Shown here: positions 1 to 64,000 of the stretch, one piece after another
How the letters are laid out: every line of letters begins with the position of its first letter
How positions within the stretch are numbered: the first letter of the stretch is position 1
Origin: Eledone cirrhosa
Taxonomy: Eukaryota
Direction of reading: 5' to 3'
Length of the DNA: 64,000 nt
Assembly (NCBI GenBank): GCA_964016885.1
Contig: OZ024741.1
Location: forward strand, 238,018,001-238,082,000
Program-made: the position numbers and the translations under genes
The notes under the pieces: model-generated
Databases searched by the model: none
Seen by the model: the letters and a program-made list of their open reading frames with translations, nothing else
What the model was told of the DNA's origin: nothing

Positions 1-328
1 GCCGTGCCTCTTACACGACCACTTTATAGTGTGGGCTGGATGTTTTGTGGTACCAACATAACTTTACAGAGTAAGGATGGTGTGGGCATAAGTGGGAGGG
101 AAATGTAGGGGTGTGTATATTCCTAGAACATAATTAAATACCATAAAGCTTTTTTGTTAGGCACTCTGGTGGTTCTGTCATTTTAAAAAAGGAACATTTT
201 AAAATTTGATTTTGATATGAAGCTAATTCCAATAACATAGTAGAATGAAATATGTATAATCTTGGAAAGTGTTGAAGTTTTCCTTTTATCTAAACAAGAT
301 TTATCTAAATCATGTTAACAAGAAAACT

Positions 329-329
329 A

Positions 330-362
<33 letters not shown>

Positions 363-610
363 GTGTTGGTGATAATGAGAATTGTGATAATGATGATGAT
401 GTTTGTGGTGATGATAATGAGGATTGTGCAATGATGATGATGATGATGATGGTGATGATGACAATGTTGATGATGGTGATAATGAGGATTTCGACAATAG
501 TGATGAAAATGATGATGAAGATAGTGCTGATAAGGATTGCAACAATAATGATGATGATGATGGTGTTGATGATAATGTGGTTTGTAACAAAAATGATAGC
601 AATGATAACC
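329..610. repeat. Degenerate (GAT/AAT)n trinucleotide microsatellite
   Basis: Pure (gat)n at 330-362 followed by degenerate gat/aat/ggt triplets; explains the low-complexity ORFs here. Confidence 0.9.
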
Positions 611-1484
611 AACCTGGTATGTCCTTGCAGTGTCTTGTCCACCAGTATTGCCATGCTCCATCATAGTTATATGACATCATGGCAATGATGGGGTCATGAT
701 CCCATATAGGGATGCTGTCTCCTTCTTTGGTGAAATATGACGAAGCCTGTTAATTAACAACAGGGTTAGTTAAATAGATTTCATAAAAGACACACTATAT
801 ATATTTAATTACAGCTAACGAGTTGAGAGCCTGCTATCAGTGTTGCTTTGTGTTCTTGTGTATTATTGGAGTTACCCCAGCAAGCAAGCTTCATCATGTT
901 TGTTTAATTTGTTAAAAATAGCAGTAAAATCTCCCTCAGACTACATTTTATTGTCTTAAAAAGGGAAGTACACATTCAATAATGTAGTACCAGACAAATA
1001 TTAGATCTTCCAAAAGAATGATGGCATGGTCATGGCTTCAATGTCTTTGATCATAGTGACCTGTGACTTAACAGAAAACAACCACCTCAGATTGCTATAC
1101 TATTTAATCTTACCTAATGAAAGGTTAAATTTGGAAACAAAAACACACACAATATGTTGAGTTAAAACTTTCAACCTCAGATATACCTGTTTTGGAACAC
1201 ACAACAGAATGCTGAGAACATAGGCTCTATATACACTCATATCCTTGTTTTCATCATGAGATGTTTGTGCCATCATACTCTCCTTGTAAGACAGTCAAAG
1301 GCAGTTGAAATCTCAGTAACAAGTAAGATGTCTGACACTCTAGTTGATCAAAAACAGGTGGATGTGTGGAGTTGTAACTTCTAATGATGTTGAAGGGGCA
1401 CCATTTTTTAAACCAGTTTCCTGATTTGAGTGCAGTCAACTTCTTTGATCGAGAAGTAAGAAAGAAAGAAATATAAAGGAAAAA

Positions 1485-1620
1485 TCAACCCAGTACTGGG
1501 TTGGTAACTTGGAAAGATGAAAGCAAAGTTGACCTCAGTGGGTTTTGACCTCAGAGCACTGAGAGTCAGAATGAATACCACAAAATATTTTATTTAACAT
1601 TCTAACAATTGTACCACTTT
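1485..1620 (-). mobile_element. Decayed tRNA-derived SINE (family A); further decayed copies near 1690-1830, 3340-3500, 4215-4400, 21925-22135
   Basis: Shares the core gatgaaaggcaaagttgacc...ggatttgaactcaga with the intact copies at 8681 and 39075. Confidence 0.7.
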
Positions 1621-2187
1621 GTAGCCTCATATATGTATGGAGTCATATGGGTGCTGCTGTATTGGGTGGGGGGAGAGAGAGGGGAAGAAATGAATCCAGT
1701 ACTAGACTGCTACTTTTTTTATTGATCTCGAAAAGATGAATGGCAAAGTTGAGCTTGGTGGGTTTGAATGGCAAGAGCCAGAACTAATACATCAAATCAA
1801 TCTAACTGATCTTCTAACGACTCTGTCCATCACCTGACCACATGGATACAAGCAAGCAAAGATAAAGCTTCCTGGTATTCCTCTTTCTATCGTGGAATGG
1901 CAGTGAACCAAACAGAAAACCCTGAAACTTGGAAGAGATGATGCCAGATGAAATAACTACATGACTGACTCCTGATGACTGATGTTACTCCTGTCACATT
2001 GTTGAAAATGACAAAAGCATGGTATTCAATCAGTACAGACAATGACACTACACCCCCAGTACAGTTCACTATGTCACCCTTTGCACCCACCCCTCTACAG
2101 CTCATTAAAATATTTGACATATATCTAAATATATAATACATATGGAAGAGAGAGAGAAGGTGAGAGATATAGATTGGAAGAAGAAGA

Positions 2188-2191
<4 letters not shown>

Positions 2192-2237
<46 letters not shown>

Positions 2238-2250
2238 GAGAGAGAGAGAG
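2192..2250. repeat. (GA)n microsatellite
   Basis: Direct inspection. Confidence 0.95.
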
Positions 2251-2270
2251 GGGAAAGAGAAATTTCTTAC

Positions 2271-2620
2271 CCTTATTGTATAATCCATTGTTTCCATAGT
2301 ATGTCACTTCAGGCATGTATGTTGGTGTAGTGTTCCAGTGTAACTACTGTAGTGGTGTGACTGTAAATGTTACTGTAGTGATGTCCCATTGTAACTGCCA
2401 CTGTAGTAATGTGACTAACAGTTGTTAGTGGTATAACTGTAACTGCTGTAGTGGTGTGTCAGTGTAACTGCTGTAGTGGTGTAACAGTGTAACTGCTGTA
2501 GTGGTGTAACAGTGTAACTGCTGTAGTGGTGTAACAGTGTAACTGCTGTAGTGGTGTGACAGTGTAAATGCCACTGAAGTGGTGTGACTGCCATGGTAAT
2601 GTTAATGCATATGTTCATTT
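2271..2620 (-). other. Putative 5' leader exon of a further protocadherin gene whose coding exon lies left of the window
   Basis: Donor AGG|GTAAGA at 2271/2270; same gtgtaactgctgtagtg repeat composition and TC-rich intron start as the leaders at 19180, 33831, 44383 and 55861. 5' end approximate. Confidence 0.6.
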
Positions 2621-2651
2621 ATGAATTTGTGATTTTATGTGTATTTGTATG

Positions 2652-2694
<43 letters not shown>

Positions 2695-4740
2695 CCCTGA
2701 TAACATTTTGAAGTGAGTGAATATACATGTATACAGACACTCATATGTGTGTGTCTGTGTTGTAAGTGTGCATGTATGTTTGTTTTTTTGCATTACTCAT
2801 ATATGCTCTGGTTACTAACAAAAGTCCCTAAATATCTGGAGACACTAAAGAGCTCTAAATATTAAGAACACAGAAAAGGGAAAACAACCCTGGTTTTATT
2901 TTTATATTTCATTTTAAAATATGTTCAGTGGGTTTATATGTCCTGTTATTATTAGACTATTTTAGAAATGTTTTAATTTAATTTAAAAAAAATTATTTAT
3001 GTGTTTTATTTACTTTTATGAAATAATTTTTATTTTAAACTTACACTAAATTTATAATCTAATTAAACTTCAACATTTAGCACTTTCTAAAATTGGTAAT
3101 TTTAAGCAATAATGTTGCATGAAGTTTTAAATGTTGTTTAAGTCTATTAATAACAATTAAGGAAGTCATTAATGTATGGACCTGTAACTCTTGATGGAGT
3201 CATAGGAGTTCTGTTGTGACATATAGCATATCTTAGGCATTATAAACCTGGTCTGAACACTGCTATTTTCTTTCAGAGAAGGAAGATTATATATATAATG
3301 ATAGAGAGAGAGGGGGAGTGAGAAAGAGATATAGAGGTAGAATCAACGCCAATCATGGACTGGTACTTTTTTATTTATTTATTGATCTTGAAAAGATGAA
3401 AGGCAAAGTTGACCGTAGCAGGATTTGAACTCAGAACACAGAGGGTAGGAATGAATACCACAAAGCATTCTATCCGATTTTCTAATGAGCCTGACAAATT
3501 ACCAGAATGTCATTAATAAAGTCCTTAATTAATAATTAAACCAATATTTGAGAATTTCATGGGTGCTGGGCTGTGACAATGAAATTTTGTCACATTTGGT
3601 GGCTTATCTTCTTGATGTATCAGGTAATGCTCATGAGGGTGTTTGGTCACTCCAGTACCTCATTCTCATTACCACCCATAGAAATACCATGTTTTAGATT
3701 ACCTCAAAATTGTTTAGAGGGCAGCACCAGTATTCCTTAATGTAGTATGTAATTGACGGAGTGTACCTGTTCTTCTATTTTCTTTTCTCGTTGACTCATA
3801 TTTTTTTTATTTGTTTCTTTTAGTGACTTAGTTATTTTGTTAATTATATTCATTATAAAATATTTGGCATTCATTATTATGCGTTACAAAAAAAAAGGGG
3901 GGGGGGGGGAGAGTCAAACAAAAAAAAACAATCAGGAATTGAATTAACATCCTTGAATGATCTGATGTTTATAGTCTAAACTGGTAAGGTTTCCTAGAAA
4001 TTATCTAAACCTATAATCCCCAATAAGGAGAAGTTTGAATGGATAATTTCAATATGTGATAATTTCCACATGGTTTTGAGATTCTGCCATAATTTTTAAT
4101 GTCAACTTCAATTAAGGCTTGCTTCTTCTCTTCATTTGATGTCTAATTTGTTTGTAATGTTAGTAGTTGTTGTTTTTGTAGTAATTGGTTAGCCACCTTT
4201 TCTCCTTAATAATGGTTTCTAATTTTGACACAAGGCCAACAATTTTTCTTTTGGAAAGCAAAAATCAATTATATCGACCCCCAAAAGGATGAAAGGCAAA
4301 GTTGACCTTAGTGGGATTTGAACTCAGAATGTAAAGAGCTGGACCTAAATTCCACAAAGCCTTTTATCTGACACTTCATTGATTCTGCCAATTCACCATC
4401 CACTTTTCCCTTAACAACAACAAGAACAACAATAAACATATGACCTAAAGTTGTTATATACTCAGTACAGTACCATATTTTAGCAAGTAAATAGACAATA
4501 GATTGGTGCCTCACAATCAGCCAGGGTCACAAAATAATAAAGAAGGCAAAACAATAAAGAGACTTTTTAGTGTAGTGGCCTCCAAATTTCATGTAGCTTA
4601 GGTCCTCACTAAGCCTAAATGCAGTACTGACTCAGGATTCACAGTGGTATTATGAAGTGGTACAGATGGTATTGGGAGGTGCGAGCAATTTCTTTTCGGT
4701 ATATGGCTGTACCAATGTCCCACAAGTCTTCTCTATGCTG

Positions 4741-4826
4741 TTATACTGGTTCTAGGTATGCTTCTTGTTCTGGTTCTTGTTGATGATTCTGTGGTGCTGG
4801 AGGTATGTTTGTGGTGGAATTGATTT
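4741..4826 (-). CDS. Protocadherin G1, last coding exon (EINSTTNIPPAPQNHQQEPEQEAYLEPV*)
   Basis: Acceptor ctaacttttcag|, phase 1 matching the 7643 donor; ends YLEPV*, homologous to YLQPT* in G2-G5. Confidence 0.75.
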
Positions 4827-5168
4827 CTGAAAAGTTAGAGAAGAAACATGGATCATCAAAGATAAATCAATAATCAATAATCTTATAGTGAATATTTGTT
4901 TCTGATGAGAGAATTACCTCAACATTCTGACAAGATATTGTACCTACATTATATAGTGCTAGCTGTGGTGTAGTGGTGGTAGTAATAAACAGATAATTGA
5001 GATCTTGGGGGTGGTAATAGCACTTGTGGTTATGGAGTTGGAAGTTATGACAATGATGATGAGGATGACAATAATGATGACCATTATTAGGATAGTGATA
5101 TTTTAAAATGGTCTAAAATTAGAAATAGAAGCTTTTGCCGTATTTTTTATTAAAGAAATTTTTGCCTG

Positions 5169-5271
5169 AAAGTGAGGTTTAGAACCCTCTAAGAAATGGA
5201 AAAAGATGAGTATTGGCTGTATGCCAATACTCATCTTTTTCCATTTCTTAGAGGGTTCTAAACCTCACTTT
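5169..5271. repeat. Perfect 49-bp inverted repeat with 5-nt spacer
   Basis: 5169-5217 is the exact reverse complement of 5223-5271; spacer tgtat. Confidence 0.95.
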
Positions 5272-7519
5272 ACATGTGAATGGAGGGGGAACATCAGGTG
5301 TAGTATTTCAGTAGACTTTGGAAATCCTATAACAGAAGTTTTCATGAATAAAATTCCAACATTGGTATTTGTTCTTGTGTCTAGCAATGTTATAATTGTG
5401 TCTAGCCAAATATAGTCCATCTAACCTAGGATTTGTATTATGGTATTAATCAAGGGAGGTAATTACGTGGGGACAAACTATTCTGTCACAAACAAGTATT
5501 GCTCTCTACTTCATGGGTGGGTGGTTATAAGCGTTCGGTTGTAAAATATAGTTGATCACTCTAAAACATACTTTTAGTCATTAAAGCTTAACTAATTGGC
5601 ATTGCTGCATTAGTGTACGGATTAAATATTTCTTTATGTTGAAAACAATTAGTAAAACTATATAATAATTGAAACTGGAGAAGATACAGAAACTAAGAAA
5701 ACTACCAAAAAAAAAAAAGAATAAAAAAGATTGTTCTGGTACTACTTTACATTTATTTATTTTCATTCTAGCAATGGTTTTTATTGGAGCAATTGTTTTT
5801 ACAGCTGGGAGTCCTTAGAGAATATGAGGAAAACTGGAACAGTTAAGTATATTGCTTAAGGTGACAACATAATATCAATAGTAGAAAGGTTTGAATTGAT
5901 GACCAAGAGGTTGGCATTGCAACACTCTAAATCCTAGTATCCCGTACCACATTATCAAGGCATTCTTGAAAAGTACAAAACAGCACTATGACAGCATCAC
6001 ATTAAAAATTAAAGTCTTTATTCTAATATTGCAATGATTCACAATGATCTGTCCACTAGTAAAGGCACTATAAATATTTTAATTAAAAACATTTTCAGAT
6101 ATTTTCTGCTAAATCACCATAGAATATTAAGAGTTAACATCACAGGCACTGTCTCCACTAAAGATTTTCTCACAATATTTTGGCAGGTTATCTTTTATCT
6201 AAATATTTAGGCATTTAAAAAATTTGATTTGCAGTCTCAAGGTATTTTTTTACATCATCATCAGCATTTTACATTTATTTTCCATGCTTGCCTGGTTTAG
6301 ATGGGCTGTGATATTCTGAAGTCAGATGTGTCAATGATTGTGTCTTGCTCATATTCCATTTTGGCATGGTTTTACAGCTGGATGTCCTTCTTAATGCCAA
6401 CTACTTCATGTGTGCGCTAGGTGCATTTTATTGTGGTACCACCACTAACACCTGACAGGGTAGACTGGGTGCTTTATCATGTCACCAGCACCACTTTACA
6501 GAGTGAACTGGGTGCTTTTATCATGGCATCATCACTACCACTTTACAGAGTGGACCAGGTAAATTTTATTGTGACATCAATACTTAATTTAATGAGTAGG
6601 CCACTCAGTTGATCAAACAACTGAATACTCATTGTGGAAACTGAGAAAGTATTTACCAAATACTCGTTATCTATATCTCAGTTATTTTGTCTTGGTTGTT
6701 ATGGCACTGTTTAAATAGGAGATAGTATTTCACCTTACCCAGTCAAATCATAAATTACGTGTGGAAAGATAATCTCTTTAGGAAGAAGATTATGTATCAA
6801 CTGAGTATATTGGAATGTTGGGAGATGGAAAACCAAATATTTTGGGTAGTGAAAATGGAGATCACCAAATTAATCATTTTGTTATAAACCATGGCTGATC
6901 TTTGGAGATTAACTATATTTTAGGATGGTTCAGCCTCATCTCTCATTGTGTATCATTTTGGTAATGAACATGTAAAAATCATCATCCTCATCATCATCAC
7001 CGTTTAACGTCTATTTCCATGCTTGTGTGAATTAGAAGGGTTATCATGTTACGAGGCCAGACAAGTCAGGTGACTATGCCTGGCTCATATGATCTGTTTT
7101 GGGTTTGGTTTTCTATGGTTGGATGTCCTTCATGAAGCCAACCACCTTACAGTGTGTACTAGGGACTTTTTTCATGGCATCATCAAGACCACCTTACTGC
7201 ATGGACTGGGAGCTTTTTTTTGTGACTCCAACACTAACACTTTACAGAGTGAACTAGGTGTTTTTTTTGTCATGGTACCAGTATGATCACCTTACAAGGT
7301 GAACTGTGTGCTTTTGGTTGTTGTAGCACCATCACAACCACCTTACGGAGTGGACTAGGTGTTTTTTGTCATGGCATTACAGTGTAGCCATAACATGTAT
7401 GTTTGTTAATAAAATTTGGTTATTTATTGAATAAGATATAAAAAAGAGGTTTTTATTGTTATCTATGTCATTTCACTTTTCTATTCATGGAACAAAACAA
7501 AAGAGAAGGGAGTGAGGAG

Positions 7520-7573
<54 letters not shown>

Positions 7574-7595
7574 GAGAAAGAGAGAGAGAGAGAGA
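7520..7595. repeat. (GA)n microsatellite
   Basis: Direct inspection. Confidence 0.95.
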
Positions 7596-7642
7596 TTATA
7601 TTAAAAGTTAGATTTAGTCTTCAACAGAGTAGTTATAGTTAC

Positions 7643-7778
7643 CTGATGTTTCCTCACAACTTTTCCCAGGTTCCTTATTCTTTATGAATCTTGAGTCATT
7701 CATATAGTTGTTACCTTTACTACCACAAGTATGGTTGATATGTTCATAAGAGGATCTCATCTTCTCTCCAGCATATGT
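7643..7778 (-). CDS. Protocadherin G1, second coding exon (TYAGEKMRSSYEHINHTCGSKGNNYMNDSRFIKNKEPGKSCEETS)
   Basis: Acceptor ttttctttaacag|, donor CAG|GTAACT, 136 nt, open frame, phase 0 in / phase 1 out as for the 148-nt exon of G2-G5. Confidence 0.75.
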
Positions 7779-8680
7779 CTGTTAAAGAAAACCAAAATAT
7801 TCTGAAGGTTAGTCACAATATTAAGTGTCCCCATCAGGTAGTTTTCATAGGTCTACTTAACTCTTAAAATTCTGTACCACATGAAACCACATTAGAAAGA
7901 CATTCTTGAAAAGTACAAAACAGCACTGTGATTGCATCATCATCATTGTTGTTTGGCAACCGTTTTCCCTGTTAACAAAAGCTGGATGTGTCGTCATAGT
8001 CTGGTCAGTACTGAAGCAGTGTCTTTGACCTCCAGATAGGCACGGGGCCTGACATGCGATCCCTGTGCTCTACTGAGTCTATTTTATCATATCACCTACA
8101 CCAGGAAAGTTGTCATGTCCTTGACATACTTGAACACCTGACACTTTGATTGACAGGTTGTCTATGGCTTGATGCCCTTTCTATTACCATCCACTTATTA
8201 GAGTGTAGTGGGTCTGTTTATCATGTAGATCCCCAACACTAGGGAGGCTGTCATGTCTTTGACACAACTGAAGTGTCCTTCTGACTCTTTGTTTGACAAG
8301 TTTTCTAAGGCTGGATGTTTTTTGCAGAATGTACTGGGTGCGTGTATTGTGTAGACCACCAACACTAATGCGGTTATTACATCTATGTTACATACTTTAA
8401 TTTACTGCAAATTTTCAGATACTATAAACATTTAAATTTACAAACCAGTTTTTAGATATTTTCTGCTAAATCATTTCAAGACATCTGCAACTTAAATACA
8501 TGTAAACCTTCATTTCTTGTTAAATATCAATCACAAATTGATAAGTATAATCATAAATTTCAACATAGCTGCATTTGTATTTATGACTTTATACAACCAG
8601 TGAGCAGATGAAGCAGAAATTAAACATCTCCCAAGATATACACCTCACCACTTGGTTCAGGAGCAATGACTTATCTAGAT

Positions 8681-8865
8681 AATTGTTTCTACTTTAGGCA
8701 CAAGGCCAGCAATTACCCAGTGCATTACTGGTACTTTATTTTATCGACCCCGTAAGGATGAAAGGCAAAGTCAACCTCGGCGGGATTTGAACTCAGATCG
8801 TAAAGGGACGTAACTATGCTGGAAAGCATGGCGTCCGACCCTCCACCGATACTGCCAATCCACGC
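8681..8865 (-). mobile_element. Young tRNA-derived SINE (family A)
   Basis: On minus strand: A-box-like TGGCAGTATCGG, B-box GAGTTCAAATCC, core CTTTGCCTTTCATCCTTACGGGGTCGATAAAATAAAGTACCAG; near-identical to 39075-39253 and 61092-61270. Confidence 0.85.
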
Positions 8866-9170
8866 AGGTTAATAGTAAATATAATTACCAGTACTTACAA
8901 TAATAGCAATGTGGACTAATGTATGACTTCTCAGTAAAGTATTTAGTAGGATGTGTGTTTTGATGTGTACATCAGAGCATACTAGTATAGAAAAAGTTAT
9001 TTCCCAATTGTAACATTTATGTTTGGGATAACACGTTCATTAACAAATGTTGTTCTGTTGTTCAGGAACAATTAGCCTCAAATTATGGGTATACATGGAA
9101 AAATTCAAATTTTGGGGCAAATATAGGGTGTCAATTTTTAGAAGAGTATAAACAGTAAGTATTTACTAAC

Positions 9171-11585
9171 CTGTGGAACTGGTGGTAGTCTTCTGGGTGT
9201 TGTTGAGAACATCCACTCATCTGGTAGATGTTCCATCTCTGGATAAAACTGACTTTTAGATTTTATTGTCTGGAGATTTCTGTTAAATATCTCTTCTGCA
9301 TTTCTGGTTATTGCAACAGGATTGTTGGTCTGATACAATAATTGTCTCATCTCAGTCTGAGACAGAAAGTTTGGATTATCTGCTGTTGTAGGTGAGTTAT
9401 TGGTGTGATTAATACATCTGAAAACACACAGTGTTATTGACACTACAATAGCCACAGATATTATTACAGCTGCTGCTACAATGATAATTACCCAAGTCAT
9501 ATTGAGGTTGTTACCAGTCTGTAAGTGGACAGCATTCAACATTGGAGATGTATCATTACTAACAAACAGTGTTAGTATGATAACAGTTGTTCCTGATTGA
9601 ACTGGAGTACCACCATCTTTCACTATAAACTGTAGGTCATATGTTCCTGCATCATTTTGGTAAACTGTCTGAGAGAAAGATAAGACACCAGTATGGGAGT
9701 TGACTGTAAACAGGTTTTTATCATTAGATCTCAGTATTCCATATGTGAGGAAAGCATTGTTTCCAGTGTCTTTGTCAGAGGCTTTCAGAATTGTGATGTC
9801 TTTCTTACTGTGTGGATGGTAGTGGACATCTAGATTGTAAGGGTCATTAATAGGAAAGGTAAAATAGGGAGCATTATCATTTTTATCTAGAATCTCAATA
9901 ACAATATTGGCAGTGTCATTCAGAGAAGGTGTTCCATTATCTTTGACTAAAACCTGGAAGTTATAGATGTCTTTCACTTCCCGATCTATTGATTGTGATG
10001 TAGAAATAAATCCATATTTTGTAAGTTGGAAAGGAATGTTATCATTGTTGTTATCATTGATGATAGAATATGTAAGTTGACCTCCATCTTCAAGATCAGG
10101 GTCTGTAGCATTGATGAAGCCAATAGGGAAGTCAACTTTCTGGTTTTCATAGGTGAGGAATTGGAATGTATCTTTGGTAAAATGTGGCTGTACATCATTG
10201 ACATCAGTTACTTTGACAGAGAAATATTTCTTAGTTTCTAGTTGAGGCGATCCCATATCATGACATACGATAGATACTTTATAGTGGTCGTTTATTTCTC
10301 TATCAAGATGTCCCTTAACAATCATTTTATATTCTTTAGAATCTATTTTGGCAAGTTTAAATTTATCATGTTTTAAGTCACAGCTAACCTCACCATTAGG
10401 TCCAACATCAGTGTCAGTGACCATAACATAAGCTATAAAACTATCTAGTTCACTGTCTTCTGAAATTGCTGTGGAACTTTCTGTTAAAGGAGATACAAAA
10501 TCTATATTTATCACTGGAGCATTATTTTGGGTATTTATAAAATTTATTTGAACCTTTGCAATGGAGCTCAAAGAAGGATTTCCCATATCTCTAGCTTCAA
10601 CAAATAAATTATATATTTGCTCCATATCAAAGCTAAATTTTTCCTTTAGGAAAATCTCTCCAGTAATTGTATTTAATGTGAAATGAGTTTTTGTCTGCTT
10701 TGATGTTTGTTGGTTATATAAATAAAAAATCTTAGCATTTTGTCCAGTATCCTCATCAGTTGTTGATAAACTCAGTATTGGAGATGTTGTTTTCTGTGAA
10801 TTTGTAATTGTGACATTATACATATTCTGGGAAAATACTGGTCTATTATCATTATCATCTGTTAAAATGATAATAATCTTCAAAATGTCATATTTTGGTG
10901 GAGACCCTCTATCCTTTGCTAATAACTCTAATATATGGTTAGCTTTTGTTTCCCTGTCCAACTTCCTTTCTAAAACTATTTCAGGTGTAAATATGTTGCC
11001 ATATATGTTTGATGTTATCAATGAGAAGAATCCACCAATGTTTTTATTAAGTTGGTATCTAATATTTGAATTCTGAACACTAACATCTTCGTCAATGGAA
11101 TTAGGAAGGGACTTTTTAGTTCCTATTCCATCATTTTCACCAAATTCCAGATGGATTTCATCTTTTGGAAACTTGGGCGCATGGTCATTTATGTCTTCTA
11201 TAATTATTTTAACCCTTAAAATCTTCATAAAAGTTTTTCCTTTCCTCGCTGCTACTTTAACAATTCTGGAACATTCCTTGTTATATGTACACAGTGACTC
11301 AGCATCCAGTGTCTGTGTAGTGTATAGTTTTCCTGTGTTGGTGACATTAAATAAGTGAGAACCACTTGACACTGTCCTTTGTAGTTGTGTAAATGTAATG
11401 AGAGTGTGTTGTTGATGTGTAAGAGAGTTTGTTAAGTTAGAATCAACAGCAATGTCTCCTATATAGGTGTGAGGACTGTCTTCTTCATTGACATGATAAG
11501 TAATGTCTATAGACAGTACAAGGGTCATCAGTAAATGTAATAGACACACATGTATTGTAATATATCCAATCATCATCATCATCAT
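9171..11585 (-). CDS. Pcdh: Protocadherin G1, large exon (signal peptide, EC1-EC6, TM, proximal tail); predicted spliced protein 878 aa
   Basis: Cadherin motifs DINDHAP, LDRE, DDNDNRPVF, DVNDVQP, DKNDNAP; EC1 C-X5-C; TM WVIIIVAAAVIISVAIVVSITLCVF; donor CAG|GTTAGT at 9171/9170 (phase 0); acceptor upstream at 11617. Confidence 0.95.
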
Positions 11586-11849
11586 TAGTCTTCACCATTA
11601 TACAAATAAGAAGATTCCTACAAACAGAAAATAGTTTGATAATAATGACTTCTTTATTTGCACACATATATACACATATCACAAACTGTAGTTACATCTA
11701 GATTAAATATATCTTAAATGTTATCAAATGAGCAAGATGTGGTCACCTGACTTGTCTCGTCACATAATGTGACCACCTGTCTAACACATGCAAGCATGAA
11801 AAATAGGCATTAATTGGTGATGATGATTATTATATATATATATAATGTT

Positions 11850-12169
11850 TGAAGGTGCATGGCTTAGTGGTTAGAGCATTGAGCTCACAATTGTAAGGTT
11901 GTGAGTTCGAATCCAAGATTGGGTGGTGCATTGGGTTCTTGAGCAAAACTCTTTATATCATCTTGCTCCAGTTCACTCTCAGTTGTAGAAATGAGTTGTG
12001 TTGTCATGGGTGCCAAGCTATATCGGCCATTGCCTTTACCTTGGACAAAATCGGTGGCATGGAGGGGGGACTGGCATGCATGGGTACACATTGCCTAGGT
12101 TTGTGTTTCAAAGGGGAACTTTCTAGGTGCAAAACTATGGTCATTCATGACTGAAGAAGGCCTATGGCA

Positions 12170-12170
<1 letters not shown>
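11850..12170 (+). mobile_element. tRNA-derived SINE (family B); decayed minus-strand copies near 16140-16260 and 17900-18050
   Basis: A box TGGCTTAGTGG, B box GAGTTCGAATCC, followed by non-tRNA body (cttgagcaaaactcttta) and (TA)n. Confidence 0.75.
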
Positions 12171-12201
<31 letters not shown>

Positions 12202-12834
12202 GCACATATATGAAGTAATACAGAAGACCTGCCTTCTCATGTGCACGGATTGAAGCATACATCTAGTATGCACCACTTTCTCCCTACCTTCCCTTCACCC
12301 TCTTCCATACACCTCCCCCATCCTAACATTCCACCCTTCACTAAATACGTGCCCAGCCTAGATATATATATCTCCAATCCCCATGCACCTCCCCCACCCC
12401 AGACCCCAGTCTACACTGTAAAGTGGTTGTTTTGGTGACATGATAAAATGCACCCAATACACACTGTATATGTGGTTGGAGTTAGGAAGGGCATCCAGCC
12501 ATAGAAACCAAGCCAGAATCAGCTCTGTATGAGCAAGATAGTCATTTGATCTGGCTTGTCTCACAAACCACGCTAGGTTGGAAAATGGACGTTAAATAGT
12601 GATGATGATGATGATGAATATATATATGAAGGCTTGGGCCCTGTGAGAAATTTTGCAAGGTGGAACAAGCAGGTGGAAGAGGAAAGAAGAAAGCTGCTGA
12701 AAATTCAAGCAGGATGGGAGGTCTTTTTCAGGGGTTGAGAGCATTACCATGCCAGATAATCATAAGCTGCTCCTTGGCTGTGTAGCTGTTGGAGCAATAT
12801 ACCAGATACCCACTGCCTCCTTATAGGCCTTGCC

Positions 12835-13008
12835 ATAACCCTTTAACATTTACATTACTCACAAATATCGAATCTATGAGATTTTGATATTATTTATGTT
12901 GAGAACAATACTAAATGTCAGTATGAGCAGCCAGTTATGGCTGGTTTGAACAGAAAGAGGTGAGAAAATTCTGACCGGAATCAGCCGGTTTAAATACTAA
13001 AAGGTTAA
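12835..13008 (+). mobile_element. piggyBac-like MITE (family M1, internally deleted)
   Basis: Ends aaccctttaacattta...taaatactaaaaggttaa; body matches 15631, 16717 and 17402 copies. Confidence 0.7.
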
Positions 13009-13159
13009 GATGCTGGGCCTGGCAGACCTCATGCCATAGAATAAAAAAAAATGTTGAAATACTGTACTCCAGTACTGCAACAACTACTTCAGCACCAATG
13101 TACTGCTGTATAGTCATGCTCTTTATTTATTTTTTGATGGTTTCAAATGTTGCTATAGT

Positions 13160-13550
13160 TACTTTAGTCATGAAGCTTGGGTAATGACCAAAAGAATACA
13201 ATCATGAATACAGGTGGCTGAAATGGAGTTCCTTCAAAGGGTCTTTAAATAGTGTTACTCAATATGGTGTATAGCTTGGAGATCAGGGTGTTACTTTAGA
13301 TAGAGCTGCTACTTCTCTGCATCAAGAGATCACAACTCTAGTACAACAGACATGTGGCTAGAATGCCTAAGAAAAGAATTGCAGGATAAATTTTATGGGC
13401 AAAGTCAACTGGAAGGAGACCCAGAGGCAGATCACAAGCAAGATAGTTGGATAACACCCATAATGTCAGTTGGACACACTTGGGGTTTCAGCTGCTTTCA
13501 ATAAGACTTTCTGGAAGGTGTACCTGAGGACCTTGCACCCACAACCCTTT
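13160..13550 (+). mobile_element. Decayed RTE-clade LINE 3' fragment
   Basis: Translates to HEAWVMTKRIQS*IQVAEMEFLQRV and GRRPRGR, typical RTE ORF C-terminus; runs into the GAA array. Confidence 0.6.
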
Positions 13551-13748
13551 GAAGAAGAAGAAGAAGAAGAAGAAGAAGAAGATGAAGGTGAAGAAGAAGA
13601 AGGTGAAGAAGAAAAAGAAGAAGAAGGTGAAGAAGAAGAAGGTGAAGAAGAAGAAGGTGAAGAAGAAGAAGGTGAAGAAGAAGAAGAAGAAGAAGAAAAA
13701 GAAGAAGAAGAAGAAGAAGAAGAAGAAAAAGAAAAAGAAGAAGAAGAA
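13551..13748. repeat. (GAA)n microsatellite with GGT/AAA interruptions
   Basis: Direct inspection; probably the expanded tail of the preceding LINE. Confidence 0.95.
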
Positions 13749-14062
13749 TTCAGTCACCATCTTCCGTTAGCATCCACAATGTCCCCCTTTCCTATTCATG
13801 TATTTGGATGTGTATATCCAGTTTAGAATAGCTACACTGTCTCCCTGTGTGCCGAAAGAAACATCTAAAAGGGTTAGTGTCATGAAGGGCATCCAGCTGT
13901 AAAACATTGCCTCAAAAAATCCATTCCAACCCATGCCAGCATGGAAAAGATGGAAAACAAAGATGGAGAATATCTCAACATAGGTTCAGGATGAACATGA
14001 AACATATACTCAGAACGTAAAGGGGCGTAACTCTATGCTACAAAGCATGGCGCCCGACCCTC

Positions 14063-15140
14063 TACCTATATAGTACATAGAATAATGTACAAATATCAGG
14101 AAAATGAACAGTGTACGAGTCCTGATATATATGTGTGCGTGTGTATGGAGGGGGGGGGATATCAGGTGTAGTATTGGCAAATTTTAGGAAGCATGGAGGT
14201 TTTAAAGGATGCAGTGTCTCGGCAGCTAACAATTGATGCAGGTAATTTGTTCCATACTTCAGCAACTCTGAGTGTGAAAAAATGTTTCCGAAAATCATGG
14301 GAGCTGTGTTGTTTTCTGACTTTGTAGGCATGTCCACGTGTGTTAGACACATGGAAATCAAAAAGGTGCTCAGGGTTGTTGGCAAGATGGTTAATAATTT
14401 TGTGGGTGTTTACCAAGTCAGTTGCCAGACGTCGGAGCTTCAATGTATCCATGCCCAGGGAAGCAAGGCGTTCAGAGTATGGTAGATGCCTGATGGAGGG
14501 TTCTCGCTTGGTTGCACGTCTCTGAACAGTTTCCAGGAGGTCAATCTTCTGAGCAAGATGGGGGTTCTAGACTGGTGATGCAAATTCTAAGTGTGACTGC
14601 ACCATAGCTATATACAGCTTTAAATAGATAGCTGGAGAGCAGCTGACAAAGGTCTTGCTGAGTGATGCCAAGACACCCTCAGCCTTCTTGACAATTTTAG
14701 AGATGTGCTTCGTCCAACGCAAATTGCTACTGACAGTAATGCCCAGGTCACGTTCACAAGAAGACCTCTTGATATTAGTGTTGTGAAGGGATTATGTGGA
14801 CGCTGGGTTTTTCCTCCCAAAATGCATGGTGATACACTTGTCCACAGCCAGCTTAAGTTGCCAGTCTCTGATCCATTGCTGCATTGTGTCCTGGTCTGAT
14901 TACAGGAAAGATCTATAGTGTTCAGGATCTGTCCTTTTTATCTCAAGATACAGCTTGATGTCATCTGCATATTTCAGTACTGTGGCATTCTTTAAGTTGG
15001 CATCTCATACCGTGAGGAATGCTGTCCTAGAACCGTAACTACCTCATTTTGACTGAGAATGAAGGACTTCAACCAATTAAAAAAATCATCCTTCACACCC
15101 ATTGCAGAGAGTTTTGCCATAAGTCTTTTGTGTGGCACAG
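14063..15140 (-). mobile_element. CR1-clade LINE fragment, 5'-truncated and degenerate
   Basis: SVPHKRLMAKL, KYADDIKLY and TRGHAYK...RKHFFTLRVAEVWNKLP motifs with frameshifts. Confidence 0.85.
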
Positions 15141-15169
15141 AATTAATTATATGATATATCATACTGTGT

Positions 15170-15370
15170 TCTGTGACAATATACAACACCTACATGACAT
15201 TGTTATATTGTGTAGTGTGACAATATACAACACCTACATGACATTGTTATATTGTGTAATGTGACAATATACAACTATATGACATTGTTATATTGTGTAG
15301 TGTGACAGCATACAATAACTATGACATATCATACTGTGTAGTGTGGCAATATACAACTGTTATTGTTATA
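15170..15370. repeat. Tandem minisatellite, ~44-bp unit
   Basis: tgtgacaatatacaacacctacatgacattgttatattgtgtag repeated 4-5 times with decay. Confidence 0.8.
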
Positions 15371-15536
15371 GTGATATTATATAACCTGAAGTACAGAAAG
15401 ACTGTATAGCAAGGAGTATACTGACACAACACACTAACAATAACTAAGAATAGTATGGAATTATAGAAAAGTGACATCATATAACACTTCATATACAGTA
15501 TTGGAGTTTACTGAGTAACAACATTGCTGCATAAGC

Positions 15537-15996
15537 TTAACACTTTCATTACCATATTTATGACATACTCTGTATTTCAATTAATTAATCAAGAATTTTG
15601 AAGGATTTACTAAAATTATTAATTATTTCATTAACCTTTTAGCATTTACATTATTCTATATTTATGATTGTATTTTCATGGTAAACACTTTATTTCATAT
15701 TATTATCTCACATAATATCGAATTTACGAGATTTTGATATTATTTATTTTGAGAATAATACCTTAACATAAGTATGAGCAGCTGGTTATGGCCAGTTTGA
15801 ACAGAAAGAGGTGAGAGAATTCTAGCCAGATGTGGCCGGTTTAAATGCTAAATGGTTAAGATAGTATTTTTAACAAATGGTTCTTATATAAAATCATGTT
15901 GAAAAGTTTTAATTTAAGTAGAAACACATTAAAATATGTGGTTTCATTTCATAGAACCAGAGACAGTTTTGAACACGTTAGTATCAAAATGGTTAA
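15537..15996. mobile_element. Nested piggyBac-like MITEs: family M1 (15631-15859) inside family M2
   Basis: Both bounded by TTAA; outer end ttaacactttcattaccatatt matches the reverse complement of aatatggtaatgaaagggtta at ~54575-54594 and ~32185-32205. Confidence 0.7.
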
Positions 15997-16354
15997 AGTT
16001 TTTCTTGAGTTCCCACATTCATCAGGCTGAAGTTTATCTTGGTTTCATATAGTGTTAAATGACTGAAGGTATCAGGCCCTTTCTTGGATGGGATGCCAGT
16101 CAGTTACTTAGTAAACTCTCAATTGCTGCTAATTTTTTCAACTGAGTAGATTGCAGCAACATGAAATGTACCTTACACAAGGACACAATGTACCACCTGG
16201 TCTGGGTATTGAACCAACAACCTTGTGATTGTTAGCCCCAAATCCTAACCATTAGCCCCACTGAAACACAGTAGATTTAGAAATTCAATTTAGCTCACAC
16301 ATGAGTCTACAAGGATAGTTCTACAAACCTGGAAATGACCGAAAAATTTTCCTC

Positions 16355-16700
16355 ATAATAATAATAATGAAAATATTGTGTACAGTGCTCAGGTGCACTA
16401 CAACTCATCAAAAGTGTATGCATAGTACATAGGGTAATGTACAAACGTCAGGAAAATGAACAGAACATGAGTCATGATATACACATGGAAGGGGTACATC
16501 AGGTGTAGTTTTGGGGAACTTCGGGAAGCATGAGGGTTTTAAAGGATGCAGTGTCTCGGCAGCTAACAACTGATGCAGGCAGTTTGTTCCATGCTTCAGC
16601 AACTCTAAGCGTGAAAAAATGTTTCTGAAAGTCATGGGAGCTGTGCTGTTTTCTGACTTTGTAGGCATGTCCACGTGTGTTAGACACATGGAGATCAAAC
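16355..16700 (-). mobile_element. CR1-clade LINE 3' end
   Basis: TRGHAYKVRKQHSSHDFQKHFFTLRVAEAWNKLP plus 3' UTR and (ATT)n tail. Confidence 0.85.
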
Positions 16701-16716
16701 TCTAGTAGCTAGCAAC

Positions 16717-16928
16717 TTAACCCTTTAACATTTACAATACTCTGTATTTACCATTGTATTTTTATGGTAAACACTTTATCTCACATAAAATCAAATCTAC
16801 GAGATTTTGATATTATTTTGAGAACAATACCTTAACATAAATATGAGCAGTCGGTTGTGGCCAATTTGAACAGAAAGAGGTGAAAGAAGTTTGGCCTGAT
16901 ATGGCCAGTTTAAATGCTAAAGGGTTAA
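16717..16928 (+). mobile_element. piggyBac-like MITE (family M1)
   Basis: TTAA CCCTTTAACATTTA...TAAATGCTAAAGGG TTAA. Confidence 0.85.
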
Positions 16929-16964
16929 AATCAGGGCACATTATTTTATGTAGTCTGTAGGGGC

Positions 16965-17372
16965 GGGGCGGTGGATTGGCAGTATTGGTAGAGGGGCGGA
17001 CGCCATATTTTGCAGCATAGAGTTACGGCCCTTTATGATCTGAGTTGAAATCCTGCCGAGGTTAACTTTGCCTTTCATCCTTACAGGGTCAATAAAATAA
17101 AGTACCAGTCACGCACTGTGGTCCATTTAATCGACTTTCCCCTCCCTCAAAATTACTGACCTTGTGCCTAGATAGAAACAATTATTTTATGTGGATTGGC
17201 AGTATCGGTAGACGGTCGGACGCCATGCTTTGACATATAGAGTTATGGCTCTTGCCATTCTGAGTTCAAATCAAAGGTTAACTTTGCCTTTCATCCTTAC
17301 GGGGTCGATAAAATAAAGTACCAGTAATGTACTGGGTAATTGCTGGCCTTGTGTCAAAAGTAGACACAATTA
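16965..17372 (+). mobile_element. Two tandem tRNA-derived SINEs (family A)
   Basis: Two head-to-tail copies starting gtggattggcagta and ending agaaacaatta / agacacaatta. Confidence 0.85.
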
Positions 17373-17401
17373 TTTTATGTAGTCTGAATTACACTGTTTG
17401 A

Positions 17402-17618
17402 TTAACCCTTTAGCATTTAAACTGAATTCGCTCACCTCTTTCTGTTCAAACCAGCCAAAAACTGGCTGCTCATATTTATGTTAAAACATTCTTCTCAAAA
17501 TAAATAATATCAAAATCTCGTAGATTCAATATTTAGTGAGATAATTATGTGAAATAAAGTGTTTACTATGAAAATGTAATAGTATATATATAGAGTAATG
17601 TAAATGCTAAAGGGTTAA
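17402..17618 (-). mobile_element. piggyBac-like MITE (family M1), opposite orientation
   Basis: TTAA CCCTTTAGCATTTA...TAAATGCTAAAGGG TTAA; body is the reverse complement of 16717-16928. Confidence 0.85.
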
Positions 17619-19179
17619 ACAAAAGGGTGCTCATAAGTGGAGTGTTTTTCTCCATAGGTCTGCACACTCATTGCTGTCCTGGGGTAATACTACAACCCCA
17701 GCTGCTCACTGATATAGCTGATGGATCCTGCATTGGTTTGATCAACCAGACATCTGACACTTAATAGTGAAACAGTGGCTGAGTATTTCACAGATATGTA
17801 CACCTTTAATGGAATTCTATGATAGAACCAGTGTGATGCAGTGTTTACAAACCTGGACCTTTGAATTATAAGTACAATCCATCTAATGGGCTTTCAAACA
17901 GTTTCTGTCTACCCAGTTTCATTCACTCACAATGCTTGGGTCAACCTGAGGCTATGGTGAAAGACACTTGCTCAAGATAGCACATAGTGGGATTGAACTA
18001 GGACCTCATGAGTGCAAAGTGAATGTTTTAACCATTCAGTTATGCTTGCATCTCCCTCCATAGCTAATACACAAAACACACCATAATATTCCAATAGATC
18101 AATCATTATTGATTAACATTTAATAAAAAAAAAAATGGCTATAAAAAAGACATTTTAAAACTATTAATTAATAAGGCTAATTAAATATCTAAAATGTAGT
18201 TAATATGTGTATGTTGCTGCGTGTGTGTTGTATAGTGAATGTGTGAGTGGTATGCAGTTAATGTGTGTGCATTGCATAGTTAATATGTGAGTCTATAGCT
18301 AAATGTGTGTGTGGTGTGTAGTTCTGTGATGTATAGTTGTTGCTGTTATGGAAATATATCTTTCTTTTTGAGGTAATTATATACTACTATAACTACTGTA
18401 GTTGTTGTTATTGTTTAGCCGCAGGTCAACCCTGATCAAGCATACACATAATGAAAGGTGATCATCGCTGTCTATTTTTTTATGCATTACATATCTAGGA
18501 CTGCATTATGCAAGGCCTCCTCCTTCTCCTAAGATGGTAAAGTGTAATTTGAAGGAGATTTGGTTGTTGTTCCTGTTCCTTTCATGCTGGGCAACCACAT
18601 TTAGGTTCCTTCATTTATTTTGCAACAAATACAGTAGTTGTTGTTTAGCCCTGGGCAAACCTTGATTGAGTAGATATAAGATTAAAGCTGTTCTAGTTAT
18701 GATTGTCCATATCTATATTTTATGTAGTATATCTAGGAGTACATTATGCAATGTTTCCTTCATTTTCTAAGATGATAAAGTGTAATTTGAAAGAAAACAG
18801 GCTGCTATTTCTAGTAAGTTGAGAGACCATGTAGAGGGTCCTTCATTGGCACATTCTAGCAGATGTTAATGGTGGAGATGATGGCTAGAACTCCCTATTC
18901 TTCATTGTCCCATTCTCTCTCCACTCCCATACACATATATATAGTATACATACACACACACATACACACATATAGACACAACATGGTAGCTGTTATGTTA
19001 GCTGTTGTTTAATGGTGGAAGAGCTGGATAGATTTTTCCTCCAGTCTTAGTATGTATACATATATATACATATAGACAACATGGCAGTCATCTTAGATAT
19101 GATCTTATCTTTTAGTGAAACCCATATAACATATATATATTATAATGAATATAAAAAGGTAATAAAGAGAGAGACTTAC

Positions 19180-20010
19180 CAGCATTATTTAATCCTTCAC
19201 TGGAGTTGAGTGTGATGGATGATGTATATCCTGCTGTAGTGTTCCACTGTAACTGCTGCTACTGTTATGGTGGTGTTATAGAGTAACTGCTACGGTAGCA
19301 GTGTTCCAGTGTGACTGTTATTGTTGTAGTGTTCAACTATAACTGCTGCTGTGGTAGAGTTTCTGTTTAACTGCTGTTGTAGTGGTATGGTAATGTAAAT
19401 GTTGCTGTTGTAGTTATAGTAGTGTGACAGTGTAAATTGTAGTTGTAGTAGTAGTATGACAGTATAAGTGTTGCTGTAGTAGTGTGGCACTGTAAGTGTT
19501 GCTGTAGTAGTTTGACAGTGTAAGTGTTAGTGTAAGTAGTGGCAATGTAAAGTTGCTGCAGTGGTGACAGTGTAAGTGTTGGTGTAGTAGTATGATAGTG
19601 TAAGTATTGCTGTTGTAGTGTGACAGTGTAAGTATTACTGTTGTAGTGTGACAGTGTAAATGTTGGTATAGTATTGTGACAGTGTAAATTTTGCTGTAGT
19701 AGTATGACAGTGTAAGTATTGGTATAGTAGTGAGACAGTGTAAGTGATGCTGTAGTAGTGTGACAGTGTAAGTGTTGGTGTAGTAGTGTGACAGTGTAAG
19801 CGTTGCTGTAGTAGTATGATAGTGTAAGTGTTGGTGTAGTTAATGTGATAGTGTAAGTGTTGCTGTAGTAGTATGGCAGTGTAAGTGTTGGTGTAGTTAA
19901 TGTGACAGTGTAAGTGTTGGTATAATAGTGTGGGAGTGTAAGTGTTGGTGTAGTAGTGTGACAGTGTAAGTGTTGGTGTAGTTAATGTGATGTTTCTGAA
20001 TTGCTGGCAG
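19180..20010 (-). other. Putative 5' leader exon of G1, expanded by a ~28-bp minisatellite
   Basis: Donor CTG|GTAAGTCTC at 19180/19179; 3' part (taatccttcactg...ggatgatgtatatcctgctgtagtgttcca) homologous to the leaders at 33831, 44383 and 55861; unit gtgtaagtgttggtgtagtagtgtgaca. 5' end approximate. Confidence 0.7.
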
Positions 20011-20247
20011 TCAGTCAGACAGTCAGACCATCTCCCCCCCCCCACACACACACGGTATTGATATATTTGTGAATGTTGTGTAGTTTTTATGAATGGCTGA
20101 TGACACAGAGTTAGGCCTAACAGTCTGAATAGTAGTGCATGTGTGTCTGTGTGTTTGCATGTGTGTGTGAGAGAGGGAGAGCTAAGGTGTGAGAGAGAGA
20201 GAGAGGTGCTTTACTTCATTATTTGCTTCTTCTAACTGTGTATGTGT

Positions 20248-20284
<37 letters not shown>

Positions 20285-22244
20285 CACATTTGGAGTTAAT
20301 TGCTCTTTTTATATGCCAATCTTAATTTAATTTAATTTAATTTAAAATTCACAAGTTGTCAGAAGCTAGAGGAAAAACAAAAAAAGAAACGTGTGTGGTG
20401 TTAATGTCATATTGCTTCTATATGACTATTAATTTCAGTTATAATTTAACCCTCGGAAGTCTCCCCATATTGGGGAATTTTCTTTTGTTACATCTTTTGT
20501 TTTTATTTTATACTCATTTTTACATGCAGAAACCCACATTGTACTATCCTGTGCTGTCCTTACTTAATGTATTTTTTATGTAAACCCTTTGTGGTCAATA
20601 AAGAAAACATTACTATTATCCTTATCAATATCCTTACTATTATTATTATTGTTATTATCATTATTACTATCATCATCATCATCATCATCACTATTATTAT
20701 TGTTGTAATCATAAAAACGCCCTATTGTTTTTTTAAAATATAATTTTCTTATTATTATCATTAATTTTGTTGCTGAAAGCAAATTAATATAGATATATAT
20801 ATATAGTACCTGTAATATACTGTGGGCTTATTTTATTTGATTATAGTCATTCCTCCACACCTCCAAAGTCATCTAAAATACTACTACTACATTGCTATTG
20901 ATATATTACACTGCTGCAGCATCTGTGCTGATATGTCACCGGCTGTAGTAGTATTAGTAGTAGTAGTAGTAGTATTATTAGTAGTGTTAGTAGTAGTAAT
21001 AGTAGTGATGGTATTGTTTGCAAGGGACTTGTGGTACTGTAGGTGGTGATCTCTGCAATGGCATGGGGTTTATTGTTGTTGTTGCTGTGGTGGTGTTTGT
21101 AGTTGTTAAGGTGATAGTGGTGGTGTTTGTAAATTATATTGAAACAAATTGATGAAAATTTAGAATTGTAAATCCCTGTGATAAAGATGTAAGCCATGTC
21201 AGATGGTGATGATATCAACATTGTTGTTAGTAAACTAACTTGATGTGGACTTGTCAGTGATCAAGTAGACTGGGTTTAACAGTGTCAGTAGAAAAGATGG
21301 TTGACAGTATCAGCATTGTAAAATCTTATAGATTATTATTATTATCATTATTATTATTGCAGAGTAATCATTTTTTTTGAGTGAGTAGGAACTGATGAAT
21401 TGGTCAACTGTCAAAGAAATAACTTATCAATATCAGCAAAGATATTGAGTAGTTGTTGATTAACAATGTTGTGGTTGTTGCCATTGAACAGAAAATAAAT
21501 CTTTTTGCTCTCCACTTTTTGGCATCATTGACAGTGGATAGTGATAGCAGTAGAGCCAATATTAAGCCACAGGAATATATTTGTCTTCATCTGTGTATGT
21601 GTATTTCCAGAAGGTGGATGATATGTGGAAAAGGAATTTTTTTACAAGCCAAAACCATAGATTAAAATGTGACTGGAGTAAGTTATGAAGCTGGTTGAAT
21701 GTAGTAGGTTTCATGTGGTCTTTTTGAGAGATCCTTTTGGAGATACACTTACATTGAAACTGTTCAACTTTGCACTGTAAATAGAATATATATATATATA
21801 TATATATGAGAAACAACAAAGGAAATATTTTGTTACTATCTGCACCCACAAACTCCACACATGAGGAAATAAATCTAAACTATTTCACATGAAACATAAA
21901 AATCCACAAAAAATCATATATTGATTTCTAATTTAAGCACAAAGCCAGCAAATTTGGGGGAAGGGCAAAGTTGATTAAATCAACCCCAGTATTTGACTGG
22001 TACTTTATTTTATTGATCCTTTGATCCTAGAAAGATGAAAGGCAGAGTTAGCTTTGGTAGGTTTTGAACTCAGAATGTAAAGCACCAGAACACACAGCAT
22101 GGTATTTTGCTGGCACTACCAATTCTACCAATCCTTCACAAAAATTTATATATTGCTAGGGACGAGACAACCTCTCAAGTACTGGATCCATATTAAAATG
22201 CACCCAGTACACTCAGTAAAAGGAGTTGACAAGTGAACATAGAC

Positions 22245-22410
22245 AATCATCATCATCATCATCATCAACGTTTAACGTCCGTGTTCCACGCTTGCATGGG
22301 TTTGGACGGGGGTTTTCCCACTTGAGGCAAGAGTGATTGTCTTGCTCGCATAGGACTGTCTGGCAGGTTTTCTACAGTTGGATGCCCTTCCTAACACCAA
22401 CCACATTTAC
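22245..22410 (-). mobile_element. RTE LINE 3' terminal fragment with (GAT)n tail
   Basis: Reverse complement nearly identical to 31605-31761. Confidence 0.85.
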
Positions 22411-22914
22411 AAGGAAGAAATGACTGTAGTTTTACTGTGTAGCAGTTCTTCCTAAGAGAACTTGCAATCTTAAGAATTTTATAAAAATATTGTTTAATAT
22501 ATTCAAAATTGGATTACATAACACACCATACAGGTGATAAGTTAATTATGTATCTATATATGTGGCACAGAAGGAGAGTAAATAAATGATTGAAAGGAGA
22601 GAGAGAGAGAGTGTAAAAATTAACCTTACAATCACAGTTGTATAGAAGATAAATATCTTTGGTGTATATTACTTGTTGATACAGCTTGGGCAATAAATAC
22701 ACAATAACAATTATGGAATACATCACACAACAACTTTATGAATTATGTATTAAAAATAAACATTTTAGGCTTGGGGTAACAGTATATATTTGAGTTTTTT
22801 AAATACATGACTATATGATATATTCTCTATTTAATCTATATGCAACTGGCATGGTGAATATTTTCACAAATATAATGATTATAACAATTTTATACCATAT
22901 TATAGTTCACTTAC

Positions 22915-23096
22915 TTTTGGTAGATTTGGTTGTAATATTCTCAGTGTTGTTGAAAATTTCCAGTCATTGATTAACTGTTTCATCTCTGGATAATATGGAC
23001 TTTTAGGGTTTATTGACTAAATATTTCTGTTAAATATATCTTCTGATTTGTGGTTATTGCAACAGGATTGTTGGTTTGATACAGTATTTGTTTCAT
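22915..23096 (-). pseudogene. Protocadherin pseudogene remnant (3' end of a large exon)
   Basis: Reads MKQILYQTNNPVAIT / EDIFNRNI*SINPKSPYYPEMKQLINDWKFSTTLR with a frameshift and a stop, then donor AAA|GTAAGT; ectodomain and TM are missing. Confidence 0.85.
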
Positions 23097-23099
23097 TAA

Positions 23100-23220
23100 T
23101 CATGTGTATCATGGATAAAGAACAAAGCTATCAGCCTTTGAATATTGAGAGAAATACAGAAAATCTCCCTTGTCCAATTGGAAATGACTGCAATGTTGAC
23201 TGTGTTAAACAAACACAAAA
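23100..23220 (-). promoter_or_regulatory. Diverged copy of the conserved upstream (promoter-like) block
   Basis: aaagctatcagcc...tgaatattga...ccaattggaaatgactgcaatgttg aligns to 34160-34280. Confidence 0.55.
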
Positions 23221-23705
23221 TAATTCTATGCTATTAACTTTGTATCATTTTAATTTAAGATGAAAAAACTCAACTTCAGAGAAGACAGTCAAATTTTGAT
23301 TATTTAAGAAAAACATTGTAGAGAAAAACTGAAAACATTTTATATATTGTAGGATGGCTCAGATTACTTTACCTATGCTTAAGAAATTGTGTACTAAAAT
23401 TGAGAGTAAAATAACTATTTTGTGATTCAGAACTATGATAATAAAGAGTAAGGTATGTATTGTGTCAGATATAAATTAAGGGTCACAATAGAAGCCACAG
23501 AAAATAAGCCCTATATGTTTAATGTTTCAAACAAAAATGTTATTATAGAATAGGCTATTTTTAATATCATAAAATAGGAATGAAAATATAAGTCAGTGTA
23601 ATGCAACTGTGTGATGATTAAAAGAAATATAGAGTCGATATTTTTATATCACATAACATCTTTGATATAAGAAAGAATCATTTAACAATAGTGATGGGAC
23701 ATCTA

Positions 23706-23785
23706 CTATGTTGGCTGTAGATAGGTATCTTGAACTTGTTGTCCCTTTTGTATTGTGTCTTGAACTGGATTGTCATTGGTATATT
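23706..23785 (-). CDS. Protocadherin G2, last coding exon (EYTNDNPVQDTIQKGQQVQDTYLQPT*)
   Basis: Acceptor attttccag|, phase 1, TAG TAG stop; conserved in G3-G5. Confidence 0.85.
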
Positions 23786-23944
23786 CTGGAAAATATAAAA
23801 TATAGAAACAGAAATTATATTTGAATATAACAACTCTGTAAAGTTATAAACATTGTTGTTATATTACACTAAACATAACATTACATATTGCCTTACAGTA
23901 ATAAAGGGAATTATATTTCTATGTTATGTTTAGATGAAAGTTAC

Positions 23945-24092
23945 CTGGTTGTGAAGGTATCTCTTCATATGGTTTAGTCTTGCCAATACTCTTGTAACCT
24001 TCTCTGCTTTTTTGTGATGTTAAGGTGTCACTGTTGTAGTTAGACATGCTGAGACTGGTGCGACCTTCATGACTATGGATTGAATCACATCT
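23945..24092 (-). CDS. Protocadherin G2, second coding exon (RCDSIHSHEGRTSLSMSNYNSDTLTSQKSREGYKSIGKTKPYEEIPSQP)
   Basis: 148 nt, ccacag| acceptor, CAG|GTAACT donor; essentially invariant in G2-G5 while flanking introns differ. Confidence 0.9.
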
Positions 24093-24553
24093 CTGTGGAT
24101 TATAAACGGTTAAAGATTGAAACATGATTTTAACTAGAGTAACTGTTTACATTTATTAGCTAAATTGATCTTTCTATGAAACAAAAAAGGAGTCATTTTA
24201 TACAATGTCATTAAACATCCACAAAATCAGTAGATAACTGTACATATTGACCAAATTATATTGATATCGTAAACAATGCAGAAAAGAGCTTGATTTTCAA
24301 TACAAACTAGACATTGTTTTAAAAACTTTCCACTAAATAACAATATTACTGTGTTCAATTAAATATGATAAATTATGCCAAATATTTATGTCTCAAATAT
24401 ATTAGGATACATATAAAAGAATCTGTAGGATTTCAGTGATATCTTTACCAAAGATGTAGCTTGTAATTTTCAAATGAAAACTAATATTCATCTTCTTTAA
24501 ATAATCAATTGAATCACTCAAATTTAGTATAAGATATCAAATGTAATATTTAC

Positions 24554-26953
24554 CTGTGGAACTGGTGGGAGTCTTCTGGGTGTTGTTGAGAATTTCCACT
24601 CATCTGGTAGTTGTTCCATCTCTGGATAAAACTGACTTTTAGATTTTATTGTCTGAAGATTTCTGTTAAATATTTCTTCTGCATTTCTAGTTATTGCAAC
24701 AGGGTTGTTAGTCTGATACAGTAATTGTCTCATCTCAGTTGGAGACAGAAAGTTTGGATTATCTGCTGTTGTAGGTGAGTTATTGGTGTGATTAATACAT
24801 CTGAAAACACACAGTGTTATTGACACTACAATAGCCACAGATATTATTACAGCTGCTGCTACAATGATAATTACCCAAGTCATATTGAGGTTGTTACCAG
24901 TCTGTAAGTGGACAGCATTCAACATTGGAGATGTATCATTACTAACAAACAGTGTTAGTATGATAACAGTTGTTGCTGATTGAACTGGAGTACCACCATC
25001 TTTCACTATAAACTGTAGGTCATATGTTCCTGCATCATTTTGGTAAACTACCCGAGAGAAAGATAAGACACCAGTGTGGGAGTTGACTGTAAACAGGTTT
25101 TTATCATTAGATCTCAGTATTCCATATGTGAGGAAAGCATTGTTTCCAGTGTCTTTGTCAGAGGCTTTCAGAATTGTGATGTCTTTCTTACTGTGTGGAT
25201 GGTAGTGGACATCTAGATTGTAAGGGTCATTAATAGGAAAGGTAAAATAGGGAGCATTATCATTTTTATCTAGAATCTCAATAACAATATTGGCAGTGTC
25301 ATTCAGAGAAGGTGTTCCATTATCTTTGACTAAAACCTGGAATTTATAGATGTCTTTCATTTCCCGATCTATTGATTGTGATGTAGAAATAAATCCATAT
25401 TTTGTAAGTTGGAAAGGAATGTTATCATTGTTGTTATCATTGATGATAGAATATGTAAGTTGACCTCCATCTTCAAGATCAGGGTCTGTAGCATTGATGA
25501 AGCCAATAGGGAAGTCAACTTTCTGGTTTTCATAAGTGAGGAATTGGAATGTATCTTTGGTAAAATGTGGCTGTACATCATTGACATCAGTTACTTTGAC
25601 AGAGAAATATTTCTTAGTTTCTAGTTGAGGTGATCCCATGTCATGACATACAATAGATACTTTATAGTGGTCCTTTATTTCTCTATCAAGATGTCCCTTA
25701 ACAATCATTTTATATTCTTTAGAATCTATTTTGACAAGTTTAAATTTATCATGTTTTAAATCACAGCTAACCTCACCATTAGGTCCAACATCAGTGTCAG
25801 TGACCATAACATAAGCTATAAAACTACCAACTTTACTTGCTTCTAAAACTGCTGTGGAACTTTCTGTTAAAGGTGATACAAAATCTATGTCTATCATTGG
25901 AGCATTATTCTGGTTATTGATTATATGAATTTGAACTGCGGTTACTGAACTCAAAGGAGGTTTTCCTCCATCTCGTGCTTCAATAAATAGTTTATAAAAC
26001 TCAATCTTACTAAAGGGAAAATTATCATGTAAAAATATCTCTCCAGTTTTCTTATCTAATACAAAATATTTCTGGGCATTTCGAGATGTTTTATGGTTGA
26101 AATGATAAGAAATCTTTCCATTGTCTCCAGAATCTAGATCTGTGGCTTTTAAAGTTAGAATTGGTAAATGTTTTTGATGTGAATTATTTATAGATATGTT
26201 GTAGACTTTCTGTGAAAACACAGGTGTGTTATCATTAACATCTGTCAAAGCTATGAGTACTTTGAGGGTAGCTGTTTTGGGAGGGTTCCCTCCATCTTTA
26301 GCTTCAAGTGTCAACATATATGAGTCTTTTATTTCCCTGTCTAATTTCTCTTCTAAAGTTAATTCAGGTATGAAGACTCCATCATGTCGCCTTGTGACAG
26401 ACAGGGCAAATGGTTCTCTCTTACTTTTCTTAATCATATATGTAATTTGAGAATTTCTCATTGAAATATCTTGATCAATGGCATTTGGAAGAGAGATTTT
26501 ACTTCCTTTAAAATCTTTTTCAGAAAATTCAATTTCAAATTCATTGTCTGGAAATTCTGGTGGATGGTCATTGATGTCTTCTATAATTATTTTTATCTTC
26601 AATATCTTCAGAAATGTTTCTGCTTTCCTCACTGCTACTTTAACAATTCTGGAACATTCCTTGTTATATATACACAGTGACTCAGCATCCAGTGTCTGTG
26701 TAGTGTATAGTTTTCCTGTGTTGGTGACATTAAATAAGTGAGAACCACTTGACACTGTCCTTTGTAGTTGTGTAAATGTAATGTGAGTGTGTTGTTGATG
26801 TGTAAGAGAGTGTGTTAAGTTAGAATCAACAGCAATGTCTCCTATATAGGTGTGAGGACTGTCTTCTTCATTGACATGATATGTAATGTCTATAGACAGT
26901 ACAAGGTTTATCAGTAAATGTAGTAGACAGAGTAGACCAATATATGTTGTCAT
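24554..26953 (-). CDS. Pcdh: Protocadherin G2, large exon; predicted spliced protein 875 aa
   Basis: Six cadherin repeats, signal peptide, TM; donor CAG|GTAAAT at 24554/24553; acceptor at 26991. Confidence 0.95.
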
Positions 26954-27229
26954 GTCTGCAATTCTTCCTCACACTTTAGCAGTAGAAATTTCTACAAAAG
27001 ACAAAAGAAATATCTTAAGTTGAAAATGATTAAATCATCATGATTTTACATGGTTTAAGTGGGTTGTTATACTCTGATTTAATTGTTATTAGGAGGTACT
27101 GTTCTCTTGGAGGAGTCAAGGAAACTATTACTCTCATATATTCCCATCTTGGTTTAGCTTTTTATAGTTGGATGCTGTCCCTAACATCAACTCCCCTTCA
27201 GTGTGTACTGAGAAAATACTTGTAACATT

Positions 27230-29190
27230 TTGTTCACCAAAAGAAATATAGTTGATCTGGAAGACAATGTAATTAATGGTGACATGACAGATGAACAGAA
27301 AGGCAAGGTTACATGAGGACAATAGAAGCTGAACCTAGACACAAATAGATGAATGAAATTCTAAATACATCAGAACAATTAACATCATAGAAACAAATAA
27401 TCTGATAAAGTCAGCAAGCTTTGTTGTAGCAGAAAACATGGAGGTAGATATCAAGAAGAAGAAAAGTAGAATACAGGCTAGCATAGATATGTCCTAGAAG
27501 GACATTTCTGTCTTAGACAAAGAAGAGAAGAGGGTGTTTAAAAAGGAACAATACAGAGCACTAAAAAGAATGTATATCATTGAAAGAAATATACCTAAAA
27601 GCAGTAATGGAGGACCTCTAGTAACGTCTTATGGCAAAGAAAGCTAAGATAGAAAGATATAACCAAAGAATAATGCAATATCAGCAAAATAGATTTTTCA
27701 GAGTAGACCAAATGAGATTTTACCAAGAAATAAATGGAGTGTGTACAGATAAAGTGATGATACCAGATAGCAATGAAAGTCAAAAGGTTGAAGACACATT
27801 TGGAGTAAAGAGAAAGTACACAAGAAAAACGCTAAATAGTTACAAGAACTAAGGGATATGAAGGAAGTCAGAAAAAAGATGAGAATTGGAAGTCTCTGGG
27901 ACCAGTTGGACTTCAAGGCCACACTGGATCAAAAGATTTAGTGAATGCCATGTACACATAGCTGAACAACTCAACATATTGTTAAATGCTGGCCAAGTAA
28001 TACTAGAGTGGCTGTCAAAGAGGAGGACAGTTCTGTCCTTGAAAGACATCACAAAAGAAACAACTACACACTGATATCATGCTTACTACATATGTGGAAG
28101 TTATTTACTGGAATAATCACTGAGTCAATGAAGAAGCATCTTGAAGAAAATGGAATTTTACCAGACAAGCAGAAAAGGTGCAAGCATAAGTGCAGCGGTA
28201 CCAAGGACCAATTTTTGATATCAAAACAATATTTAGCGATTGCAAGAGGAAGAAAACCAACTTGGTCATGTCGTAAATTGATTACCTGAAAGCCTATGAT
28301 ATGATCCCACATTCTTGGATCATGGAATGTGTGAACCTAGAAACAGAAAACAAAACTGACAGCATGTTAAAGAAGCTTAGAGTGTGCTTGAATTCAAAGG
28401 TTGCCAACAGAAGGTTAACCATTTAAGGACAACTTCAAACTTTATGATAAGGATGAATCCCAGGTCAGTTCCTTCGTTGTTATGGTGTATATGTTTAGTG
28501 CTGACATCAGAATGGAGTTTGGATTGAAAAAGTGAGGTGTGTTAGGTTTGAACAGTAGCAAAATTAAACACATGGAGAGGTTGGTGTTGCCATTGGGGAG
28601 GTCATGAAGCAAATAGAAGAGGAAATTATACACACTTAGGGATACTGTAAATGGACAAAGTAATGGAGGAGGAAATGAAAGAAAAAGTTAAGGTGGAATA
28701 CTTGTGCAGACTTGTCCTCATCTTGAAATTGAATAGACAGAATAGATAGAAGCTATCAACCCAGAGGCAGTCTCACCCTTTAGATATGGAACAGCGATGG
28801 TACGTGGGCAGTAGAAACACTAAACAGCTTAGACTAAAAGACATTGACTTGGTATGGGGTATTTCATCCAAAGAGTGATACAAACAGATTGCATGTACCA
28901 AGAAAAAGATGAGGAAGAGATCTGATTGAGTTTGAGGACAGCATAAGAGCAGAAGAAATCAACATGGCAGGTTACCTAAAAATGCGACAGAACTGCTAGT
29001 GGTGGAAGAAAGAAGGTCAGGGTTGTACAAAATTGAAGATTGCAAATATAAAAAACAGTACAAGTATTTGAAGATGGATAAAACTGAAAATAATTGGCCA
29101 GAAAGAAGAATACATAGACAATTCCATAGATATGTTGAAGATAGGACAGACAGAAAAAAGGTGGTTATGAGTGACTAAAAGTAATGTAAA
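27230..29190 (+). mobile_element. Degenerate R4/Dong-like non-LTR retrotransposon in G2 intron 1
   Basis: Broken-frame motifs RYNQRIMQYQQNRFF, IDYLKAYDMIPHSWI, FHPKSDTNRL; repeated in G3-G5 introns. Confidence 0.7.
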
Positions 29191-29399
29191 ATCTTTGTTG
29201 GGATTTGATAGCTGACTAAATACTCCAGTGTATTTTCCATCTACATTGCATGATAAAGTGATAATAATGATAGTGATGGATAATGGGGTTGGGTAGGGTG
29301 GGCTATTTGATGCTTCCATCCTTCATTACTCAGTCAACATGATGTAAAGTGTATTATGGTGGTATTATAGAAGAGAGTGGTAACTAAATCCTAACCTTC

Positions 29400-30000
29400 C
29401 CTCTTAAAGCAAGATTTCAATAGTATGAGTTCCCGGTCAGAACCACCCTATGTCATCTTTGTCCTATGTCTTCCTTGGGATCTCTCTTCCACAGATTTCA
29501 CTAACTTCAAGCACTTGGCACTTCTTCATACAACTGTCATTCTCCATGTATGTACCATTGTAACTGCCTCTCTTGTACACTACATCTGATTACTCTCATA
29601 TTCAATTTTCTCTCGGCTACATGTGTTCTGTCATTCACACACACTAATATTACACACCCAGTAGAGTATATATGTTTCATTTCTTTCTAGCCATCACAAA
29701 TCTGCATTTAAGCACCATGTCCCACTACCATGAAGCATGGCAGTTCAAATAAAAGCCTTATACAATGTATAAAAATGAAAAGCACGTTATTGCCAGCAGA
29801 GGTAATAACTCCTGATTTTATTCCCCTCTGTAGTCACTTAGGCTAAGCTTTCAGTACACCCCACCCCACTGTTAATGAGGTTACCTAAACAGAAGCAGCT
29901 ATCAACTACTTCAAGAGAAGCTTCGGGATGTCTGAGGGAGCTCATTTCATAAAGAATGAGTAATGTTATTGTTGACTTCTGTACATCTATCACATACAGC
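29400..30000 (-). mobile_element. Old RTE LINE relic (also ~41390-41990, ~53230-53850, 63930 onward)
   Basis: Minus strand resembles EVVDSF.YLG and GR.RPRKTWD motifs of the young RTE at 30017. Confidence 0.5.
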
Positions 30001-30016
30001 AATATATTCAGCACAA

Positions 30017-31761
30017 CTAATCAGAGAGAGAATTAATCTAGATGAAATGCAGTTCGGTTTTGTGTCAGGCAAAAGTAACACAGACGCTCTTTTCATTGTA
30101 CGACAACTACAGGAGAAGTACCTAGCTAAAAGTAAACCCCTATACTTAGCTTTTGTTGACTTGGAGAAAGCCTTCGAAAGAGTTCCCCGTTCCATTATCT
30201 GGTGGGCTCTTAGAAAACTAGGTGTTGACGAATGGCTTGCGAGAGCTATACAAGCCATGTATAAAGAAACAGTCAGCAAGGTTAGAATTAACAACGAATA
30301 TAGTGAGGAGTTTAGTGTAAAAGTTGGTGTTCATCAGGGCTCTGTTCTTAGCCCCCTACTATTTATTATTGCCCTTCAGGCTATAACAGTGGAGTTCAAG
30401 ACCGGCTGCCCATGGGAACTCCTATACGCAGATGATCTAACGCTCATAGCTGAATCAATGGCCGAGCTAGAGAAGAAATTCCAAACATGGAAGCACGGCC
30501 TAGAATCAAAAGGCCTTAAAATTAACCTGGCTAAGACTAAAGTTATAGTTTGTAGGAAAGAAAATAAGGCGACGGTCCCTTCCGGGAAATGGCCATGCTC
30601 AGTGTGTAGGAAAGGCGTAGGTAGAAACTCCATTTTATGTCCCAAATGCAAAGTATGGGTGCATAAAAGATGTAGTGGGATCAAAGGTAAGCTAACTAAG
30701 AACATAGATTTTACATGTGGCCGGTGCTCTGGTGCAATAAGTAGCAGCAAGTGCCCACAAAATACTAGCTCTTTCAATTGCGCAGAGGGTTCTATAGAAA
30801 TAGTGGACAGCTTCCGTTACCTGGGTGACAAAATCAGCAGTGGGGGAGGGTGCTCTGAAAGTACAGTAGCTAGAGTCAGAACTGGATGGAAAAAGTTCAG
30901 AGAGCTTATACCACTATTAGCCACTAAAGGGTTCTCCCTAAAAATGAAAGGCAGGTTGTATGATGCCTGCATACGAACAGCAATGTTGCATGGCAGTGAG
31001 ACCTGGGCATTGTGTGCAGAGGATATACGCAGACTAGAGAGGAACGAAGCTTGCATGCTCCACTGGATGTGTAATAGTAATATACGTGAACGGCAAAGCA
31101 TAAGCGAACTAAGGAAAAAATTAGAAATAAGAGGGATCAGATGTTGTTTACTCGAGAGAAGGCTACGTTGGTATGGTCACGTGATGCGCATGAAAGACGA
31201 CAGCTGTATAACAAAGTGCAGGGCAATAAAGATAGACGGTAGCTACGGAGTAGGCAGACCCAGAAAAACCTGGGACGAGCTGATAAATTCCGACCTCACA
31301 CACTTACACCTCTCCAAGACAATGTCACTGGACCGAGACCTTTGGCGGTACTCAGTAATAAAGAAGACCCGCCTTACCTAAATACATAGTAAAACCTACT
31401 ACAGTCAGTAGGCATCTCTAACAAAATACACCCCCGTCCCACCCCATCCACACCGCCCCTTTCAATGTAAAGTTATGTTGGTGCCACAACATCCAGGCCG
31501 AAACAAATGAGATCGTGTAGGTGTCACGACAAAAAAACACACAGTCCACGCTGTAATGTGGCCGTGTAGGCAACACGGTAAAAACCTCCCAGTCCCACAC
31601 TGTAAATGTGGTTGGTGTTAGGAAGGGCATCCAGCTGTAGAAGACCCACCAAACAGTCCTATGCGAGCATGACAATCACTCTTGCCTCAAGTGGGAAAGC
31701 CCCCGTCCAAACCCATGCAAGCGTGGAACACGGACGTTAAACGTTGATGATGATGATGATG
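30017..31761 (+). mobile_element. Young 5'-truncated RTE-clade LINE; open RT C-terminal half with PHD-like finger
   Basis: QFGF, FVDLEKAFERV, GVHQGSVLSP, YADD, RLRWYGHV, GRPRKTW; (GAT)n tail; absent at paralogous empty sites ~41995 and ~53848. Confidence 0.95.
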
Positions 31762-33356
31762 AAGGTTCTCTATAACCCACCGGAGCTAATGTAGGCTGTG
31801 AATATTAGATGGTACAGATCGTTTGGGTTAACAATGGCCTCACTATCATCAGTACACAGCTTACCAACATGACTAAGACAATATCAAATGTAGTTGAACC
31901 AATATGAGGAAGGACGTTTCCTTCAACAACACCATCTCACATATGTTTGGATTATATTGGAACTAAACAGAGGTGTGTGGGTCAAAATAGTAAGTTCATC
32001 ATGATTCAGCACACTTCACAATAATAAGTACCATGGATGAAAGTTACACAGCATCTTGGCCTCCATGTATAGACCACATAAATGCCGCTGTTTTGTATCA
32101 CAGAGCAAGGTTTTTCCGAAATTCATCCAAATACTTGATTATTTAAAATCATATTTGAATATCATAGGCAGTGGATTTATTAGAAATATGGTAATGAAAG
32201 GGTTAAGGTGATGTAATTCATTCATCTAGGATACCAGGTGTTGTATTACATTCTTCAGTGTCAACCATGATGCTTTGGTCATAAACCTAGGTGTTGCCAC
32301 ATGCAATTCAGGAGAGTAAACTGATTAAATACCAGCCATTAATGGTCAAATTCCATTTCACACTAGCTACTGTTAAGACCTCCAATGTTCTTGGTTCCCA
32401 CACTACCGACTTCTTATGCTAAATTAGAATGAGGGGATCACCATCGAGGAAGGATCCTTTTTGTAGTGGAATGGCTGATTAAATGGATACCAGTGGCTGG
32501 TTTGTTATGCCAAGGCTTTTGACATCTTCTGATATGTAGCTATGATATACTGTTCAACCAACATTTTCTTTTCCGATTGAAAAATTAAATAAATTTCATA
32601 ATGTTTAAAAAAAATATGTAAATGTTATTTATTTCTAAATACACTTTATTAGACTCATGTGAATAATTTTTAATATATCATCTCTTCTGATGTGATAATG
32701 GTTACATGCCTATGGCTAGATGTGGTAGCTGGATGATACAGGAGGAAAACAAAATGTACTAAAGTGTATGTTAAAACATGGACATTTCCTTCTTGCTTAA
32801 ATGCTGGATGAAATATACTGAAATTGTATCGAACTGCATTTATTGTTGTCAGAGTTAACATACTTTAACAATACACGACAATATCATTAGTTTCTATCTC
32901 ACAATACATATAGTAAGATATATACACTACATTATATTTATGAACATTTTAATAATGCTAAATATTCTGTTAGATTTCATTAAAGCCAGAGAAAGATTAA
33001 GATATAATTACTGAATTATTATGACAATAGCTATAAACTATATTAACATGCATTACAAACATTCAGTCTTATTGGCTATCAAACAATATATTCTAATAGT
33101 TAAATATTACACCTAGTTTGAACTGTCACATCAATATTGTATATAAAATATATAGTAGCAATATATACAGTTTAATATTATAGTGTGTTTTATATGACTC
33201 TGACATTACAATATGTAGTCTATCTAGAGGTAATTGTACTACTACTACTACAGCAGTTGTTGTTGTTGTTAATGGTGGAAGTGATGGCAAGATCTCTCTA
33301 TTTCACATGAGCCCATTTCTTGTGGGTGTATATGTGTGTGTATAAATATATATATA

Positions 33357-33460
33357 TACAGGGTATCCCCCAAAATGGATACACACTTTGATTACCTGTA
33401 CAGGCATTATTTATTAGAATGCTGTTGAAGTAAGTTTACACTTTTTGGGGACACCTTGTA
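33357..33460. mobile_element. ~100-bp Tc1/mariner-type MITE
   Basis: TA CAGGGTATCCCCCAAAA...TTTTGGGGACACCTTG TA imperfect TIRs within a (TA)n tract; second copy 43501-43604. Confidence 0.75.
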
Positions 33461-33830
33461 TATATAAGCTCGACCTGATGATGATGATATATATATATAT
33501 CATTATTATCATTTAATGGCTGTTTTCTCATACATATATATATAGCACACATTTTTAATTTTGTGCTTAGCCTGTTTCACTATAAACATATCATCATTCT
33601 CATCACCTTTTAGTGATAAGGCTGATGTGTTTATAATGAAACACAGGCTAAAGACAATATAAATGTTATGATTATGAACAAGAGGGAGACAAAGGGAAAA
33701 AGAGAGAGATAGGTATATAGATAGACAGATAAATAGAGAGATAGATAGACAGACAGATAGATAGATAGAGAGAGAAATAGATAGACAAACAGATAGAGAG
33801 AGAGATAGAGATAGAGCAAGAGAGACTTAC

Positions 33831-34100
33831 CTTCATTGTTTAATCCTTATCCTTCACTGTAGTAGCATGTAATGGATGATGTGTATCCTGCTGTAGTGTT
33901 CCAGTATGATGGCTGCTACTGCTGTAGTTGTGTTATAGTGTAACTGCTGCTACTGTAGTGTCCCATAATAATTGCTTCACTGCTGTAATGTTTCAGTGTA
34001 ACTGCTGCTGCTGCTGCTATGGTGTTCCTGTGTAACTGCTGATATTGCTGTGTCAATGTGTAACTGCTGGTGTGACTGTAGCTATATGTAGTGGGAGGAG
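33831..34100 (-). other. Putative 5' leader exon of G2
   Basis: Consensus donor AAG|GTAAGT at 33831/33830; near-identical copies at 44383 and 55861. 5' end approximate. Confidence 0.75.
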
Positions 34101-34280
34101 GGATGTTAACTAGATGGTGTTGTGTGAGTTATATCCCTATATCTTCCACACACACAAAAGTGTGTATTATGAACAAAGAAAAAAGCTATCAGCCTCATTT
34201 TGAATATTGAAAGAAATATATAAAATCTTCCTTAACCAATAGGAAATTACTGCAATGTTGTCTGTGTAACAGAAACACAG
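34090..34280 (-). promoter_or_regulatory. Putative G2 promoter (CTCF-like ACTAGATGGTGTTG at 34109-34122, CCAAT at ~34236)
   Basis: Directly upstream of the leader exon; repeated upstream of the G3 and G4 leaders and partly at the pseudogene. Confidence 0.5.
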
Positions 34281-35058
34281 GAAATAATAGAATCCATGTC
34301 AAACAGAAATAGTTTGATAGTTTATGTTATAATACTAATTCAAGTTAAATTTAATGACAATAATCCAGAATTCTTTACTTTGCAGCTAATTATTTTAAAA
34401 TTATATAACTATTTTTTATTATATTTTAATATTAAAATTACTTATTATAATTAATTACATATTTTAAGATATAGCTGTTTATATTTCATGTATTATCTCT
34501 TTTTAACAGAAATGCCAAACTCCTAGCATTTGATATATAATGTAGCAAAGGAAAATGGGAAGAAATATGTTTGAATGAAGTAATTTTGAGGAAATGTATT
34601 TAGGAATAGAATTTACTCTAACTTGTAGTTAAATATTAACATTGCTCTCCTATTTCTAACTTTCTAAATGTTATAATGCAGTAAAGGAATTATATTATTT
34701 TTCTTGAAATTTTTCTATAGTCTTATATCTAAAGGAAACAATATTGTGTAAAACATCCATTAAATGATTCACAATCTAAATAGTTTCATGATCAAAATAG
34801 AAAAAAATTATAAATATATTTAAAAAAAATAGTATTAAAACAGAAATTAAAATAGTTAATAAAAAATAAACAAAACATTTTAAACTATAATAATATTATA
34901 ATGCACTATATTTATATTATTTAAGTGTCTGAGATGTAAATTAGGGGTCATAGTATATGACACTACAGGTAAGACATTTTGTGTAATTATGGGGAAGTGG
35001 TTATAGGTTTGATATTTTTATATATAAGAATCATTTAACAATAGTTATGGGACATCTA

Positions 35059-35138
35059 CTACGTTGGCTGTAGATAGGTATCTTGTACTTGTTGTCCCTT
35101 TTGTATTGTGGATGGAACTGGATTGTCATTGGTATATT
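35059..35138 (-). CDS. Protocadherin G3, last coding exon (EYTNDNPVPSTIQKGQQVQDTYLQPT*)
   Basis: Same splice sites and phase as in G2. Confidence 0.85.
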
Positions 35139-35295
35139 CTGGAAAATATAAAATATAGAAACAGAAATTATATTTCAATATAACAACTCTGTAAATATAT
35201 AAACATTGATGTTATATTACACTAAACATAACATTACATATTGCCTTACAGTAATAAAGGGAATTATATTTATATGTTGTTTAGATAAAAGTTAC

Positions 35296-35443
35296 CTGGT
35301 TGTGAAGGTATCTCTTCATATGGTTTAGTCTTGCCAATACTCTTGTAACCTTCTCTGCTTTTTTGTGATGTTAAGGTGTCACTGTTGTAGTTAGACATGC
35401 TGAGACTGGTGCGACCTTCATGACTATGGATTGAATCACATCT
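35296..35443 (-). CDS. Protocadherin G3, second coding exon
   Basis: 148 nt, caacag| ... CAG|GTAACT. Confidence 0.9.
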
Positions 35444-35973
35444 CTGTTGAATATAAAAGATATCAGAAACATGATTTTAACTAGAGTAACTGTTTTCATT
35501 TATTAGCTAAATTGATCTTTCTATGAAACAAGAAAAGAGTCATTTTATTCAATGTCATTAAACATTCACAGAATCAGTAGATAACTGTACACATTGAACA
35601 AATGATGTTAATATCATAAACATTGCAAAAAAAAAAAAAAATTGATTTTCAATACAAACTGGAGACTGTGTTGAAAAACTTCCACTAAATGACAATATTA
35701 CTGTGTTATGAAATATGATGTATTATGCCATTTATTCATGTCTCAAATATAATAGGCTACATATACACTCCTTGAAATGATTTTGTATGGTTTCAGTGAT
35801 ATTTTACCAAAGAAATATGAGAAATTCCATGTCAACCCTCAAAATATTGTTGTAATTTTAAAATGAAAACCAATACTCATCTTCTTTTTATGAGTGAATA
35901 ATAAAGCAACAATAAATTATGAATAAAAATTGGCAATCCAATATAATATCAAACAATTAAATGTAATATTTAC

Positions 35974-38373
35974 CTGAGGAACTTGTGGAAGTCTCCTTTG
36001 TGTTGTTGAGAATTTCCACTCATCTGGTAGCTGTTCCATCTCTGGATAAAACTGACTTTTAGATTTTATTGTCTGAAGATTTCTGTTAAATATTTCTTCT
36101 GCATTTCTCGTTATTGCAACAGGATTGTTGGTATGATACAGTAATTGTCTCATCTCAGTCTGAGACAGAAAGTTTGGATTATCTGTTGTTGTAGGTGAGT
36201 TATTGGTGTGATTAATACATCTGAAAACACACAGTGTTATTGACACTACAATAGCCACAGATATTGTTACAGCTGCTGCTACAATGATAATTACCCAAGT
36301 CATATTGAGGTTGTTACCAGTCTGTAAGTGGACAGCATTCAACATTGGAGATGTATCATTACTAACAAACAGTGTTAGTATGATAACAGTTGTTGCTGAT
36401 TGAACTGGAGTACCACCATCTTTCACTATAAACTGTAGGTCATATGTTCCTGCATCATTTTGGTAAACTACCCGAGAGAAAGATAAGACACCAGTGTGGG
36501 AGTTGACTGTAAACAGGTTTTTATCATTAGATCTCAGTATTCCATATGTGAGGAAAGCATTGTTTCCAGTGTCTTTGTCAGAGGCTTTCAGAATTGTGAT
36601 GTCTTTTTTACTGTGTGGATGGTAGTGGACATCTAGATTGTAAGGGTCATTAATAGGAAAGGTAAAATAGGGAGCATTATCATTTTTATCTAGAATCTCA
36701 ATAACAATATTGGCAGTGTCATTCAGAGAAGGTGTTCCATTATCTTTGACTAAAACCTGGAATTTATAGATGTCTTTTACTTCCCGATCTATTGATTGTG
36801 ATGTAGAAATAAATCCATATTTTGTAAGTTGGAAAGGGATGTTATCATTGTTGTTATCATTGATGATAGAATATGTAAGTTGACCTCCATCTTCAAGATC
36901 AGGGTCTGTAGCATTGATGAAGCCAATAGGGAAGTCAACTTTCTGATTTTCATAGGTGAGGAATTGGAATGTATCTTTGGTAAAATGTGGCTGTACATCA
37001 TTGACATCAGTTACTTTGACAGAGAAATATTTCTTAGTTTCTAGTTGAGGTGATCCCATGTCATGACATACGATAGATACTTTATAGTGGTCTATAGTTT
37101 CTCTATCAAGATGACCCTTAACAATCATTTTATATTCTTTAGAATCTATTTTGGCAAGTTTAAATTTATCATGTTTTAAATCACAGCTAACCTCACCATT
37201 AGGTCCAACATCAGTGTCAGAGACTACAACATAAGCTATAAAACTATCTATTTCACTGTCTTCTGAAACTGCTGTGGAACTTTCTGTTAAAGGAGATACA
37301 AAATCTATATTTATCACTGGAGCATTATTCTGGTTATTAATTACATTAATTTGAACTGTTGTTACAGAACTAAGTTGAGGATCACCTCCATCTTGTGCTT
37401 CAATAAATAATAAATAGGATTGCATCTTACTAAAGTTAAAATTATCATGCAAAAATATCTCTCCAGTTTTCTTATCTAATACAAAATATTTCAGTGCATT
37501 TCGAGATGTTTTATGGTTGAAATGGTAAGAAATCTTTCCGTTGTGTCCAGAATCTAAATCTGTGGCTTTTAAAGTAAGAATTGGTAAATGTCTTTGATGT
37601 GAATTATTTATAGATATGTTGTAGACTTTCTGTGAAAATACAGGTGTGTTATCATTAACATCTGTCACAGCTATGAGTACCTTGAGGGTAGCTGTTTGGG
37701 GAGGGTTCCCTCCATCTTTAGATTCAAGAGCCAACATGTATGTGTCTTTCATTTCCCTGTCTAATCTGTCTTCTAAAGTTAATTCAGGTACGAAAACACC
37801 ATCATGTCGTCTTGTGACAGAGAGGGCAAATGGTTCTCTTTTACCTTTCTTTATCATGTATGTAATTTGAGAATTTTGTATTGAAATGTCTTTATCAATA
37901 GCATTTGGAAGAGGAATTGTATCCCCTTTACTATCTCTCTCTAGAAAATTAACCGTAACTTCATTCCTTGGAAATTCTGGTGAATGATCATTGATGTCTT
38001 CTATAATTATTTTTATCTTAAGAATTTTCATAAAAGTTTTTCCTTTCCTCACTGCTACTTTAACAATTCTGGAACATTCCTTGTTATATATACACAGAGA
38101 CTCAGCATCCAGTGTCCGTGTAGTGTATAGTTTTCCTGTGTTGGTGACATTGAATAAGTGAGAACCACTTGACACTGTCCTTTGTAGTTGTGTAAATGTA
38201 ATGAGAGTGTGTTGTTGATGTGTAAGAGAGTATGTTAAGTTAGAATCAACAGCAATGTCTCCTATATAGGTGTGAGGACTGTCTTCTTCATTGACATGGT
38301 ATGTAATGTCTATAGACAGTACAAGGGTCATCAGTAAATGTAGGAGACAGAGTAGACCAATATATGTTGTCAT
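35974..38373 (-). CDS. Pcdh: Protocadherin G3, large exon; predicted spliced protein 875 aa
   Basis: Six cadherin repeats, signal peptide, TM; donor CAG|GTAAAT; acceptor at 38408. Confidence 0.95.
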
Positions 38374-38879
38374 GTCTGGAATTCTTCACACTTTAGCTGC
38401 AGAAATTTCTACAAAAGACAAAAGAAATATTTTAAGTTGAAATATGAATAAATCATCATGATCATTATGGTTCTACATCCACTTTCCACACAGACATGGG
38501 TTAGGTGGGCTGTTATACTCCAATTTAATTGTTATTAGGAAGTACTGTCCTCCTGGATGAGTCAGGAAACTTACTTGTTACTTAATGTTACATTAATCTA
38601 TTCAAATTTTGTTTTTATAGTTGGATGCCTTCCCTAACATCAACTATTCTACAGTGCGTACTGATGAAATGCTCGTAGCAACAGTAGTAGAAAGGTTGCC
38701 ATGTCTTGACCAAAAGAGTCCTCTTTAGACTACTTAATTTTGTCAAATTCTTTTCAGAGTGTATTTGTGACATTTTGTAGTGACACCAGTACTGACGAGG
38801 TTGTCAAGTCCTCAATATGACTAAAGAGTCCTTTAAGGATCACACATGGAGAAAGCCCACAAAAAACCATGGTCACCCT

Positions 38880-41180
38880 GATCACTAAGGCAAGTGCCCT
38901 CTGTCAGTTGTCCTCCTCCAATCTACAGGTTCATACTCAGAGTAGGACTATTAGGAAAGGGAAAGTACAGCAGAGGACAGGGGTAAAGAAATTTCTGGTA
39001 ACCTACAGAAAAGAGACAGTGATATTTTGTTCACCGAAAGAAATATAGTTGATCTGGAAGACAATGTAATTAATTGTTTCTACTTTAGGCACAAGGCTAG
39101 CAATTACCCAGTGCATTACTGGTACTTTATTTTATCGACCCCGTAAGGATGAAAGGCAAAGTCAACCTCGGCGGGATTTGAACTCAGATTGTAAAGGGAC
39201 GTAACTATGCTGGAAAGCATGCTGTCCGACCCCTCTACCGATACTGCCAATCCATGTAATTAATGGAGACATGACAGATGAACAGAAGGTAATATATGAC
39301 AGAATAAAGGCAAGGTTACATGAGGACAATGGAAGCTGAACCTAGACACAAAAAAGATGAATGAAATTCTAAAATACATCAGAATAATTAACATCATAGA
39401 AACAAATAATCTGATAAAGTCTGCAAGCTTTGTTGTAGCAGAAAACATGGAGGTAGATATCAAGAAGAAGAAAAGTAGAATACAAGCTAGCATAGATATG
39501 TCCTTGAAGGACATTTCTGTCTTAGATAAAGAAGAGAAGAGGGTGTTTAGAAAGGAACAATACAGAGCACTAAAAAGAATGTATATCATTGAAAGAAATA
39601 TGCCTAAATGCAGTAATGGAGGACCTTTAGTAACGTCTTATGGCAAAGAAAGCTAAGATAGAAAGATATAACCAAAGAATAATGCAATATCAGCAAAATA
39701 GATTTTTCAGAGTAGACCAAATGAGATTTTACCAAGAAATAAATGGAGTGTGTACAGATGAAGTGATGATACCAGATAGCAATGAAAGTCAAAAGGTTGA
39801 AGACACATTTGGAGTAAAGAGAAAGTACACAAGAAAAACGCTAAATGGTTACAAGAACTAAGGGATATGAAGGAAGTCAGAAAAAAGATGAGAATTGGAA
39901 GTCTCTGGGACCAGTTGGAGTTCAAGGCCACACTGGATCAAAAGATTTAGTGAATGCCATGTACACATAGCTGAACAACTCAACATCTTGTTAAATGCTG
40001 GCCAAGTAATACTAGAGTGGCTGTCAAAGAGGAGGACAGTTCTGTCCTTGAAAGATATCACAAAAGAAACAACTACACACTGATATTATGCTTACTACAT
40101 ATGTGGAAGTTATTTACTGGAATAATCACTGAGTCAATGTAGAAGCATCTTGAAGAAAATGGAATTTTACCAGACAAGCAGAAAAGGTGCAAGCATAAGT
40201 GCAGCGGTACCAAGGACCAATTTTTTATATCAAAACAATATTTAGGGATTGCAAGAGGAAGAAAACCAACTTGGTCATATCGTAAATTGATTACCTGAAA
40301 GCCTATGATATGATCCCACATTCTTGGATCATGGAATGTGTGAACTAGAAACGGAAAACAAAACTGACAGAAGCTTAGAGTGTGTTTGGATTCAAAGGTT
40401 GCCAACAGAAGGTTAACCATTTAAGGACCACTTCAAACTTTATGATAAGGATGAATCCCAGGTCAGTTCCTTCGTTGTTATGGTGTATATGTTTAGTGCT
40501 GACATCAGAATGGAGTTTGGATTGAAAAAGTGAGGTATGTTAGGTTTGAACAGTAGAAAAATTACACACATGAGGAGGGTGGTGTTGCCATTGGGGAGGT
40601 CATGAAGCAAATGGAAGAGGAAATTATACACACTTAGGGATACTGTAATGGAGGAGGAAATGAAAGAAAAAGTTAAGGTGGAATACTTGTGCAGACTTGT
40701 CCTCATCTTGAAAATGAATAGACAGAATAGATAGAAGCTATCAACCCAGAGGCATCTCACCCTTTAGGTATGGAACAGCGATGGTACGTGGGCAGTAGAA
40801 GCACTAAACAGCTTAGACTAAAAGACATTGACTTGATATGGGGTATTTCATCCAAAGAGTGATACAAACAGATTGCATGTACCAAGAAAAAGATGAGGAA
40901 GAGATCTGATTGAGTTCGAAGACAGCATAAGAGCAAGCAGAAGAAAACAACATGGCAGGTTACCGAAAAATGCCACAGAACTGCTAGTGGTGGAAGAAAG
41001 AGGATCAGGGTTGTACAAAATTGAAGATTGTAAACATAAAAGATAGTACAAGTATTTGAAGATGGATAAGACTGACAATAATTGGCCAGAAAGAAGAATA
41101 CATAGACAATTCCATAGATATGTTGAAGATAGGACAGACAGAAAAAAGGTGGTTATGAGTGACTAAAAGTAATGTAAAAT
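38880..41180 (+). mobile_element. Degenerate R4/Dong-like LINE in G3 intron 1
   Basis: Paralogous to 27230-29190. Confidence 0.7.
39075..39253 (-). mobile_element. Young SINE (family A) with 11-bp target-site duplication
   Basis: Flanked by atgtaattaat at 39064-39074 and 39254-39264; empty site in G2 intron near 27267. Confidence 0.9.
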
Positions 41181-43500
41181 CTTTGTTGGGATTTGATAGC
41201 TGACTAAATACTCCAGTGTATTTTCCATCTACATTGCATGATAAAGTGATAATAATGATAGTGATGGATAATGGGGTTGGGTAGGGTGGGCTATTTGATG
41301 CTTCCATCCTTCATTACTCAGTCAACATGATGTAAAGTGTATTATGGTGGTATTATAGAAGAGAGTGGTAACTAAATCCTAACCTTCACTCTTAAAGCAA
41401 GATTTCAATAGTATGAGTTGCCAGTCAGAACCATCCTATGCCATCTTTGTCCTTGGGCTCTCTCTTCCACAGATTTCACTAACTTCAAGCACTTGGCACT
41501 TCTTCATACAACTGTCTTTCTCCATGTATGTACCATTGTAACTGCCTCTCTTGTACACTACATCTGATTATTCTCATATTCAATTTTCTCTCGGCTACAT
41601 GTGTTCTGTCATTCACACACACTAATATTACACACCCAGTAGAGTATACATGTTTCATTTCTTTCTAGCCATCACAAATCTGTATTCAAGCACCATGTCC
41701 CACTACCATGAAGCATGGCAGTTCAAATAAAAGCCTTATACAATATATAAAAATGTGAAGCACTTTATTGCCAGCAGAGGTAACAACTCCCTGATTTTAT
41801 TCCCCTCTGTAGTCACTTAGGCTAAACTTTCAGTACACCCCACCCCACTGTTAATGAGGTTACCTAAACAGAAGCAGCTATCAACTACTTCTAGAGAAGC
41901 TTCGGAATGTCTGAGGGAGTTTATTTCATAAAGAATGAGTAATGTTGTTGTTGACTTCTGTACATCTATCACATACAGCAATATATTCATCCACAAGGTT
42001 CTCCATAACCCACCTTAGCCTAATGTAGGCTGTGAATATTAGATGGTACAGATTGTTTGGGTTAACAATGGCCTCACTATCATCAGTACACAGCTTACCA
42101 ACATGATTAAGACAATATCAAATGTAGTTGAACCAATATGAGGAAGGCCGTTTTCTTCAACAACACCATCTCACATATGTTTGGATTATATTGGAACTAA
42201 ACAGAGGTGTGTGGGTCAAAATAGTAAGTTCATCATGATTCAGCACACTTCACAATAATAAGTACACATGGATGAAAGTTACACAGCATCTTGGCCTCCA
42301 TGTATAGACCACATAAATGCCGCTGTTTTGTATCACAGAGCAAGGTTTTTCCGAAAAGGGTTAAGGTGATGTAATTCATTCATCTAGGATACGAGGTGTT
42401 GTATTACATTCTTCAGTGTCAACCATGATGCTTTGGTCATAAACCTAGGTGTTGCCACATGCAATTCAGGAGAGTAAACTGATTAAATACCAGCCATTAA
42501 TGGTCAAATTCTATTTTACACTAGCTACTGTTAAGACCTCCAATGTTCTTGGTTCCTAGACTACCGGCTTCTTATGCTAAATTAGAATGAGGGGATCACC
42601 ATCGAGGAAGGATCCCTTTTGTAGTGGAATGGCTGATAAAATGGATACCAGTGCCTGGTTTGTTATGCCAAGGCTTTTGACATCTGATATGTAACTATGA
42701 TATACTGTTCAACCAACATTTTCTTTTCTGATTGAAAAATTAAATAAATTTCATAATGTTTAAAAAAAATGTGTAAATGTTATTTATTTCTAAATACACT
42801 TTATTAGACTCATGTGAATAATTTTTAATATATCATCTCTTCTGATGTGATAATGGTTACATGCCTATGGCTAGATGTGGTAGCTGAATGATACAGGAGG
42901 AAAACAAACTGTACTAAAACATGGACATTTCCTACTTGCTTAAATGCTGGATGAAATATACTGAAATTGTATTAAACTGCATTTATTGTTGTCAGAGTTA
43001 ACATATTTTAACAATACACGACAATATCATTAGTTTCTATCTCACAATAAATATAGTAAGATATATAAACTACATTATATTTATGAACATTTTTATAATG
43101 CTAAATATTCTGTTAGATATCATTAAAGCCAGAGAAAGATTAAGATATAATTACTGAATTATTATGACAATAGCTATAAACTATATTAACATGCATTACA
43201 AACATTCAGTCTTATTGGCTATCAAACAATATATTCTAATAGTTAAATATATACACCTAGTTTGAACTGTCACATCAATATTGTATATAAAATATATAGT
43301 AGCAATATATACAGTTTAATATTATAGTGTGTTTTATATGACTCTGATATTACAATATGTAGTCTATCTAGAGGTAATTGTACTACTACTACTACAGCAG
43401 CAGTTGTTGTTGTTAATGGTGGAAGTGATGGCAAGATCTCTCTATTTCACATGAGCCCATTTCTTGTAGGTGTATATGTGTGTCTATAAATATATATATA

Positions 43501-43604
43501 TACAGGGTATCCCCAAAAATGTTTATACACTTTGATTACCTGTAGAGGCATTATTTATTAGAATGCTGTTGAAGTGAGTATACATTTTTGGGGGACACCT
43601 TGTA
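43501..43604. mobile_element. ~100-bp Tc1/mariner-type MITE
   Basis: Paralog of 33357-33460. Confidence 0.75.
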
Positions 43605-43624
43605 TATATATTTATATATATATA

Positions 43625-44030
43625 TCTGAGTCTCTCTCCACGTATTGACCTGCTGATAGGTGGTATATTGCCATAGAGATCCTTATTTGTTGGGTGTTCC
43701 CTCCAAGAAACGTTTAAAGCAGCGCGGAGCATACGTGTGTATGCCCCGTCTAGCTTTTTCTCCAGTTTCGACGTTAGCGTCAATACGTGGACAGAGACTC
43801 AGATTTGCTGGCCACTGTTGGCGCAGCAAGGAAGAAATAGCAGGTGATGTGTTGTTATGGAGTCCATCTTATGGAGCAAGAAACGCTGGTCGTCCCAAGA
43901 AGACATACGTCAAGCAACGTGAGGACGATACTGGATGCACTGCGGAAGAACTGGCAAACGCTATGAGAGACAGAGATGGATGGAGGAAATGTGTCGTAGA
44001 AAGCCGAGCAAGCTCGACCTGATGATGGTG
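43625..44030 (+). mobile_element. RTE-like LINE 3' fragment with inverted 5' segment
   Basis: 43625-43775 reads KLDGAYTRMLRAALNVSWREH...SIRGERLR on minus; 43779-44022 reads SIRGQRLRFAGHCWR...GRPKKTY...DRDGWRK on plus; TGATGA tail. Confidence 0.85.
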
Positions 44031-44382
44031 ATATATATATATATATATATATCATAATTATCATTTAATGGCTGTTTTCTCATACATATATATATAGCAC
44101 ACATTTTTAATTTTGTGCTTAGCATGTTTCACTATAAACATATCATCATTCTCATCACCTTTTAGTGATAAGGCTGATGTGTTTATAATGAAACACAGGC
44201 TAAAGACAATATAAATGTTATGATTATGAACAAGAGGGAGACAAAGGGAAAAAGAGAGAGATAGGTATATAGATAGACAGATAAATAGAGAGATAGATAG
44301 ACAGACAGATAGATAGAGAGGGAGAGAGATAGATAGACAAACAGATAGATAGAGAGAGAGAGATAGAGCAAGAGAGACTTAC

Positions 44383-44650
44383 CTTCATTGTTTAATCCTT
44401 ATCCTTCACTGTAGTAGCATGTAATGGATGATGTGTATCCTGCTGTAGTGTTCCAGTATGATGGCTGCTACTGCTGTAGTTGTGTTATAGTGTAACTGCT
44501 GCTACTGTAGTGTCCCATAATAATTGCTTCACTGCTGTACTGTTTCAGTGTAACTGCTGCTGCTGCTGCTATGGTGTTCCTGTGTAACTGCTGATATTGC
44601 TGTGTCCCTGTGTAACTGCTGGTGTGACTGTAGCTATATGTAGTGGGAGG
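44383..44650 (-). other. Putative 5' leader exon of G3 (promoter block upstream, ~44645-44830)
   Basis: AAG|GTAAGT donor; near-identical to 33831. Confidence 0.75.
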
Positions 44651-45561
44651 AGGGATGTTAACTAGATGGTGTTGTGTGAGTTATATCCCTATATCTTCCA
44701 CACACACAAAAGTGTGTATTATGAACAAAGAAAAAAGCTATCAGCCTCATTTTGAATATTGAAAGAAATATATAAAATCTTCCTTAACCAATAGGAAATT
44801 ACTGCAATGTTGTCTGTGTAACAGAAACACAGGAAATAATAGAATCCATGTCAAACAGAAATAGTTTGATAGTTTATGTTATAATACTAATTCAAGTTAA
44901 ATTTAATGACAATAATCCAGAATTCTTTACTTTGCAGCTAATTATTTTAAAATTATAAACTATTTTTTATTATATTTTAATATTAAAATTAATTATTATA
45001 ATTAATTACATATTTTAAGATATAGCTGTTTATATTTCATGTATTATCTCTTTTTAACAGAAATGCCAAACTCCTAGCTTTTGATACAATTTACTCTAAC
45101 TTGTAGTTAAATATTAACGTTGCTCTCCTATTTCTAAATGTTATAATGCAGTAAAGGAATTATATTATATTTCTTGAAATTTTTCTATATAGTCTTATAT
45201 CTAAGTTAAACAATATTGTGTAAAACATCCATTAAATGATTCACAATCTAAATAGTTTCATGATCAAAATAGGAAAATTATAAATATATTTAAAAAAATG
45301 AATGTTAAAATGGAAATTAAAAGATTTAATAAAAATAAACAAAACATATTTTAAACTATAATAATATTATAGTGTACTATATTTATATTATTTAAGTGTC
45401 TGAGGTGTAAATTAGGGGACATAGTATATGACACTGCAGGTAAGACATTTTGTGTAATGATGGGGAAGTAGTTATAGGTTTGATATTCTCATATCACTAT
45501 AAAGTATTCTATAACGTTTGGTGTGTGAGAGAATCATTTAACAATAGTGATGGGACATCTA

Positions 45562-45641
45562 CTATGTTGGCTGTAGATAGGTATCTTGTACTTGTTGTCC
45601 CTTTTGTATTGTGGCTGGAACTGTATTGTCATTGGTATATT
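45562..45641 (-). CDS. Protocadherin G4, last coding exon (EYTNDNTVPATIQKGQQVQDTYLQPT*)
   Basis: Same splice sites and phase as in G2. Confidence 0.85.
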
Positions 45642-45724
45642 CTGGAAAATAGAAAATATAGAAATAGAAATTATATTTCAATATAACAACTCTGTAAAGA
45701 TAAAAACATTGTTAAACATAACAT

Positions 45725-46878
45725 GGCCTAATCAAAAACCTTAAAGTTAACTTGTCTAAGACTAAAGTTCTAGTATGTAGAAAGGAAAATAGAGTACAGG
45801 TGCCCTCTGGGAAATGGCCATGCTCAGTGTAGGTAGAAATTCAGGAGTAGGTAGAAATTCCATTCTATGCCCCAAATGCAAACTCTGGGTACATAAAAGA
45901 TGTAGTGGGATCACAGGCAAACTATCTAAGACTGTAGATTTTATATGTGGCCGATGCTAAGGTGCAATAAGTAGCAAGTCCACAGGATACTAGCCTTTTC
46001 TACTGCCCAGATGGTTCTATAGAAATAGTAGACACTTTCCGTTACCTGGGTGACAAAATCAGCAGTGGTGGAGGGTACTCTGAAGTACAGTAGCCAGAGT
46101 TAGAATGGGATGGAAAAAGTTCAGAGAGCTTATACCGCTGTTGGCCACAAAAGGTTTCTCTCTAAAAATGAAAGGCAGATTGTATGATGCCTGTATACGA
46201 ACAGCAATGTTACATGGCAGTGAGACATGGGCATTGTGTGCAGAGGACCTGCGCAGACTGGAAAGGAACGAAGCTTGCATGCTCCATTGGAGTGTAATAG
46301 TAATATACATGAACGGCAAAACATATACGAACTAAGTGAGAAATTAGGAATAAGAGGGATCAGATGCTGCTTACTTGAGAGAAGATTATGTTGGTATGTT
46401 CACGTGATGCGCATGAAAGATGACAGCTGTATAAAAAAGTGCAAGGCGATCAAAATTGATGGAAGTTACGGAGTAGTTGACCCAGAAAAACCTAGGATGA
46501 CATGATAAAATCTGACCTTGCACACTTACACCTCTCTAAGACAATGTTATTGGATCGAGATCTTTGGCGCCACACAGTAATACAGAACCCTCCATCTCTA
46601 CGTGCAAAGTTAACCCACAGTCAGTAGGCCCTTCTTAACCAAATATACATCCCAGCCCATTACCCCAACTCCCACCAACACCGCCCCTTCTCTGTAAAGT
46701 CATGTTCGTACCATAACATCCAGTCCAAACTAAAGAGGTCATGTAGCAGTCACTACAAAATACGAGCGAGACATGGCCACTCGATCAATCTTGCCTCAAG
46801 TGGGACAATTCCTGTCTAACTCATGTTGGCGTTGAAGATAGATGTTAAACGATGATGATGATGATGATGATGATGATA
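45725..46878 (+). mobile_element. Degenerate 5'-truncated RTE LINE (same family as 30017) in the last G4 intron
   Basis: GWKKFRELIPLLATKGFSLKMKGRLYDAC, PHD-like remnant, stops and frameshifts, (GAT)n tail; absent from the same intron of G2, G3 and G5. Confidence 0.9.
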
Positions 46879-46943
46879 ATATTACATATTATCTAACAGT
46901 AATAAAAGGAATTACATTTCTGTTATGTTTAGGTAAAGGTTAC

Positions 46944-47091
46944 CTGGTTGTGAAGGTATCTCTTCATATGGTTTAGTCTTGCCAATACTCTTGTAACCTT
47001 CTCTGCTTTTTTGTGATGTTAAGGTGTCACTGTTATAGTTAGACATGCTGAGACTGGTGCGACCTTCATGACTATGGATTGAATCACATCT
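46944..47091 (-). CDS. Protocadherin G4, second coding exon
   Basis: 148 nt, ccacag| ... CAG|GTAACC. Confidence 0.9.
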
Positions 47092-47610
47092 CTGTGGATT
47101 AGAAAAGATGTCAGAAACATGATTTTAACTAGAGTAACTGTTTACATTTATTAGTTAAATTGATCTTTCTATGAAACAAGAAAGGAGTAATTTTATGCAA
47201 TGTCATTAAACATCCACAAAATCAGTAGAAACTGCACATATTGAACAAATAATATTAATATCGTAAACAATGCAAAAAAAAAAAAGAAACACTGATTTTC
47301 AATACAAACTGGAGACTGTGTTGAAAACCTTCCACCAAATGACAATATTACTGTGTTCTATTAAATATGATGTAATATGCCATTTATTCATGTCTCAAAT
47401 ATATTAGGATACTTGTAGATTTATAGTAATGATTCTATAGGATTTCAGTGATGTTTTTATCCAAGAAATCTCAAAATATTGTAGTTTGTAATTTTAAAAT
47501 GAAAACCAATACTCATCTTCTTTTTAAGAGTGAATAATAAAGCAACAATAAATTATGAATAAAAATTGACAAAACAAATATAACATCTAACAATTAAATG
47601 TAATATTCAC

Positions 47611-50004
47611 CTGAGGGACTGGTGGAAGTCTCCTTTGTGTTGTTGAGAATTTCCACTCATCTGGTAGCTGTTCCATCTCTGGATAAAACTGACTTTTAGA
47701 TTTTATTGTCTGAAGATTTCTGTTAAATATTTCTTCTGCATTTCTCGTTATTGCCACAGGATTGTTGGTATGATACAGTAATTGTCTCATCTCAGTCTGA
47801 GACAGAAAGTTTGGTGGATTATCTGCTGTTGTAGGTGAGTTATTGGTGTGATTAATACATCTGAAAACACACAGTGTTATTGACACTACAATAGCCACAG
47901 ATATTATTACAGCTGCTGCTACAATGATAATTACCCAAGTCATATTGAGGTTGTTACCAGTCTGTAAGTGGACAGCATTCAACATTGGAGATGTATCATT
48001 ACTAACAAACAGTGTTAGTATGATAACAGTTGTTGCTGATTGAACTGGAGTACCACCATCTTTCACTATAAACTGTAGGTCATATGTTCCTGCATCATTT
48101 TGGTAAACTGTCCGAGAGAAAGATAAGACACCAGTGTGGGAGTTGACTGTAAACAGGTTTTTATCATTAGATCTCAGTATTCCATATGTGAGGAAAGCAT
48201 TGTTTCCAGTGTCTTTGTCAGAGGCTTTCAGAATTGTGATGTCTTTTTTACTGTGTGGATGGTAGTGGACATCTAGATTGTAAGGGTCATTAATAGGAAA
48301 GGTAAAATAGGGAGCATTATCATTTTTATCTAGAATCTCAATAACAATATTGGCAGTGTCATTCAGAGAAGGTGTTCCATTATCTTTGACTAAAACCTGG
48401 AATTTATAGATGTCTTTTACTTCCCGATCTATTGATTGGGATGTAGAAATAAATCCATATTTTGTAAGTTGGAAAGGAATGTTATCATTGTTGTTATCAT
48501 TGATGATAGAATATGTAAGTTGACCTCCATCTCCAAGATCAGGGTCTGTAGCATTGATGAAGCCAATAGGGAAGTCAACTTTCTGGTTTTCATAGGTGAG
48601 GAATTGGAATGTATCTTTGGTAAAATGTGGCTGTACATCATTGACATCAGTTACTTTGACAGAGAAATACTTCTTAGTTTCTAGTTGAGGTGATCCCATA
48701 TCATGACATAAAATAGATACTTTATAGTGGTCGTTTATTTCTCTATCAAGATGTCCCTTAACCATCATTTTATATTCTTTAGAATCTATTTTGGCAAGTT
48801 TAAATTTATCATGTTTTAAGTCACAGCTAACCTCACCATTAGGTCCGACATCAGTGTCAGTGACCATAACATAAGCTATAAAACTATCAATTTTACTTGC
48901 TTCTGAAACTCCTGTGGAACTTTCTGTTAAAGGTGATACAAAATCTATATTTATCACTGGAGCATTATTTTGGTTATTGATTACACGAATTTGAACTGCA
49001 GTTACTGAACTCAAAGGAGGTTTCCCTCCATCACGTGCTTCAATAAATAATTTATAAAACTCAATCTTACTAAAGTGAAAATTATCATGTAAAAATATCT
49101 CTCCAGTTTTCTTATTCAATACAAAATATTTCTGGGAATTTCGAGATGTTTTATGGTTGAAATGATAAGAAATCTTTCCATTGTCTCCAGAATCTAGATC
49201 TGTAGCTTTTACTGTAATAATTGGTAAATGCCTTTGATGTGAATTATTTATAGATATGTTGTAGACTTTCTGTGAAAATACAGGTGTGTTATCATTAACA
49301 TCTGTCACAGCTATGTGTACCTTGAGGGTAGCTGTTTGGGGAGGGTTCCCTCCATCTTTAGCTTCAAGTGTCAACATATATGAGTCTTTTATTTCCCTGT
49401 CTAATTTGCCTTCTAAAGATAATTCAGGTATGTAGACTCCATCATGTCGCCTTGTGACAGAGAGGGCAAATGGTTCTCTCTTACCTTTCTTGATCATGTA
49501 CATAAGCTGAGAATTTTTTATTGAAATATCTTGATCAATGGCATTTGGAAGAGAGATTTTTGCTCCTTTTGTGTCTCTCTCGAAAAATTCAATTTTAACT
49601 TCATTGTCTGGAAATTCTGGTGAATGGTCATTGATGTCTTCTATTACTATTTTTATTTTCAATATCTTCATAAATGTTTCTGCTTTCCTCACTGCTACTT
49701 TAACAATTCTGGAACATTCCTTGTTATATGTACACAGTGACTCAGCATCCAGTGTCTGTGTAGTGTATAGTTTTCCTGTGTTGGTGACATTGAATAAGTG
49801 AGAACCACTTGACACTGTCCTTTGTAGTTGTGTAAATGTAATGAGAGTGTGTTGTTGATGTGTGAGAGAGTGTGTTAAGTTAGAATCAACAGCAATGTCT
49901 CCTATATAGGTGTGAGGACTGCCTTCTTCATTGAGATGGTAAGTAATGTCTATAGACAGTACAATGTTTATCAGTAGACAGAGTAGACCAATATATGTTG
50001 TCAT
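47611..50004 (-). CDS. Pcdh: Protocadherin G4, large exon; predicted spliced protein 873 aa
   Basis: Six cadherin repeats, signal peptide, TM; donor CAG|GTGAAT; acceptor at 50042. Confidence 0.95.
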
Positions 50005-50899
50005 GTCTGGAATTCTTCATCACACTTTAGCAGTATCAATTTCTACAAAAGACATAAGAAATATTTAAAGTTGAAATATGAGTAAATCATCATGATCGTT
50101 ATGGTTTTAACAATTTAATTGTTATTAGGAGGTACTGTCCTCCTGGATGGGCCAGGGAAACTTACTTGTTACTAATGTTCCACTAGTCTATTCAAATTTT
50201 GTCTTAGTTTTTATAGTTGGATGCCTTCCCTAACATCAACTATTCTACAGAGTATCCTGATAAAATGCTTTTAGCAACAATAGTAGCGAGGTTACCATGT
50301 CACTAACTAAAGAGTCCTGTCTAGCCTACATTATTTATTTGTGCCTAACGTAGAAACAATTATTTACTTTCAATAGTCAACCCTTTTTCAGAGTTTATTT
50401 ATTGCATTTTATAATAGCACCAGTATTGAAGAGGTTGTCAAGTCCTCAGCAAGACTAAAGAGTCCTCCCAATTTTACATTGTCTCCATTTGCTCATCAGT
50501 TACTTTACATGACAAGGTACCTCTTCACTCCATGTGGTTTCCATCATTTCAAGGCAAATGTAACAGAGATGGTGTTTGAAGTGTGTATGTTTGTGTGTAA
50601 GGGTAGAAGATGATAACCTAGAGTGTGAAAGTGACAGTAATGGGTAGGAGGTTGAATAAGAAAACAGTATGAGCAATGCCAATAGGAATGAGTCATGATA
50701 TGAAAGAGTGAATAATGGGTTTCACAGAGAACAAAGTGACAGATTTCAGTCATATGGTTCTTATGGAATTAGGAGAAGTTAAGCTCTGAATTTTTGCAAA
50801 TAATGGGTGAAGTAGGAGAGGAAAGCAGTTCTATGAAGAAGGTGGCAATAGAAAATTATATGAATATGTTCATATCTGTTGCCAGGTATGGGTGATTAA

Positions 50900-53030
50900 G
50901 ACAATAGTAGCAACAGCAGTAGCAGTAGTAATAATGAGGAATAGGAAACTAGTAGAGAACAGGGGCTGAAGAGATCTCTGGTAACCCACAGAAAAGTGGC
51001 AGTGATAGTTTGTCCAGTGAAAGAAATAGAGATGATTTTTCAGAGTAGACCAAATGAGATTTTACCAAGAAATAAATGGAGTGTGTACAGATGAAGTGAT
51101 GATACCAGATAGCAATGAAAGTCAAAAGTTTGAAGACACATTTGGAGTAAAGAGAAAGTACACAAGAAAAACGCTAAATGGTTACAAGAACTGTAATAAA
51201 CAACAGTTTGCCCACAACAGAACTAGATAATTCACTAAGGGATATGAAGGAAGTCAGAAAATTAGCAATTGGAAGTCTCCAGGACCAGACAGAATTCAAG
51301 GCTACTGGATCAAAAGATTTAGTGAATGCCATGTACAAATAGCTGAACAATTCAACACATTGTTAAATGCTGGCCAAGTAATACTAGAGTGGCTGTCAAA
51401 GAGGAGGACAGTTCTGTCCTTGAAAGACATCAGAAAAGAAACAACTACACACTGATATTATGCTTACTACATATGTGGAAGTTATTCACTGGAATAATCG
51501 CTGAGTCAATGTAGAAGTATCCTGAAGAAAATGGAGTTTTATCAGACAAGGTACCAAGGACCAATATTTGATATCAAAACAATATTTAGTGATTACAAGA
51601 GGAAGAAAACCAACTTGGCCATGTCGTGAATTGATCACCGGAAAGCCTATAATATGATCCCACATTCTAGGACCATGGAATGTGTGAACCTATTTGGTTT
51701 ATTAGAAAAAGTATGGAGAAGCAGAAAACAAAACTGACAGCATGTTAAAGAAGCTTAGAGTGTGTTTGGATTCAAAGGTTGCCAACAAAAGGTTAACCAT
51801 TTAAGGACAACCTCAAGCTTTATGATAAGGATGAATCCCAGGTCAGTTCCTTCGTTGTTATGGTGTATATGTTTAGTGCTGACGTCAGAATGGAGTTTGG
51901 ATTGAAAAAGTGAGGTGTGTTAGGTTTGAACAGTAACAAAATTAAACACATGGAGAGGTTGGTGTTGCCATTGGGGAGGTCATGAAGCAAATAGAAGAGG
52001 AAATTATACACACTTAGGGATACTGGAAATGGACAAAGTAATGGAGGAGGAAATGAAAGAAAAAGTTAAGGTGGAATACTTGTGCAGACTTGTCCTCATC
52101 TTGAAATTGAATAGACAGAATAGATAGAAGCTATCAACCCAGAGGCAGTCTCACCCTTTAGGTATGGAACAGCGATGGTACGTGGGCAGTAGAAACACTA
52201 AACAGCTTAGATCAAAAGACATTGACTTGGCATGGAGTATTTCATCCAAAGAGTGATACAAACAGATTATATGTACCAAGAAAAAGACGAGGAAGAGATC
52301 TGATTGAGTTCGAAGACAGCATAAGAGCAAGCAGAAGAAAACAACATGGCAGGTTACCGAAAAATGCCACAGAACTGCTAGTGGTGGAAGTAAGAAGGTC
52401 AGGGTTGTGCAAAACTGAAGATTGAAAAGATAAAACACAGTACAAGTATTTGAAGATGGATAAAACTGAAAATAATTTGTGGGTAGGAGTATCAATAATA
52501 GTTGGTGCCTTAGAAACTGTAAGTAGAGATCTTAAAAAGAACATTGAACAAAGAGGGGTTGCAATGTGTGCAGAGCATTTGCAGAAAACAGCACTGCTTG
52601 GAACAGCTTGAATACTCTGGATGGTGCTGAAAAAATAAGAGCTGTTCACTGGCAGTAAACAGCTGACATTGTAATACATTTCCAGCATTAGAAGCTGAGT
52701 GAAGAAAACAAAAATAAAAATACCAATACAAAGCAATAGAGAACAGGAATGAGCATGTGGCTTGGAAGGTAATGCAGGAGGATGGGATTATGAATGTTTG
52801 ACTGGCAGAGTAACTGAGCATTGAAAGTGGAGATGACAAGACTGTTTGAAATGAGAGTATAATGTGAAAGTGATACCAGTTGTGATTGGGCATTAGGGTC
52901 AATCCCATTGAAACTCCAAGTCTTCTTAAAACAGTTGGGAATACCATGCAAGATTGGTGTCATACAAAAATCGGCCTTGCCAGACACTATGCACATTTTA
53001 AGGAAAGCATTATGTCTGAAGCCCTTGCTG
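50900..53030 (+). mobile_element. Degenerate R4/Dong-like LINE in G4 intron 1, retaining two endonuclease-type C-termini
   Basis: WKSPGPDRIQGYWIKRF, HPKSDTNRLYVPRKRRGR, IIVGALETV...LQKTALLGTA, and a second VIPVVIG.LGSIP...IQKSAL..T.HILRKAL. Confidence 0.75.
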
Positions 53031-55860
53031 GGATTTGATAGCTGACTAAATACTCCAGTGCTTTTTCCATCTACACTGCAAGACAAAGTAATAATAATGA
53101 TAGTGATGGATAATGGGGTTGGGTAGGGTGGGCTATTTGATGCTTCCCTCCTTCATTACTCAGTCAACATGATGTAAAGTGTATTATGGTGGTATTATAG
53201 AAGAGAGTGGTAACTAAATCCTAACCTTCCCTCTTAAAGCAAGATTTCAATAGTATGAGTTCCCGGTCAGAACCATCCTATGCCATCTTTGTCCTATGTC
53301 TTCCTTGGGCTCTCTCTTCCACAGATTTTGCTAACTTCAAGCACTTGGTACTTTTGCATACAACTGTCTTTCTCCATGTATGTACCATTGTAACTGCCTC
53401 TCTTGTACACTACATCTGATTACTCTCATATTCAATTTTCTCTCGGCTACATGTGTTCTGTCATTCACACACACTAATATTACACACCCAGTAGAGTATA
53501 CATGTTTCATTTCTTTCTAGCCATCACAAATCTGCATTCAAGCACCATGTCCCACTACCATGAAGCATGGCAGTTCAAATAAAAACCTTATACAATATAT
53601 AAAAATGTGAAGCACTTTATTGCCAGCAGAGGTAACAAATCCTGATTTTATTCCCCTCTGTAGTCACTTAGGCTAAGCTTTCAGTACACCCCACCCCACT
53701 GTTAATGAGGTTACCTAAACAGAAGCAGCTATCAACTACTTCTAGTGAATCTTCCTGAATATCTGAGGGAGCTTATTTCATAAAGAATGAGTAATGTTGT
53801 TGTTGACTTCTGTACATCTATCACATACAGCAATATATTCATCCACAAGGTTCTCTATAACCCACCGGAGCCTAATGTAGGCTGTGAATATTAGATGGTA
53901 CAGATTGTTTGGGTTAACAATGGCCTCACTGTCATCAGTACACAGCTTACCAACATGACTAAGACAATATCAAATGTAGTTGAACCAACATGAGGAAGGA
54001 CTTTTCCTTCAACAACACCATCTCACCTGCATTTGGACTATATCGGAACTAAACAAAGGTGTGTGGCTCAAAACAGTCAGTTAATCATGATTTGGCGACT
54101 TGACAATAAGTACACATGGATCAAAGTTACACAGCATCTTGGCCTCCATGTGTATGGACCACATAAATGCCGCTGTTTTGTATCACAGAGCAAGGTGTTT
54201 CCTTCATCACACTGCTCTGAGAGAAGAGATGACATTAAACAAAGACTAATGCTACTGGATTTTCATCACAACTGAAGTCAATTAGCTTTGTAAATGGCAA
54301 TGATAGGTGCTTAGACAGAACAACTCGAGTTCTATTAAACCTTTCTGATACCAAACCACCTGAAAATGTACCTGGTTCTCAAATACAAAGCTGTTTGTTT
54401 TAAATGTTTATATCTATCTAAAACTTTCCATTGCAATTGTATTTAAGAATCGTTACAGTTGTGTGCTAAATACCAAATTAATAATGAGAAAGTCAGATAT
54501 TTTTCTAAATTCATCCAAATTCTTGATTATATAAAATCATATTTGAAAATCATAGGCAGTGGATTTTATTAGAAATATGGTAATGAAAGGGTTATGGTGA
54601 TGTAATTCATTCATCTAGGATACCAGGTGTTGTATTACATTCTTCAGTGTCAACCATGATGCTTTGGTCATAAACCTAGGTGTTGCCACATGCAATTCAG
54701 GAGAGTAAACTGATTAAATACCAGCCATTAATGGTCAAATTCCATTTCACACTAGTTACTGTTAAGACCTCCAATGTCCTTAGTTCCCAGACTACCAGTT
54801 TCTTATGCTAAATTAGAATGAGAGGAAGGAGCCCTTTTGTGGTATAATGACTGATAAAATGGATACCACTGGCTGGTTTGTTATGGCAAGGCTTTTGACA
54901 TCTGATCTTTTAACTATTTTTGCTAATTGAAAAACTAAATAAATTTCATAATCTTTAAAAAAATGTGTAAATGTTATTTATCTCTAAATAGACTTTATTA
55001 GACTCATGTGAATAATTCATAATATATCTCTTCTGATGTGATAATGACGACATACCTATGGCTAGATGTGGTAGCTGAATGATACAGGAGGAAAACAAAA
55101 TGTACTAAAGTGTATGTTAAAACATGGACAATAATATTCTGTTATGACTTCATTAAAGCCAGAGAAAGATTAAGATTTAATTACTAAAATTATTACGACA
55201 ATAGATATAAACTATATTAACATGCATTACAAACATTCAGTCTTATTGGCTATCAAATAATATATTCCAAGAGTTAAATATATACACCTAGTTTGAACTG
55301 TTACACCAATATTGTATATAAAATATATAGTAGCAATATATACAGTTTAATATTATAGTGTGTTTTATATGACTCTGATATTACAATATGTAGTCTATCT
55401 AGAGGTAATTATACTACTACTACTACAGCAGCAGTTGTTGTTGTTAATGGTGGAAGTGATGGCAAGATCTCTCTATCCTACAAGGCCCTATTTCTTGTTG
55501 GTGTATATGTGTGTGCGTGTGTGTGTCTATATATATATACATATATATATATCATTATTATCATTTAATGGCTGTTTTCTCATACATATATATATAGCAC
55601 ACATTTTTAATTTTGTGCTTAGCCTGTTTCACTATAAACATATCATCATTCTCATCACCTTTTAGTGATAAGGCTGGTGTGTTTATAATGAAACACAGGC
55701 TAAAGACAATATAAATGTTATGATTATGAACAAGAGGGAGACAAAGGGAAAAAGAGAGAGATAGATAGACAGACAGATAGATAGAGAGGGAGAGAGATAG
55801 ATAGACAAACAGATAGATAGAGAGAGAGATAGAGATAGAGATAGAGCAAGAGAGACTTAC

Positions 55861-56125
55861 CTTCATTGTTTAATCCTTATCCTTCACTGTAGTAGCATGT
55901 AATGGATGATGTGTATCCTGCTGTAGTGTTCCAGTATGATGGCTGCTACTGCTGTAGTTGTGTTATAGTGTAACTGCTGCTACTGTAGTGTCCCATAATA
56001 ATTGCTTCACTGCTGTAGTGTTTCAGTGTAACTGCTGCTGCTGCTATGGTGTTCCTGTGTAACTGCTGATATTGCTGTGTCCCTGTGTAACTGCTGGTGT
56101 GACAGTAGCTATATGTAGTGGGAGG
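55861..56125 (-). other. Putative 5' leader exon of G4 (promoter block upstream, ~56120-56310)
   Basis: AAG|GTAAGT donor; near-identical to 33831. Confidence 0.75.
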
Positions 56126-57076
56126 AGGGATGTTAACTAGATGGTGTTGTGTGAGTTATATCCCTATATCTTCCACACACACAAAAGTGTGTATTATGAA
56201 CAAAGAAAAAAGCTATCAGCCTCATTTTGAATATTGAAAGAAATATATAAAATCTTCCTTAACCAATAGGAAATTACTGCAATGTTGTCTGTGTAACAGA
56301 AACACAGGAAATAATAGAATCCATGTCAAACAGAAATAGTTTGATAGTTTATGTTATAATACTAATTCAAGTTAAATTTAATGACAATAATCCAGAATTC
56401 TTTACTTTGCAGCTAATTATTTAAAAATTATAAAACTATTTTTTATTATATTTTAATGTTAAAATTAATTATTATAATTAATTACATATTTTAAAATATA
56501 ACTGCTTATAATTTATGTATTATCTCTTTTTAACAGAAATGCCAAACTCCTAGCATTTGATATATAATGTAGCAAAGGAAAATGGGAAGAAATATGTTTG
56601 AATGAAGTAATTTTGAGGAAATATATTTAGGAATAAAATTTACTCTAACTTGTAGTTAAATATTAACATTGCTCTCCTATTTCTAACTTTCTAAATGTAA
56701 TAATGCAGTAAAGGAATTATATTATTTTTCTTGAAATTTTTCTATAGTCTTATATCTAAAGGAAACAATATTGTGTAAAACATCCATTAAATGATTCACA
56801 ATCTAAATAGTTTCGTGATCAAAATAGAAAAAAATTATAAATATATTTTAAAAAAATAATATTAAAACAGAAATTAAAATAGATAATAAAAAATAAGCAA
56901 AACATTTTAAACTATAATAATATTATAGTGTACTATATTTAAGTGTCTGAGATGTAAATTAGGGGTCATAGTATATGACACTACAGATAAGACATTTTGT
57001 GTAATTATGAGAAAGTGGTTATAAGTTTGATATTTTTATATATAAGAATCATTTAACAACTGTGATGGGATATCTA

Positions 57077-57156
57077 CTACGTTGGCTGTAGATAGGTATC
57101 TTGTACTTGTTGTCCCTTTTGTATTGTGGCTGGAACTGGATTGTCATTGGTATATT
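57077..57156 (-). CDS. Protocadherin G5, last coding exon (EYTNDNPVPATIQKGQQVQDTYLQPT*)
   Basis: Same splice sites and phase as in G2. Confidence 0.85.
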
Positions 57157-57312
57157 CTGGAAAATAGAAAATATAGAAATAGAATTATATTTCAATATAA
57201 CAACTCTGTAAAGATATAAACATTGATGTTATATTACACTAACTATAACATTACATATTGCCTTACAGTAATAAAGGGAATTATATTTATATGTTGTTTA
57301 GATAAAAGTTAC

Positions 57313-57460
57313 CTGGTTGTGAAGGTATCTCTTCATATGGTTTAGTCTTGCCAATACTCTTGTAACCTTCTCTGCTTTTTTGTGATGTTAAGGTGTCACT
57401 GTTGTAGTTAGACATGCTGAGACTGGTGCGACCTTCATGACTATGGATTGAATCACATCT
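57313..57460 (-). CDS. Protocadherin G5, second coding exon
   Basis: 148 nt, caacag| ... CAG|GTAACT. Confidence 0.9.
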
Positions 57461-57990
57461 CTGTTGAATATAAAAGATATCAGAAACATGATTTTAACTA
57501 GAGTAACTGTTTTCATTTATTAGCTAAATTGATCTTTCTATGAAACAAGAAAAGAGTCATTTTATTCAATGTCATTAAACATTCACAGAATCAGTAGATA
57601 ACTGTACACATTGAACAAATGATGTTAATATCATAAACATTGCAAAAAAAAAAAAAAATTGATTTTCAATACAAACTGGAGACTGTGTTGAAAAACTTCC
57701 ACTAAATGACAATATTACTGTGTTATGAAATATGATGTATTATGCCATTTATTCATGTCTCAAATATAATAGGCTACATATACACTCCTTGAAATGATTT
57801 TGTATGGTTTCAGTGATATTTTACCAAAGAAATATGAGAAATTCCATGTCAACCATCAAAATATTGTTGTAATTTTAAAATGAAAACCAATACTCATCTT
57901 CTTTTTATGAGTGAATAATAAAGCAACAATAAATTATGAATAAAAATTGGCAATCCAATATAATATCAAACAATTAAATGTAATATTTAC

Positions 57991-60390
57991 CTGAGGAACT
58001 TGTGGAAGTCTCCTTTGTGTTGTTGAGAATTTCCACTCATCTGGTAGCTGTTCCATCTCTGGATAAAACTGACTTTTAGATTTTATTGTCTGAAGATTTC
58101 TGTTAAATATTTCTTCTGCATTTCTGGTTATTGCAACAGGATTGTTGGTATGATACAGTAATTGTCTCATCTCAGTCTGAGACAGAAAGTTTGGATTATC
58201 TGCTGTTGTAGGTGAGTTATTGGTGTGATTAATACATCTGAAAACACACAGTGTTATTGACACTACAATAGCCACAGATATTGTTACAGCTGCTGCTACA
58301 ATGATAATTACCCAAGTCATATTGAGGTTGTTACCAGACTGTAAGTGGACAGCATTCAACATTAGAGATGTATCATTACTAACAAACAATGTTAGTATGA
58401 TAACAGTTGTTGCTGATTGAACTGGAGTACCACCATCTTTCAATATAAACTGTAGGTCATATGTTCCTGCATCATTTTGGTAAACTGCCCGAGAGAAAGA
58501 TAAGACACCAGTGTGGGAGTTGACTGTAAACAGGTTTTTATCATTAGATCTCAGTATTCCATATGTGAGGAAAGCATTGTTTCCAGTGTCTTTGTCAGAG
58601 GCTTTCAGAATGGTGATGTCTTTCTTACTGTGTGGATGGTAGTGGACATCTAGATTGTAAGGGTCATTAATAGGAAAGGTAAAATAGGGAGCATTATCAT
58701 TTTTATCTAGAATCTCAATAACAATATTGGCAGTGTCATTCAGAGAAGGTGTTCCATTATCTTTGACTAAAACCTGGAATTTATAGATGTCTTTTACTTC
58801 CCGATCTATTGATTGTGATGTAGAAATAAATCCATATTTTGTAAGTTGGAAAGGAATGTTATCATTGTTGTTATCATTGATGATAGAATATGTAAGTTGA
58901 CCTCCATCTTCAAGATCAGGGTCTGTAGCATTGATGAAGCCAATAGGGAAGTCAACTTTCTGGTTTTCATAAGTGAGGAATTGGAATGTATCTTTGGTAA
59001 AATGTGGCTGTACATCATTGACATCAGTTACTTTCACTGAGAAATATTTCTTAGTTTCTAATTGAGGTGATCCCATGTCATGACATACAATAGATACTTT
59101 ATAGTGGTCTATAGTTTCTCTATCAAGATGACCCTTAACAATCATTTTATATTCTTTAGAATCTATTTTGGCAAGTTTAAATTTATCATGTTTTAAATCA
59201 CAGCTAACCTCACCATTAGGTCCAACATCAGTGTCAGAGACTATAACATAAGCTATAAAACTATCTATTTCACTGTCTTCTGAAACTGCTGTGGAACTTT
59301 CTGTTAAAGGAGATACAAAATCTATATTTATCACTGGAGCACTATTCTGGTTATTAATTACATTAATTTGAACTGTTGTTACAGAACTAAGTTGAGGATC
59401 ACCTCCATCTTGTGCTTCAATAAATAATAAATAGGATTGCATCTTACTAAAGTTAAAATTATCATGCAAAAATATCTCTCCAGTTTTCTTATCTAATACA
59501 AAATATTTCAGTGCATTTCGAGATGTTTTATGGTTGAAATGGTAAGAAATCTTTCCGTTGTGTCCAGAATCTAAATCTGTGGCTTTTAAAGTAAGAATTG
59601 GTAAATGTCTTTGATGTAAATTATTTATAGATATGTTGTAGACTTTCTGTGAAAATACAGGTGTGTTATCATTAACATCTGTCACAGCTATGAGTACCTT
59701 GAGGGTAGCTGTTTGGGGAGGGTTCCCTCCATCTTTAGATTCAAGAGCCAACATGTATGTGTCTTTTATTTCCCTGTCTAATCTGTCTTCTAAAGTTAAT
59801 TCAGGTACGAAAACACCATCATGTCGTCTTGTGACAGAGAGGGCAAATGGTTCTCTTTTACCTTTCTTTATCATGTATGTAATTTGAGAATTTTGTATTG
59901 AAATGTCTTTATCAATAGCATTTGGAAGAGGAATTGTATCCCCTTTACTATCTCTCTCTGGAAAATTAACTGTAACTTCATTCCTTGGAAATTCTGGTGA
60001 ATGATCATTGATGTCTTCTATAATTATTTTTATCTTAAGAATTTTCATAAAAGTTTTTCCTTTCCTCACTGCTACTTTAACGATTCTGGAACATTCCTTG
60101 TTATATATACACAGAGACTCAGCATCCAGTGTCCGTGTAGTGTATAGTTTTCCTGTGTTGGTGACGTTGAATAAGTGAGAACCACTTGACACTGTCCTTT
60201 GTAGTTGTGTAAATGTAATGTGAGTGTGTTGTTGATGTGTAAGAGAGTGTGTTAAGTTGGAATCAACAGCAATGTCTCCTATATAGGTGTGAGGACTGTC
60301 TTCTTCATTGACATGATATGTAATGTCTATGGACAGTACAAGGGTCATCAGTAAATGTAGTAGACAGAGTAGACCAATATATGTTGTCAT
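57991..60390 (-). CDS. Pcdh: Protocadherin G5, large exon; predicted spliced protein 875 aa; leader exon lies right of the window
   Basis: Near-identical to G3; donor CAG|GTAAAT; acceptor at 60425. Confidence 0.95.
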
Positions 60391-61091
60391 GTCTGGAATT
60401 CTTCACACTTTAGCAGTAGAAATTTCTACAAAAGAGACAAGAAATATTTTAAGTTGAAATATGAATAAATCATCATGATCATTATGGTTCTACATCCACT
60501 TTCCACACAGACATGGGTTAGGTGGGCTGTTATACTCCAATTTAATTGTTATTAGGAAATACTGTCCTCCTGGATGAGTCAGGAAACTTACTTGTTACTT
60601 AATGTTACATTAATCTATTCAAATTTTCTTTTTATAGTTGGATGCCTTCCCTAACATCAACTATTCTACAGTGCGTACTGATGAAATGCTCGTAGCAACA
60701 TTAGTAGAAAGGTTGCCATGTCTTGACCAAAAGAGTCCTCTTTAGACTACTTAATTTTGTCAAATTCTTTTCAGAGTGTATTTGTTACATTTTATAGTGA
60801 CACCAGTACTGACGAGGTTGTCAAGTCCTCAATATGACTAAAGAGTCCTTTAAGGATCACACATGGAGAAAGCCCACAAAAAACCATGGTCACCCTGATC
60901 ACTAAGGCAAGTGCCCTCTGTCAGTTGTCCTCCTCCAATCTACAGGTTCATACTCAGAGTAGGACTATTAGGAAAGGGAAAGTACAGTAGAGGACAGGGG
61001 TAAAGAAATTTCTGGTAACCTACAGAAAAGAGACAGTGATATTTTGTTCACCGAAAGAAATATAGTTGATCTGGAAGACAATGTAATTAAT

Positions 61092-61270
61092 TGTTTCTAC
61101 TTTAGGCACAAGGCTAGCAATTACCCAGTGCATTACTGGTACTTTATTTTATCGACCCCGTAAGGATGAAAGGCAAAGTCAACCTCGGCGGGATTTGAAC
61201 TCAGATTGTAAAGGGACGTAACTATGCTGGAAAGCATGGCGTCCGACCCCTCTACCGATACTGCCAATCC
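61092..61270 (-). mobile_element. Young SINE (family A), same insertion as 39075
   Basis: Same atgtaattaat TSD and position. Confidence 0.9.
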
Positions 61271-61511
61271 ATGTAATTAATGGAGACATGACAGATGAAC
61301 AGAAGGTAATATATGACAGAATAAAGGCAAGGTTACATGAGGACAATAGAAGCTAAACCTAGACACAAAAAAGATGAATGAAATTCTAAAATACATCAGA
61401 ATAATTAACATCATAGAAACAAATAATCTGATAAAGTCTGCAAGCTTTGTTGTAGCAGAAAACATGGAGGTAGATATCAAGAAGAAGAAAAGTAGAATAC
61501 AGGCTAGCATA

Positions 61512-62014
61512 ACCATCTCGCCAATTGCAACCCTGAGCGCCTCTTTGATCTCCATGTGTCTAACACACGTGGACATGCCTACAAGATCAGAAAACAGCAC
61601 AGCTCCCATGACTTTCGTAGACATTTTTTCACGCTCAGAGTTGCTGAAGCATGGAACAAACTGCCTGCGTCAATTGTTAGCTGCCGAGACACTGCATCCT
61701 TTAAGACACTCATGGTTCCCGAAATACGCCAAAACTACACCTGATGTACCCCTTCCATACACATGCACACATGTGTGTATCATGACTCGTGCACTGTTCA
61801 TTTTACTGATGTTTGTGCATTGCCCTATGCAATGTACATGCACTGTACACTGGGCACTGTACACAATATTTCATTATTGTTATTGTTATTATATCATGAC
61901 TCATACACTGTTCATTTTCCTGACACTTTATTATTCTATGTACTATACATGCACCTTTGATGAGTTGTAGTGCACCTGAGCACTGTACACAATAATTTCA
62001 TTATTATTATTATT
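61512..62014 (+). mobile_element. CR1-clade LINE 3' end, specific to G5
   Basis: TRGHAYKIRKQHSSHDFRRHFFTLRVAEAWNKLP, (ATT)n tail; interrupts gctagcatagatatgtcc, which is intact at ~27480 and ~39490. Confidence 0.9.
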
Positions 62015-64000
62015 ATAGATATGTCCTTGAAGGACATTTCTGTCTTAGACAAAGAAGAGAAGAGGGTGTTTAGAAAAGAACAATACAGAGCACTAAAAAG
62101 AATGTATATCATTGAAAGAAATATGCCTAAAAGCAGTAATGGAGGACCTTTAGTAACGTCTAATGGCAAAGAAAGCCAAGATAGAAAGATATAACCAAAG
62201 AATAATGCAATATCAGCAAAATAGATTTTTCAGAGTAGACCAAATGAGATTTTACCAAGAAATAAATGGAGTGTGTACAGATGAAGTGATGATACCAGAT
62301 AGCAATGAAAGTCAAAAGTTTGAAGACACATTTGGAGTAAAGAGAAAGTACACAAGAAAAACGCTAAATGGTTACAAGAACTAAGGGATATGAAGGAAGT
62401 CAGAAAAAAGATGAGAATTAGAAGTCTCTGGGACCAGTTGGAGTTCAAGGCCACACTGGATCAAAAGATTTAGTGAATGCCATGTACACATAGCTGAACA
62501 ACTCAACACATTGTTAAATGCTGGCCAAGTAATACTAGAGTGGCTGTCAAAGAGGAGGACAGTTCTGTCCTAGAAAGACATCACAAAAGAAACAACTACA
62601 CACTGATATCATGCTTACTACATATGTGGAAGTTATTTACTGGAATAATCACTGAGTCAATGTAGAAGCATCTTGAAGAAAATGGAATTTTATCAGACAA
62701 GCAGAAAAGGTGCAAGCATAAGTGCAGCGGTACCAAGGACCAATTTTTGATATCAAAACAATATTTAGGGATCGCAAGAGGTATAAAACCAACTTGGTCA
62801 TGTCGTAAATTGATTACCTGAAAGCCTATGATATGATCCCACATTATTGGATCATGGAATGTGTGAACCTAGAAACAGAAAACAAAACTGACAGCATGTT
62901 AAAGAAGCTTAGAGTGTGTTTGAATTCAAAGGTTGCCAACAGAAGGTTAACCATTTAAGGACCACTTCAAACTTTATAATAAGGATGAATCCCAGGTCAG
63001 TTCCTTCGTTGTTATGGTGTATATGTTTAGTGCTGTCATCAGAATGGAGTTTGGATTGAAAAAGTGAGGTGTGTTAGGTTTGAACAGTAGCAAAATTAAA
63101 CACATGGAGAGGTTGGTGTTGCCATTGGGGAGGTCATGAGGCAAATAGAAGAGGAAATTATACACACTTAGGGATACTGGAAATGGACAAAGTAATGGAG
63201 GAAGAAATGAAAGAAAAAGTTAAGGTGGAATACTTGTGCAGACTTGTCCTCATCTTGAAATTGAATAGACAGAATAGATAGAAGCTATCAACCCAGAGGC
63301 AGTCTCAGCCTTTAGATATGGAACAGCGATGGTACGTGGGCAGTAGAAACACTAAACAGCTTAGACTAAAAGACATTGACTTGATATGGGGTATTTCATC
63401 CAAAGAGTGATACAAACAGATTGCATGTACCAAGAAAAAGATGAGGAAGAGATCTGATTGAGTTTGAGGACAGCATAAGAGCAGAAGAAATCAACATGGC
63501 AGGTTACCTAAAAATGCCACAGAACTGCTAGTGGTGGAAGAAAGAGGGTCAGGGTTGTACAAAATTGAAGATTGCAAACATAAAAGATAGTACAAGTATT
63601 TGAAGATGGATAAAACTGAAAATAATTGGCCAGAAAGAAGAATACATAGACAATTCCATAGATATGTTGAAGATAGGACAGACAGAAAAAAGGTGGTTAT
63701 GAGTGACTAAAAGTAATGTAAAATCTTTGTTGGGATTTGATAGCTGACTAAATACTCCAGTGTATTTTCCATCTACACTGCATGATAAAGTGATAATAAT
63801 GATAGTGATGGATAATGGGGTTGGGTAGGGTGGGCTATTTGATGCTTCCATCCTTCATTACTCAGTCAACATGATGTAAAGTGTATTATGGTGGTATTAT
63901 AGAAGAGAGTGGTAACTAAATCCTAACCTTCCCTCTTAAAGCAAGATTTCAATAGTATGAGTTCCTGGTCAGAAACATCCTATGCCATCTTTGTCCTTGG

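What the first reader, a model, noticed from the sequence alone, without database searches (positions are those of the whole stretch)
11583..19186. G1: spliced uORF whose stop overlaps the protocadherin start (TAATG)
Seen: joining leader donor 19180 to acceptor 11617 gives ATG CTG|GAA TCT TCT TAT TTG TAT AAT GGT GAA GAC TAA (MLESSYLYNGED*). The last A of TAA is the A of the main ATG. The peptide is unrelated to the G2-G5 uORF, but the ATG position (6 nt before the donor, A at -3), the relative frame (-1) and the stop/start overlap are the same. The main frame has stops upstream, so this is not an N-terminal extension. This is the independent replicate that makes the pattern hard to attribute to recent duplication.
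Basis: partly seen in the sequence, partly recalled or inferred. Interest (0 to 1): 0.75.

Follow-up and report, generated by a model that had tools for sequence, protein, structure and literature searches.

The report
Inherited uORF in octopod protocadherin leaders
An octopod protocadherin gene has a predicted spliced leader whose 12-codon upstream reading frame would stop on the gene's first start codon; its start codon is inherited from the same ancestral leader as its neighbours', so it is likely an ordinary translation-dampening uORF and not an independently evolved stop-start switch.

Summary
The arithmetic is right: joining 19180 to 11617 gives a 12-codon uORF ending in TAATG at 11587-11583 in an intact 878-aa octopod protocadherin. 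The leader looks like a real exon: five paralogous copies end at a GTAAG donor, and an Octopus sinensis RefSeq model crosses the homologous junction of a G2-type gene. No reads could be laid on G1's own junction. "Independent replicate" is only partly right. G1 is an old paralog, but its leader is homologous to those of G2-G4 (83% over the last 60 nt), so ATG position and A at -3 are inherited. A fifth leader copy has lost that ATG. Only the 32-nt exon-2 piece is a fresh draw, and chance gives the overlap about 18% of the time, because ATGA or a run of five ATGs is itself a stop in the -1 frame. Best reading (0.6): an ordinary conserved uORF that lowers translation.

The parts
19180..19990 (-). 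Predicted non-coding leader exon L1 of G1 (5' end unknown; 19417-19990 is a 28-nt tandem repeat)
   Evidence: Homologous to leaders at 33831, 44383, 55861 and 2271; homology fades about 12-30 nt into the intron; tandem repeat
19183..19185 (-). uATG, 6 nt before the donor, A at -3
11618..19179 (-). Predicted intron 1 (7562 nt), GTAAGT ... TTTGTAG
   Evidence: rough consensus scores 6.7 bits (donor) and 2.0 bits (acceptor); not tested with reads
11585..11617 (-). Exon-2 part of the uORF, ending in TAA at 11587-11585
11571..11585 (-). Run of five ATG codons at the protocadherin start; in the uORF frame TAA is followed by five TGA
   Evidence: orthologues have one or two Met here
11485..11598 (-). 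Second upstream ATG (A at -3, G at +4) opening a 37-codon out-of-frame ORF that overlaps the coding sequence
9171..11617 (-). G1 exon 2: signal peptide, cadherin repeats, transmembrane part
   Evidence: Pfam PF08266 and PF00028 above their cut-offs
7643..7778 (-). G1 exon 3 (cytoplasmic)
   Evidence: tblastn with the Argonauta orthologue P0001; boundaries
4741..4826 (-). G1 exon 4 coding part, to the stop
   Evidence: 878-aa product
33831..34130 (-). Paralogous leader L2 (G2), uATG at 33836; two more upstream ATGs 38 and 136 nt before the donor
44383..44680 (-). Paralogous leader L3 (G3), uATG at 44388
55861..56160 (-). Paralogous leader L4 (G4), uATG at 55866
2271..2600 (-). Fifth leader copy L0 (its gene would lie left of the window): ATA in place of the -6 ATG; ATGs at -18 and -27 (phase 0) and -46 (phase 1) are open to the donor

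Best explanation
G1 likely carries an ordinary uORF, inherited with a predicted spliced leader exon shared by this protocadherin subfamily, that would divert scanning ribosomes and lower protocadherin synthesis, the stop-on-start overlap being likely a by-product. Shown: the sequence elements, the homology of the leaders, and that any -1-frame ORF reaching the ATG run must stop there. Inferred: the leader is spliced to 11617; ribosomes start at the uATG (A at -3); after 12 codons they stop with 0-11 nt to the five ATGs, which is little room to reload initiator tRNA, so most leave the mRNA; the protein is made mainly by ribosomes that leak past the uATG and the ATG at 11598 and start at the second or a later ATG of the run (A at -3; the first has C at -3). 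The peptide has no role.
For: Leader homology with the uATG in register. Given a phase-0 uATG and the real coding start, random 25-50-nt UTRs give the overlap in 17.6% (G1) to 18.4% of 20,000 draws; at the real length, dinucleotide shuffles give it in 36% (G1) and 19-44% (G2-G5) of 5,000. 48 of 118 Met-starting homologues have a second residue whose codon always begins with A, that is a built-in ATGA. Identity between L1 and L2 is spread evenly over the last 120 nt (20-25 of 30 per block), with no peak at the ATG. L0 has lost the ATG. A conserved start with an unconserved peptide is the usual pattern for regulatory uORFs (PMC7889888, passages); about half of animal mRNAs have uORFs (PMC10123092, start of abstract); reinitiation after short uORFs needs spacing (PMC5972666, PMC10275272, passages). 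For the junction: O. sinensis model XP_029645448.2 (P0128) ends ...SEGLNNAEISPAKV, which is the leader in its phase-1 frame running straight into the start of exon 2 at the same donor and acceptor as modelled for G2-G4.
Against: All five acceptor-to-ATG lengths are 2 mod 3, including one 3-nt indel between G2/G4 and G3/G5. The G1 piece stayed free of stops although unalignable (64% of shuffles stop earlier). L0 has two other ATGs in the same phase (chance of one or more 0.34, of two or more 0.08). The leader end is more alike between G1 and G2 (about 80%) than four-fold sites in the unconverted EC2-EC3 region (14 of 28), which points to constraint or conversion. L1 holds 1 ATG in 840 nt against 5.9 expected (P = 0.01, weakened by tandem repeats). 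Together these leave a best-case chance of a few percent before correction for selection by eye. No RNA, ribosome or reporter data were seen.
Confidence: 0.6

Rival explanations
1. Selected termination-reinitiation: ribosomes translate the uORF, stop on the start codon and restart there, so output depends on the right leader-to-exon-2 splice; in G1 this also carries them past the strong out-of-frame ATG at 11598.
For: Frame kept in 5 of 5 genes and across a split older than Argonauta-Octopus; no earlier stop in an unalignable piece; phase-0 ATGs in L0 where the -6 ATG is lost; the oORF at 11598 would otherwise be costly; a cellular precedent exists in SLAMF1 (PMC5972666 section 16).
Against: Only one semi-independent draw, P about 0.12-0.18. 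No TGGGA core in the last 300 nt of L1 plus the exon-2 UTR; G2-G4 have one 170-173 nt upstream, further than the roughly 45-nt viral region described. The modelled junction region folds no better than shuffles (z -1.55, -0.57, -0.95). The two overlaps differ in form.
Confidence: 0.15
2. The uATG is a near-neutral passenger: rarely used, or absent from most transcripts because of other start sites, and kept only because the leader end is conserved or converted as a block.
For: ATG lost in L0; gene conversion is extensive here (four-fold sites 38 of 39 identical in residues 1-100 and 114 of 116 in residues 400-699 between G1 and G2); G2-G4 leaders carry two more upstream ATGs that G1 lacks.
Against: A at -3 in 4 of 4 copies; ATG scarcity elsewhere in L1; O. 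sinensis keeps Asn-Ala before the donor, compatible with a retained ATG, though the codon cannot be read from the protein.
Confidence: 0.15
3. G1's real transcript uses another junction (another acceptor, an extra exon or another first exon), so this uORF does not exist as drawn.
For: G1's acceptor scores lowest of the five (2.0 against 4.0-5.9 bits); an AG at 11776 scores 3.6 and would end the uORF after about 22 codons, well before the start; four cassette-like candidates lie in the intron. The O. sinensis model covers a G2-type acceptor, not G1's, and is a read-through chimera that may not rest on reads.
Against: 11617 is the best of the 13 AGs between 11870 and 11560 except 11776; the four candidates all overlap interspersed repeats seen; 19180 is the second-best of the donors printed for 11500-23700 (633 GT scored, one short stretch not printed); orthologous proteins start at the same place.
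Confidence: 0.1

Closest known systems
Canonical regulatory uORFs of animal mRNAs (PMC7889888)
   Same: Short AUG-initiated ORF in the leader; start codon kept, peptide not; likely repression of the main ORF
   Different: Split by an intron, repeated across a tandem gene family, and ending with no gap before the main start
Human SLAMF1 long isoform, last uORF (PMC5972666 section 16)
   Same: Short cellular uORF whose stop overlaps the main start by 1 nt, in a cell-surface receptor mRNA
   Different: SLAMF1 has 29 codons, UGAUG and a TURBS-like sequence; G1 has 12 codons, UAAUG, no TGGGA nearby and five tandem ATGs
TURBS-dependent termination-reinitiation (caliciviruses, influenza B segment 7; PMC10275272, PMC5972666)
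   Same: UAAUG or AUGA stop-start overlap
   Different: Those follow a long ORF and need an upstream 18S-pairing element; neither is present in G1
Coleoid clustered protocadherins (PMC9068888)
   Same: Head-to-tail, multi-exon, whole-gene duplicates with their own 3' exons and signs of gene conversion
   Different: The passages read describe no non-coding leader exon or uORF

Membership tests
Coleoid clustered protocadherin | N-terminal Cadherin_2 domain and cadherin repeats in one large exon, with a transmembrane part | tested here: met
   PF08266 E 5e-10, PF00028 five stretches E 1e-67; 80% identity to Argonauta P0001; transmembrane part read from the translation
Coleoid clustered protocadherin | Tandem whole-gene copies on one strand, each with its own 3' exons | tested here: met
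   Five genes on the minus strand, each with exons 3 and 4
Canonical regulatory uORF | AUG upstream of the main start in the mature mRNA | tested here: inconclusive
   Depends on a predicted splice; supported for a G2-type gene by one annotation model; no reads on G1
Canonical regulatory uORF | Start codon kept while the peptide is not | tested here: inconclusive
   ATG in register in L1-L4 and lost in L0; no more conserved than its neighbours; peptides differ
Canonical regulatory uORF | Is translated and changes main-ORF output | not testable with these tools
   Needs ribosome profiling or reporters
TURBS-type termination-reinitiation | Stop and start overlap or lie within about 20 nt | tested here: met
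   TAATG at 11587-11583 in the modelled mRNA
TURBS-type termination-reinitiation | UGGGA core shortly upstream of the stop-start | tested here: not met
   None in G1 within the last 300 leader nt plus exon-2 UTR; 170-173 nt upstream in G2-G4
TURBS-type termination-reinitiation | Structured RNA element upstream | tested here: inconclusive
   Folding z -1.55 for G1 against 200 mononucleotide shuffles; no Rfam family at gathering score in 19100-20400
TURBS-type termination-reinitiation | Long upstream ORF | tested here: not met
   12 codons

The most novel reading that the evidence does not exclude
Octopod clustered protocadherins are made through a splice-built uORF whose stop sits on the main start: translation is coupled by termination-reinitiation, kept since before the Argonauta-Octopus split with free peptide sequence, and in G1 it lets ribosomes skip a strong decoy ATG. 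It would be a family-wide translational gate on neuronal identity molecules.
Probability: 0.15. Interest if true: 0.7.

Novelty: new member of a known kind. Interest (0 to 1): 0.3.

Why it matters
How cephalopods control their hundreds of protocadherins is open; a shared leader exon with a uORF is a concrete handle for reporter tests and was not found in print in three searches. As an ordinary uORF it is a modest annotation gain. If stop-start coupling held across the family, it would be one of very few cellular cases and a control layer unlike vertebrate promoter choice.

Tried and rejected
No whole genome is held, so other paralogues could not be counted. No read-level result on the junction was obtained. 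Metagenome scan: 263 pattern matches, 0 confirmed. Other proteins that translate the leader: 0 of 41 candidates among shorter proteins, 0 among 1.84 billion representatives, 1 of 152 stored proteins. Earlier findings: none in three look-ups. N-terminal extension from the leader: rejected; main-frame stops in G1-G4, none of the 13 nearby AGs gives an open fusion, and the full-length close homologues start at the exon-2 Met. Leader as a coding 3' exon of the upstream gene: rejected; all three frames carry stops in L2-L4 and the upstream genes end at their own exon 4. The GTAAGT 123-166 nt before the G3-G5 acceptors as an extra exon: absent in G2 and G1, not pursued. A-to-I editing as a switch: considered; single edits of TAA leave a stop (reasoning only), no data.
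Full report
Setting. The window holds five protocadherin genes head to tail on the minus strand. G1's large exon carries Cadherin_2 and five Cadherin matches. Its best homologues are Argonauta hians and Octopus proteins named protocadherin beta-15-like (359 hits, 120 listed). With exons at 11617-9171, 7778-7643 and 4826-4741 it gives an intact 878-residue protein whose tail matches the Argonauta orthologue. This fits the whole-gene duplication described for coleoids (PMC9068888, passages).

The observation. Three corrections. Only three sister leaders are in the window (33831, 44383, 55861), and they are identical over their last 150 nt, so they count once. Their uORFs end in ATGA, not TAATG. 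And G1 has a second upstream ATG at 11598 in an optimal context, opening a 37-codon ORF across the signal peptide.

Is the leader a real exon? Probably. Five copies of a repeat-rich block each end at a GTAAG donor; four lie 5.8-7.6 kb upstream of a protocadherin exon, and the gene of the fifth would be outside the window. Similarity between L1 and L2 is about 80% over the last 120 nt and fades within about 30 nt of the donor. One of 152 stored homologous proteins, the O. sinensis model XP_029645448.2, happens to translate the next gene's leader and ends ...SEGLNNAEISPAKV. In the window L1 ends SEGLNNA in that frame, L2 ends GLNNE, and G2's exon 2 begins ISTAKV then a stop. So an outside annotation uses the same donor and acceptor for a G2-type gene in another species. 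The model is a read-through chimera and I could not see whether reads support this intron; the last seven residues serve no protein homology, which suggests they do (inference). G1's own acceptor is the weakest of the five on a rough consensus matrix with recalled frequencies (2.0 against 4.0-5.9 bits). Four cassette-like candidates in the intron overlap interspersed repeats. No reads were laid on the junction.

Is G1 independent? In a tree of the first 350 residues of the five genes and 26 of the 120 listed homologues, G1 groups with Argonauta P0001 and O. bimaculoides P0098 (100/100), apart from G2-G5 and their Octopus and Argonauta relatives (100/100). But the leader is homologous: 83% over the last 60 nt with the ATG in register. 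At that identity three bases stay the same about 57% of the time (0.83 cubed). The ATG's place and its -3 A are therefore inherited. Conversion is also active here: four-fold sites are identical at 38 of 39 positions in residues 1-100 but at 14 of 28 in residues 100-299 (G1 against G2). Only the 32-nt exon-2 UTR is unalignable (34-109 of 500 shuffles score as high) and can count as a fresh draw.

How unlikely is that draw? With a phase-0 uATG and the real coding start, random 25-50-nt pieces of the window's introns give the overlap in 17.6% of 20,000 draws for G1; 48.6% stop earlier, 18.1% run past and 15.7% fuse in frame. At the real length 36% of 5,000 shuffles give it. The reason is simple: ATG followed by A is TGA in the -1 frame, 48 of 118 Met-starting homologues have that built in, and in G1 the TAA is followed by five TGA codons from the ATG run. 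Orthologues begin MTGYI or MMTGYI, so most of the run is a recent triplet expansion; whether the TA before it is ancestral cannot be read from proteins. The fifth leader, L0, has ATA at the homologous place, against a fixed ATG position; it has two other ATGs in the same phase, which shuffles give with probability 0.34 (one or more) or 0.08 (two or more). One 3-nt indel separates G2/G4 from G3/G5 in a GAA/TGA triplet context. In sum the pattern is suggestive, at a few percent in the best case and uncorrected for having been picked by eye, and it is not established.

Mechanism. Most likely (0.6) the uORF is an ordinary attenuator. Ribosomes that start at the uATG stop 0-11 nt from the five ATGs. 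Reviews state that reinitiation after short uORFs needs distance to reload initiator tRNA, and that a 1-nt overlap likely precludes it (PMC5972666, passages and all of section 16; PMC10275272, passages). The next in-frame ATG (11528) would cut most of the signal peptide. Protein would come from ribosomes that leak past two upstream ATGs. A kept start with a free peptide is the norm for uORFs (PMC7889888, passages). Translation and repression are inferred, not shown. The rival worth testing (0.15) is true termination-reinitiation, attractive in G1 because translating the uORF would carry the ribosome over the ATG at 11598. Against it, there is no TGGGA core near the overlap, no unusual folding and no Rfam match in the leader. 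A neutral passenger (0.15) and a different junction (0.1) remain.

Comparison and novelty. The architecture is known in a cellular mRNA (SLAMF1; also GAD and the SART1 retrotransposon, as reviewed in PMC5972666). G1 fails two defining tests of the TURBS kind and is not filed there. Searches for protocadherin + upstream open reading + cephalopod (0 papers), protocadherin + uORF + ribosome profiling (6 papers, 4 listed, none on this by title or abstract start) and uORF + octopus + squid + translation (2 papers, 1 listed, off topic) found no description of these leaders. PMC6339937 (passages) mentions none. I read no supplements and did not see Albertin 2015 or Wang and Ragsdale 2017, where gene models with such exons may be shown. 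PMC11790910 (passages) gives the reporter design that would settle the matter.

Verdict. Observation partly confirmed, interpretation partly supported. A predicted new member of a known kind; interest 0.3; the coupling reading has probability 0.15 and would deserve 0.7.

Noticed in passing
window 2271-2600 (-): A fifth copy of the leader exon with a GTAAGA donor; the homologous ATG is ATA, with new ATGs at -18, -27 and -46. It implies another protocadherin left of the window.
   Followed up: partly
window 9171-11573 against 24554-26953 and 35974-38373: Mosaic homogenisation between old paralogues: residues 1-100 and 400-800 are 94-99% identical in DNA, residues 100-300 only 61-68%. It resembles the variable EC2-EC3 of vertebrate clustered protocadherins (recalled).
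   Followed up: partly
window 22927-23096 (-): A broken remnant of the end of a protocadherin large exon (stop and frame break) directly after G2's 3' flank: likely a nearly deleted gene between G2 and G1.
   Followed up: partly
window 11485-11598 (-) and 50020 (-): Out-of-frame ATGs just before the starts of G1 (strong context) and G4 (weaker) open 37- and 30-codon ORFs over the signal peptide; an O. sinensis model (P0015) begins in this frame.
   Followed up: partly
window 29960-31381 (+): 473-codon reverse transcriptase ORF with a PHD-like finger (PF00078 E 4e-26) inside G2 intron 1; likely a LINE fragment.
   Followed up: no
P0127, P0128, P0142 (O. sinensis models): Three RefSeq models run from the last exon of one protocadherin through its stop into the next gene; an annotation artefact or real read-through splicing.
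   Followed up: no
window 19417-19990 (-): The G1 leader is expanded by about 20 copies of a 28-nt unit, so its 5' UTR may be near 0.8 kb against about 0.3 kb in G2-G4.
   Followed up: no

Follow-up and report, generated by a model that had tools for sequence, protein, structure and literature searches.

Most upstream open reading frames (uORFs) encode peptides that evolve neutrally, and among eukaryotic uORFs that overlap the main ORF (oORFs) the start codon is kept, the peptide is neutral and repression is expected (PMC7889888); the peptide proves neutral here too. For short uORFs, a stop near the main start predicts repression (PMC5972666, PMC10259493), and in yeast uORFs are more repressive the closer their end lies to the main start (PMC10259493). 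Octopus neurons employ 150 or more protocadherins without the variable-exon scheme of vertebrates (PMC9068888), and the clustered protocadherins of coleoids form sub-arrays of tandem, same-strand, multi-exonic whole-gene duplicates (PMC9068888, PMC6339937), like the genes described below. A term search of these two papers returned no passage on 5'-UTR exons or uORFs in clustered protocadherins, and a literature search covering few subscription papers returned, among the titles listed, no report linking octopus or cephalopod protocadherins with uORFs. Here we analysed a stretch of 64,000 nt from Eledone cirrhosa (the window), whose genes all lie on the minus strand, together with paralogues elsewhere in the genome. 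The comparison suggests that, in an octopus array of some 50 genes for nerve-cell adhesion, most copies likely carry a conserved brake on translation. The relevant features are:

33831..34265, minus strand: G2 non-coding first exon (leader), covered by X22 contig 16, which exits at the donor; 5' end at 34265 at least
33831..33836, minus strand: G2 uORF codons 1 and 2 (ATG AAG), the last six bases of exon 1, with the A of the upstream ATG (uATG) at 33836
26992..33830, minus strand: G2 5'-UTR intron of 6,839 nt, GTAAGT...TTTTGTAG, joined across by contigs
26950..26991, minus strand: G2 uORF codons 3 to 15 and TGA, overlapping the main ATG (ATGA)
24524..26953, minus strand: G2 large coding exon, protocadherin
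33866..34198, minus strand: three extra uATGs in the G2 leader (34198, 33966, 33868), all with stops inside exon 1
44383..44388, minus strand: G3 uATG and donor
38370..38408, minus strand: G3 exon-2 part of the uORF, 35-nt UTR, ATGA stop
55861..55866, minus strand: G4 uATG and donor
50001..50042, minus strand: G4 exon-2 part of the uORF, 38-nt UTR, ATGA stop
60387..60425, minus strand: G5 exon-2 part of the uORF, 35-nt UTR
19180..19185, minus strand: G1 uATG (ATG CTG) and donor, overlooked by the first, sequence-only reading
11582..11617, minus strand: G1 exon-2 part, 32-nt UTR, 12-codon uORF in the same frame, TAATG overlap

In G2, exon 1 ends with base 33831, followed by GTAAGT, and exon 2 is predicted to start at 26991. 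The uATG has an A at -3, the A of the main ATG is 26953, and the TGA stop of the uORF occupies 26952-26950. The large exon encodes a product with a signal-peptide-like N-terminus, cadherin repeats and a TM-like segment; its identity as a protocadherin follows from the cadherin repeats, an N-terminal Cadherin_2 domain and homologues of that name, the best-matching named public proteins showing at most 84% identity in Octopus sinensis and at most 80% in Argonauta hians. The proposed splicing of leader to coding exon is supported by RNA-like contigs, with the donor observed and the acceptor base predicted. X22 contig 16 (RNA-like; run type unrecorded) parts from the genomic sequence precisely at 33831, 96 of its letters lying beyond that point, and its depth value of 7.22 recurs in exon 2, at 26946. 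Contigs of X5 and X1, from two other organisms and presumably RNA, link exon 2 with the leader, an X5 contig extending to 34293 in the G2 leader.

The peptides that the sequence-only reading had derived for G2, G3 and G4, from leaders ending ATG AAG|GT and a spliced uORF closing on ATGA, were reproduced exactly, and G5 (main ATG at 60390) has the identical frame. The spliced uORFs of G2-G5 comprise 14-15 codons with the TGA stop over the main start, and the CAG proposed as a proximal acceptor is present 2 nt ahead of the main ATG in all four. The G5 leader lies outside the window, at G000:C2:238084926 (window-equivalent 66926), and the G4 exon-2 UTR holds a second ATG, in the +1 frame, 16 nt ahead of the main start. 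Further uORFs upstream had also been claimed, and the G2 leader contains three, of 30 (34198), 16 (33966) and 4 (33868) codons; the ATG of the last, at -76, is seen only in the seven G2-type leaders. Delayed reinitiation of the ATF4/GCN4 type places a short, permissive uORF ahead of an inhibitory one that overlaps the main ORF; the 4-codon uORF of G2 might play the permissive part. Given up to four uATGs, few ribosomes may arrive at the exon-end uATG of G2, which counts against a brake.

G2-G5 were dropped as four separate confirmations because they are recent, near-identical duplicates, the leaders of G3-G5 differing from that of G2 by 3-4 substitutions per 430 nt. Their exact 3-nt length difference (exon-2 UTRs of 38, 35, 38 and 35 nt in G2, G3, G4 and G5) had been read as preservation of the frame. 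This argument fell away: the difference goes back to a single deletion within a (GAN)n repeat, common to a three-gene clade, and genes with a dead leader ORF likewise show steps of 3 nt (39/42/45 nt). Since one deletion explains the difference and ATG followed by A gives TGA automatically, G2-G5 alone prove little. Judged by sequence comparison, they represent about one independent event, for which shuffling gives a probability of 0.40 that the frame, if right, is open up to the AUG; alone this is not beyond chance, whereas the wider comparison is.

Across 50 paralogues of the array, the leader ATG is live in 35. The live leader uORFs, 12-16 codons long and interrupted after codon 2 by a 5'-UTR intron of 2-12 kb, end at -5 to +2 of the main A in 33/35 cases (31 ATGA, one TAATG, one at -5), and in 31/35 they are out of frame with a stop inside the main ORF (+2 to +4). 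All 40 leaders having the ATG carry a purine at -3. In a 28-gene clade the sole loss of the ATG is in a frameshifted pseudogene, and an orphan leader at window position 2271 is likewise without it. The four longest leader-to-exon gaps contain no further protocadherin genes. Automatic acceptor calls were unreliable for C2:238456116, 238385954, 252476954, 239498434, 239427200 and several genes around 240.0 Mb, and 238327782 has an ambiguous leader; unless noted otherwise, all of these are included when 50 genes are counted. Counting against a brake, 15/50 genes have no live leader uORF, their ATG being lost or directly followed by TAG, and 13 of these 15 have an intact large-exon ORF.

We give roughly even chances to the explanation that this is a conserved repressive overlapping uORF and that the protocadherin is made by leaky scanning. 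Ribosomes initiating at the uAUG, which has a purine at -3, would end translation at the main AUG or slightly beyond it and would then be unable to scan to it, so that protocadherin would come mainly from ribosomes leaking past the uAUG. Because the uORF would terminate a long way ahead of the later exon junctions, nonsense-mediated decay might in addition lower the mRNA level. Repression also fits the +1-frame uATGs whose ORF passes the main start, which are present in 39/50 genes.

The pattern of stop codons in the exon-2 UTR also bears on this explanation. Within the 28-gene clade the uORF frame contains a stop in 0/28 genes, compared with 27/28 and 24/28 for the other two frames; the main frame is stopped ahead of the AUG in 27/28. 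Neutral simulation on the tree yields a probability of 0.002-0.014 that all would be open, 0.005 conditional on open G2-G5 and 0.03 when TAG is ignored. Stop gains in the uORF frame amount to 0.27 against 6.65 expected (P 0.001), while the other frames show 1.5/3.1 and 2.4/4.7 observed/expected (P 0.20 and 0.17); the simulation uses one tree, ignores indels and gene conversion, and over-predicts control-frame stop gains about twofold. The freedom from stops is thus frame-specific, pointing to a translated regulatory uORF. The encoded peptide itself behaves neutrally (the share of synonymous changes is 0.265, against 0.235 under neutrality, P 0.27; the three codon positions show 30/26/36 changes), and a conserved-peptide uORF was rejected, purifying selection on the peptide not being detected. 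What selection appears to maintain is the start codon together with a frame left open as far as the main AUG, rather than the peptide.

The neutral peptide is also compatible with a by-product. What is conserved at the exon-1 end would then be a DNA or splicing element that contains an ATG by chance, tandem duplication and gene conversion would have spread this element, and ATG followed by A would yield the stop. The uATG lies within the block GGATTAAACA, which changes as little as the ATG: the A, T and G have changed 3, 1 and 4 times and the preceding ten positions 0-6 times (two leaders masked in this position-by-position count). Retention of the ATG alone is therefore not distinctive, and the equal conservation of the block also counts against a brake. 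We take the exon-1 end to resemble candidate sites of the Otx type (GGATTA) and the Sox type (ACAAT). Also in favour of a by-product, frame and stop position vary among subfamilies, 15/50 genes have no live leader uORF, and a single chance event carries a cost of just about 1/3 x 0.40 given an A at +4. A by-product does not, however, predict the frame-specific avoidance of stops. Moreover, the ATG outlives the Sox-like core, being kept in 13 genes that lost ACAAT, with the reverse in 4 and both lost in 6, and the frame drifts where the ATG is dead (retained in 5/15 genes vs 33/35 with a live ATG; genes not independent). We consider such an origin somewhat unlikely.

Beyond this array, the exon-end ATG recurs in 10/10 and 16/19 leaders of two subfamilies that are only distantly related (N-terminal protein identity about 50-59%), which counts in favour of a brake, and the 11 leaders of a third have no ATG at that place. 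In the two that retain it, the uORF is in frame 0 and stops 9-70 nt upstream of the main start (9 nt in the C2:252.4 Mb subfamily), so that an overlap is not required there, which likewise counts against the brake. The stop/start overlap is absent from all three subfamilies sampled in this genome (10, 19 and 11 leaders), and a cluster-wide overlap was rejected. A 21-nt leader-end pattern (at most 1 mismatch) has 62 genome-wide matches, of which two C2 arrays account for 52, compared with 4 matches for a control. In public protocadherins of other subfamilies, residue 2 is mostly Leu or Phe, which makes ATGA impossible in most of them. Of the cluster-wide translational control device proposed earlier, there remain a frame conserved beyond the four genes and a frame-specific freedom from stops; its cluster-wide extent, including an overlap in more distant paralogues, was not borne out.

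The overlap had also been compared with termination-reinitiation in viruses and retroelements. In such a coupled mechanism, ribosomes terminating at AUGA or UAAUG would reinitiate at the AUG within the overlap, the uORF carrying them past a +1-frame decoy AUG (-13/-16) and promoting or gating translation instead of repressing it. Some -1-frame uORF ends at -5 to +8 in 43/50 genes, and it begins upstream of the decoy in all 35 genes having both; 10/14 dead-leader genes outside the clade keep such an ORF, with 1.9 expected from shuffling (genes not independent). G1 uses TAATG, and in one of two lineages with G at +4 a TAA stands directly ahead of the start. The A at +4 is present in 43/50 genes, across codons for Thr, Ile, Ser (AGT), Asn, Lys and Met, and the exact ATGA stop follows from this A-initial codon of residue 2. 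On the tree, +4 changed twice, +5 four times and +6 eight times, but as another nearby position changed only once, retention of the +4 A is, on this alignment, not exceptional. The AUGA/UAAUG overlap thus stands as a likeness, but UGGGA (TURBS motif 1) occurs in 0/50 genes within 120 nt upstream and folding shows no conserved upstream stem-loop (mean fold z +0.35, n = 28, range -3.2 to +1.9). Furthermore, known coupled systems follow long ORFs (PMC5972666), reinitiation after short uORFs gains with distance (PMC5972666, PMC10193022), four genes have a decoy without a carrier ORF, and the overlap is absent from distant subfamilies. Coupling is clearly unlikely, and its full form, a whole sub-array of neuronal genes using TURBS-independent stop-restart past a decoy AUG via an intron-split uORF, seems improbable. 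Were it true, lineages without the exon-1 ATG would depend on another same-frame ATG, and the protocadherin output of each gene would be set by reinitiation and open to neuronal translational signals.

Alternatively, the exon-1 ATG could once, or in some isoforms, have started an in-frame N-terminal extension, later severed by frameshifts or stops. Such a relic would agree with the two distant subfamilies, whose exon-1 ATG opens frame 0 and runs into a stop, as well as with one candidate leader of C2:238327782 that is in frame and open, and the first six residues of the public Octopus proteins P0022 and P0028, which resemble the -1-frame uORF of the paralogues. Yet no in-frame acceptor is found in G1-G5, the main frame has its UTR stop in 27/28 genes, the downstream Met is the start in public orthologues, and avoidance of stops in the -1 frame would not be expected; we regard a relic as highly improbable. 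A programmed frameshift into the main frame was rejected, as AAATTTC matches (present in 15/50 genes) are unphased to the uORF in G2-type genes and the main frame is stopped ahead of the AUG in 27/28.

In conclusion, the exon-end uAUG common to three subfamilies is a concrete candidate for a post-transcriptional control point, and the naturally occurring variants, in which the uORF is retained, shortened, shifted or absent, offer a ready allelic series. Plain repression by the overlapping uORF would make the array a tidy case of dosage damping among duplicates, while stop-restart coupling would provide a rare cellular example within a large gene family. With the coupled systems of caliciviruses, influenza B, SART1 and mouse GAD (PMC5972666) the array shares the AUGA/UAAUG stop-start overlap; it differs in its 12-16-codon upstream ORF, without the TURBS UGGGA or a conserved structure. 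The TP53BP1 V3 leader of human and zebrafish (PMC10193022) is alike in its short, start-proximal uORF in good context, which is repressive there, and comes nearest to the C2:252.4 Mb subfamily with its stop 9 nt upstream; in TP53BP1 V3 itself the stop lies 15 nt upstream and ribosomes are redirected to an internal ORF. Eukaryotic oORFs (PMC7889888) have in common with the present uORFs an out-of-frame 5'-UTR AUG and a stop inside the main ORF, whereas here the overlap is a minimal 4 nt, an intron follows codon 2, and the arrangement is repeated over a tandem array of about 50 genes.

The window carries five protocadherin genes (G1-G5), whose closest named proteins are octopod 'protocadherin beta-15-like' sequences with at most 84% identity over residues 1-260. 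The elements that define the upstream open reading frame (uORF) of G2 are as follows, with small coordinates denoting window positions and the prefix C2 the source contig of Eledone cirrhosa.

C2:238018001-238082000, minus strand: five protocadherin coding exons
33836-33831, minus strand: end of the G2 leader (non-coding first exon), ATG AAG, followed by a GTAAGT donor
26991, minus strand: start of G2 exon 2 (predicted acceptor)
26953, minus strand: main ATG of G2

Removal of the 6,839-nt 5'-UTR intron yields a uORF of 15 codons, the TGA stop of which (26952-26950) overlaps the main start codon. Thus, the G2 anatomy of the sequence-only reading, an intron-split uORF ending on the start codon, was reproduced, and G3, G4 and G5 are as described there. 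G1, which had been passed over, keeps the same uORF frame with TAATG as overlap. Several further features of these genes were recorded. Five consecutive ATG codons open G1 (11570-11585, minus strand), and the leader exons (33831-34265 and 19180-19981, minus strand) consist mostly of imperfect ACTACAGCAG-like repeats, which differ in number among paralogues and are strongly expanded in G1. A GA/GATA microsatellite immediately follows the donor in most paralogues (33700-33828, 44300-44380, 55780-55860). In the large exon, the C-terminal half is near-identical in all five genes and the middle is divergent, a pattern as would be expected from regional gene conversion. On the strand opposite to the gene, the G2 5'-UTR intron harbors an open frame of 473 codons (29960-31381, plus strand) that matches reverse transcriptase (PF00078) and the PHD finger, a high-copy LINE-like insertion, and the G5 intron holds a 206-codon low-complexity open frame (61350-61970, plus strand).

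Splicing of the leader was followed in read-run contigs. In the set X22, the run type of which is not on record, a 531-nt contig matches 33831-34265 with four differences and departs from the genome precisely at the G2 donor, with 96 letters remaining. Its depth value of 7.22 is seen again at 26946 in G2 exon 2, and several unique bins of the G2 intron are without cover. Junctions of exon 2 to the leader are also present in contigs from two other organisms; the X5 contig extends in exon 2 to 26976, past the proximal CAG, indicating that a distal acceptor is in use there. The uORF frame is preserved by the distal and the proximal acceptor alike, as had been proposed.

By themselves, G2-G5 do not show a uORF pattern beyond chance. 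Their leaders are only 3-4 substitutions apart over 430 nt; the 3-nt length difference, taken earlier as a sign of a preserved frame, is present, but it is a single deletion common to a three-gene clade; a TGA in the -1 frame is automatic for every ATG followed by A; and a shuffled G2 UTR is open in 40% of cases. We therefore widened the comparison to C2:237.92-238.58 Mb, where 50 genes could be matched to leaders out of 52 leader ends, the other two being an orphan and an extra. In these 50 pairs, the ATG at the leader end is followed by a sense codon in 35 and by TAG in five, and is missing in ten. The 35 live uORFs stop at +2 relative to the A of the main ATG in 31 cases and at -2, -5, -13 and +87 in one each. 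The length of the exon-2 UTR keeps the frame in 33/35 live versus 5/15 dead leaders, paralogues not being independent, and a purine occupies -3 of the uAUG in 40/40 leaders that carry it. The orphan leader (about 2271-2600, minus strand; donor at 2271) has ATA in place of ATG, and no protocadherin coding sequence was found in the approximately 100 kb downstream of it. Upstream of gene 238327782 lie two leader-like donors (C2:238348424 and 238340039, minus strand) with no protocadherin found between them, the distal of which would yield an in-frame N-terminal extension.

The window genes belong to a 28-gene clade with 100% support, in which about 92 substitutions were assigned to 38 UTR columns. 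A stop inside the UTR occurs in 0/28 genes in the uORF frame, and in 27 and 24 genes in the other frames. Neutral simulation on the tree, using substitutions only, without indels or gene conversion, gives a probability of 0.002-0.014 that all are open, 0.005 when conditioned on open G2-G5, and 0.03 when TAG gains are also left aside, as such TAGs might be purged as rival acceptors. Stop gains amount to 0.27 observed versus 6.65 expected in the uORF frame; in the control frames they reach about half of expectation (1.5 versus 3.1 and 2.4 versus 4.7), so that the model over-predicts them roughly twofold. With the expectation halved, P is still roughly 0.04 by arithmetic estimate. Hence, the uORF is conserved above chance, within one sub-array. 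Its peptide evolves neutrally. Within the clade, the leader ATG was lost only in a frameshifted protocadherin pseudogene with a 41-codon ORF (C2:238156915, minus strand). Changes in the ten bases preceding the ATG are no more frequent than in the ATG, which is a point against ATG-specific conservation. That the uORF arose as a side effect of conservation of an exon-end element is unlikely, though to be taken seriously.

The preferred reading, to which we give an even chance, is that of a repressive overlapping uORF. A ribosome initiating at the uAUG would terminate on the main AUG, and an earlier stop would lift repression, which would explain why stops are avoided although the peptide drifts. 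Reinitiation after short uORFs improves with greater distance from the stop (PMC5972666, PMC10193022), and yeast uORFs terminating closer to the start are more repressive (PMC10259493). Repression would also accommodate the uORF running to +87 and the additional +1-frame uATG whose ORF overlaps the main start in 39/50 genes. Coupled termination-reinitiation at the overlap would fit its geometry, the TAATG variant and the presence of some -1-frame ORF ending at -5 to +8 in 43/50 genes; however, the upstream ORF is not long, UGGGA is found within 120 nt upstream in 0/50 genes and no conserved structure was found, so that we consider this mechanism rather improbable. A relic coding start appears highly improbable to us. 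Judged from these patterns, the uORF of the protocadherin sub-array is probably repressive.

The overlap had been proposed as a cluster-wide device. Stretches of 100 kb, 180 kb and 100 kb from three further subfamilies, which cover about 40 of the protocadherin matches (at least 150 in all), are without it, and among the loci sampled it is confined to one sub-array. At C2:252.4 Mb, the leader ends in ATG GAG followed by GT in 10/10 cases, and the uORF is in frame 0 with its stop 9 nt upstream of an ATGG start (9/10, automatic acceptor). At C2:239.4-239.7 Mb, an ATG stands six bases before the donor in 16/19 leaders and five bases in two, with none in one, and the uORF stops upstream of the main start in 17/17 properly paired cases. 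At C2:240.0 Mb, an ATG at the exon-end place is found in 0/11 leaders; a two-codon ORF lies farther upstream in 8/11, and UTR lengths vary freely. Since the ATG recurs and the overlap does not, the old common feature is the ATG that ends the non-coding first exon, and the start-codon overlap is specific to one sub-array. In public orthologues of the sub-array with the overlap, judged from protein sequences, residue 2 is Thr, Asn, Met, Lys or Ile in 24/26, which implies ATGA at the start; in other public protocadherins it is Leu or Phe in 43/77. The first residues of two public Octopus proteins (P0022, P0028) resemble the -1-frame uORF of the E. cirrhosa genes, and a third public protein (P0018) apparently starts from the +1-frame decoy ATG, possibly through an annotation or assembly artefact.

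In the literature searched (main texts, with incomplete coverage), no description of a uORF in cephalopod protocadherins was found. Among known systems, TURBS was rejected on account of the missing UGGGA and conserved structure, and a conserved-peptide uORF on account of the neutral peptide. The uORF observation is real, and in the sub-array it fits the definition of an overlapping uORF as given in PMC7889888.
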